Source: Balanoglossus misakiensis
Lineage: Eukaryota > Animalia > Hemichordata
DNA length: 64,000 nt
Direction of reading: 5' to 3'
Assembly: GCA_040954595.2 (NCBI GenBank)
Contig: CM082596.2
Location: forward strand, 4,918,181-4,982,180
In this document: one piece after another, positions 1-64,000 of the stretch
How positions within the stretch are numbered: position 1 is the stretch's first letter
How the letters are laid out: each line of letters opens with the position of its first letter
Position numbers and translations under genes: made by a program
Notes under the pieces: generated by a model
Database searches by the model: none
What the model was told of the DNA's origin: nothing
The model's input: the letters and a program-made list of their open reading frames with translations, nothing else

Positions 1-249
1 CTCGGGAAGGATTTCCTCCGAGTGTTCGTACACTTTCCTGGTGGTATTGGCGTGGATGCAGACGTGGTACCGCCGGCTGTGGACTAGATTAAGTCCTTTC
101 ACATTGACGTAGTTGTCCTGCGGGGGAACGGAAGGATTGGGAACATCTCACAAATCCACATCTACTGTGATTCAAACGAGTCAGAAGATTACAGCTCACA
201 CGCCCACACAGCATCATTCAAGAAAGTCTTTTACTCAGGTAAAATGTAT

Positions 250-295
<46 letters not shown>

Positions 296-3200
296 CCACC
301 ACCACCACCGTCATCATCATCATCATCATCACCACCACCACCGTCATCATCATCATCACCACCACCACCACCGTCATCATCATCATCCACCAATCACCAC
401 CACCGCCAATGCCATTGTCACCACCACCACCACCACTACCATTATCATTATTCACAAGTAAGATTCAACTTACCTCCGTTGAACCACACGCCAGTACTTC
501 CGGAGAACCACAATCATAATCTTCATACTCCAACTGACTCTGATCCTTCCAGTAAGCCAGGCTTCGAATACTATAATCAGACACCACCTTCCATTTGTAT
601 TCATTATATCGTAAGGTTGGCCACACAGCAGACAGTTTGTGCTTTCCGGGAGTGTATTCGGCATCAGGTAGATACCAGTGGGCATTTATTTCCAGCTTAA
701 TGTCACTAAGAGTGATCAGAGATAAAGTGGTTATTATCGGGAATTATGTGCATGACCACTTAAGCAGAGCTAATTCTCTCTCATCAGTGTAAATGCAACT
801 ATGGTATGTTTTATGGTATGTTTCAAAATAAACTAGTCAAACAGCTAGGAGTCATAGACTCTCCCTGTAATATGAACTGAATCAAATCTGATTGACACTA
901 CTTACCTGACCTCGCCCTCTTCTTCGCCGTAAGCACCAACTGCATCGATCACAATATTGGGGATAATGAGCACAGGGTTGTATGCCTCGCAGTCGTAGAT
1001 GTCTCTGTAGACAGTGGTGGACAGTCCTGCCTTGTTGTAACCTCGAAGACCAACTTGCAAGCACACGGTGAAGTCAAGCGCCTTGTCCAATGTTGTACTG
1101 TAGGTAAACTGCAAGGAAAGAATGCAAGAAAGAGTTGAAGTCCAATTAACATTTATCAACTGGCCTTTTTATTTAACACTGGTTCACAATAGCTTTGAAT
1201 AGATTATACCACAGCAAGTGTTTTCACCTGGTTGTTCTCGAACACAGCATTGTCAATCAGTGTCCAGGGATGGAGGGCGTCGCCATGGTGATTATCTGAT
1301 GATGTCTTCGCAGTCAGCGTCCATTCATAGTAATCCATGCTGTCACTATCGCCGGTGCTGGTCGGAATATCCTCCGTGAAGGCGTTCCACGAAAACTCAA
1401 GTTCGTTGGTGGCACTGCATATAAGACACAATAAAACTTATTATAAGATGATCCCTATATTGAACACCTTTACCCATCCCTTTGACATAGAACCACTATT
1501 AACCAAACAGATCTGCAAACCGAATAATTTCTGTATATAGACTCACTTGCTGTACAGTATCTGGGACAAACCCTCTGATATTGGTGGATTTGGCAGGACC
1601 AGGAATCCATTACTGTAGACCGGCTGGAAACAGCCGGCTGGGTGACAGAATTTCACGATTGAACGATATTTCTCCCCGGAGCTCAACTCGATAGACTTCA
1701 GAGCTGTGTGTGACATGCGAAGATCTTCATAGTCTTGTATGAAGTCCCAGATTAACACTCTGTGAAGAAAGAATAAAACATGAAATTTATAGTAAAAAAA
1801 TCCAAGTCTGACTCAATTAAATCCTATTTTCACATGAGTTCTGCCATCTTCACCAATTAGCATCAAACGTCGGACAACCATATCAAGGACTTTTCATGGT
1901 ATTTCTAATGCTGTAATAACATACCCGTTCACATTCTCTTGCCGCTGTATGGCCCAGTAAACGTGCGTCACATACTGCTCAATTTCAGCAGATAAATTCC
2001 AATTTGCTGCGATACTAGACAGAGACGCCTGATAGTCGATATCAGCTTTACAGACGTGGCGCCCATCGTTGTCATGGTGACTCTTGTTGCCGAAACCCTG
2101 GTGTCTATTTGGCAGACTACCGACTGGAGGTTGGTAAGGGAATGAAATACGAAATTATAAGTCACAGTAAATATTTTCTGATAGGTTGAGGTATATGAAT
2201 TAAATCAGGCCATCAATTTTGCGATAAGGAATTTGACTCTAAAATGGTTACATTTGGTGGGAAAATTTTAAGTACTGGGACAGGGACCAGTCCTCACCTT
2301 TATCTGTGCACCCAAGACCGTCGTTGACTTCAGCAGATGTCAAAACATCGTTATTGGCCAATACCAGCACTCCATCTGAACTGACTGTAACACTGCCAAC
2401 ATCATTGGATGCTTTCACTGTTGCGAAGTATTTCTAAATTAAATCAGATTTGAAGTACCGGTACATCAGGATTAAGTTTTTAAACTTGATCAATGCAACA
2501 CTACAAAATAGTTGAATTCAGAAATCTTTGAATGATATTTTCCATTCACACAAATGTTGATTGTCATACCTTGAACAGTTCCAAGGATAGGCCGTCAAAT
2601 GTCTTGCTTGATTGGTCGCTGTCGACTGGTGTAAATGAGACAACGTCGTCATCGCCCGGCGATGTGCCGACACCAACTTCATATTCCACATCCAGGTACT
2701 GATGACTGAATCCAGACCACCTACAGTGTATGGCTGATGTGGTACTTTGGTAGTCGATGTCGTGTGACTCCTACAATTAAGAAAGAAAGACAGAGAATGA
2801 TAGTGCATTACAGTTGTTGTTGTGTGCACCTATCAAGACGTACACCATGTTTCACATACATCAACAAGAAAGTGAAATCTTTAAATATACGTACCACATA
2901 TACAATATTATCCCCTGGTGTGGTGTCGAATACAACACCTTTAGACGGTGCTTGGACAATGTGTCGGTAGGGATCAGAGCTGGCAATTGTGGCCAATCCG
3001 GCGGTGTTTTCAACACGGATAAACACATAGTATGAATGGTCACCATGGAGATGCCAATCGAGTTTGTCAGTTGCTATGGCAACACACGAAGGTGGGGTCG
3101 TCTGCTGACAAACATCGTTGTCGTCATTGTTGATTCTTGTGAAACTGAGAATGTTTGTGTCATGCGGGCTGGTTCCTGATATTGAAGTAAAAGAAAATAC

Positions 3201-6200
3201 ATGGATTACAAGGAATTCATAATTGGATGGGTGGGTTGGGAATGAATGGATGTATTGATCAATTAGTCAACCTAGGAACCAACCAACCTACAATCAATCC
3301 GTCAATCAATCAATCTAACAATCAAGGAGCAACCAATCAATTTGATAACCAGTCAATAAGTCAACCAGTTGAACAGTCCATACATTTTATCATACATGGA
3401 GAGATGAGGAAAGGGGAGGGGGAGTTGGATTAATATGTAATTCAAAAGCATGGCACTTCATTGCTGTCATAAGTTATAAGAAACTCACTTACCAACACCA
3501 TACTGGCAATTCTCGAGAGGTTCAGCATCTTCATCATCATAGAAGGCATCTTCCGCCCACGCAGCAACCAGATACTCTTTGCCGTCTTGCGATTGTAACC
3601 CGACATTTATACTTCCACTGAACGAGGGGGCTGTCACCTCCACAAAGTAAGGGCCTATCACCTACAGGGAAGAATATACCGGGGTATGTGCAACAAGATT
3701 CAATTAGTCTGTTTAATTCTCTTTTGTTCATCTGTCAATAACAATTAAGGCATATTTGACAAGGCAATTTACTAGTCAAGATTTACATGTACACTGTATA
3801 TGAAAGTGTGACGATGGAAAAGATTCTTTGAAAGCAAGTGACAACAATGGATTTAAATGACATACCTTGGTTGTTGACAGCTGTGCTCTGTTGATAGCCT
3901 TCACAACCACATAGAACTCGGTTCCCTCTGCCAGGTTAGGATGATAGGTCATGAAGTCTTGGTGTGAGTGCGTTGACGTCAATGGCAGAATGTCTGGGGC
4001 CAGTCCCGATGATGTGCTGCTCAGTCCGACTTCGTAGTCGTAAATTCCACTTTCAGCATCGTTGCCCTTCCAGCGAAGCGAAAACTGAGAAGATAAAGTG
4101 ATGGGGAATTCAGATAAGGTTGGATTCACTATTGTTGAGGTTTAAATGCATTAGTTTTATCATCTGTTGATTTCAATAAGATTTGTGTAGAGTTAGAACA
4201 TATTCGTATGTATGTATGTATGTATGTATGTATGTATGTATGTATGTATGTATGTACTCACATGGTTTTCTTTTGTATAATAGGCATCCGTTGACAGTGC
4301 AGCACTTTCGATACAGTCATCACCAGTATACCCTGACACTGTGGTCGACACTGGCCACACATCAATGTCATCAACCAGTCTTGCAATGGCCCTGAAGGAA
4401 ATACCAGAGACAAAGTTGAACAGGAATTTGTTACATATGTATCAGTTGCAGTTATTGTTTTAAAAAAAACATTGAATTCCGGTTGCTTTACCACTATATA
4501 AGTGGGCAATCTAGTTCCAATTATATAGAAAATGGCCAAAGATTACAGCTAATGAGTAATGCCCCTCCACTTAATTTGTTTCAAAGCGTTACTTCACCTG
4601 CAGTCATCAGTGGCATTCACAACCAAATTACGGTAGCCCGTCTGATCGACCATCCAAACAGTGCCGCCAACGTCCCTTATGACACCAGGTTTCACTCTCA
4701 CGTCATCAATGTCCACTTCTCGTATCGTGGGTGGCGTGACATCGATGGTAATGCCGTCCGAGCAAACAGGTTTGGATGGTTCCAGTGCCCGGTTGTAGGC
4801 AACCACGGTGCAGTAGTACGTGCCTGGTCCCGGAGCGGTCCAACTTGCGTGCGTAGATGTTGTATTAACAGCCTGTCAAATGACAAGGGGATATCGTAAA
4901 GGGAAGGGGTCGTCGCGCCGCGTGGGTGTCCCCCTTGATGAGAATATGTCCTCCCATATCAGCGCAAACCCCACTGCAGTCGCCACGACCTGCTAGGATC
5001 TTCAGTTGCTGTCATGCCCAGTCTACGCTACAGTTGGCTGCTTCGCTCATTCTAAGAATGATCTAATTTCAGGGATTTGTGGGTACATTGTAATGTTTAT
5101 AAACAAACAAATGCGGCGCGATGAGGGGGAGGGGTAATCTTAAATTGCTGAGAATACTCACAGGCATAGATGTGGGAAGATTAAACGTTCCATCATCTGC
5201 GTTAGCGCAGTAGTTACCAAATACGTAGACGTAGTAGAGAATACCACTTTCTCTGTCGAAGAACCCATCCCAGGATGCGTGAACAGCAGTGTCCTGTTGG
5301 TAGTCAAGATCGCTTTCGCCCGGCTCACTGTCATGAACTGCACCCTCATGTGGTGGACTGATATCCACTGTTACCTGGATAGACAAGCACATAAATAATG
5401 GGTTGAAGTGTGTTAACCCTTTCACCCCCAGTTCTCTCTTTAGAGGTCCAAGTTTACCATAGAAAACAATAGATTTGGACCAAACCATGGTGGTGAAAGG
5501 GTTAAATAACCTCATTGACTATTGTGACATGCTAACAAATCACACATCTAGCAAACAAATGATTTTAAAAGCAAACAGACAGGTCAGACTCAAGCACGTA
5601 AATTGAATCTATAAGACACTAATTATAATTACCTGGAATTGCTCGACTGTTTGTAACATTGCGTTGTTGGTAACGGTGAATGTGTACAAGTAGTCGTGGT
5701 CGTGGTTCCCGATGGGAATGGTCAGCTTGCTGGCATCCAGCTGAAGCGAGTAATCTCTGCTGTAACACTCATTGTCCTTGGGTATGCATCCGCAGTTTGG
5801 AGCACTACAGTCTGTCATCTGAAAGTGGCAAAACACATTTACACAAAATTAATCAAAAGCTAAAGAGATCAACGTACATAAGAAATGTTTTCATAAGATT
5901 GAAACTTATGCGAATTATGACTTACTGGGTATATATATTCAAGGAAATGCAATTTTTGTATAAAACCTTGCCAGGAATAGGATTCCTATTGGACAACTAT
6001 AGGACTCTTAAATAGAACAAGTCCGAAGATACTATTGTACAGTCCTATTGAAGTCATGTAATTGCTATAGGACTCCTATAGGATTTTGTTGTTGCAAAAC
6101 TGGAATTAAGAGGACGAGACATTTGAATCAAAATGATGCCAAAAGACTCTGCAGCTTTACACTTACATTATGTCTTCTAACAGCTATTTGACCTTCGCCG

Positions 6201-9200
6201 TGTACGACGTTGACATCGGCATAATCTGTCAATGTCCAGTGAATGTTGTGCAAACCGCTGTGATCGTCGTAAGACTCGAACACAACTCTGGAAAAATTTA
6301 AGAAGAAAACTTCATTGTTATGAAGTCGAAGCAAGATTGGAGTACAAGACATCAAAGAGGGTGTGTTGTTGTTGTTTGTTTTTGTTTTTTTGGGGGGTGA
6401 AGTTGAAATGGAAATGACATGTTTAGGGACTGGTCAGTTTTTTTGGCCGGGGGGGGGGGATTCTATTCTATTTTGTGTATATCAAAAAATGACTGCCCCC
6501 CTCCCCCCATTCAACATGGACGAGTGGATGGACCCCATCACCCAAAACAGGGTGACCTCCCTGATATATCCAACAACGCCTAGATCCCCCCCCCCGACAG
6601 AAGATACTGACCAGTCCCTTACTTACTCCATTTCGAAAAGATCCTCAGAATTGTGAACAGCCAAGCTGGTCAGTCCATGTCTGGTCAGGGAGATGTCATG
6701 CACTTCGGGAGGTGACGAATCAATGTGAAGCAGAATCTCATCCTGGTTTTTATTGCCCATCACGTCGGTGCCTCTCACCCATATCCTAATGGAATCACCG
6801 TCATTGCGCGGTATATCAAGGGTTTGTTCCTCAACCTGTGAAAAAAATAATGATACGGGGTAAAACGTGCAGTGTCAGTTCATGCATACCTAAATACACA
6901 CACACACATACAAACAGTCTATTGTCTAATTTTGACACATTGATGAATGGGTATGACTTGCAACAGATATGAATATTAATGAACATGAATATTAATGAGC
7001 ACGAATATTAATGATTTGTCTGCACTCAAAATAAAGTCAAGCTGGGCAGAACCCTGCAATGACCACATTTATAGCCCCGTTTTGTACACCAAATTTGCAG
7101 TGAACAGAAATGTGAGCTTATAAGTCTACTGAGAAAATTTAATGACAGGCCACAAACCATGATATCGTCCACATCCTGCCAGTTTCCAGGTTCAGTCGTT
7201 ATAGAACGCCCCCCTTCGTGATCTACGGCGTAGTCCACTTCAAATCTGACGATGGCGTTAATGTTCGGTATGGCTTCACGCGACCTCGTCTGCGGTGGCT
7301 GACCGGTTACTTCTTCGTAATCGGAGGTCAAAGGTGGCGAATGATCTTCGATTTCGTTGAGAATCTTGTGTTGTCTGTGGAACTGGTTGTAAAAACGACC
7401 TGGCCAATGTGCATGTACCTGGTGGAGAAAATGATTGAGTAATTTGTATGAATAGTAGTGGATCCATGGGGGGGGGGGCTGTTTTGAAATTGGGAGGGGG
7501 GGGGTCACCCACTTCTCTATTTTCAATGGGGGGGGTCAGTCACTTTTTGATATCCACAACATTAGAATCCACTAACCCACTCCCCCCCCTCTCCGGCAGA
7601 AGAAACTGACAAGTCCCTTAAAACAATTACAAGTCTTACAGTAATGAACTGGCATACAATTACATAGTTTGATGAGTGTTTAAGAAAATTACAGGGATTT
7701 ATTCACAAAAGTAACACTGACTCTACCTTAGGTCCATTATTGCTGTTATCTTGTAGATCAGTTTGCCAGAGATGACTAGTATTAACTGCAGCAGAATCCA
7801 CCCATAACGGGTACTGACCAGTAGGGTCAACATCAACCACGTTGACGTTATCAAATATGAGGAATCGTCGGGCGCGTATGTGGTTACCAGCTACGTCATC
7901 AGCGGTCAACAGTACGCAATAATCACCTGTGAGAGAGTCATATATAAGTTTTTCCATGGGGAAATTAGCATTTTGAAATTAGCATATCGACCCACCATAC
8001 AGTTGCGTTTCCACAGCTACACACATACAATTACATACTGTACATACATATATGTATACATACATACACACACACACAATGTGACATACAGACAGACAGA
8101 CCAGGGATCATATTTCTCACACGAGTTGGGGATTTTTGTCCCAAACTCGCCTACAGCTCAAGTGCGTTAGTGAAAGAACGTTTTTCATCCAATCAGCGCT
8201 CGCGTTATATACAGGTTTCGATTCTGTGAGAGTGTGGGATCAACACTCTGATCCCACGTGATCTCATTCTATTTTGCACATACTCATTTATGGCATCGGA
8301 TATTCGCAAATATTGGTAAAATGCACTGAAAAATCACCCAAAAGTTTCTAGATATTCACAATGTTTGACAAAGAATGATAAAACGCTGGCTTGTATACTA
8401 CATGTGCATCTTACTTACCCGGTTCTGTTAAATTCATCGTGAACGAAGACCCAGTGGCATTGTCCTTTAAGATTGGAGAGATAGACCTGTACCCCAAAAG
8501 GTCACCATAAGGTTGCATCTTGTAAACTTCCAACTCATATTGCTTAATGCCTGACAAGTTATCCGACCAACCGGACCAGCGCAACGTTATTTCTCCCTGT
8601 AAAGGAGACACAAAGTTTAGCTGTTTGTTGCAATGGCGCGCGTTTGACAATGTGCAGAGAGCGCCCTCAACCGTCTTGTAGGACGATCGATAAATCAGTA
8701 ATCTGAGGTGTGTACGTTGCAATTCCTGTCACATCGTGTTTTCGAGGAGGCTTTATTTGAAACATGTTCAGAGGAAATGGCGTTTTGTTGGTTTTTCTGA
8801 GAAGGAGGAAATCTCGTGCGTACTGCAAACTCGACTTAATTTCCTCACAAAATCTCGCACGTATACACATACATGCATGTACATTTTCGTCGATTTTCAA
8901 ATAACATATTACCCCTTTATTTCTTGGTTTCGTTCAATCCCACTTGGTTTTATTAACGGCACATATACACCTTTTTTACTTACATTTTTGGTAATAGCTG
9001 GACCTCTGTCCAGCATATTATCAGAACAGCTTCCAGTTACAGAACAATGTTCTGGCGGTTCGTAGTCCAACGTAAAATCAGAAGTGTGAGAGATCGTTTG
9101 GCCCCGGTAGTATTGCTTGGGATCGACCGTGTACCCGGATGAAGCGTCGTAGTTTTTGATTTCCACATATCCACCATTCACGGCTTCGACTGTGACGTTG

Positions 9201-10969
9201 AATCTGAAAGAGGGGTGAAACATATGCTCTGTAGACATCGTAAAATAGTAACCTGAGTGTACAGTAAATTCCAGTGTTGTGTTTATCCAAACTGTAAAAT
9301 ATTCGAAAACGAATTTTGATCTTCAAGTTTCATGTCTTTCTCGAACATAAAAATATCAAATTCGGGGATGACGAAACGACACGTTGCAATTAAATCAAAG
9401 TCCCTTATATTTGTTAATGGAAAATGCTCTAAAAGTTTACAGTATCCGTTGACTGATAAAAAATGAGATGTACAAAACTTAATGATCGGCCCCGTGTATA
9501 AAATCCTATCTAAGAACCTTGGCGGTCGGCCCCGTGTATAAAATCCTATGTAAGAACCTTGGCGGTCGGCCACGTGTATAAAATCATACTTAAACACACC
9601 TGTCGCCATGTTGGAAGGAAATGCTGAAGTCGTCGTGTACTTCACAATCATGCAGGGCTTGGTGGGGATTGTCTTGATTATATCCAATTGAACAAGTTGC
9701 ACTGCCAGTGTGGACATCACTTCCGCCTGGAACGAATAATTTCGTCGTTATTGGGAGACAAATTCTTGTCCCGAGTGCGAATCCGATTCCCATAAAAGCG
9801 TGGAATATCACAATATCATTAACAGGTACATCTTTGAACTGAGAACTATAACGGCAAAATATGATCAAGGCATGTGTTTAAACAATGGAAAGCTATTAAA
9901 ATCGCACACTCATAGAAGAAGTCTTAGCAAATCTGTGAATTTATTCCATCCAGGCGCATATCCGGTGCAATAACGATAACACAAAGTTGATCAAAGTTGG
10001 TCTCCAGTCTTTGGAAATGCAGAAGATAGTTAGGCACCTAAATGTGTTGTACAGCATTTATTTAAATGATGATCGGTGTTTGATTTTGCTTAATTTTGTT
10101 TATAAGAACACACCTCTACGAACTCTCCAGTTGAAAGATGCAGCAACGACGCCCACTTTGAAATCGTTGATGTAATACGGCTGCGGATAGCTGGCCGCGT
10201 TCGGACCGACGTATTGGGTGTCCCACTCGACCAGAATACGGTCTGGTACTAGATTGGTATACACGGTCTGAGGCGCCGTCACGTGGTCATCGCAGTCTGC
10301 CTCCACTCGGGTGTCTCCCGCCGTACGTATCAGCTTGGTTATGCAGTAATTCATGGTCGGGGTCGTAGTCACTGGATAAACGATTCAAAATAAATGAGTA
10401 CGGATCATCCAGTAAGCTTTCAGCTCAACTAATATCGTTCTTTTAAAACTTAAACACAGATTTTTAGTAGTTTGTTATAATATTCACAGTCTTCAAACAT
10501 AGATTCCGAAATAAACTTGTCTTTGCTACCAACTATCTTCACTCCACCATCATTATTTAAAATAAATCATTTTCGCAATAAGACACTCGGTTGATATCAC
10601 TTACTCTGCATACAGTTATCACCACTGAATCCTGGCGCACAAGTACACGATGAGGGCGTACTAGGACAGGTGCCTGGATAACAATATTTACTGTCATGTC
10701 GCCAGGAGCATATCTCTGTTCAGAAAAAAAAATGACAAGAAAAAATACGTTATAGCAAAAAAATTTATGTCAAAATACGATATCGAAACTCACCCGAAAT
10801 GACGGTAAGAGTTAGTACTTACGTTGACAGACTCTGTTTGGATAACTGCCGGAATCTATCAGCTCATAGGCTTTGATGTCTCCGCCTCGGTCATAGCTAC
10901 ATCGATGGCAGGCGTGGTTAGTGGCAGACGTACAGTGGAGTTGTTGGCAATTATCGATGGTCGTACATG
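1..10969 (-). CDS. Constant region (about 25 exons, 3' end beyond the window) of a large extracellular protein: N-terminal Cys-rich/EGF-like exons followed by many FN3/Ig-like repeats
   Basis: Chain of GT-AG exons. C1 10969-10823 reads (P)CTTIDNCQQLHCTSATNHACHRCSYDRGGDIKAYELIDSGSYPNRVCQ. C2 10715-10605 reads QICSWRHDSKYCYPGTCPSTPSSCTCAPGFSGDNCMQ. Later exons carry recurring motifs such as 'IDVTPP', 'VDISPP', 'WDGFFDRESGILYY', 'WKGNDAESGIYDYEVG', 'WSGWSDNLSGIKQY'. The frame is still open at position 1. C1 has an acceptor but no signal peptide of its own. Confidence 0.8.
250..450. repeat. (CAT)n/(CAC)n trinucleotide microsatellite, intronic
   Basis: Long runs of catcatcat/caccaccac. Confidence 0.95.
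4207..4256. repeat. (GTAT)n microsatellite
   Basis: About 12 tandem GTAT units. Confidence 0.95.
5417..5501. mobile_element. About 85-bp piggyBac-like MITE
   Basis: TTAA|CCCTTTCACC...GGTGAAAGGG|TTAA: terminal inverted repeats with TTAA flanks; second copy at 40867-40949. Confidence 0.75.
6426..6618. mobile_element. PIF/Harbinger-like MITE (TTA target-site duplication)
   Basis: TTA|GGGACTGGTCAGT...ACTGACCAGTCCC|TTA; related inverted, truncated copy at about 7469-7617. Confidence 0.75.
7469..7617. mobile_element. Truncated, inverted relative of the 6426-6618 MITE
   Basis: Ends ACTGACAAGTCCC|TTA; internal sequence is the reverse complement of the core of the 6426-6618 element. Confidence 0.55.
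9486..9585. repeat. 40-bp minisatellite, about 2.5 copies, intronic
   Basis: tcggccccgtgtataaaatcctat(c/g)taagaaccttggcgg repeated at 9486, 9526, 9566. Confidence 0.9.
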
Positions 10970-13900
10970 CTGTAACAAACGAAAAATATGTGTTACAAAT
11001 CGCATTGGGTCGATTTGTGTGACTATTTCAGATTGCCCGGTCAGTTTCCCGGTCGTACGGTTGCTAAACGAGTCCGACACGACCAAAAGTTTGCAACCGA
11101 CCTAAAAAAAATTCTCCCGAACAGCGCTGTCAGAATTTGTTTAGCGAAAGTGTGTTAGCCACGCCCCGATCATCGCTAGTTGAAGCCAATCGTGAAAGAC
11201 GAGGTGACCATCAGTCAACCAGCTTCGGTGAAACACTGGTCCGATTGTTCCGTAAAGTGTGTTCGAACGCAATCCATTACCAAAATAACGGCAAATCGTT
11301 TTGTGTTTTTTTTTGCTACGGGGAAAGTCGTCGCAATTTCACACTCGTTTGGGTGCCAGTCTACATAGATTATTTGTGCTACGTCTCTGAAGGCCATACT
11401 CTTATCGTCGCTATTGCCACGGCCTTTCCTCAGTCTTAACCTTGATGCGCGTTAAAATTCAATAGGTTTGCTTCGACACAGAACGATTGTATACGTATGG
11501 GTTCGATTTATGTGGGCCAAAAACAAGTTCTTTGTCGGTGTGTGGGCCATTTTCTCCAAAATTGCACCAAGGTGTTGAATAAAACTGGCTGCGCCATACT
11601 TCCACCTTATATATAATCTAAGGAATTTGTGTTTTAACAGGCGTCTGTCCAGTCTTATTACTAGGTTCCGGGTCACCTCATACACAAACCGCATATTCGG
11701 TTTGTCGGAAAATTCTCGTGACACATCGACAAATATAACATTTCATATAATTTAGTGGCCTCAATCAATCTGTCACCGAGGTCGTGAGTACGATACAAAG
11801 CCTGGGTAAACATCGTCCGATCCCCGGTGAAAAGTTGATAAAACAAGGACATCAAAGTCCAGTGTAAATACAAAATATTAATAACATTTCGCCGAAAAGT
11901 TGAAAATTAACAAAAGACACCTGTGATTCATCAGCCCTTGCAACGCCACAACAAATGAAATCCGTCATCGTTAGGGTACTAAAAATGTATTTGGATCATG
12001 TAAACGATTATTCTGCGTGACTTCGGTACGGCATATGCAATCGTCCACAGAAACATGCCCGGACTAAGTTCCGTGCAAGGTCTCGTCCTTTTGTGGAGTG
12101 ATATTGGTTTGAAGGGTGCATGGTTTGTGTGACAAGACGTTGGGGATTTTGGGGATTGGTCGTTTAAATTCACCTACAAATTGATTCGATAATTCAGACC
12201 ATTAAAACGATTCTCGCCTTCCCGGCGGATGTTACTCCAAACCCCGGATGAAGCTGACAGGAAGAAAGTCTCATCAGTCTTACAAGGAAGTAGAACTGAA
12301 AAATCGAGATAAATGCCGAGAGGAGGGAAAATCCCCGAGTCTCTTACGTAAGAGGCACAATAAAACCCTCATAACTTGGGAGTCGCTTTACAAATAGACC
12401 CCACGACGGTCCGTTCGGTTGCCAGATCCGTTTTTTTTTAGCGGTGTGTATCGACGTGAAACCGACCAGCCTGTTTTAAGTTGTTTTGACAGTTGTCGAC
12501 CTGTGCCACTGGCAGATTCGTGTCGCTGCACACTCAATTACGACTGAGAAGATGCATGATTTACGTGCAAGTACCAATAGGGCAAGCTGTACAGCAATTG
12601 CCTACGATGTCAATGAAAAGTAGACGGCGTCCATCTCTGGTCGTCTACGCCCAATTACTTTCTACTGACTCATTATGTGGTAGAAAAGGAAATGCAATAT
12701 TTCTCTCATGTTCTGGCATATAACCTGTATAGTAGTGGTGGTCAGGTAGCCGCACATATACATAATAAAAACGGCCATTTCGCTAACTCTACACACATAC
12801 ATGTATACGTGCACATGTGTAGGGCTGTCCGCACTTTTACCTGTGCCGTAGTTCACATACACAAACAACTGAAATCCGGGTCACCAGTAACATTGACAGA
12901 TGCCATTGCCTATTCAACAGCCGTCTCACACCAGGATTCTAGCTACTATAAAATAGGCCAAAGTCCTCGTAAAATGTGAACCCAGCGCTTTGCGTTATTT
13001 GATTGTCCTCCGAGAGAATGGATTGAAAAAGGGGTAACGTGCAAATTCCAAGGGCGTACAGGATGTCAACCGAGACGGCAACTATTAAAGTGACATGACA
13101 CATTGTTTGTGCAGCTCCGTTGGATCGTGTTTGCTTCGAGACTCATAGCTCAAGTGCTCCCAACTTTTAAGTGGTAAAGTCGCTTACTTTTGACGTTGTT
13201 TTCGTTTATTTTCAGTTACTTTTGTAGATTACGCGTTTTCTCAATGGAGGATATTAAATTTTCGAATTCAGTGACCCCAGGCAAAGTTTTTACAGGTACC
13301 GCACCTGAGCCAGAGTTTATGGCTTTGTACAGGACACAACACCAACATATCAAGACATGACGTAAGGCCAGTTGCCCTATCAGTTTGTTCGTATCGAAAC
13401 CGCGGCAGTCATTCCTCCAACGAAGCTCAGCTCTACGTGCTTTCAACATTTGTGTGGTAGACGTATTTTCAACAACGACGTCGCTGCAGAATGTCGTAAA
13501 ACGAGTTCTATTACGCAACGGGGCAATCAAATGTGACCTAAAAATAAATTGTCAACGTTTCAGCTCTCAGACAAGCCCGGTGGCTGTCTGGCTTGTACGG
13601 TCGTTTTCTCGATTGTTCTTTCGAGTTGAAAGTTCTCACCGGGTATGATCAGCATACATTTCCATCTACACGTAAGATAACTTTCAAGGTCACACTGCTA
13701 TTTGCAATGCATTAATCAAACAGGAAATTAATGCATCACAAATTTGCTTAGTTACATAGTTGTACCTGTTTCCTGGTAAAAAGAAATGGATGATGAATCA
13801 GCACATACAGGGAAAACTTATCACGCGCACCACACACTGTAGTTTCAAAACGGGGGGGGGGGGTTGACAGATAAAGTGTCTCATAATGAAAATGGTAGAT

Positions 13901-15014
13901 GTGGCCGTTATGTGTTCTCTGCTGTCAGTCCGATCTGAATTCTTTCAAGTTACAATATTAAAACTTGCAATACGATACACGTCGGTGTATTTCGATACCC
14001 CGCGTGAACTCTCACCCGGTGCATTTGATAGTGGTTCTAATTTGAAAGCGGTCGTGACGATCTTAAAAAAAAAACTTCAAACCCTGTCCTTATCACGGTT
14101 TACGTGACTTGTAAAGATAACAACAGACATGACATATGTCCAATGGACTTGCTACTGTGTGATAATGTATTAGCTTTTTACTGTGTGTTCCGCGTGAGAT
14201 TACCGTAAATCCTGTTCCACATACCTATAGATATTTTTTGCGCGCCGCGGGCGAGGTTTATATTCTGATCCCATAGCGAGGTGCAAAGCCAACGCAAACA
14301 GGCCTGCACGCGTCGTTGCCGTGGAGATGTTTGCGGTTTAGGGCGATGATGCATACAGGTTTTACGTAGGGACCTTGAAGTTTTTAATAACGCGTCAAGG
14401 TTAACACGACAAATATTTTCAAATAAAAGAATCCAACGTTATTATATGCCCCGGTAATACAAAAATGTCCATAGCATGTCCGAGTTAGCTAAATGGAATC
14501 TCCATTTCAATTTGCTGATTTGTAAGCGACTGGTAATCACTGCCTTTCCAATCCCCGAAACAACGGAATTGGGGAGTAAATAATCTGGGAGAGACCGCGT
14601 CTTGATTATTTGTGTTTATTCTACTTGTTTGAAAGCCTGCGATTCTGTGAGAAACTTTCATACCAGTGAAAAATATCGAGTTGGCCATCATGGTGTCGCT
14701 ATGCGGAAGTAACTTGGGGGAAAAGATGGTTCGCGATGTCTTCAAGAAGCTGAACAAAAGAGCAACGAATCAATACATGATAGTATTATGGTGCCCCTTT
14801 TTAGGAGCGTTCAATTTATGCTGGTAACTTTTGTTGACGAGGCATTTGCACTATTGGAGCAGCAGTTTCCAGTTGACTGAGTCAGTAAAAGTTTGCATTT
14901 ACTTTATAAGCCTTTGGGCAACTAATTGTCCGACTTTTATGCGATTCGAAGACTTCAAACGTAACGCCGATTTGAACCTGGGAGGGGGTGTGGGGTGGGG
15001 TGTGCAAAACTTAC

Positions 15015-15360
15015 GTTTATCACAGCATGTGTCCCACCATTCGTCCACGCAGCTACAGGAAGTTGATAGAGGCGAGCCATGACCGTGACACCCAGGCACG
15101 TTGCAAGACTGTGTCTCGCTCAGATGGTAAGGGCAAGACCCTCCACAGCTCGCCCCTGAGGTGATGTACCGCGTCCGCGTCTGCGTGCCGTCGGTTCCGC
15201 ACGGCGCCGAACACCCCGTCCAGCCGGACCACCCGCTGACGCTGCAGTTCACGGGGCCGCACGCTCGTCGACGGCGACGGCGTCGCCAGCCGTCGGCGGG
15301 CGTCGCCACAAACAAAAGAATTGACAGGCCCACTACCAGAGTCTTGCAGTAGATCTTCAT
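15015..15360 (-). CDS. Variable first exon V1: signal peptide + polybasic + TSP1 + EGF-like
   Basis: MKIYCKTLVVGLSILLFVATPADG-WRRRRRRR-ACGPVNCSVSGWSGWTGCSAPCG..QTRTR..CGGSC..CNVPGC..WWDTCCDK; 346 nt, ends in phase-1 donor C|GTAAGT. Confidence 0.85.
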
Positions 15361-18022
15361 GTCCGGGCCCTGACGAATGTGTGTGCCACTTTTCACCGGG
15401 AAGAAAACGTCGGTTTACCGCCGAGATTTCGCTGATGCCGACGGCGGAATTGCACTTCACAATATTAGTCGTGTGTCCTCGCTTTTCGCGTCGATCTTCA
15501 CTTAGATTTCACCAGCGGGTCTCCGACTCGACACACACGAGCGGTGCCACCGAAAACGATCCTACCACTGACTCAATGTAACACAAGTACACAAGTTGCT
15601 TATTACTCTTGCGCATGCGTTTATTTACTCATCAACTTCCTCGGCATAGTGGAACACCCACCCCACAGCAATCTCGTGCAGTGATTCTGCGTGTTATGGT
15701 TTATAGTGGCGTAATTTCATAGTTATGACATCATTCAACACTTTGCCATACACACGTTTGACATTTGGGTTGAATTTTAATACCCGAACGAATGCGTCTC
15801 TTTAAAATTTAACACAGTGCGCGATGCATTCCAGCAAGAAACTGCGCGGCCATGGGAACAGTTGATGTACTGGCCAGACGTGCGGGCTGGACGGGGTTTC
15901 CCCCTAATCGTCACTGGCAAACAGTATCATGCTACCCCTATTGTCACTACGTCCGACGACCTTTGTTCGGCGTTCATAGAATGGGTTAGTCGATATAATG
16001 AATATTAACAAGTTCGGGGAAAAGGGAAAGTCACTGTTGTTCAATACCACGAACGTGTTGGTCGATTTAAATTACCCACGCACATAAAGTTGTTCAAGTT
16101 TGGTTGTAATGTGGTGCGCATATACACTTGCGCTTTGCGCCTTTAAGGATCACACAATTCCATTTTTTTCGTACGGCGTTATTGTGTCTATATCTGTTTT
16201 TTTAGGTCAACTTGAACGTGAAAGTAAGCTATAAATCGTAGACACTTGCTGGTTCAAGTTTAAAACGATCCCTCCTACGCCTCTTGCCGTTCCACCAAAT
16301 GAAGAGCGTGTGACGCCGTAAAATTTAAACTGAACGACAATTTGCGTTACTGTCGAGTCAACAACCATGTTGATGTTTTTTTTTCTGGAGAGTTACACCT
16401 TCGTCCGCCAAGGTGAGGCCGAGCCAACGACCCGTGGGAGCGGGCGATGGGATATATTCATCATCTGCCACATGCGGTGGACAGGCGCGATCGACAGCGA
16501 GGCAGGCTACACTAACCTAAAAACCTAGTTTGGATGGAAAAAATAATGATCTTTGGCCGCATTTGGGGACACATTCCCTGTTGTTCGTTTACATTATAAA
16601 TTCACACAACAGTGAACACAATAGCCTGAACTGTTTTGGCTCCAATTCAACTCTTCAGGTCTTCGGGCTCTATTCAGGTCTTTCACCGACTGTGGATATG
16701 CGCTGTAACGTTGTTACTAAATGTTTGCCTTTCTACTGCACCGTTCCCTGAACCCGCCTAAAACCAATGCAATATAAAACTCAGCCCTTCGCTGAGTCAC
16801 ACTGGTGCTTGAAGTTGACCTTCCTGGTGAGAATGACCGATGGAGCCAGTCTCGTATGAAAGGAGCTATGATCTTGACTCTCTTGTTGGCCGATCTCGTA
16901 GAGCCCCCCGGCCAACAGCGGACAATACCACGAAAACAACACCACCAAACAATATTTACGAGCGGGTCCTTGGGTTCAGATGACACATGTGTTTGTCTGC
17001 GTGCGGTCACCTTGACACGGTTGAGATTTGCATGATCTGCAAACTCTTTAAAACCCCGTCCTCGTACCTATATGCAGTGCGGAGAAACTGCTAGGAAATG
17101 TTGACGGCATTACCGCCGTACGGGGAAAGGGCTTACGCTATCACGAGGAACCGGGGAATGCCAGCGTGTGCTCAATGCTATTCGGGCGACGAAAGTACAT
17201 GTACAGTAATTCCTAAAATTAAAATTTCTAGCGAAAGTGTAAATGACATTTTGCGGTATACCGCGGTACGGATTCGTCTTAATCCTATTCCAGCTAGCAA
17301 TACGTGCATGTTGGGTGAAAACAGACTTTCACTAGTAATATGATAGGCTGGCCTTCCTGCATCCGCCAAGAAAAGATTAGTTTTCAACCTACTATTAGTA
17401 CGAATAATTGTGTTGCTGTATGTTAGTAGCTAGTGGTCACTTCAATTGGCCGAGGGCGCTCTAAACGGGATCAGTCAGAAACGCGCAAGTCGAGTTAACA
17501 TTTCCTGTATAGTATCATGGAAGTTGAACTTTCCTGACACGATAGACCAAATAAAAGCAAATTTTGAAGAAAAACTCGACACAAAAACAGACATTTCCTT
17601 GCTTGTTTTTATATCGAGTCGGTGATACAACCCTTTTGGTTTCTTTCTGCGTAATGAAACCGTGCCAAAGTCCTCACTCAGTGGGAATCATGTTGGCCGC
17701 AGATATTTTTAAGTACTCGAGCAAAATGGGTAGGTATAACCATCGCTAACCGTGACTATACTACGATGAGACGGTTACTTTTAGAGGCAACACCGACTCC
17801 GCGCTCTCTTTGTCAAGTTGTTGTCGCCGGTCAAGGATAAAGAAGAGCCCCGTTGTCAGTTTTCAATACAGTCACACAATAAAACTTCACAAATGGCCCA
17901 TGGACGGGCAATGACACGTACTGGCAATATAAAACATCCATTGAACCAATATTCTAAGTTAATGAAACTCAAACGTATGCTCCATCTTCGCCTTATATAC
18001 AGCATCGTCTGCATCTACTCAC

Positions 18023-18368
18023 GTTTATCACAGCACGTATCCCACCACTCGTCCACGCAGCTACACGAAGTTGGCAGAGGCGAGCCGTGCCCGTTGCATC
18101 CGGGCACGTTGCACGCCTGCGTCTCGCTGAAGTGGTACGAGCAGGACCCGCCGCAACTCTCCGTCACCGTCTTGTACCGCGTTCTCGTCTGCCTGCCGTC
18201 GGTTCCGCACGGCGCCGTGCACGCCGACCAGGCCGTCCAGGCGCTGACTTGGCAGTGGACCGGGCCGCAGCCTCCGCCTCCCCGCCGTCGTCGCCATCCG
18301 TCGCACTGCACGGCGCACCACAGAAGTAAAAGTACCATCAAGGGCAGTTTCGTCGCCAGGGATGCCAT
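18023..18368 (-). CDS. Variable first exon V2: signal peptide + polybasic + TSP1 + EGF-like
   Basis: MASLATKLPLMVLLLLWCAVQCDG-WRRRR..CQVSAWTAWSACTAPCG..WWDTCCDK; 346 nt, phase-1 donor C|GTGAGT. Confidence 0.85.
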
Positions 18369-20193
18369 TCTCTCGCTTATCCCTAACTGCAAGGGCCCCT
18401 TAAATGATCTAACTGCTTTCCTTCAAGAAATCCGATGAATATCCCCGACTTGATTAACTGCCAGGCATCCTGTGCGCGAACACAGGCAACCGAACGGCGT
18501 TGACCAAGACACTGGACGAAGACCAAGGCCGACAACGCCAAAAGTAGCTATATATTGCGCATGGCAAGGATTCAAATAACCTAGAAACGTCACAATGAAT
18601 TCCCGTGAATGAAATCTGATCATAAAATACATCACGCGAAAAAAACATCACAGCCGCGACAGTGCGGTTATCACAAGCGTAACACCGAGGGCAGAGTTGA
18701 CCGAGAGGTTACAGTATATTGTCATGTTTATGTAAGTCTCGATAAAGAGTTGGCCATAAACGATGAATCTAATCCACGACACATTTTAAGGTTATTGACC
18801 TCAAATATCTTCAATTTTTCTCACACATTCTTGGCATACTACCCATCAAAGGTTCGGTCATAGTCAATAGGGGTGGGGCAGGTGGTTTTTGGCGATCCTT
18901 CTCAAACTCCGCCGGCCGCGCATAAAATCGTGCCATCCGTGGTGTTTCCATAATTATTAGCAGTGCCCCTCCCCCGATATATCTATAGACCCTTACAGAG
19001 GTCTGAATAAAAAAATAGATGCTGCACACCAACGAAAATGCCAAGATGAAAGGTCGTATAAGGATCTCGGATATCTCGGGGAACACCGATTGCAGAGACG
19101 GTCCTCGTACTGGCGGTAGTCATGGAGGTCGCCCTCGTACGGTAGGACCGATGTTTTATTTCAGTAGTGACCATCCACAGCAACAGCAAGTCTAGACTTG
19201 AAGCGAAAACGAAGGCAGTCATGTGTATTGGAGAATAAGCCGCAAGGACATTTTAACAAACCAGTACATAAATGCATGATTGGCGATTTAAAAAATCTCA
19301 AATTCGCGTCGTCGCCCCATTTCTGGGGGATAAGCCAAGAACAGGAACAATTGTTTTTTTTGTTTGCCTTACCCAAGCATGAGTAGGATGATATGGTTCA
19401 AAAGAAAGCCTCTGCCTTTGGGAATCTAACTCTTCACTCATTGTAACGCTTGTCATAGAATAGGTTACCTCAGTCTTGACATTGCCCCGAGAGAGTAACT
19501 AATCATTTCAACCATAAAGAGCAGTCTGTGCGAAGGAATGCGGAAACTCTGGCAAATCTCGTTCCTAAACATCCGCGTTTTTTGTTATAGAATAGATGTA
19601 TCAAAACAGAGATACTAGTAGTACGGAACATTCTGGCTACCTCAAAAATAACTTCTTGTTAGGTCATAAATTTATATCTTTGTAGTTAACATATTAAACT
19701 CATTCAACATTTTTCACGATGCAGAGCGTGCGGGGTAACCACTCTCCTGAGTCGGTGGAACATGGTGGAGGAATCCGCTAAAGTTTCGACCGCTTGTCCG
19801 AAGCCCTTTTGACGCGTTCCGGAAACAGTGTGGGCAAAACCCAGGGGGAGATTGCAAGGAGCAATTCAGATTGGTGCGTGCGATATTAGGGGAAACACAA
19901 AGTGTGATAGCGAAAGCAAAAATTGTCTTCCAGTATTATGTACACTGTTCTCAATGTTGATACACACATACATTTTATGTTTATGAAACGGTACGTCGAA
20001 CATAGGGTACTTATGACTTTTGGCGCTCTTTTGATAAACGGTTGAAACAGAAACGGAAAGTATCCCACACGCATGTTGAAGGCTAGCTGTGCTACCGTTC
20101 GGGTGATGATGTGCTGATTTCCCGAGGGAATCGGTGTTTCATCACCACGCACGGTACAGCTGCGTTTCCACGGCAAGCTGGAGGCATACTTAC

Positions 20194-20533
20194 GTTGATC
20201 ACAACACGTATCCCACCAGACCTCCACGCAGGTACAGTACGACGACTGAGGGGTGCCGTGGCCGTGGCAACCGGGGTTGTTGCAAGACCGCGAGTCAGAC
20301 AGACCGGGGCAGCCTGCACCACCACAGCTTGCGTGCTGGGTGACGTATCTGGTCCTGCTCTGTGTACCGGTGGTGCCGCACGGAACGGAGCACGAAGACC
20401 AGGCAGACCAGGCGCTTACTGTGCAGTGTCTAGTGTCGCACCGCCTCCTGCGACGCCTTCCCCACCATCCCTCGGCGTCGTCCGCAACCAGTGCGCACAC
20501 GACCAGAGCGAAAACAATCCATCGCAAAGACAT
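20194..20533 (-). CDS. Variable first exon V3: signal peptide + polybasic + TSP1 + EGF-like
   Basis: MSLRWIVFALVVCALVADDAEG-WWGRRRRRR-CDTRHCTVSAWSAWSSCSVPCG..WWDTCCDQ; 340 nt, phase-1 donor C|GTAAGT. Confidence 0.85.
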
Positions 20534-20550
20534 CGCTCTTCTTTCAATTA

Positions 20551-21294
20551 GGGAGCATTCGTTTTTGACAGGGAGGGGGGGGGGCGGTGGAATTTGAGTC
20601 GCCGACTAAATGTAAAAGGCAACCCCCCCTGGAAATTACTTTTCTAAAATGTGACCCCCCCCCCCCCCCCGAAAAAAAAAAGTTTATCCACCGGATTAAA
20701 CTTATCATGGACACAGCGCTCCCATGAAAAGAATTTGAAACCGATGTTTCCTCTCATCAGTGGGTAGTAAAACTGAACATTGTTTTTTTTTTTTTAGTAC
20801 ATTGTATTTGTATTCTGTGTTGGGAGACATTGTAAACCGAGAATTGAAGGGGGTGGGTTTGGAGAAGAAAATTTTATAAAATACAGAGCTCAAAGCTGCA
20901 TTTTAATGAACCCAGCAAAAGCAAATTAACGTCGCCGCTTAAAGTTATCATGGGGTGGGGGCAAGTCCCCTGACCTGGGACACTAGATAAACCAGTCAAT
21001 GATTGTAAGGTGTTGATGAATGGAGGGGGTGGGTGTGGGGGTTAGGAGGGGGTGGGTGTGGGGTGTCCCCCTCCCACATTAGAAAATTTTGTAAAATAAA
21101 GGACGCGAAACTGCATTTTTGTGGACTCAAAATAAATATTTAGCCGTCAAAGTTTTCAAGTCCCCCCCCTTTCAGTCCCTATATAATAATCCCTTGATTA
21201 TAAAATTTGTCCCCCCCTAAAAACTGCTTTGTAAAAGTAAACCCCCCCCTGATTTCCACCGGCCCCCCCCTCCCTGTAAAAAACGAATGCTCCC
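20551..21294. mobile_element. 744-bp PIF/Harbinger-like non-autonomous element just upstream of the V3 start codon
   Basis: TIR GGGAGCATTCGTTTTT(G/T)ACAGGGAGGGGGGG; TTA duplicated at 20548-20550 and 21295-21297; the empty site (caattagacacagaacc) is visible in paralog V4. Confidence 0.9.
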
Positions 21295-21640
21295 TTAGAC
21301 ACAGAACCTAACTTCTGATGACGGCGGTATTTGACGGGGCGTCTGCCTGCTTGCCTGACTTGCTGTGCGCAGACGAGTGTCAGGGTAGGTTTTTACATAT
21401 ACGTTTTATGCATAAACGGGTATTCTCAATGGCCTGGGGATTCAAATTCCCGAGAAAAACGACTGACGTCATTCTGGTTTCCGGGGTAATATAGGGGAAA
21501 AGCCCGATCACTTACACGCGCGTCTGCATTAACCCTTTAGGGACATTTCAGAAGGAAAATATAATATTATCTTTTTGTCTTCCATGTGGGCTTTCATAGC
21601 TTAACGTTTTATTGACGGGTATTCAGGTACATGTACTTAC

Positions 21641-21992
21641 GTTTATCACAACATGTATCCCACCATGTAGCAGTACAGTCACATGAGGACGAAAGGGGAG
21701 AACCGTGGCCATGGCAACCGGGATTGTTGCAAGACTGCGAGTCAGAAAGACCAGGGCAGCCTGAGCCGCCACAGATTGGGTCCACGGTGACGTATCTGGT
21801 CCTGCTCTGTCTGCCGCTTGTGCCACACGGAACGGAGCACGACGACCAGCCGGACCAGGCGCTCACCTGGCAGTGCCTAGGGCCGCACGGCGCTGGACTG
21901 CGCCTTCTGCGACGCCTTCCCCACCACCCTTCGGCGTCGTCCGCAATCAGTGCGCACACGACCAGGATGAAAACAATCCATCGAAAAGACAT
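21641..21992 (-). CDS. Variable first exon V4: signal peptide + polybasic + TSP1 + EGF-like
   Basis: MSFRWIVFILVVCALIADDAEG-WWGRRRRRR..CQVSAWSGWSSCSVPCG..WWDTCCDK; 352 nt, phase-1 donor C|GTAAGT. Confidence 0.85.
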
Positions 21993-22108
21993 CGCTCTTC
22001 TTTCAATTAGACACAGAACCTAACTTCTGATGACAGCGATATTTGACGGGGTTCTTGCCTGCCCGGCTGTGCGCAGATGAGTGTCAGGGTATAGGTATTG
22101 ACACACAG

Positions 22109-22137
22109 TTTTATACACGTACGGGTATTTTTATTGG
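22109..22137 (-). promoter_or_regulatory. Candidate core promoter of V4 (TATAAAA plus upstream CCAAT)
   Basis: Minus strand TATAAAA at 22115-22109 and CCAAT at 22137-22133, about 120 bp upstream of the ATG; the homologous position upstream of V3 reads CATAAAA. Confidence 0.4.
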
Positions 22138-22885
22138 CCCCTTCCCTGCAAATCAGGTCCCTAGGAATTTGGTAAATTTATCAATATTTGGATACCCTCA
22201 CGGCAAGTAAAGCTTTCTTTGATTGGTCATTGATTGATTGGTTGAAACATTTGGTGTATATATATGTGAAGGACGCTGCATTCGATATCCCAGTTCTTTT
22301 TACAGTCTTTCCGGGTTCGTGGTCCCCGTTTCTATATGGCCATTGTATCTGCAGACTGTCGCCAAACAAACTAACACTTGCCGTGGCAACAGAAACTTTC
22401 AAGTTTCCGGGTTGAATGTCTGTTTTAAACACTCATTATTGTTGTTAGCAACGCGCATGATCTACACCTGCATAAGAAAGTGCACGTGTGTTGTTGGCCC
22501 CTATTGAGACAGTGGAAACCTTCTAGGCCTATATGCGGCGGGCTCTATCCGGAAAGGTAGTAACAGCTGGCTTATGTGGTTAAACGTATTCGCCTGTCTA
22601 AAAGTATACCTACTTTACAGCTCATAACAAATTTCCACATAATAAGACTTCAAGACATCATACAAATATAATGGCAAAACATTACTCACCTAATGTTGCA
22701 TCACCTATTACGAAAATAGGAAAAAAAAGGTATTAGATATCACATGTTACAGGGACAACAAACTGCATTTCTGACATTATTATTTGCATCATATGTCCTC
22801 TTGCAAACTGTTTATATTTTCATTATGCTAATTGAAAAGTTTCCATTTCCCATTAGTGAAGTATTACATACTGTACAGAACTTAC

Positions 22886-23158
22886 AATGGTAGCGAACTT
22901 CTAGGTATTTCTCCGTCCCTCGGCAAGGATCCCCAAAGACGCCGTTGGACGCGCTGAGGGAACACTGTCGGTTGCCATTGCACGCCGCACTGACGACTGT
23001 TAGACTCGAAGACGCGCCACAGTTGGTGACTGAAGAATGTCCACACGTCGACGAGCTCGTCCGACCGTAGTTGGCCCATGCTATTCGTATGGCTTCGTGG
23101 GTTTGGCAAGTGATAGTGAGGTGTGGCGAACCGTGTTCACATGCGATAGAAGTCTGCG
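22886..23158 (-). CDS. SUEL-type (rhamnose/galactose-binding) lectin domain exon, not shown in the ORF track
   Basis: Acceptor ttttttcaatcacacag, then (A)QTSIACEHGSPHLTITCQTHEAIRIAWANYGRTSSSTCGHSSVTNCGASSSLTVVSAACNGNRQCSLSASNGVFGDPCRGTEKYLEVRYH, then T|GTAAGT. Contains the SUEL hallmarks ANYGR and DPCxGTxKYL. 273 nt, phase 1-1. Confidence 0.9.
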
Positions 23159-23685
23159 CTGTGTGATTGAAAAAAAAATATTACATGTCAGTCATTTGTG
23201 CCACACTTGCTGTATTACAGTATTTTTGTACCGTACTCGAAATAAAACCAGACAAACGCACGAGTGAGTGGTACACGTTTATTCTCCAGTGGCCCTATGT
23301 TCCATGGTTCAACGACGCGGATTGGCCGTTTGTGGACCAAATACCTTAGATGCACGAACCGCTTCGGTTTGCATCCAGACCCCTTGTTCCACAAGCATGC
23401 CTGCATACATAACAAGGAAGGGACGTGGTTTGGGGATTCCCCCTTCTTCGCTTGTCTTACACGATCGATCTCAAAGAGCGTCATTATGAGTGGATTCGAA
23501 GGTCATTTAATTGTCACGTAAATTGTCTTGACGCGTAACTTTAGAATGTAACGTCATCGACTAGGATGGCCTACTTCGTTCGCATTTCACTCCTCTCCAC
23601 GATCAGTCTGAATTTTTAATGTGTGCATTGTATGTTTGGAATTTTTTAAGTTTTTGACATGACATAAAGCAATAAATACTTGTAC

Positions 23686-23877
23686 TGTTGAAACCTATTC
23701 TTACTTCATATAAGCGTACATGAACCAGGAAAGTAGGCGAAAGCCGGATTTTCAGTGACTTTCAAATCCGGCAAACCTGATTGTTGAAACCTATTCTTAG
23801 TTCATATAAGCGTACATGAACCAGGAAATTAGGCTAAAGCCGGATTTTCAGTGACTTTCAAATCCGGCAAACCTGAT
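23686..23877. repeat. 96-bp tandem duplication (2 near-identical copies)
   Basis: tgttgaaacctattctta...ggcaaacctgat at 23686 and 23782. Confidence 0.9.
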
Positions 23878-24272
23878 TAGGTTACTCAAGAATAAGTGTA
23901 TATCAGAAACCCCTGATACAATAATAACTGTCTGAAAGTGTTTTCAGACTATCAAAAAGCAGTGTTATCCTCTTGCGTTACTATATTTTTCCTCGCTCTA
24001 TTTGCGCTGTGGTATTGCGACCGCTGAAATGTGTGTCGACTGGCAGATGACTTCAATGGGAAAGGAGCAAATCTCCAAAGGTTTCAGTGACGTTATGATC
24101 TTTTGAGTTCATCTTAAGTTCGTCAAGTTGGGACACTTCCGCGTGTGTGTGCCGCGCCAGTTACGTAACTACTGTCCTGTGTCGTTCGTAAATGCTATGT
24201 GATATAAATATCACGGGTATCCTCCTTGTAATAGGGGATGATAGAAAATAAACCTGTCATTAATAACTATAC

Positions 24273-24366
24273 CTGGTCCTGGAACAAAGTAGGTTGATCC
24301 GTGAGTCTCGCAAACCACCCAAGTGGAGATAATTGCAAGAAGGGCCGTCCCAAATGATCGTGACAT
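24273..24366 (-). CDS. Signal-peptide (leader) exon L2
   Basis: MSRSFGTALLAIISTWVVCETHGSTYFVPGP+G|GTATAG; 94 nt, phase 1; paralog of L1. Confidence 0.6.
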
Positions 24367-24705
24367 TCGGAGTACTTTCGCCGCGGACTGCTCAAGATAG
24401 TGTAGCGTGGTACATGTATTGTAGGCCTACTGCATATACACATGCGCACAAGTCGCCTTCACTAACGCCTACGTACGCTGACGGAATCACAGTCCCTACG
24501 CAGGGAATGTCCCAAAGCTTTTAGCCAGAAAGTAGAGATGCGCAGTACTGATACGGCAAACACATACGCTTTGAAAGTGACCGCACGAGGAATCTTCTGA
24601 AGAACAGTAATGTGGCAATGTGAGTAAATGCACCGAAAACTAAAAAGGTGCAAATCTTCATCAGAACAAGGGTTGATAAAAACTAAACCCGTTATTGACA
24701 ATTAC

Positions 24706-24799
24706 CTGACCCTCGAACAACGTATGTGGATCCATGAGTCTGGAAAACCATCCAGGTGGAGGCAACTGCAAGAACGACGGTCCCAAATAATCGCGACAT
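24706..24799 (-). CDS. Signal-peptide (leader) exon L1
   Basis: MSRLFGTVVLAVASTWMVFQTHGSTYVVRGS+G|GTAATT; 94 nt, phase 1; paralog of L2. Confidence 0.6.
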
Positions 24800-25857
24800 T
24801 CGGAGATTAGTCAAACAGCCAAGTGAACGACAGTCACTGTGGTAGGCTACTGAATACAAATCAGTGAAGCTGCTTGCAATGACACACGCACACAAATCGT
24901 TCAGTAACTGCAGCAAACAGTTCGAATCCGTCACTTACAGTCGCGATGTGTGTTTTTCGCGACAAGGGTTATGACCAGTTTAAATCTTATCACGGGGCCC
25001 TGGTATTATGGAAACGGTGACCATGACGACTTCAATGTGGAGAAATGGACACCCGGTAGCCCAAAGGTGCCACTCTGGGCGAACCGTTACTTAACCTTTT
25101 AGAAACGAAATATATGCAGCATACATTGGTCTGAATTAGTCTATTGAAGAGTGTGGACATTTTTTTTACAAAGACTTGGAGAAAGAGCGCATTTTGTGCG
25201 TCACAGCAAGCACAATTCATAGGCCAATTTGCGCTGCCTAAGATTGTTTATCTGCAAACATATGTGTCGAAAACACCTTACAATTTTAACTGTTTTAGTA
25301 CGTACAAAAGCATTACACATAGTCTAGCATACAACCGTAGAGTAGACATGATTTACAATGGCTAAGAATGGACAGTGATAACAATAGGAACCCCAGACGC
25401 ACTTCTTTCACATCACACCCAGGCAATTTTAGTTATATTTCTTTCAATTCGATTTCCGGGATCATGGGCCATTCCTATTATATAAAAAAAACACCAATTC
25501 CCTTTTATCGTATTTCACAATCACTTTAGCAAACGAAGAAAACACGCACCTGTCAAGTGTTCTAGTTAAATGCTCGATATGTCATAGAAATGGTTCTATA
25601 TAGCCTATATTGCGATAACAATGTGTACGATTTATAATCAAGGGTACCCAGGTTGACTTATATGAGACCATAATTTATATTTTCCATCACAATATACATA
25701 TAATGAAATGTGTGGCAGACAGAGTTCGGGGAATTCAATAAAATTAAAGAACATCAGACTGTACGTCCGTTTCTTGTTCAGAAAATGCGTATGCAAACAA
25801 GACGTCGTCCAATCTTTCTGAGCAAGAACGCATTTCAGAGAACGAGAGTGTATCTTT

Positions 25858-28357
25858 CTAGTGTCCGTTGACCAACAGATCATCCGGCTTGCAGAGATGG
25901 GTGTAGTGTTCAGCCGACGAGTAGGCGCAGAAGACTTTCTTGAAATGGTTCAGGAGCAGCCTCGATGGAATTTGAGACGGGTACAAGCTTCGCCAGAGCT
26001 TGATGGCTTCGTTTCTTTTCATCGTCGTCATGTGTTTGTAGTACTCTTTGGTCGCCTCGTCGACCTGTGAACCGAAACCAGACGACTCGGTGTGATGATC
26101 CTGTATTATGGGATCTGTGTGAGGCTAAATTCCGACATTCACTAAGTTCGGACATTATCATTACATCTACCAGACAGGCTTTATAAAATTCACATCACGA
26201 AGCGTCTTTATCATACCGCCAGCGGTGCGCTAGCGAAGCGAACAAGCGGTCCGGGGAAGTGAGACTCTCAAACTCTCGGCTATATAAGAACTTACACTCT
26301 TGCGTATTTTGGGCAAATCATCGTACGTCAAGACTTCGTTCTTCTTGTGCAGGGTTGGCAAGTGGAACTCGGCAACCTTCAATCGCTGGTGGGTGGCTCC
26401 CAGTCGAGGCGTGAACTGCACATTTTTCGGTTGGTTTGGTCGGTTTTTCGAACGATTCTGAAATAGAGCAAAATACACATTATGCAGTTATACTTGTAGA
26501 TTTGTACCGTCAACTTTACTGGGCATTATGCAAGGTATTTCATCCATGCTGTTTCGTGATGATTGATTGGCTGATTCGTTTTTACCTTCGATCTGTTGCC
26601 CGAGTGGGCGTTGGATGGGTACGGGTTCCCGCTCAGAGAGGGGCGGTCGGTGTTGTGCCTAAAGTTGACGCGGAGTGTGATACGCCCTCTCTTGCAGCGG
26701 CGAGGTTTTACCGCTCTCGGTTTGCTCGGGGTGATGAAGATGTGCAGAGGTTGTGCGTATGGACTCTTCTCATTTTGACCTAGAATGGAAAGAGGAGTTA
26801 TTTGCTGTGAACTTGCAAATCATGGTCAAAACGCCAATACACTTTAACGAAGAATACGCGCATGGTGGCTGAAACTCCCTCCCTCCCTCCCCACCACCAC
26901 CACCACCACCACCACCACCACCACCACCACCACCACCACCATCGTCATCACCAAGTCGGACAATCGACACTGGTGGACAACGCCCTCACCGGCATTGCTT
27001 CTCTTCAGATGTTCCAGGTGCATCACCAATTGCTTCTCTGTGAGACCGATGAGTCGCGCCCCGGCCGCGTAGTGTCCCACAACGTGTGGTATTTGCGCTT
27101 TCTTGTACTTTGTCTTGTAGTATCTGTAACATAACGTTACATTAAAGGTATACAGTCACCTCCAATTTACATACGCCCATATATGGCTGAAGTGGCGTAT
27201 TTGAGCGTTCTAAAGAACATATTGCCGACTTTTGCTATCTAATGTCGAGCCTATTTTTCCCATATTAAAGTCCATTGTGATACATACCCGACAATTTCGT
27301 CCATGGCCTGTAGCGCAGATTTCTTCATGAACTGCGTCAGCGCGTCGAAGAGCAGCGTCTCCCTGGCAATACCCTGATTATTGTCTTTGGGAGGTCCTTC
27401 GTGGCTTTCAACTGAAAGAGACGCAATTATCGATCCAATTCGTCAGTCGAAGAGACTAAAGCTACTCCACACTTTTATCACAGTACCAAATAACTTCATC
27501 ATACGTGTAGTTCATTGCAAGGTCATCCAACCAACCAAACTTACCGAAACTTTCTAAGAATCGTTCTGTGTTTGTCATCAAGGTCAAGAACTCCTCAAAG
27601 TCAATTTCGCCGTTTCCTATAAACATAATCGGGAAAAAAACTCGCCTGTGTTATATTTCAAAGTTTTACGTTAGATGAAAAGGAAATCGGAAAAAGGTTC
27701 ATCCAATTTCTATAAAACCCAAGCCGAGTAACTTGCCATCGTTGTCCAAGTTGTTCATGACATCCTCGATTTCTTCCCGTGATAAAGTGATGTCGACCGA
27801 TCGCAAAGCTTGTTCAAGTTCCTCCGCGTCGATGGAGCCGCCTCCGTTGCTGTCGAACAAATCAAAGACTTCTCGGAAAGCTGAAACGGGAAGACAAAAA
27901 GCGTATTTTAGGCAAAACTGATATTATCATTTTTGTTGGTCCTAGTTACTCTACGTTCCACTTTCTGACTTTAATACACACCTTCAATTTGACCCTTTGT
28001 AAGTCCGTGCCTTTCTTTCTTCTGCTGTTGCTGCTGTGGTCTCCTCGCGGGAATTCCTATCATTTCTGGTCCATAGCTGATGCTGGTTCGCCGCACGCTG
28101 GCCCGCCTTGCCTGGCTCGGCCTCCGCATGCCCGACGACAGTTTGTTCACCTTGAGTGACGTTCTCCGTGTGCGCGTCCTGCCTGCACCGCTGTTCTGGG
28201 CATCGCTCTCGCCGCCGGCGACCGTGTTTGGTCGGTCGAAGTTCGGCAGAGGCGCGATGGTGCTCCCCTCTTCCAGTTTCGCGGCGGAGTGGGCTTCGGG
28301 GCAGAAGTCGGCCGGCACCAGGATTCCGCCGCGTCGGTCGACGTTGCTGCTGGACAT
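25858..28357 (-). CDS. EF-hand calcium-binding protein, SPATA21/EFCAB3-like (about 8 exons)
   Basis: Spliced translation includes AFREVFDLFDSNGGGSIDAEELEQAL..LDNDGNGEIDFEEFLTLM (two EF-hands), ..MDEIVGYYKTK.., KSPYAQPL.., and a last exon VDEATKEYY..LVNGH*; one GC-AG intron at 27617-27736. Confidence 0.75.
26891..26950. repeat. (CAC)n microsatellite in an intron of the EF-hand gene
   Basis: Long caccaccac run. Confidence 0.95.
27146..27220. mobile_element. Partial copy of the 61699-61872 TTAA-flanked MITE
   Basis: TTAA|AGGTATACAGTCACCTCCAATTTACAT... matches the reverse complement of 61801-61872. Confidence 0.65.
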
Positions 28358-29807
28358 ATCACCGAAATTCTGGCATTAAAAATATATCGAAATTTTAAAG
28401 CATTTACCGATGCGCAAGCATCCACCCGCACGCGTTCTTTGCACTGGTCAAGTTGCCAACCTGCGCTTGACGACGCATCCAGAGGAACCGAGAGAGAACG
28501 CGTCGTCGCCCTGGGAACTGCTGCGACTGTGACGTCACAAACGTTCTTCGGCACTCGTCGTGCGTAGTCGTGACGAATGGCCGACGACAATGCAGTTATT
28601 CAGTGAAGGATATTCACCCAGAGACGACCTCCAGCCAAGTAATGTTTTATATATCTTTATTTAAAGCGGGGATTTCTCTCCTGGCAAACTGTTGTACAGC
28701 ATCTAGACCAACCTACACCCAGATATTTCTACATGCAGCAAGCATTTGAATAATAAAAAATATTACTATTACAACAAAATATCAAATAAACAATTTCCAT
28801 GCACCTACATAGAAAGAGACAACAGATTTCTGTTGCAAAAAAGGAAATTGGGCATATTAATTATCATCTCCTTAAAGGAAATTTTTCTAAAGTGTAAACA
28901 GACTTTCATCAATTTGTAGAACCAATGTCCTGTAATCTTTCATCAAAGACAATAACATTACGATCAGCTTTACACAAGATTTATATAAATAGTCACAGAG
29001 TTTATCCTAGTGTAACTTGAATCATTCCGTCCTTTTAATAGTTCAGTTACGAACTGTTTTTATAATCACTGCAATATTAACCTGAAAATGTTGCAAAGTA
29101 ACAGCCTAAACACTGAAGACATAACTTTCCTTTTAGATCAACCAGCAATTTGTAATCTACAATATTTACATTCTTTTTCAGATTATCAAACAATGTTAAA
29201 TAGTTTACAAAATTGATTGTCCATACATTTTCAGTGAATCTGACATGTATTGATCAGGTGGGTGGCCATCACATGACACACACATGATACACTCATGCTC
29301 AGAGCATGACATCTGAAAACTCCACACAAGACACACACACAATATGATTAAGGTAGTATGCACTTTAGGAGGAGGATAATTTTTTTGGTATGGTTATAAA
29401 ATAACACTTATTTTATTAACTTACTATATAATTCTCAGAAATAACTGTATCACTTTCATTGTCGCTTTCAAGACAATTCTTGTCTTTCAGTTGCTTTAAA
29501 ATTCTTTACAAGACTTCAAAACAAAGAAAAGTGCAAAATAATTCCATGTGGTTCTTTAAAAGGGCCAATGGTGCTAACTACGGTAGCTGCCAAAAACAAA
29601 TCTAATTGTACAAAACTCTGAAAGAAAATGTCTGTCCGAGTATAAAACAGCTTGTATATATATATACAATGGATTCAAGATAAATTTGATGTACAGGTAT
29701 GTATGTGTGTACACTGGGCTCACAGCTCAGATAAAACCTGTGTGTATAGATTGTGCTATGCTCCACTTTGTTGATGTTGTTTCGGGGGTCTCTCTTGAAT
29801 GAACGTC

Positions 29808-32800
29808 CTACGAGTCTTGGCTGCGAAGCAGTTGTTGAAAGCGGTCGTTCAGCTTGTCCAGGTCGATGCTGCCATCGCCCACACTGCTGGCTGGTGGGGT
29901 CGGCAGACCAGGCAAGGGCCTGAAATGACAACGAAAAATGCACAGGTTAACACTCCATCATATGACATTTCTGTAACAGGTGCATTCTGGGAAAGTCCAC
30001 GTATGGGACATCTGATTGGACACTGGTTCTTCGACCTATGACCCCTACTTACTCGTATGGATGCAACTCCCTGGCGTTGTAGACCATCTTCTGTATGGTT
30101 TTATTCAGAGTCAGTTCTTCTGGTAGTTTGCCATCGAGAGTCCGGACGTTCAGGTCAATGAAATCCAGATCCTGTCATGACAACATAGAAGATACCATAA
30201 AAAGTTAAAACCAGCAATTTTTTTCTATGAATTGAAAAAAAATGACAAACCAGCAGTTTTCAAGAGATGATTAGAATATAAATGCATCTGTTGAAACAAC
30301 CGGGAAGGAGAGAAGCTTGCATGGAATTGCTGGACAATCTCAGATAGACACAAGCAGAGACTGCATGTCCCATACACACCCTGGTCCATGGCATGACTCG
30401 AAAAAACGGACACAGAAACTCACCGTGAGCATTTTGACGATGTGCTTCTTGGCCTGGCTGCAGGCAAGGTGCAGGGGCGTCAGTCCGCTGTAGTCCTGCA
30501 TGTTGACGCACGACTTGTCCTTCTCCAGCAGCATCTGGATGATTTCCACGGCGTGGTTCTCGCTGGCGCACTCCACCACCCGGTGGAGACACGTGCTGCC
30601 GTCCCGGGCGTTGTAGTCGCACAAGTGGTTGATGACCCGCTTCAGAGCTGCGGGAGACAAACGCCGAACGATTCAAGAATTAATCTTTGCTACGCCTGAG
30701 CCAATTTTTGTGAACACGACGCACAGAATACTGCAAGGGATGGGAAGGTCGTTCCAAATACATGTACAGTAAAACCTGTCTAAATCGAACCCTGGAAACC
30801 TGCCTATACTGAACACCCAATCTAGTCCCCTTTGCCTAAAACCTCAAGTGAAAAAAGCCTCTATAAACCAGTCCCCTCTGCAAACCGAACAATTATCTCA
30901 GTCTCTTTGGTGTCCAGTTTAGGCAGGTTTTACTGTACAAAAAAATAAAACAATCATTACTCAACAGCAGTTGTTGCAGACCACACTGAAGGGTTTAAAT
31001 CACTAATCGACAAATCACTAATCGACAAGAAATACACACATTGAGGGAGATTTAGCAGTGCTTGTAAGACGAGGTCAAAGGTCAGCAAGGCGAGATCGGG
31101 AGGCAGGAGCAACTACACCCAATCACCGTCATTTGTTATTCTTTTAAGATGTTAGATTATACATCAGGCAGCAAGGCAACACTGAATCGTGCTATCTATT
31201 TGAACGCAGAGTGCAACACACAGAGATATTGAAATAAAACATTTTTTTTCAGATTCAACATTCCGGAGTCCCACTAACTTGTTAAATTGATGGGACTTCA
31301 AAATGTCTCTCACTGCTTTCTGTGCTGAGAAACCGATGGAGACGACATGAAATAATGGCCCACTTATGTGGCTGGACATAAGAAAAGGCCCCCCAAGTTA
31401 GGGTTCGCAACTCACCAGCACTCATATTGAAATAAGGCGGGTTGTTATGCTCTGAGAAACTGATGAGGTAAATGTCGCCTTTGCTGAGACCGGTGTGGGG
31501 TCCGACCACGTCCCGGAACGCTTGCTCTCGCAGGTTGAACGACCTGTTTAGATCCTGGGCTTTCTGTTGCCTAGCAACCGCTGCTGCAACTGTCGATTAC
31601 AGGAGAGAAGATGTGGAGTGATGTGATGTGATTAAATTTGAAAGCTTGGCTGGTGATGTGGCACCAATCTTTTCCTGATTTTTTTTTAAAACTCAGAATG
31701 GCAGAAGTTCCATGTTGTGATCTTTATTTCTCCATACTACCAGGGAATATAATGGTGTATGGTTCCCTTTGAGAAAAGAAACACATCCTTTGCTTGAACT
31801 TAGGATCATCTAAAAACAATCTCATCTAATGCAGTTAGTACAACAAGCAAAGTGGGGATAACAGACTTTTCAACAAATTTTGTTTTGTGTGTTTAATAAC
31901 ACTATTTCCTATTGTACTGATTGGGGGATTGGGGCACGTTGAACTGCCCAATATTCACTCCATCAGAACAAATTGTAGACATGATGACTTCACGGGTTCA
32001 CACACTCCCAGTTGCTAGTTTAGATTCATCATGATTTAACATGCACAATTTTGACAGAGTTTGGAAAATTCCATTCCAGTCTTTGCTATTAAAGTTGATT
32101 TGATTTGGTTTTGCAGGTTTTAACAGAGAAGGTTAGTGGCAGGGAAGTGAGAGTTAGACAAACACAATTGTATTTTTTGTTGTTAGCAGCATGGACAGGG
32201 ACAGCTGTGCAGGGCATTTAGTCAAACCGGACTTTGAAGGCACACGTGACTTTGGAAAACCATGACGACAAGTTGCCTACCGGCCAAATCATCATCCGAG
32301 CTGACCGGGCTGATCCTCTTCAGACTGGACACTGGGTACGTCGCGTAGCGGTTGAACCGTCCCGAGCTGGTGAACTCGGCCGACTGCTGTAAGTAGCCAG
32401 AGGGTGTCCTGCATCTTCGCTGGTTGTTGTACATGTGATTACTCTCTGTGTCGCTGAACTCGGAGGCTGAGCTCGGATCTGTGCGTGTTCCTGTCAGGGT
32501 TAGAACAAAGTTTGGTTGGTTCAATATAGATCATTCTCCACTCATTGCGAGATCTTGCGAGACTTCGTTAATTGCAATAGGAGCGGGTTCATAGCCAAGT
32601 AATACACGTCAAGTTTTGGATGAAATTAAAATTGGTGTAAAGTTTAAAACTGCCAAATTTCACAACACATTACATAACACCACACACCACTATCTCACCT
32701 AGAAATCTGGAATTCATCATTGCTGATGTGGTGTGATCCATGAATGACCCAGAGTCTGTGTCAGATTGATCGTGATTCCAATAACTGAAAAACAAATTCA

Positions 32801-35800
32801 AAGGTGAAAAGGGTTAAAGCCATGTATTCCAATTTCAATATGTTCCGATTGACAGGGTATGCACACACAGAAAGTGAACTTGTGACAATATGATTATGCA
32901 TCACCAATACTATGCAAAACAATGTTCCAAGACTGCCCTCACAGTCTTACTGCTACATAAGACTGATTTGCATCTACAATACTTGCCTGTCAGTGTTGCT
33001 ATCGATGACCTGTCGATGTATAGCTGACTGTAGCAGAAATCTCACCACTTCAACTCTGCCATGGTAACAGGCCATCATCAAAGGGCTGTCACCTTTGAAG
33101 TTTCTCAGATTATGGTCAAAGATCGGCTGGAAAATAAGAATGGCGTGCTGATATAAATTACACACAGTTTATCCATCAACTGATTTATTGATCATGATCT
33201 TGTCGATACATTTATGATTTGGACCAAACCAATGTGATGAAAGGGTGAAATCATGCAGCTCACCTGCCATATCTTTTTCAGCTTGGACAACCCTTTCCTG
33301 TCCCTGATCAAGGCCATGATTCTCATGGCCCTGTCTTTCCTGTGCGTTTCCAGCAAACACTGCACTCCCTCATAATCCTGGCACTTGTACAGGTTGCCGT
33401 CGGCATCCAAGATGGCCGAACTGGCGCCTCTCATCAGGAGCGCCCGCAGGACTTTGCTGAATCCTGTGTTGGGGGAGAAGAAATACTTAGAGTCATGGAG
33501 TCACAACTTCACATACATTACTTTTCAGTAAACATCAGTAACAAAACCACTCATTTTCTGTTTCTTTTGCCACCAAAAAAATCCGAGGCACAATATTTCT
33601 TTGTGCTCCCTTACCTTTATTGGCAGCCATTTGTAACGCTGTCTGTCCCGAGTTATTCATGGCGTTGATGTCAAGTTCCAGATAGCACGAGATGGTTTCA
33701 GCTTTGCCCGGGCCGAACAGTCCGTCTCTCTTACAGATGTGGAGAAGGAATTTCACCACTTGTACGTGGCCCCGCGCACTAGCAACATGCAGGACTGTGG
33801 CGTTGGTCGATGGGTGACGACGACTGACATCCCCTCCTCTCTGAAAATGGAACATCCCACTCTGGCTGTCATCATAGTGCAGAGAATTGTCACTGCGGCG
33901 CTCAGATTGAAGTTCACAGATTCAAATTTTCGAACAATTTTTCCAGAGCTTAATTCTTGCTTATTTGCAGGTTTTTTTTTAAATTTGAAAGATCATGACC
34001 ATTCAAATGACAAGTACTCCCAGCCTCACCTCATACAAGAGCTGAATGAGGTCCAGGTGTCCGTTTTCGACTGCCACCATCAGCGGCCAATCACCAGCTC
34101 CCGTCAGAGGATTCACGTTGTCGCCATCTTCCAGGACGCAGAACAGTCGGTTGGCGTTGCCGTTGGCAGCGCACTCAAACAAGGCTGGCGTGACGACCTG
34201 CTTCTGTCGTCTCTCCATGGCTAGTTCGATAACGTCTCGGATTTCTGACTCTGTGCTCAAATGTAGAGCCTTTTCAAGACCCTGGTCAAAACATTGGCAT
34301 AAGAATGCAATTAATTTATGCTGTACATAAGGTTTGCATCATAAAACAAACCAAACAACATAATAAAGATTAGCATGTACAGTGTACAACTACTTCCTCC
34401 AAAACTGGAATGTAGAAGGTCAAATATTAGGTACGTACCACGAGACAATGGTCGTAGAATATGATAGTCTCCACAACTTTTTTGTGTTGTTCCTGACATG
34501 CATAATGTATTGGAAGATATCCGTAGATATCTTTGATGGAGGCATCAGCGTTGTTCTGTATCAACACCTGCACTGCACGGGCGTGTCCATTGAAAGCTGC
34601 CAAGGAAAGCGCTGTCCGTAGAGTCTGCAAAGAATGAATTTCCAGATTTCAAACAGTGAGATGTGAACCCTGCTGATTTGGCCAGAGCACAGAACTGGAA
34701 AATGCGATCACGATATTGGTTCAATGAAAAATCCTAAAAATCTGTTTGTTGTTTATCCCACAGTATAATCTGCAGGCAAACATAATGAAAAGTATTACCA
34801 GATGTTCTGACAGGGAGTATGCTCAGTGGACAAACTTACCCTGGGGTGCTGTGCATTGACCGGGCATTTGGGTAAGCTAAGCAAGATTCTCAAATTTTCA
34901 ATCCTGAAAATTAAAAAAAATAGCATCAATACCAATTATGAGTGGAAGTATGTATGGGAGACACTCCCTGATATATACAGTGGTTTTCCACATACGCATT
35001 GCAAACTCAATGGTTACCATACCTGTTATACTCAGCTGCCACCATGAGCAAAGTTCTGTCTTGACCGTCAATCATAAACTGGTCTGTCTCTCGTAGATCA
35101 GTTTCTTTCAATCTGGCCTGAAAATGAGATTCATATTATGCTACATCGTGTTTACTGCTCAGAGAATTCAAGCCGCAAATTTGTGAACAGATAAAAAATG
35201 AAGGTGATAGGCAAGCAAGGGCAATGGGAAATACTAATACACACATGCACAGAAGGCTACAATGCAAGCATACGCACGCACACACTGGGAATGTCAATGA
35301 TACTTGATGATCATATTAGTGATCACTATATTAGTGAAATGTGATCAGAAATGAAGTGCGTTGATTTGCATCATGAAGAAAGAAGAAAGAGAGTATAATG
35401 TACAAAGGCAAAGTGGTTTTAGTTCATCAGAGACAACGAAAGCAGATTTTTTGTGAATAAGCAAGCACTTTACTGCAGGGAACACTGACTTCAAAGCATG
35501 CTGGGATATCATCAGTGTTGCCTAGCGATGACTCGAGCGGGGTTTGTTCGGCAGAAGGCATATACAAGCGTGTGAGGCGCAATGAGTTGCTGCTTAAACT
35601 CCTGCATAGGGTTGTTGTCAAACCATACTCATTATTCTATAAATAAACAATAAATAAACAAACATACATGTAAATAGTAATTAAATGTGCCAATTTTTTT
35701 AACATTCATAATCTACTACTACATCAACAGGCAAGGACTCTTACTTGCTGCAAAATCTAGAGAAAAATCAAGTTTATAGCTGATCAAACAATGTTAATAA

Positions 35801-38800
35801 TAATACATCATGCAAAAATCTTGCACATGACAAATTTCCTACAAAATTTACATTTATATCATTGTTTATTCGTACAACATCAACTTACATTTTCTGCTCT
35901 GTTGCTAAGCAACTCGCATCTCTGTGTTCTTTTGGTCACGATAGCCTCCTCGCAATCTTCGTTGCCGTGTCTCTTCGCCAGATCGTCGGCACGGAGATAA
36001 TCCATGCTTTCCAAGTTCACGTCCGCCCCTCTCTTGATTAAAACACTGTAAAAAACAACAACAATCAAAACAATTCACATCACCACTTTGGCAATCAGAT
36101 CACGTGAGGTTTGCAATCTGACCCAAAATGACCGTTTGACAAGTTCTTAAGGCACCTCGGACTCTCCAGACCAAACACAGACATATTACGCACATGATTT
36201 ATGTAGAAAATGACCTCTATACACATCAAAGGTTTTCCTTTGTATACAATCTCCATACATGTCACTGTTAAACACACATTGAAAGGCCCCCAGACACGGT
36301 TCACAACGAATGTACTTTCAACCACTTCACAAAATCAGTTCAGAGTACGAAGGAAACAATAAAATGACCAAATTTATGACATAACATTTTGAAAGAAAAC
36401 ACGACCCAAGTTATGATATACTTTTGTAAGACCCCACTGTTGTGTTTGAAAGCTTGGAACATTCCACGTGAATGCAGGGGGGTGAGAGGTGCACAGAGAG
36501 AGAGAGAGAGAGAGAGAGCACGTACTTGACAACATCCAGTTTGTTTTCTTTGGCAGCATAGTGTAACGGTGTCCATCTATTCCTGGGGTTGGCATTGTTG
36601 GGGTCAGCACCTAGGCAAGATATCAAAACCTGCAGAAAGACCAAGAACAAAACAACAATGATGAAACATAAAAACATTGACACTCAAGTCTCTGTACATA
36701 TATTTACGTAACTGTGTTGAACCGTTCTGTTCACACAATTGAAATTTATATTCCCTAACACTCGCAGATCTGAACATCAGGCTCACCTCTGCAATAACAG
36801 CGTGACCGTTCTCTGCAGCGATACAAAGGGGTGTCATACCATAACGAGTGTATTCCTCGATGTCAGCACACTGTATATAAACTAAGTTCAGTATGAGGGC
36901 CAACTGAGATAAACCTGACATAAAAAACAACAACAAATCAAAGAATCAGATTAAAGTTTCCATGGAAAACAGACATGCACAGTGCAAAATCTTGCTTTCA
37001 AGATATTTTGTATCATACAACTGGTATAATTCCAGTTTACTATGTAACACCCGGCACAAGAAGTTGTATCATGATTTACGGTAACACTGGATACAAAATT
37101 TCAATCAGGATCTGCAGTTTATTGTAGAAGACGCAATTTTTAAAATAGTTTGAAACAATTTCAGTGTGAGAACTGCTTACCTACTCTGACAGCGCTGTGA
37201 AATAACGTATCGCCTTCTGCATTTCTCTCTTTGTTGATGTCAAAATCTAAACTCTGTAAAAACAATATATACATGAATAAATGTGACATCCTTCATTAAT
37301 ACATGGTGTGTACATGTTAACTTAACTAATATTCACATTGGCAGTTAATACACTCCATTGTTGTTAATCAACTTTAATTGTACTGAAGACAGAATTGACA
37401 TTAGGAGATGAATCTACATCCACGACATTACCACACATTCGAACGCACCTGTAGTTTGATTTGAATTTCGTCGAAGCTTTTGGAGTGTCTGACTAGATTG
37501 AAGAGTGTATCTTTATCTTGTAGGGAGGCTGGTGTGTTGGGTCTCTTCATTGGAGTGGAACTGCGCAGCGTCAGAAGTCTCTTGGTTTTGCTGCAGTAAC
37601 ACACCTGTTCAGCTGTCCTGCCTGTGAAGAGGAACATATGATGTCATGGATTACCGACTCATTTGATTCTCTACCTGCTGTAGAATAGTTCATATTCACT
37701 AGGAATTCGTTTTCACTATTTTCACTGGACTCATTTTTCTGCTGTACTGAGTGTCAATCTCAAAGCCACTATATCCACCCGACTTTTCTTCAGACATACA
37801 CACTGACTGAGAAACGGTGGCGCACACACTTACCAAACTTGTCAGTATTTTTGGTCGAAATACCGGACGACAGAAGAAAAGTCACAGCCTCTTGGTTTCT
37901 TGCAATGCAGGCGAGATGCAACATGGTGTTCCCAAACGGTTCAAAACGCTGACTCAAACCTGTAGCAGAGCAAAAACAAACAGTGGGGGTTATGTCACCA
38001 TTTAATACAAATGTGTACAGTTCCTCTGTAGAGGGACTGTGATACGTGTATGTGTTACTGAAGCATTTTCAGTTTTATTTATACATGTAAGGAATCATGA
38101 CAAGATAACCTTGTGCATTATGTTACATATGGTATATGATATGTTTGCCTTATTTTTATCAGTAAAAATAAAAACATGTATTCTTTCGTCTATAACAAAC
38201 CCATGTCCACATGCTAAACCAATAAGAAAGCCCAGCTATATTTAGACGCTGACCTGATCAAAGGAATTGGACTTTGATTTATTAAACCTGTGCCTATAGA
38301 ACCTACATACAAACAACGCACAATTGAAACCCAAACTTTTCATAAGGGATAGCTGTGAACTTTACTGAGTGAATGTGACACAACAGAAAAAAAGGATGAC
38401 CTGATATGAACTTGATAGATTGAATCAGACATTGCTGATAACGCCGTGTTCTCATTTCTGTGACCTAATTATCACCAGACATCACTGCATTACAGAAATA
38501 ACATAACATTTAACCACTCAAGGTGACTTTGTGTTCCAAGGAATTCTTCGGACACTATGTCTTGAAAGAACAATGACCTGACTGTTCCTCGGGTCATGAC
38601 CTGAACTGCAGCCCCTCCCTCCGAAGGACTGTGGCTGAAGCCATATTTCACAGGAGAGTATGGCCAATGAAGTTATCTAATGGTGTCATCTACACGTACA
38701 TGTGTGCTCTTGATTGTCTGTATACTATTTTTCACTCATTGTGTACAACTAACACAGTTACACTGACTCAATACATAATATCAGGACATCACTTTACAAA

Positions 38801-39425
38801 TCTGGCAGATATAACTGTTCAGTTTTTGCAATCTGAATTGATTCTTGTTCATGTCTGTACATGTACATATGTCAGATATATACAGATTAACAATACCATA
38901 TTGGCTCTCTCAGTTTTCATGTATGTTTCAGATATCTTCAAAAGCAGACAAAAAATATCAGTATACTTGGAACACAGTACAAATGCACGTTGTTATTTAA
39001 TTCTTCAACCTGTTTGGCTGTAGTGTCTACATGCAGCTTCTACCACACCCAGCCTCTAATGGCCTCTAAAGGAAATTTAGTATACATGTACAACAGTGCA
39101 GACATGTATACTCACCAATGATTCTACACCGTAGCAGTTCCTTCAAGACTCTGACGGGACCGCAACGCAGCACCAGCTTCGCGCACTCTATTACGGCTTC
39201 TCGTAACGCCGATTGCGCGAAGACGTCTCGCACCAGCATTCTCAAGTCCTCGCCCTCGGGCCACAGCGACTCGAACGCCACCAGCGTGCCGCCGTAATTG
39301 TGCGGGTGGAAAGTCAAGTTCGGTCGCCAGAACGTGTTGCAGATATTGACGTGCGAGTCGATGTTGTGCTTCCTGGGGGCATCGTCGTCGTCGTCACGGA
39401 TACGATGCATGCCTCGGGACGCCAT
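29808..39425 (-). CDS. Large multi-exon ankyrin-repeat protein (about 20 exons)
   Basis: Repeated ankyrin motifs in successive exons: GMTPLCIAAENGH, WTPLHYAAKENK, RTALSLAAFNGH, GYLPIHYAC, GDWPLMVAVENGH, ATVLHVASARGH, GDSPLMMACYHGR, GLTPLHLACSQ. First coding exon MASRGMHR.. at 39425; last exon ends ..QLLRSQDS* at 29808. Confidence 0.8.
30767..30935. mobile_element. Tc1/mariner (pogo-like) MITE
   Basis: TA|CAGTAAAACCTGTCTAAA...TTTAGGCAGGTTTTACTG|TA (17/18 TIR match, TA duplication). Confidence 0.8.
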
Positions 39426-40866
39426 CGTCCTTTTTTTTACGAGGAATCCTTTTTTTTCTCTCACAAACTATGCAGTACCTACTATGAGATATGACAGCAA
39501 CATTGCCAATGTGTCTATAAGCCACCTTCACATGTTGTAGTACGGTACTTGGTCACATTCAGAAGCACATATGTCGATCGGCCCCGTTTCTTTATCCTTT
39601 TGTCAATTCCATGACACGACGCTAACCACGCACTTCCTCAATTTCATCGGCATTCATCTTCGTCATGTGCTAATATGATCCACTTCTTTCCCCCTCCTTT
39701 TGTTTTCAATTTCAGTGTACTATCCAGTGGGATTGATTCCTGATTTCTTGTTAGTCACTCTCTCCGTAGGGGGGCAGGAGCAGTTTACAACTTCCTGCTC
39801 TCCTTGAATCTGTAAAAGACGGAAAATTCACAGTTAGCTGGACTTGCCTTACTAGAACTTCAGGAAGTACATATCATGATTAACCAGCTATTCCATTTCA
39901 GTTTGATACAATGATCCGATATCACATGACACAAGTCATGATATAAGTATACAAATATATCTACATGTACATGTATATGTTTACCAGGAACATGTTTTTT
40001 GTTTGCCTTTACAGATGTACATACGTCATATTCTGTAATTTGCAAGTCACCATGCTTGCAACGACGTAATACAAACATTACCTAATAAAATTTATGATCA
40101 GAATAATCTTGCCTGTGTCATGATTTAATCTACCCAGAAATATCAAATGACATTTTCACTCTCTTATCATAAGACATTTCTCCTTTTTTCATGACTTTAT
40201 CATTTGGAAGTAAAAAAAAGCACGCCAAGACCTCTCAAGTACTGATAGTGCAGCCACGTTTTGATAATGATACATTCATCAAGCCATTGTACACTGTCAA
40301 GAAGTCACCTGATCAATGATCTGGTGACCTCAAAACTTGGGTAATCAATGGCATGAGTCAAAACCATCCATTACAACTGTTTCAAACTGTTTCTTAAAAC
40401 ACTTGCTTCAGCCAGATTCAAAAGATAACATGAATACCTGTATCCCATACAGTGAATACCCAGAATTCCAAGGGACAGTGGTGCCAAGAAACCAAAACTT
40501 CTGAAAACAGCACATGACAACTTTGACGCAAAAATGATATGTGAAAACAACACGCCCCCTTACTGGATCATGATTTAATATAAATTTAGGTATTACTAAG
40601 AACTTTTAAGTGGACGTGTTTCTGAGAAAAAAGTGATCAACAACTTTTACACCAGGAAAACATTAATTCCACTTATTGGGTACATCATTTCAAAATGAAA
40701 GTGGGCCACCAGACTGACTAGAATTACTACATAATTATAGTACCAATCATTTGGATTTTCCAAGTAACTACTAGCATATCAGTTACATGTACCCTGACAC
40801 AGAGTATTTATAGCCAGTGTATTTTTTTAACACTAACATATAAATGCTCTGCTTTTTTTCTTTTAA

Positions 40867-40949
40867 CCCTTTCACCCCATCTCTCTAAATAGAGATCCAA
40901 CTTTACCATAGAAAACAAAGATTTGGACCAAACCATGGTGGTAAAAGGG
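40867..40949. mobile_element. Second copy of the piggyBac-like MITE at 5417-5501
   Basis: TTAA|CCCTTTCACCCC...TTTGGACCAAACCATGGTGGTAAAAGGG, highly similar to 5417-5501. Confidence 0.7.
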
Positions 40950-42191
40950 TAAAGCAATACCAAATGATTTGATACACAGGATCACATCGGTTATTATATA
41001 TGATTACAACACACACCACTGCACATGAAAATGAAACTGTCAGCTTCTGCTATTTTGAAAATTATCAAAACCTGTATGTTTCAGACCTGCACCACCAATC
41101 GCTACACTTTATACTAGGAGATATGTACTAGGACGAGAGGGGGTTATTTCAGGTGATCGGGAAGGCATTTACCGAGCAAGATGTCTGAAACCAGTCAAGC
41201 GATGAAGCTAATGATTAATCGCGGATATATATGAACTAGGACATGACTTTACGGACTGTAGCCATCGATTTGACCTGTTGTACACATCGCACGTACGGGG
41301 TCAAGTAAACGAACTGTGTAAGTTTTATCTCGAATGTTACTTTCTCAGGAGGGATCGGTCATACCAAATAGTTGCACTTTACTTACAGTATATTGGCTTC
41401 CTTCTGGTCGCTTTTGAGCAACACGGACGTCAGTTTTGTTGGCCGATTTCCTCCGGAAAGATAGCTTGCACACCCCAGCAGATCCCTGATGTTGACACCC
41501 AGTATTGAATCACGTGACATAATATAACCTTTGACACGACGTATCCCAGTGTACCATTCACAATATGGTGGAAAAGTTGTGAGGAAGTACGCTGTCTGTC
41601 ACGTCGAGACGATTGGAAACCCGTTTTACGGAAATGTGAAGAGTTTCAATCCGTGTAAGTGGTGGAAAAACATTTAACGCCTTTCTGAGCTCCTTTGTGC
41701 ATCGTCAGTTACCCGGGAATCGAGTATAAACGCTTAAAACTGACTATTTACCTGTGTGCTCGTGATCATATTTGAGTTCTCCAAGTTTCAAGCGCCATCA
41801 TTCAAAAGCGCTCAGAATTCGACGGGGTGCTGCATTTCAACCCAAATCTCGACAATTTTAAAATGTAGTTTGGGACGTACCTACATATACCATCTGCGGT
41901 CCTGACATCAGAGAAATGGCGTACGGGCCGCCTATTTTGAGATTTAGACGACCACACCCAAAGATGTAGGATCGCTCTATTGCAGACTACACATGTAACA
42001 GACGACGGAGAGCTGGTACAGTATGGCCGTACAACATGTTGGGTGCCAATTCTATAACAGTACCAGATGTAATATGACGAACAGTTTGTGCTGAGAAACG
42101 CAGACGAGGTAACAGAGGTGAACAACCCCAACCTCATAGACATTTTTACTACTTTTCAAACTTTTTTTCCACTCGGAATCGACGAAAAACA

Positions 42192-45100
42192 ATGGCGAGT
42201 GCTGTTGCCTCGACATCTTCCAATAGACTACCGGGAGATCGGTATAAAATAAACTCTCATGTGACGAACCCTGCGTATGTGACTGAAATCAGTCAATCAG
42301 ACACACGATGCTCACCGCAGGATGCGCTGAAACAGATGCAGTCGTTAGATCTGTGTGACATCACTGTCATCAACCCACTCTTTCTCTCAGGAATTCCCTT
42401 CTCAGACCCTGTAAGTATGCCTCTTATTTTATTCTTTAATTAATTAAAGGGCATGTTCTTCATTGACTTTGTCTTAAAAGACAAATAATTCAGAGTCAAC
42501 AAGAAAAGTTCTTATATAGCACACACATACACAAGAACTAATGCGAGATTAAAAATTGACTGCTGGTAGTAATAGAACAGTCAGTTATTGCTATTGTATA
42601 TTTTTAATATGCAGTGTATGTTGTTAAAGTATGTTGTTAAAGTTTATGAAATATAATCCTAGACACTGACAATAGAACATATAATACACCTCCCCCCTCA
42701 TCAAAGGGGCTTCGGTTAGAGACACTGTGTTTGCCAGAATGAGTCATCTGTAATGGTTGCTGTACAAATAATCTGGGACCCATTCATAAAAAATGAGTAC
42801 TAGTATTTACCCATCTGATAACCATTATTCACTTCAGGCATGGCAAAACTTATTTTTCATAGCAGCAATGTGAAATTTTATTATTTATTTGGACATACTT
42901 TCTGGTAAGCAAAACCAAGGTGGGTCTGTTCATTGCATTTCCATGTGTAAAGGTACAGCCAATTACTATATTGTTAACAGATGGGTGGGTCCAAGCTGCG
43001 GTAGTGACAGAGGTCAAAGGTCAGTGATGCCTGAAGGTTTTATTTAACCCAGTTCAATTTCCTTTCCTCATTGTAGGAGATCAACAGGTTTTGCACTGTT
43101 GACATGGTTGTGAAGAACCAGTTCTTTGGCATGGGTGTACCCCGATACGACAGAATACAGCCGCCAAGGGAAAACAGCCTATTCAGGTAAAACACCACTT
43201 CAACGGCTGTACATTGTACTTCACCCATTGAAGGACCCGCGGTCTTTGTTTACAGTGGTGGTGTTTTCAACTTGACTATCCCAGGCTTTCTAGCTTCATT
43301 GCATTACATTGCACAATTAAAACAATAGCCCCGGGACCTTTGTTCCCAAACGGGGACACACCCTGCTTGTTATTGTTAGAAAAACAATAGATGCGTTTCA
43401 CACGGCTTTTGTGTGCAACGAAAGCAGTCACACCAATTAAAATGTCTGTCATAGAAATAGCATTGCTGTTGTTGATGTTGTTAGAAAAAAATATACATAC
43501 TTTTCTTGTAGCCAAAGTTGGGTGGACGAGTATCCTCTTCATAGTGCAGCGCTAGAGGGTGATATTCCAAGAATAAAGCAGCTGTTGAGGGAAGGCCATA
43601 ACCCTCACACACCAGACAAGGATGCCTGGGCACCTATACACTGTGCTGCTTGGTGAGTAGTATCTGTATATACGTAAAAATAGTCATCTTCTAAATAGCT
43701 GCTTTTGTATACTATGTGTATGTAGATATCTTGATTGTGGGGCTTGCATTCTAGGTGACTTACCATATTCAGTTATGAAAAGTTGTAAAAAAGTAATTTT
43801 TAGTTGATGTTCTATGCTATGAATTCTGTATTTGATAACACTGGATTCCTTCCATGCTTGATTACGTAGGTACGGCAAAGCAGAGGCTGTGAAGGTACTT
43901 CTTCAACAAGGAAGATGTTCTCCTACAATAGCGTAAGTGGACGGTCCATCATACCATGTGCCCTAAATGTCTTGTCATTTTAGTTTTAGGCATATGTAAT
44001 CTTTGTAATTTAATTTCACCACTCAGCAAGTGTTTGAATCAAACATGGAATACATTATCTAATGTTGCTACGTTTTATGTGATTCGTTCTCAGTAATGGG
44101 ACCGGCTCCACCCCGTTGCATTTTGCTGCCATGAAAGGTTACGCCAGAGTCGTGAGAGTACTGCTTGCTAATCAAGAGATTGACAAGGTGAGACCCTTCC
44201 ACCCCCCTGTTTACAGTGTTGATGAGTCCAACTTAAACTTTCACAGAGAACATATTCTAGTACAGTCACCCCCGGGATATTTACCCACTGTCCACATACC
44301 CCAGTCAGTTTCTTGTCCCTGTTTGATGTTGACAGTCCGCTGTGGATAAGGACAACAAGACGCCGTTGCAGCTGTGTGAAGAGTGCCAGGAAAACGAATG
44401 GGAGCAAGTGTCTGGCATGCTGCGTGAAGCCTTGAGGAAACCGGTGAGTGTATATCCATCAGTATTGGCATACACAAAAATGCGTCACTGGTCTTTTACC
44501 AGAGTTAAGATACAAGGTAAAGACGTGTGGATGATTGTTGTGACTGGACAGAGACTCTTACCTGTGTCCAATCATGTAGTGCTTGCATTCGTACTATATG
44601 CTGTATTGATGTGTTGCTTTAACGCCATGTTCTGTATAATTTGCAGGCACCAAAGATTGATGTCCATTTGATGGATCTGGATGGCTCGCATGTTGTACTT
44701 GATCTGGTGTCCGGCAACAACACCACAGTGGAACAGCTTCTGAGGGTAAGTCATGCAAAATTTCAGGCGAGCTAGAGCGAAAAACTGAGAGTTAACGATC
44801 ATCATGCATTCATGTAGCACAAGTAATAAACAAGAAACAGGCAAACAAACATGGCGACAGAAATGACATGCCAATATTCACTGCATTCCTGACATTAACA
44901 TAATTCTTCATTTCCTGACAGCAACTGGATCTGCCAGAAGACTGTGACCATCTCTTTGCAATATGGATTGCATCACAAAATTTACGTAAGTTAAACAATA
45001 CCTTGACTGTGTTCTTTGGTTGGTTTATGTATGCAATATTATCGCTGAAATTATTATTTTCTAAATAGAATCTGATTGTCATTACCGTCATGTAGTTAGT

Positions 45101-48100
45101 TTTCCGTGCATAGTTTGATCATTGCCTGTGATTTCATCCAGTCTCTTAGGGGTACCCATTTTGCTTGTAAGGTGCCTGTGTTCTTTGAATCATTCCCCAT
45201 CCCCCACTTGCAGTCCTTTCATTTTTCCCCCAACTGGGCTCATCCTAAAATTCCATATTCATCGTCTTATCTCCACTTGCAACACTGAGTAACTCGTAAT
45301 TATACACTTACACAGAAATTGTTCTCTTCTCTACATGTACACATTCCCTCCATATGCACATGTAGTTATAAATCCATCTTTAGTGAGGGGTACCTGTCTT
45401 TTCATTCAGTTTAAAAACTATTCTACGCACCCTCTGTACACCCTTTGTCTACTTGAGGAGTATATTTGATATTATTTGTGCACCTAGGGTGTCTGTACTA
45501 GTACTAGTGCTGGTCTTCTCACTGTCTGTGTGTGCTGCCTATCTTCTTGGTTTTTCTCCCATCTTGGTTTTTCTGTGTAGATTTGCAATTAAGGCCCGCC
45601 CATAAGCCTATAATGGAGGTCAGAGACTGGGAGTTCACAATTAGACAGTTCACGAATTACAAACCCGAGCGCGAGAGACCCTACTTGTATTTGCGAAGAA
45701 ACGCTCTGCTGTCTCTGAGAATGGAAAGGCAGGTTGGTAAGACCGGTCCGAATGAGCCTGACAGCCTAGCTTAGTGAAAAAAAGGCACCTGATCTTCAGA
45801 GATGATGAAATGGATTTCATCAAAATCTCTGAAGGATGGTGTATTTTTTTTTTTTTGGCTAGACTGTTACGGACATTCGGGCTGACATTGACTCATCTCG
45901 AACTGAAACTTGAAAGTTGCTTGTTTCCTTTAATTGTACACAGATTTACAAATGCGGCCAGAGCATAAGCCCTTGCTACATATCAAGTCGTGGGAGATCA
46001 TTGTTAAACAATTGACAAACTACAAACCCGAGGCTGAGAAGCCGCGACTCTATATTCGACGCGACGCAAAGTTGCGTCTGTCGGTTGAGAGAGAGGTACG
46101 TTAGGGCGAACAACGAATGCGTTGTTAAAAAAAAAACGAGGTGGTGTTTCACTTTTTTTTTTGGTGTACGTAAGTTGGGTACACTTATTTGTTAATTGAT
46201 CATAACACGACACCGTTGCTGGCATAGCTTAGCTGGTGGCAGGATTGTGAATAATACACGTGCTGTGCAGTAACCGTAGTAACAGTGATGAAATGTAACC
46301 ATCACTCACAAATGTCGTAAAAGCGTGATTAATCACTAAATCATAACCAACATGTTTGTTCATTTACGCATTTACATGTATGTTAATTTATGTTAATGTA
46401 CGTCCATCGTGATTTTAGAAATTAGGCAACTCGCTACATGAAAGCACTTTAAGATAACATGTTTGTATGTTTGTCCAGAAATAATGAATATTAAAACAAA
46501 AAATAACACAAAATAACTGAATTTTTTCTGATGACATGGTGGTGAAAGGGTTAATTAAGTCATCTGGTGAAATCTGAGTTCTGGGAAGTTATAAACTGAC
46601 GCTATCCCAACAGAAATTGACTGCAAAGTTTAGAATTATACATATTGACAGTATAGAACATTGACTTGCTTGGCCTTGTAATCAAATTTGCTGCACACAA
46701 GAATAATGCTTAGCTTTGCATTCACACCAAGAATGTTGCATATTTGCCACACTCATAAAGCACGTGGTACACTTTTGTGGGTGAGTTGCCATTCATTTCA
46801 TTTGCTGTGATTGACAGTAAAGTAACATGGAGATGGACCCCAATTAAAATCAATTTGCATGTACATATAATCATTTACAAGGTTTGAAAGGCATTCTCAT
46901 TCTCCAGCAGTTCACACTAACCCACACCAAAGTGACCCAAAGGATAATGCACCAATAAAAACAAAAGAAGTTAAAAACAAAAGTAGTTTTTAAATTACTC
47001 TAGAGGGCAGCAAGATCACGTAGCCATTCTCCACCAAAAAACCAACAACTTGAGAGTATTTCACGTGTCCATGTTCGAACTGCTAAGGAGACATATCTTT
47101 TTTACCAACAGGTTAGGGATCCTCAAGCTATCAAAATGCTCTTCGATGAGTGTGTTCTGAATGTGTTAAAGTCAATGTATCCGACATCAGAGCAGGATGC
47201 GATTGGTCTGGCTGGAATTCTTATGCAGGTGAGTATTGTGTTGTACAGCTGGTGCCTTTTTGAGCCCCACAGAGAACTTCCGTAGGGAGGCTCTGTAGAG
47301 ATATGCACAGTGTTATAAAAGTTGACTAGAAAAATGAAAAGAACTTTCTGTAGTGTTTCTGTTCATGATTTTCATTTTCTCCGACACAACAGATCATTTA
47401 CGGGGACCATGATCCTAAAAAGCACAGATCAGGATTTCTTAAGTAAGTACAAATCATTTCATCCAGTACTGTCATTCAACACTGTAAACAAATTATTTTT
47501 TGTTTAGCTTTTCACCTTTGTTGATTGATGAACTGCCATGGTTGTATTTTACAGCAACATCAATCTGCGGCATTTCATCCCGGCTATGAAGCTAGTTGGT
47601 CGATCGCAGGGTAAATCGGTCAACTGGCCTCAGAAGATCGTGCAGGAACACAAGAATGTCACAGCCAAGGGCATCAAGGAGACTATGGTAAGTAAGAACA
47701 ATGCTGTATTCTCATCTCTGTCTCCCAACAATCAGTCTGTTGTTGTTGTTGTTGTTGTTGTTGTATAAATATGCCCTCAATAGAATGCGTCTCTTGCTGT
47801 CTACAAACCATGATATACCAACCTGGTCACAACATGACTACTCCCTTTGTTATATTCCCCCACATTAGAAATGGGAGCAACAGTGCCTTTGACACTATTT
47901 TTTTACTGCCTGTAAGTTGATTACTATTATTCTCTACAACATCACTCTATCACCTGCCATGCAGTTTACAATGAATATATTCCTTCTTTCCGTTTAGAAA
48001 TTACATGTGATGTATTTAGAGTACTGCCGGAGTCGTTTTCCTGCCTACGGATCTGCCTTCTTCTTTGGTTTCGCTCCTCCGGAGACGGGAGGCAGAAATC

Positions 48101-48862
48101 CGGTGGGGGTTTACATCGGAGTCAATTCACAAGGAATTCATCTCATCAAAGCGGATACTAAGGTAAGAATGGCTTTTTTATTTTGCTGTGTTACAGACCC
48201 GTTTGTCCACTGCTCTCGACAATAGACTATGGTGTTATCATTGATAACATTTTTTGTTGGATTTTGTTTCCCAGAGCATGTTGTACTCTGCCAAGTATGG
48301 AGGTCTGCAGTGGGAGTGCGCGCTCGACAAGGGACAGTTTAAACTCTTCAGAAAATCACAACCGTCGCGGACCATTGAAATCAGGACCAAACAGGTAGAG
48401 TATTAAAACTCAGACCGCTTTTCTGGGCCATCGCAGGATTCTCAGCTGCTGCTGTTTCAGGCAGTGTACGTGTATGCCATCTGCAAGTTGCAAAGAAAGT
48501 GATAATTTATGCTGTTAAGCATATTGCTGGACAGGCATCATGCTGTTTGTAACACATAATCTCAAATGCTGTAACTATTTAATGCGATTTCCAATGCTGT
48601 ACTGTATAATGTACTATTCAAGTATTCTTATGTTTTTCTGTCTGACTTTGTTTCCCAGGCTGCCATCATCTGTAACTTGATGGGCAAACTCTCAGGGCAG
48701 CTGCCCAACCCCCTGGCGCAACACAAGTCATTTCAGCACCCGCCACACCACAGGGGTTCCAGTCCGGACTCCTATCAGCTTCAGCAGAGCGCCAGCTCAC
48801 CCTCGGAGTTGTATCGACTGCCGCCACCCCGGCGGAGCTCGAGTTCAAGTTCGAAAAGGTAG
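42192..48862 (+). CDS. KRIT1: KRIT1 (CCM1) ortholog: NPxY/F motifs, ankyrin repeats, FERM domain
   Basis: Spliced translation: ..VTNPAY..VINPLF..VVKNQFFGMG..; WVDEYPLHSAALEGD..DAWAPIHCAAWYG; GSTPLHFAA; FERM ..FAIWIASQNLHLQLRP(A)HKP..; LEYCRSRFPAYGSAFF; VYIGVNSQGIHLI; C-terminal AAIICNLMGKLSGQL. The motifs are colinear with KRIT1 as I recall it. Confidence 0.9.
45581..45732 (+). CDS. KRIT1: KRIT1 FERM-F1 exon, variant A
   Basis: ag|AT LQLRPAHKPIMEVRDWEFTIRQFTNYKPERERPYLYLRRNALLSLRMERQ|gt; 152 nt. Confidence 0.85.
45944..46095 (+). CDS. KRIT1: KRIT1 FERM-F1 exon, variant B (tandem duplicate)
   Basis: ag|AT LQMRPEHKPLLHIKSWEIIVKQLTNYKPEAEKPRLYIRRDAKLRLSVERE|gt; 152 nt, no stops. Confidence 0.85.
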
Positions 48863-50668
48863 CAGAGTGCTTTTACGGGAGCCATGTCCGGGAGATCATG
48901 ACCCAGAGACTGTCTGCTGTTCTGTGTGGCTAATCGCAGTGCGCTAGAGCCTGACTCTAGCGAGCGAGCTTTTCATCAAATCGTGGACTCGTATTATTCT
49001 AGAGTTTAAAACAAAGAAAGTAATCACTTTCTTCTAATACCAGCATTTATGTTTAGGTTTCCATACATGTACATTATCCATTTTAAAGTAGAGAAAATTC
49101 TAATACTCTTTATGTCAAATACAATACAGATACAAAATGCTGCTCAAAGTGCTTTTTATATTTATACATGGACACTTTGCACCATAGTAGGAGCTGTCTG
49201 ATTGGTTAAATGTTTTCCAGGAAACCAATCAGCTCAAAGCTTCCATACACACAAGTAATCAGTAAGTTAGCAATATAAGTATAAAGTACACTTCTATAGA
49301 GTTAATTTTATTTAATTTATTCAAGTTTTTGTAAAGTAAAAGTAAATAGACATGTACACCAAAGAATTTGAGTTTCAGAAAATGTAAAACATGTTTTGAA
49401 TTGCTTGAAAGTTGACTTATTTTCTGTTGAAAGCTCAAAACCTCTTGGTGTAGATGCCTGATGCTATATTAGCATTGGAATTTTGATTTGTGTTCTCATA
49501 AAGTAATGCCTTCAAACTTGATTTTTCTTTTCGTATTGTTGTCATCATAATGTCGGATCCTTTGTCTGTTTTAATTTGAAGAGTTGTATTTTTAATTGGA
49601 GTTTTGCAGTGTTCAGTGATTGGAATGTTGTCTGATGTGTTGCACATTCATCACCTTGGTATCAAGACAGTCACCCCCTGGACCACCCCAACCAGTTAGG
49701 TTTATGGTGTGTGTAATATGCATGGTGGTTACATGTCCAGGGGGTGCCTTTCCTAGTACCTTTTCACCACAGAAAGCACTCCCAGTCCATTTACAGAATA
49801 CATGTGAATAAACACAACAGGATTTCAGCGGTCCAATCAAAGTCCAGGTTTCAAAATATTCAAATGAATGTCAAAATCACCGTCTGTAGTCAATTTATGT
49901 CATAAATTCAGGAATTTCTTGGTCTTGAACTCTGTGAGAATAAACTTCATGTTTCAAAAGTCCCTGTAAAAATTCTTTACACAGATCAGGCTTGATCAGT
50001 GGGTGTAGTTTAGGAGATATTATTCGGAAGCTCACGTAACACAAAATGTGTCTGGAGATTGAAACGTTGACCATTTTGTAACAGAAATGGTTGTAACAAA
50101 ATAAAATAGTTTTTACAAAGTAACTGTGGTCATGTTTTATTCCCGAAATCACAACATACAGTACAGTAGTAATTCAATGTGATTGGCTACACATATGTAG
50201 TAATAATTCTATCTGATTGGCCAACACAAACTCGTGGTTACTAGGAAAGAGTAACACATTCAAGTAACACTTTATTTCATTGGTTGACACCATACAAAGC
50301 AAAACCCGATCTGATTGGCTGACCAAAGGGCAATTTTCGGATGCCCTAAAGAGGGCGCTCTCAAAACAGTTCGCGCGCAATGGAGGCTACTACAGGTCCA
50401 TGGAAGTTGTGGAACTCCAAATTGTTCATATTCCTGGGCACGACACGAAGAATAACAAGAAATCTACGGTGTACAGGAAAGGACCAAACCACAGCTTGGA
50501 ATGGGCCGGGATTGTTTTGCAGAGGTAAGACTTTATAAGTTGTTTTGGCCACGACGAAAAACAGTCGCGTTGGCGCGAAATTTGTTCACCTCAGCCATGC
50601 CGAAAATAGCCGCGGGACAGGTGCAACATTTGTTTACTTAAATAAGCCAGTGGTATTTGACTTGGGAG

Positions 50669-53617
50669 TCATATACCACACAAAGAAAGTGATTTTCTCA
50701 GCGTCGATTCCACAGACAGACTCACTCTGCATCCATTTTCTTTATTTTGACCGCGTCTCAGTTCCCTTTTCACCTGATCTAAAATAGTCACCACGTTATA
50801 TTCAGGTGACAGTGCGTCCAATTTTTCGGCTAATCTCGTCATGTACGTCGATTCGGTATCCGGCTCGGCCCGTCCGTGATAGGTGCAGTTGGCCAAGAAA
50901 TAGTCAAAGTCGTTCGGCAGCATGGCGTCCGAGTCCCGAGGTCCGTCGGACATGACAACTTCGCAGGGCGTGTCCGGATTCAGGCTGTACCCGGCGAAGG
51001 ACACCTGGATCGTCTCTGTCCTCACTAGCGTGTTGGACGAGTCCACCTTCGGCCCCAGGTAGGTCTCCGTGAAGAAGATCTTCGGCTTGTAGCCGAGAGA
51101 TGGCGCCCTTCGGCCGTTGAAGTTGGCGATGAACTGCTGGAGACTGATGGCAATGCCGTCCGAGCCGTACACGTGGCTCGATGTACCACGTGACAAGATA
51201 CAGCAAATGAAAGAGTCGTAGGCTTTGTGGTCTTTGCTGCAGTAAGTGTCCGATTTGTGGATGAGTTGTTCCGCTGTGAGGTCCACATACACACACACCA
51301 AATATCCAAGTCGTTGGAAAACGGTACGAAGATGTTCTGAAAAAAAATGTTAAAACAGAATACACTTGTACCATCGATACAATGTTATCGCCTAAACAAG
51401 AAAGTTTGAATTCTGTTCATCTTTTCCTCAAAACGTATTTAATTTAGTAGACGGCGTCCGCCAACAAGACAATGCTGCTTGAATTTCAAATCTACAGTAT
51501 AGTATGGACATACATGTACATTCAATTCTAAAACTTGCAATGAGAAGGGTTAAGATTTATCGTTTTGTGATGGCCCCGAAGCGGCAGTTGTCGACCGACG
51601 CTAACAAAGTACAAAATCTCGGGTAAATGGTACGCGCTTGCCGTGACAAACATATTAAGTGTGTTCTGGGGCTATATCATCCAGGTACTATATATGCGCG
51701 CAGGTGGCGAGCAGGGCAGACGTTACCTGCAGGAAATTGTCTATCATTGAACACTTTATGTACCTCGTTAATAAAACACACGAAGCGTGTTTTTTCAAGA
51801 ACGCTTCAGTTGTTGTAGCGGGAAACAGAAAGCATGAAAGACAGATTGGAACGGCATATTCTGGTTCCCTTGCTAATACCAGTCGCCTATGAGTTGATTG
51901 TATTCCTTTAAACTTGTAAAGGTTTCTAACGCCTTGCGGATTTATATTTTAGGAGTCAGGAATGCTAACGAAGTCATAAAATGGGGAAGTATTCTAAGGG
52001 GTCTGTGATATGATCGTGACCATGACCACCGTGCATGACGTCACAATAAACCTTTACAACGGTGATTATAATAATGTTCTCAGTCAATTTAGCTATGTAA
52101 ACTGCTTTCGCAATCATATCGACGATTTTACAGACATATGAAACAAGTAATGTGATAGAACGTTGATATCAAATAATCAAAACTTAATAAATCGGCATAT
52201 CTTAATAGGGGAGATAAAATGACAGGATTTCACGTTACAATCAGGCGAGTGGAATTTACCATGTGGCAAAACAAACAATCAAATATGCTAAAGGAAATTG
52301 TCAAACCAAGCCGAGGAAATTACTCGTTTACGCACAAAACCAAACTAGACGTATAAATCACTGCTTCAATAGGAAGGCATATTATTGATTCTATTTCAAG
52401 TGTATACCTGTTCAAAGAAATATTATGTCATCTAACGTGTGTGTGATGATATTATTTATCTCTCTGTTAATTGAAGTGTGTTTTTTTACTTCCACTTGTT
52501 AAAGCGGAGTTGTATCCATGACTTCGCAAATATTGTCTTTTAATAACTGGATTCGTTTAGCAAAACATCATTTCTTTTTACATACAAACTCATCATTGCA
52601 TGAATTGTGCGAATGACAATAGGACGCCCACCATAATCTGTCCCAAATGAAATTCAAATTCGCATATTTCAGTTAGTAAACGCCTTCTGTGAATTAGAGG
52701 CCTGGAAATTTGAGCACTAGAAATCACAATTTTTGATTTTTTGTGTAATGGTGCATCGGGAATGTTAATAGTTTGTTTTTCATACCTCCGTAATTCACAA
52801 GTGCAACATTTACGAACCTACTTTAAACCGTAATTATTACATCAGAGAAATTTACGATTGGAGACTTGGGCAGCGGTGTATTGCATACCTTACTAACACG
52901 ATACTGCTTTACAGGACAGGAATTTTCGGGTGGCAACAAAGACTTAATCAATCTGGCAGATATGATTGGTTTTAGCGATAGGCCCGGTCGAACACTGGTG
53001 CAACGTAACCTTGATGTAAAAATCAGCTTCAGATTGTTATGAATTACGTAAAGGGATGGGGCAGATCGTTTTCTCCTGATAACTTGTTACTCGCTTGTTA
53101 ATCATAGATACCAATGTATACATTATCTATAGGTGATTATAAATACAACAATCGCGTAATATACATTATTGTTGCTGTTGATGTTGTTTCCCTTCTACTG
53201 ACATCAACATTTCAATTCTTAGTTGTTTATTTAAAACTGGCATGTAAAGAGGAAGACGATCCATAAGGTATGTTGTGTGACATGCGATATAGCTTTCAAG
53301 GTTGATGAGAAAATGACAAGATAACACTTACCAACTTCATCCTTGACATTCGGTCGTTGCTTGAGTTCAACACTGCCGGGATTATCGCTGTCTCTATTGA
53401 AATGCTCGTTGGCTATGATGACAGCCAGGCCGTGGGGTCGGGAGTACATCTTGTACGACTTCGGCCCCTTCCGCTGCGATTTCCTGAGCAGCGCACTGAA
53501 CGCTGTCTCGTCCCTGTGCAGTGAGGAGCAGGCGTCGACGGCACCGCCGATTGCCTCCCTAGGCGGGTTGCCGTTAACTCCGTCGTACTCCCCAGCGTGG
53601 TCACAATTAACCTGCAT
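50669..53617 (-). CDS. Caspase-like (p20/p10) protein A, predicted catalytically inactive; coding exons 53617-53332 and 51336-50669
   Basis: YKMYSRPHGLAVIIANEHF..R..DEVEHLRTVFQRLGY..DLT..FICCILSRGT..VYGSDG..PSLGYKPKIFFTETYLG..SVESTLRKSL; phase-1 junction G|AA is in frame. Confidence 0.85.
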
Positions 53618-56600
53618 ACCCGCCAATCATACAACCACCTGTTTGAAGGGAAAAGGTAATATAGCCACGTTTCATAATCGACGAGATCCTCTTTGCGACG
53701 ATGAGATGTCAAAACAAAACCATACCCTAAATTCCTCCGTGTGATTGATTCCTTCTTAGGCATTGCGGCGTCTAAGATTAAACTCGTGAAAAGTCTTATT
53801 TGTATGAAAACCCACAATGCGCTTAATCAAATGAAGTCAACAAACTACCAGACCCTCAGACCCTAATTAGAGTGAAAATATCTCCGTTGTTCGTCTGTAT
53901 CCGTTTGATGTTTGCATTGCTCAGAAGTAGCAAGTTATACCATGAGTACATCAAACCAGGTTCCATGTATGGTCAAACAGTAGGAATTTTAGTGGCTCGG
54001 TGCTAAAAAGGTGGCCCATACATCCTTAATCCGTGCCAACTTGTACACGTATCCTTCCGTGGGTCAACCTCTAGGGGAAGACAATGTGACCTTCTTAGAT
54101 GAACTCGACAACAGATACCATGCAAGCGCCGATCTAATTCGAAATGATAGGCCGCATGTATATACATGTAAAATGGCGCTTTTAAACTTGTAGGATTAAA
54201 CCCGGGCAAGATAAAGAGACATTAGGCCGATTATTCTTCTTTGTGCTTCGTGAAAGATAACGGTCCCTATCTTTGTCTATCACCATGACTCTGCAGTCAA
54301 CATTTGATTTCATACAATGAACCACTAGTCACCTCTTTTTGTCCAGGGCGGACCTCCTCGAAATGTTGGGATTTTTTGATGTTGTGTATTTGTGTCCGTG
54401 AGAGCCGGACAGGGGAGGTCTCGCTACCCCCATTGCTAAAATCTTGTCTGTCTGTAAGACGGTATAGAAAATCTGAACAAGGCACTAGCGGGTGTGACCG
54501 TACTCCATGTTGCCATCGTGTGTAGGCCACCTGACGATTAGGCTTTTCTTGCTGCCTTTCAGATTTTAAAAGATACAATGGAGGAATTAGTAGTTCGGCC
54601 GGTAAAAGCCACTTGGGACAGCCACGCCATTCTAAAATGAAAGGAGAACCTGTGTGTTGCTTGAGGGGTGTCTCTCCACAAAGGACGTTGCTGTGGGCCG
54701 CACTTTGCGCGTTTTTCATTTTTGGCCTCCGCAGTGTTGAATCGCTGTGGCCGGCAGGGTTAAGATTCAATATCGTTTATATGCGGACGGGCCACATATA
54801 CACTGGGGATAGATGATTTCAGGCCCACCAAAGGGACAGTTGTGATAGAATAGAACATACAGGAAAGAAGATGACAGCCAGATAACAGACACTGAGACCA
54901 ATGGATGTGTACCACATCCATGCCGACATCTTGGCGATGGAGATGTTGGTGTACACATACATAGTCTACTGTCTATGGTATAAGAGCGAGTATGTACCTA
55001 CTCGATTCCATGGGAGTTATCTATTATAAACACCAACAGAGAACATTAACCCCCGTAGACCAGGAAAACTTGAGTACCCAAGCCTGTACAATCGAGTATC
55101 GCCATAGAAACCAGACGAAGCAATACACTTATTTGTTGACGCACACTTCATCTTGCACGGCACACAACAAGCTTACGTGTCAACCACGAGACTGATATCA
55201 GAGGCAAACGACAGCCCGAGGTACCCACGAGAGCACCCGGCCAGATTACAACCTAATCAGATATAAAAACTGTTACTACCGACTCCAAAATTAGCCCTTA
55301 TTAAACAGTGTAACGGCGATAGCGGTAGATTACATAGGCACAAGCTTGAGGGTCCGCAACAAAAAAGAAAACCTCTCTTTGCATGTTACCGCTGTCCCAC
55401 TCGATGGCAGACGTTATTTTTAACTAGGGTGATAAAGTGTAGTGCGTTCCAGTTTTGCCGTAAATCAAATGCGCAGTACAGTTCATCAAAAACAGATCTG
55501 TATAAACTTAGCCTATCTCATGACAGAAGGAGAAGTAGCCGCGCGTATATTTGATCGTGTCTTTCAACTTGTTATACAGTCTAGATTTGTCTTATTCATC
55601 ATGATAGTTGGTATGATAGTGTATGTTGACACTGTGTAATTCTCGTTTCGGAGATTACGGAACACATTGCTTGCCTTCTTCAAGATTCTAGAACAAATTC
55701 CTGCTCTGTATTTAGTGTGAGGTAAAGAGGGTTGCAAACTTACCTTTAATCTGCAGAGTAACAGGCCGAGCTGACTCGAACGACCAAGGGATGAAGAGAT
55801 CGGGACATTCGGCAAGTCTTGCGGTAGGCCTGCTGTGTTTCACGGGTGCACATTTATCAAAGGCACGGGGGTTGTTGAGAAGTGTCACGGGTTTGCACCC
55901 ACCGACAACTGGCGTGTACTGAACGCCGGCGGGGGTTTAAAAGTCAAACAGCTCGCTTGTGCATAGTCGACGTGCTTATACACACTGTCTGGAGTACTCC
56001 CCGAACTCCTTATCGAAAAATTATTGCAACAAACAGCGCTATAGACATCGCGAGTCGAATGATATGTGCGGGTTGCCATGTCGACACAGGGAAAAATCGA
56101 AGTTTGGTACGTGAGGGGGCGGGGTATTGGTCGAGGGTCAGACGTGTAGGACCTGTAAGGGGCAATTTGAAACGGATTTGTGACGTTTGACGACAGCAAT
56201 TCGTCGTAACAGCGACATTTTATCATGCTTTGATTTTACACCCAGTATTCAAAAATCTAAAAGTCGAACTCAACAGGTGTCCCTCGGTGTTACCGAATTG
56301 AGACGGCTGACCTGTTTCCGACAATTGCCGAAATATTTTCCACGTGACCTGTGTGACCCGCCACATTTTTACGAATTATTTCCAACACATTTCATCTCCT
56401 GGGTGCTCAGTCACAAAAGGGTTGGCTGAAGTTGGCTGGCTGAGGGATTAAGTCCAATTCACCGAGCTGTGTGAACATTAGGCAAGTTGTTTAAGTTCGT
56501 CTGCATCCGATGAATCGTACGTCGAAGTAGTCGTGGTGTTCTGGAATCGATTCTTGTGTACGTGTTTGTGGTTGATATGGCTTTTATCGTTGTTATTTCC

Positions 56601-57072
56601 AGTTGTATATCATTAATTCGGGAAAAACGAGCTTTTCCCATACCAGTGTCTGTATATCGGTGTAATTAATCAATCAAGTGAACTTTGTGCAGAACACAGA
56701 ATAGTGACGTATGCACTATTTCCACACAGCTGGCAACTTAGTGAAAGAACATCAAAATATTATATAACTAGATTTAACTTTTATTAAGCCAGTTTCCATA
56801 GAAATTTTACATCAGAAAAAAATAAGTTGTAATAATCAAATTTAAATACATGATATGAAGTCTTAAATACTATTAGCTACTTTACATCGACGAGACTAAA
56901 GATATCATACAATAATTTATTTCAGGAAAATTCATTGCATACAAGTGATAAACCAAAATCGGTTGAGTCTACACATGTAAGGCATATAGTACTATTCTTC
57001 AACATTCATCAGTAGTTGTTTATGAATGAGGAGTCGAGTTCCTGGCGTTGTCGATTCGACCACATCGGGAAA

Positions 57073-58380
57073 TCACGAGCGAAATTTGACACTCCGGACT
57101 CTAGTTGGTCTGTCCGTGGATAAATACAATTCTTTCCTCAGAGTCGATGTCAAATGAACCACCGAATCGATGCTGCTGATTTCTCCCTTGAATTCGGTGT
57201 TTGCTTCCCGTAGGGCCTGCACGATGTCCCGCCTCCCGTGGGACTTTTCCAGGGCGTGTACGAGTCTGGTGACGTAGGACACACTGAAAGGCGGGTCTCT
57301 CCCGCGGTACTTCCAGACACAGGACGCGACCAGGAAATCGACGTCGGTGGGACGGGACGCCACGGTCGCCACGGGTTCGTGATCAGTGCCCGTCAGTTCG
57401 CAGTTGAGGTTCAGATGATACCCGGCGAACTTAACGTTTATTTTCTCGCCGTACAACTTCTCTATGTTCTGCACGTCCACCTCGACCCTGGGCGCCGGGT
57501 GCGACTCCACGAAGAACAGCTTGGGCTTGCCGCCGAGCGACGGGCACCGCCGCCCGTTGAAGTCGGTGATCAAGTCGTGCAGTCGGATCGGAACGCCGTC
57601 CGAGCCGTACACGTGAGTCCGTGTACCACGTGACAGAATGCAACAAATGTAGGAATCGTAGTGCCCGTGGTCCTTTTCGCTGACCATGTCAGATTTCTGC
57701 TTGAGTTTAGCCGCCGTCAGATCCGGGTAAACTAGTACAGTATAACCAAGGTAGTGGAACACACGGGTTAAATACTCTGAAAATGGGAAAATGAATACTG
57801 TTAGGCGACGGAGATAATTTATAGTTATTATCGAGTGATTAAAGACCAATTCGATCAATAAATGTCGGTAATGCAAGACAAAACAAACACAGACTGCAAA
57901 CTCATGCAACAATCCATCGATCGATTTACAGTCGTTAGAATTTGTATCATGGCGTTTTGCCAGATACTTGTACTGACCAATTTCGCAGTTAGGTCAGTTC
58001 TTATATTCGTAATTTTCATAATTGCGAAGGGGAACTATAAATTCTCTTCGACACTCAAGGTGTCTTGCACTGCACTCACCGACATCTTCTTGCGTACCAG
58101 GCCTGCTGGGTAATTGCAAACTTTGAGGGCAGTCTTTGTCTCTGTTGAAATTCTCTATGGCAACGATGAGCGCCAGTCCGTGGGGTTTGCAATTCGTCTC
58201 ATAGCGCTCGATTTCCGGTTCCTTGGTCTCTTCGGGGACTACGTCGCCCCGGTGGTGGTGACGCGAGGCCGCAGTCCCCGATCGCAGGTTTGTCCGCCTG
58301 CTTCTCCTCGTCGTCCTGGCGCTCACCAGACTGCTGTAGCTGTAGCGCCAATGCAACTCAGTCGAACCTCGTGTCGTCAT
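57073..58380 (-). CDS. Caspase-like (p20/p10) protein B, predicted catalytically inactive; coding exons 58380-58080 and 57776-57073
   Basis: YETNCKPHGLALIVAIENF..RPGTQEDVEYLTRVFHYLGY..YICCILSRGT..CPSLGGKPKLFFVESHPA..DFLVA..TSTLRKELY; same intron position as gene A. Confidence 0.85.
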
Positions 58381-61300
58381 GTTGCGTCAGACCTGAAAAG
58401 AGACTGTAATGAAAAAGTCAATCCATCTTCTCTATTTACAATTTATCCCGTTCAGAATTCAACGTATAAAAGTTAAGCGGACTTTAGTTGCTGTAGCCGA
58501 GGAAAACCACTGAGAAAGGGGTTTACCTGTGAAGGTGTGAATGAGCTCGACATTTCGTGAAATGAACTTGGCCGCCGGGTCAACCTGAGTTTTATTTGGT
58601 ATGTAATTCAATCGCTTACCTTGAAATGACCAGTATTCAAATATTTGTTGATGTCAACAAGAAATGGAAATTTTAAACGGAGCGTCGCGACTAGGAAGAA
58701 TGGCGCTGTGCTGAACTTTGTATCGAGCACGTGTGTTCCTAGCAATCTATAAGTCAGCGTATACGTGTAGCCTATAGTATCGCGTACTCGATACTTGGAG
58801 ATTTGTGAGTTTTTGGCTAGAGCACTCGATGGTGTGGTGGCGATGGCGGGGATAGATTAACCACACACAGAGATGCCCTCTGCCAACCCTTGATTGTGAT
58901 TTAATACAACTTCGATGAGGGGTGTCGGCTTGGGGTGTTCTCCTAACGACACACCGGGTCGGACGATCGATATATCGTCTGGGGCGGTTCACGAACTCGG
59001 CGCGATAAACGTATTATTACAGAAACGATGCCGGCATTTGTTTTGTTCAACTTTGTCCTGGGATGCTACAAGCGCATTACGCTGATTGGTGACCTCTGCA
59101 CCGAGAAAACATAAAAATATGTACAGCAGGAACCGGGGCACAAGAACCCAGGTTATATACTAGTATACGGTGTACTGACTCTGTGCCCACGTAATTAAAT
59201 CATAACACGGGCTCCTAGAAACGGAGCCCTCGCCAACCACCTGTGCCATTTTCAAATCCCTTTTCTCACCTGTGATTCGCTCATTACAATTGGTCCCAAA
59301 GTCGGAGTATTCGACGAATTCTAAAGAATCCGGAGCCGAGTCAATCTACCAGTCATGGAGTCATGTTTTTTTGTAATCTCCTGGTATTTTGTTTTGAGCA
59401 ACTGAGGATTGTCGGTCGGTTCCTACCACTCAAGTGATTAGCGCTGTGTATACTAGCTCGGACAGAGGTCAAGCCCAGCTATTTCTAATGGCCGGATTCC
59501 GGCCGGAGTTTGTCTGTGGCCAACAAGCGGTCGATACACACTAACCCAACTTTTAACCTTGTCGGCAGCGGTTTTCTCGAGTACCGCTCCGTACTTAACC
59601 CCTTCATTCTTATACTTTCTCTGTTTAGAAGACCAACTTTACCATTAAAACAGTGGCTATATTGAATCAAACTATGGTGGCAAGAACGACCCGAATACAT
59701 TGCATTCCCCAACGGCGGATTACGGTAATAAACGTGTATAGCGGTGAAGTGTCTATATATAACAAACGCCGCATATAAAGGAGAATAGTACCGCAATCAC
59801 ACTTACCATTGAAGTATAACGGCAGATGACCATTCAAAGTCCGCCACCTTTGTAACAGTCTTCTTGTAAATTACTGTCCTGTCCACGATACGCAACGCCA
59901 CCTTCAAACAGCGTGTGTACACTCAGTGAGTGTGTATACATACGGTGCTGGCATCGATACACAAAACGAGGCGGGGTCCGTTAGCCTGGCGCAAGGTTGG
60001 CCGTTGCTACAGCTTATCGTGTCAACAAGCTTTTCGGCTGAAACCGAAAACAGCCGAACCTACCTGACCATCCCTTCAAACACGCATAGTGTTTTTTTCT
60101 TTGCTTAGCCATTGTTCTCCTTTAGAAACCTCTCATCTCCTTTCACAACAACCAAACCGCTTATAATTGTGCTTTACTTTTACAAGGAGAGCCGGACAAA
60201 AACCCGACACGACGCCCAAAATAGGTCTCTTAAAAGGAAAAACTGACAGATCGCTTTGATGTCGCTGGACGCTAGGAAACCACAAACTACAACAAGCATT
60301 GAGAGCTGAGTATACTATAACAAGCTTGCCCGGTCCAAAGCCTTGAAAAGCCCTTGGAGTTTTTCAATACTAAAGCGAAATGAAAGCTGAGGCGTCTTCA
60401 GAAATTGTCCGCTGATCCAAACGGTGATTTTCTTTATTGCTTCTTTCACGCGGTTGACATCATTAGCGTCCGTGTCACCGCGACTCAAGAAGTCAGCCAG
60501 ACAAATACTGTTCGTCAATAGTTTGTTTTATTGGCTTTTTCAGAGTCGTCGCCGAAGTCGGGTCTGGGGGAAAGTTATGTCCTGGCTGTGCAGAATGACA
60601 AGCCAGTGTGACCATCGCTGATGCGGGTAATTGTCTAAGCCGTCCCGTACAATTGGATTGGCACGTAGCCCTTGGGGGACTCGCAAAGATTCAACGGCCT
60701 TTGTGCGACCGTGATGATCAGGTACGCACACACACAAAGACACTTCAGCGGGTCACCACGACGTCGTAAAAGATTTCCAAGTGGTTTGTTCGTCCCATTC
60801 CAATCCCGTAGCGCAGCGCCAAAGCCACCGTCGAAAGAGCGCCGTTGGCTATTCAAGAAACAGATTGCGGAAAAAGCACACAGCTTGTTTGTTTCCGTGG
60901 AAACTTGTCTTCCATAAACACAAGAGAAGCTGTATGTTTCTACGGGTACAAACACATCCAAATCTATAGCCTTCATTCCAAGGTCTTGGCCTCAGGTTTT
61001 CTGCGCATAGAGTTTCTGGTCCGAGTTCATGCTCAGTATACCGTAGATGTTAGTGGTAGCACTGAGACCAACGGTTTACTGCGAAAATGCTTTAATAATA
61101 ATCGTCCAATACAAATTGAAAGCACTTTGGCAAATTGTATTTATTTACATAATATACACGTCGATGTTCAAAAATCATGACTTGAGATAAGAAAAATGCC
61201 TGACGGTATGAAATATTTAAATTTGACATTTCATGATATAATATTATGGGAATACTGCTGAGTCAAAAGGTTACCATTGTTTATCGGGATGGTGAACGTG

Positions 61301-61698
61301 GTAAGTTGAATTAAACGCAGCTAATCTTGGTTTTGGATTAGTTCAAAAGACTCTAGTATACCAGGCAGATTAATTGAGGGAGGTAGTCTAGTTGTAATGG
61401 TGGCGGTCAAAATATTACCAGGTTGGAGTTTGGTTTCATGTCACACTGCAAATAACTGTCAGTTTTCTGCAGTCCACTACCCCATTTACAAATTTGCATC
61501 CCCATTAACATTTCCATTGTCCAATTTTCACACCCAACCCTTCTTTTGTTTTCTGATGCACCTGGTCCTGCACATATTTCCTACTTTGTATGTAAATGAT
61601 CCTCAACTGAACTTGGTGACCCTCTATGCACGTAGAAATACAGGCGATCATGGCAGATCTCCTGCAACTTTTGTAATGACATCTCAACGGTCAGTTAA

Positions 61699-61872
61699 AG
61701 GTATACGGTCACCTATACAAATTTAGCCACAGTTACCATGGTAAATTGAGATCTAACCAATCACAGATTTTCAGTGGGTGGCACACGCGAAAATAAAGTG
61801 TTCTTTAGAACACTCAAATACGCCATTTCAACTACATATGGCGATATGTAAATTGGAGGTGACCGTATACCT
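61699..61872. mobile_element. TTAA-flanked MITE (Kolobok-like termini)
   Basis: TTAA|AGGTATACGGTCACCT...AGGTGACCGTATACCT|TTAA, perfect 16-bp TIR. Confidence 0.75.
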
Positions 61873-62138
61873 TTAAATACAAAGATTGTATATATACGTA
61901 TATTGAATTTATATATTTGTTACTTTGCACAGTTATGTTTGGAATATACAGTATCAGTCTCTGTTAAGCATACGTCCCTGGCTTGTTGCCATGCCACACC
62001 CAATCAGACAGTCTGTCCTTAATAATTAAGGTTTTGTTCTATTATATACATAATATATTAGTGTATGTAGTACATTATTTATAGTACTTTTATTTTGTGA
62101 TGGTACCCGTTGGTTTAAAGAAATTGTTCTCGTTAATC

Positions 62139-63631
62139 ATTAGGGTTTCGAGACCAGAGGGGTCTCGAAACCCTCTTGAAATCGTGTTGTTTTTTATTAT
62201 TATTATTCTTCTTCCCACTTTTAAAAACAGCCGCTATTCGAAGACCGTTGCACCCAATGACTTGAAATTTGGCTCATAGGTAAAACTCAAAGCAAGTAAT
62301 TTTATGATCATGTCACTATGGCAACAGGTCACATGACCTGGCAGCCATCTTGGATTTAAACTTTTAAATTGGTCTAATTTGCATAAAAAATGAAGAATCC
62401 AAATTCTGTTCAGAAACTTTGTGGACCATATGGCCAGGGTCCTATATGCCAAATTTCAATGTCTAAGTCCTTGCCGATTTTGAGGAGATGATTTTTAAAG
62501 CATTATTTTTCACATTTTCCATGACCATTGGACCCAGCCATTGGCCTATACTTTCCATGGTTAAGCAATGGCCCCCTAGGATTTTAGATTTATGCCCAAT
62601 ATCTCAACATCCGCTGGGCTGATCAGCTTCAAATTTTGTGTGCAGCTAGCCTACCTTCCGACAATCATTTCCAACTGGAAAAAATAGTATGGAAAATCGA
62701 CCTATTTTTTTAGATTAATTTTTTTATGAAATCTATACCTATACTTATTCCACTATACTTAAGCTATGGCCACATAGTTTTGTAGAATTCTGGTCAGTGC
62801 AATAGTCTGCAGCATAGGACCAAAATAAGAAGCCAAATTTAAGGCTCACCTGTGACACCTGCTCAACTCATTAATTATGTGCATACCTAATTCCAGGCAA
62901 ACCAATAGGGCTACAGGTCTGGTTTTTGTCGGACATGGACCAGTATGGGGTCAAATTTTTTCCCCAAATTTTGGGTGACCTTGGGTGACCTTTGACCTAC
63001 TTTCGCATATCTCAGCATCCAGAGCAGGTACAGCTCAGGTGTTTGGGTGGATGGGACCAAAATAAGAAGCCAAATTTAAGGCTCACCTGTGACACCTGCT
63101 CAACTCATTAATTATGTGCATACCTAATTCCAGGCAAACCAATAGGGCAACAGGTCTGGTTTTTGTCGGACATGGACCAGTATGGGGTCAAATTTTTTCC
63201 CCAAATTTTGGGTGACCTTGGGTGACCTTTGACCTACTTTCACATATCTCGGCATCCAGAGCAGGTACAGTTTAGGTGTTTGGGTGGACGGGACCAAAAT
63301 AAGAAGCCAAATTTTAGAGTCACCTGTGACACCTGCCTAACTCATTAATTATGTGCATACCTAATTCCAGGTAAACCAGTAGGGCTACAGGTCTGGTTTT
63401 TGTTTGACATGGACCAGTATAGCGTAAACATTTTCTGCTCATATTAAGCGTGACCTCACGTGACCTTTGACCTACTTTTCCACATCTCAGCATCCACAGC
63501 ACATACACCCTTGGCATTTGGAGTGATAGAACAACTAATGCAGTAATTAAATATGCACAAATCTATCTCCAGGCGAACCAATAGGGCTAGTAGTGTCTCG
63601 AAACCCGCTTATTGCTGTTCACAGCTATATT
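62139..63631 (+). mobile_element. Non-autonomous Helentron/HINE-like element
   Basis: 5' subterminal IR hairpin AGGGTTTCGAGACC..GGTCTCGAAACCCT, then a (TTA)n/(TTC)n tract, internal tandem repeats, a 3' subTIR GTCTCGAAACCC and a short terminal hairpin GCTGTTCACAGC followed by TATATTT. Confidence 0.65.
62817..63500. repeat. 237-bp tandem repeat, about 3 copies, inside the HINE-like element
   Basis: ggaccaaaataagaagccaaattt.. begins at 62817, 63054 and 63291. Confidence 0.9.
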
Positions 63632-64000
63632 TTTGGGGTTTGAATCGTTCGGAATCAAACAAGATTCCCAGATGTTCATATTGATAACTCTTAATACAAT
63701 ATTGAGCGTCGTTTCTGCCATTCAACGTCTGCATTTGGCCGCACAGCATTCGTCAATGTTACGTCAACGCTGTCCTGTTCACATGGCAACGGCCGCAGCG
63801 CCACAGCTGATCTCCTCTCCGGCGTTGCGAAGGTCAACATCTGTCGAGAATATAATGTAGAAGTAAAATTATTTCGCTGAAATTTTCACTCTGAACTCGA
63901 ATATTAGAAAGGAAATCGATCGTGGTCACACGCTTCGCTCTATGGGTAAACGTGATCATCAACTTTTTGATGGCATATAGATATATTTCTGTCAATCAAA

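Follow-up and report, generated by a model that had tools for sequence, protein, structure and literature searches.

The minus strand of a 64,000-nucleotide stretch of the Balanoglossus misakiensis genome (the window) carries four similar short exons, V1 to V4, upstream of one long coding body, which raises the question of whether these exons are alternative beginnings of a single gene. A sequence-only reading had proposed such an architecture, with promoter choice among tandem first exons. An architecture in which the first exon varies and the body is shared is borne out by frames, donors, homologue isoforms and selection; promoter choice is a part that we infer. The locus most probably represents a new gene of the multiple-variable-first-exon kind, within an FN3/Ig-chain protein family that has no name. 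It is quite likely that V1 to V4 are alternative first exons of one shared-body gene, giving four tip variants of a giant secreted protein.

Each V exon encodes a signal peptide, an arginine run, a TSP1 domain and an EGF-like end. The arginine run, which in V4 reads WWGRRRRRR, lies between the signal peptide and TSP1. All four exons have their own ATG and signal-like segment, with 56-66% identity to V1, and in the domain search they matched TSP_1/TSP1_spondin, not cadherin. The motif CCD(K/Q) followed by a donor occurs four times in the 64-kb window, always on the minus strand, and a search of 64 homologue heads against the window gave no match outside V1-V4. The V coordinates, ATGs and phase-1 donors (three GTAAGT and one GTGAGT) reported earlier all hold (Table 1). 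Two subfamilies had also been proposed; V3/V4 is a supported pair (99/95), but V1/V2, mutually closest by identity (66%), do not form a supported clade.

Table 1. Features of the locus, with positions counted from the first base of the window
Feature	Position	Strand	Description
V4, candidate first exon	21641..21992	-	ATG 21992; 117 codons + 1 nt; donor GTAAGT
V3, candidate first exon	20194..20533	-	ATG 20533; 113 codons + 1 nt; donor GTAAGT
V2, candidate first exon	18023..18368	-	ATG 18368; 115 codons + 1 nt; donor GTGAGT
V1, candidate first exon, closest to body	15015..15360	-	ATG 15360; 115 codons + 1 nt; donor GTAAGT
C1, first shared exon	10823..10969	-	147 nt, phase 1/1, cysteine-rich module; homologue isoforms switch heads at C1 seam
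Constant exons C2-C25	1..10715	-	EGF-like module, then Ig/FN3-like beta-sandwich domains; gene continues past window edge
V4 upstream block	21993..22160	-	Candidate promoter and 5' leader (putative role); TATAAAA 123 nt before ATG; copy upstream of V3
V3 copy of promoter-like block	21295..21460	-	MITE lies between block and V3 ATG
MITE-like insertion	20551..21294	.	744 nt; terminal inverted repeats, TAA target duplication; ~17 nt upstream of V3 ATG
SUEL-lectin unit upstream	22430..24799	-	Probably separate gene
Duplicated signal-peptide exons of SUEL unit	24799-24706, 24366-24273	-	94 nt each
SUEL exon	23158-22886	-	
15-nt exon of SUEL unit	22704-22690	-	
Last exon of SUEL unit	from 22467	-	With stop; AATAAA at 22135

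The location and phase of C1 and its in-frame continuation from all four phase-1 V donors were confirmed. With a splice-donor matrix trained on the donors of this gene itself and applied leave-one-out (range 1.5-12.7), the V donors scored 8.4-8.9; the C1 acceptor scored 7.1. V1 joined to the 25 constant exons reads through 1702 codons with no stop, and the product shares 70% identity with Glandiceps XP_077997649 and, over 1271 aa, 79% with Ptychodera P0154; identity to P0156 is 70% over 1693 aa. Exons C2-C25 match, in the same order, residues ~164-1715 of the 3386 in the Glandiceps homologue, and the shared exons number at least 25, the 3' half of the gene lying beyond base 1 of the window. 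In tblastn with full-length homologues, the intervals separating the V exons from one another and V1 from C1 yielded no body exon. Private downstream exons for V2-V4, which the sequence-only reading had named as evidence against its proposal, were sought in the window and none were found. Splicing of the V exons to C1 in B. misakiensis is, in our judgement, very likely.

The dN/dS comparison suggested earlier was made pairwise; four V sequences are too few for a site-level selection test. The values were 0.15-0.27 in four of the six pairs (dS was saturated in the other two), without a signal of positive selection, and dS ranged from 0.5 to saturation. Fisher tests gave P values of 2e-6 for V3/V4 and 9e-8 for V1/V2. 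In neutral simulations of 0.25 substitutions per site, with intactness defined as retention of the start, the reading frame, the donor and no fewer than 11 of the 12 cysteines, V2, V3 and V4 stayed intact in 2, 5 and 4 of 20,000 runs each. These results indicate that all four V exons are under purifying selection and that the survival of V2-V4 in intact form exceeds chance.

The same switch of heads is present in other species. RefSeq isoforms of a single gene per species, with different heads on a letter-identical body, were found in Ptychodera (two heads), Glandiceps (two) and an amphioxus hybrid (five), and every switch falls at the C1 seam. The heads of Ptychodera XP_070570805/806 are 69% identical before an identical 288-aa body, those of Glandiceps LOC144450798 X1/X2 are 89% identical before 3273 aa, and the five of amphioxus hybrid LOC144860568 are 14-74% identical before 3264 aa. 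The junction residue of the homologues is P or A, matching the prediction from the phase-1 codon split. These isoforms are database gene models; as described for a 2017 buffalo annotation, the NCBI pipeline keeps alternative variants only if one long alignment or the RNA-seq of one sample gives full support (PMC5737279). Alternative heads occurred in three of the six RefSeq loci with labelled isoforms and were not seen in LOC109472312, LOC144911633 and LOC110461352 or in the GenBank pairs Hypp2286 and Hypp6913.

Among the amphioxus heads are domains of unrelated type, namely, TSP1, Gla-like plus EGF and an unnamed domain; the term Gla-like is used because the Gla match is under the Pfam cutoff (X3, E 0.025; X2, no match). 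Near-identical bodies with different head classes were also found, Gla-like versus TSP1 at 98/96 and EMI-like versus TSP1 at 99/97, and the tips of relatives include Gla-like, Sushi, PLAT and EMI domains. V3/V4 cluster with three Ptychodera heads (94/97), suggesting that two head types may be older than the species split. The first protein search was dominated by multi-TSP1 proteins, and 4 of the 120 listed were followed up. A metagenome scan gave 157 pattern matches, reduced to one locus in which the head is joined to another body.

Judged by its sequence, the window gene belongs to an unnamed giant FN3/Ig-chain family. It has a Cys-rich C1, an SWRxDS EGF-like module and a DxTPP-spaced beta-sandwich chain colinear with members, and it nests with Ptychodera and Glandiceps at 96/95. 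Members include Glandiceps LOC144450798, Saccoglossus LOC102806247 and Branchiostoma LOC144860568; molluscs and the sponge Sycon have relatives. The window gene is like them in 70-79% identity, colinear exons and the C1 seam, but has four heads, whereas the annotated homologues have one to five. Nearly all family records are labelled uncharacterized. Among the papers found, searched mostly as open main texts (proteome lists in supplements may name members), none cited any of six family locus ids, described the locus or the family or gave functional data on any member.

In predicted structures the body is modelled as a chain of beta-sandwiches. The fold searches yielded nothing more specific than Ig/FN3 sandwiches of a generic kind (best Z 8.9, rmsd 4.4, 127 aligned), with tandem FN3/MG chains at TM 0.1-0.2, and a PDB sequence search with alignment A2 gave no match. 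RhoGDI/UNC119 fold matches were dropped as a functional lead at rmsd 8-10. The head was predicted poorly in a 968-aa model (pLDDT <50) and partially in a 409-aa model. No membrane segment was detected in eight long homologues, in which no hydrophobic 19-mer exceeded 1.41; among shorter members, P0122 has a membrane segment and P0196 a kinase. As the 3' half of the gene is outside the window, secretion is predicted from the homologues, and we are fairly confident that the protein is secreted without a membrane anchor.

The V exons probably have separate promoters rather than one shared untranslated first exon. TATA-like sites lie at -345 (V1), -186 (V2) and -123 (V4), at uneven distances. A 744-nt MITE by V3, presumably of the PIF/Harbinger type, was absent from the earlier reading. 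The putative leader of V3 contains 12 ATGs and that of V4 none, and V3 may be weakened by this ATG-rich insertion.

Choice by splicing instead of by promoters would make the V exons mutually exclusive second exons after a shared untranslated first exon. This arrangement fits the acceptor-like sites that precede the V2 ATG by 18 and 52 nt (scores 5.8 and 6.0) and the one within the V3 MITE (5.6), as well as the lack of a promoter motif common to all four V exons (no shared exact 9-mer in the upstream regions). However, the best acceptors within 400 nt upstream of V1 and V4 are poor (1.9 and 3.1; leave-one-out median near 8.7), the V4 TATAAAA is inside the block conserved with V3, another gene lies directly upstream of the V array, and complementary 9- to 11-mers between the V introns and the pre-C1 intron were not in excess over chance (exact pairing only). 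Such an arrangement is very unlikely. We give hardly any weight to the possibility that the body is joined by V1 only, with V2-V4 being single-exon genes for small secreted TSP1 peptides (by intronic polyadenylation) or leftovers of partial duplication. Dead copies would be expected to decay, yet V2-V4 are intact; homologue isoforms place several heads on one body; and a strong donor is kept in all four exons despite the high dS, while the read-through tails beyond the donors (38, 2, 100+ and 10 aa) are unconserved. It is true that an in-frame stop and AATAAA follow the V4 donor by 27 nt and make a short independent product possible, that V2 reads through for just two residues and that the head has an even number of cysteines (12). 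The head is also used elsewhere, before EGF repeats in L001/P0340 and as a head-only 152-aa model in Glandiceps P0137.

The upstream SUEL-lectin unit is probably a separate gene, with a private, stop-containing last exon and an AATAAA, and none of the 64 homologue heads gave a SUEL match. That it is an extra head cassette, which would add a lectin-tipped form and bring the starts to as many as six, is quite improbable, even though it lies on the same strand as the V array, has two duplicated signal-peptide exons and carries a strong last internal donor (9.4) in phase 1 and in frame with C1, and unrelated domains serve as heads in amphioxus. With the splicing of V1-V4 to C1 unchanged, the purpose could instead be recognition diversity. 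Modules of the TSP1, Gla, Sushi and EGF types are typical of complement and clotting proteins. Eleven mature columns show at least three states among V1-V4, four of them in the stretch 66-70, and the layout resembles Pcdh and sDscam (PMC4835542). The low pairwise dN/dS and the small repertoires (four here, two to five in homologues) speak against it, and the lack of a membrane anchor in long homologues makes a cell-identity code unlikely. The immune or self/non-self role proposed earlier is thus unsupported, and we consider it unlikely.

Under the preferred reading, alternative first exons on one body, four intact, same-phase start exons stand in tandem before a body of 25 or more exons. Each V exon would be transcribed from its own start and then spliced to C1, and the products would be four forms of a secreted FN3/Ig-chain protein of ~3,400 residues, differing only at the 115-residue tip. 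Arg-run/TSP1, Gla-like, Sushi, PLAT and EMI tips are of a surface-binding module type, so the choice of head would determine the site and the substrate on which one and the same stalk is deposited, while separate starts would set tissue and stage. That the tips may act as interchangeable docking modules is our best guess, at somewhat less than an even chance.

The design itself is already known from Pcdh, UGT1, GCNT2 and chelicerate sDscam. The vertebrate-type arrays (Pcdh, UGT1 and GCNT2) likewise have tandem paralogous single first exons with an ATG and signal peptide before shared constant exons, and lineage-specific duplication is common to both. GCNT2 and UGT2A have small numbers of variable exons, comparable to the window gene. 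The window gene differs in being of an unrelated protein family, in an invertebrate deuterostome, likely secreted and without a positive-selection signal in pairwise comparison, and its amphioxus homologue mixes nonhomologous domain heads. The variable part of the window gene makes up ~3% of the protein; that of Pcdh covers most of the ectodomain. Clustered protocadherins have a conserved promoter element before every variable exon; for the V exons, the comparison of exact 9-mers gave no word common to all four upstream regions. The variable exons of clustered protocadherins encode cadherin repeats and a transmembrane segment, a combination not seen in the V exons, which match TSP_1/TSP1_spondin.

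Chelicerate sDscam, an invertebrate gene, has tandem 5' cassettes with promoters (PMC4835542); variable first exons are therefore not new to invertebrates. It resembles the window gene in having N-terminal tandem cassettes on constant exons, with choice by promoter (the probable mode in the window gene), but its cassettes have two to four exons encoding Ig domains, number about 50-100 per genome and belong to adhesion receptors (PMC4835542, PMC9258826). The window gene instead has four heads of the TSP1/EGF type, each a single exon, before an FN3/Ig chain, with no signal of an RNA-pairing selector (exact 9- to 11-mers).

The window gene adds an independent case of a first-exon array in invertebrate deuterostomes, in an uncharacterized family reaching sponges, with the head switch at the same seam in two phyla. 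Its distinctive features are likely secretion and, in amphioxus, the exchange of domains of unrelated type on a single body of 3,264 residues. Caution is advised in using annotations, which choose one head per gene, and almost identical bodies have different heads in databases. The locus makes it possible to test whether exon shuffling and the use of alternative promoters are linked. Tentatively, and just short of an even chance, C1 may be a universal phase-1 socket of ancient giant secreted proteins into which whole binding domains were plugged, with hemichordates and amphioxus keeping several plugs per locus as alternative starts, possibly including the neighbouring lectin. If so, promoter choice would swap domain architecture, not only sequence, and exon shuffling would have been preserved in the form of a regulated repertoire through >500 million years of deuterostome evolution.

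Each V exon (V1-V4, the candidate first exons) encodes a hydrophobic leader, a Trp-Arg run, a TSP1 domain and an EGF-like end. Pfam TSP_1 scored above cutoff in all four, and the other V exons are 56-66% identical to V1. The common CCD(K/Q) end and donor claimed by the sequence-only reading were borne out, in that a window scan detected this combination exactly four times, always at a V exon. Its proposal of C1 as the shared downstream exon also held, since the frame fits all four V exons. V1 plus 25 constant exons gave 1702 stop-free codons, and the gene extends beyond the window edge. That reading had set against itself the case of private downstream exons for V2-V4; matches from full-length homologues revealed no body exons in the intervals separating the V exons or in the V1-C1 interval. 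A splice-site scan of these intervals turned up just three short acceptor-donor candidates, and homology backed none of them (0/3).

Features in the window
Feature	Position	Strand	Remarks
V4	21992 (start) - 21641 (end)	-	ATG; CCD(K/Q) + one base + GT(A/G)AGT donor
V3	20533 (start) - 20194 (end)	-	as V4
V2	18368 (start) - 18023 (end)	-	as V4
V1	15360 (start) - 15015 (end)	-	as V4
C1	10969-10823	-	phase 1/1; frame continuous with all four V exons
MITE-like element	20551-21294		744 nt; inverted ends, TAA target duplication
SUEL-lectin gene	22430-24799	-	two duplicated 94-nt signal-peptide exons (82% alike), one lectin exon
96-nt repeat	23686-23877		two head-to-tail copies, 97% alike
EF-hand-like gene	~25860-28360	-	upstream of lectin; read by eye
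Ankyrin-repeat-like gene	~29810-34000	-	upstream of lectin; read by eye
ORFs with ankyrin- and FERM-like text	~42000-48900	+	
Caspase-domain genes, tandem pair	50672-51349 and 57076-57993	-	Pfam Peptidase_C14, E 1e-19 and 3e-20
ORFs related to caspase-domain genes	53234-53626 and 57997-58386		

Pairwise dN/dS among the V exons, a comparison the same reading had suggested, was 0.15-0.27 in the four of six pairs with computable dS, indicating constraint; the remaining two pairs were saturated at synonymous sites. Fisher tests gave p = 2e-6 for V3/V4 and 9e-8 for V1/V2. Neutral simulation (no indels; survival defined as retention of start, frame, donor and at least 11 of 12 cysteines) left 2, 5 and 4 of 20,000 runs for V2, V3 and V4, respectively, at 0.25 substitutions per site, and none at 0.43. 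As judged from these sequence measures, the V exons are functional and maintained by selection. The donor is retained in all four, and the read-through tails past the donors (38, 2, at least 100 and 10 residues) are mutually unrelated, indicating that selection appears to be directed at splicing out of each V. V4 has an in-frame stop and AATAAA 27 nt beyond its donor, which could yield a short peptide as an extra product.

Head switching was found among homologue isoforms, known here as database gene models. Ptychodera XP_070570805 and XP_070570806, taken as isoforms X1 and X2 from their UniRef names, share one identical 288-residue body, and their heads are 69% identical; in Glandiceps, X1 and X2 have heads with 89% identity and the very same 3,273-residue body. 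The six isoforms of the amphioxus hybrid LOC144860568 combine five heads with an identical 3,264-residue body. In all three the switch falls one residue ahead of C1, at a Pro or Ala, the outcome expected when a phase-1 intron splits the codon. The amphioxus heads comprise two Arg-run/TSP1-like, two with propeptide, Gla-like and EGF parts (Gla-like/EGF labels from sub-cutoff Pfam matches) and one without a Pfam match. Alternative heads occurred in three of six RefSeq loci with isoforms and were absent from the other three and from two GenBank pairs. By a published account of the NCBI pipeline, given for a 2017 annotation, alternative variants were retained only with full support from one long alignment or one sample's RNA-seq (PMC5737279). 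In the head tree, V3/V4 clustered with three Ptychodera heads (94/97, just below the starred threshold), and V1 and V2 had no supported placement. An amphioxus head domain of ~175 residues in the homologue P0158 (residues ~50-226) has no Pfam match; in another homologue, P0171, it follows a TSP1 head, perhaps because annotation has fused two alternative cassettes into one model.

The body shares 79% identity with a Ptychodera flava protein and 70% with Glandiceps talaboti LOC144450798, and nests with the proteins of these genera (support 96/95), which points to an acorn worm as the probable source. Long homologues have 3,270-3,490 residues with weak Pfam FN3/Ig-like matches. A transmembrane segment was absent from all eight long homologues scanned and present in the ninth homologue scanned, the short P0122. 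In AlphaFold models of two homologues, a cysteine-rich module precedes an EGF-like module, with beta-sandwich domains following; structure searches with homologue models returned generic matches only. Relatives were found in amphioxus, molluscs, an annelid and the sponge Sycon, and a representative search gave 278 proteins at E up to 1e-30, including some unrelated multi-TSP1 proteins. The C1-C2 module was present in 45 of 142 representatives examined, with heads including TSP1, EMI, Gla-like/EGF, Sushi, dermatopontin and PLAT, and nearly identical bodies bear different head classes. The C1-to-first-Ig module also opens shorter membrane-type proteins (P0196, P0122 and P0292, one with a protein kinase domain), suggesting a socket common to secreted and receptor-like members. 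In a metagenome-scan locus (L001:77-1777; contig intronless and transcript-like), a signal-Arg-TSP1 head, 65% identical to V1, is joined to a series of EGF repeats and then a stop, suggesting a mobile head module that also serves other bodies.

Exon anatomy, selection and homologues together make V-to-C1 splicing in this species highly probable, in agreement with the variable-first-exon architecture proposed by the sequence-only reading. Transcription would start ahead of one V, whose donor would join C1, skipping over downstream V exons, to give one of four tips on an identical stalk. A separate promoter for each V is probable because no acceptors lie upstream of V1 and V4, and V4 carries a TATA-like site at -123; acceptor-like sites upstream of V2 weigh against it, as does the outcome of a motif comparison, in which no exact 9-mer was common to all four V upstream regions. 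As to function, we tentatively favor interchangeable docking tips, because the head types across the family are surface-, lipid- or glycan-binding modules and the V exons are constrained, not diversifying. The immune repertoire raised by the sequence-only reading as a purpose of V choice is possible but unlikely, and nothing found here supports it directly.

The MITE-like element lies between the V3 promoter-like block, an upstream block common to V3 and V4, and the V3 ATG, ~17 nt before it. No other copy in the window has such ends, and the insertion brings 12 ATGs into the inferred V3 leader. V3 may be impaired; alternatively, the insert may be polymorphic or removed by splicing.

The SUEL-lectin gene adjoining the array on its upstream side is a second, smaller alternative-first-exon case. 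The donor of its 15-nt exon is in frame with C1, yet the unit has its own end; no SUEL domain was found among 64 homologue heads. Both caspase-domain genes have ILSRG at the position of SHG in active caspases, and no QACxG-like motif, so their predicted products are likely inactive caspase-like proteins. We take the plus-strand ORFs with ankyrin- and FERM-like text to resemble KRIT1.

On the sequence comparisons made, the V array is real and well supported. It would work like known variable-first-exon systems, but its protein family differs from all of theirs by Pfam, and no description of this FN3/Ig-chain family or locus was found in the literature searched. It is likely a small variable-first-exon array in an uncharacterized giant protein, likely secreted. 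The same seam is seen in two phyla, and amphioxus mixes domain types at it.
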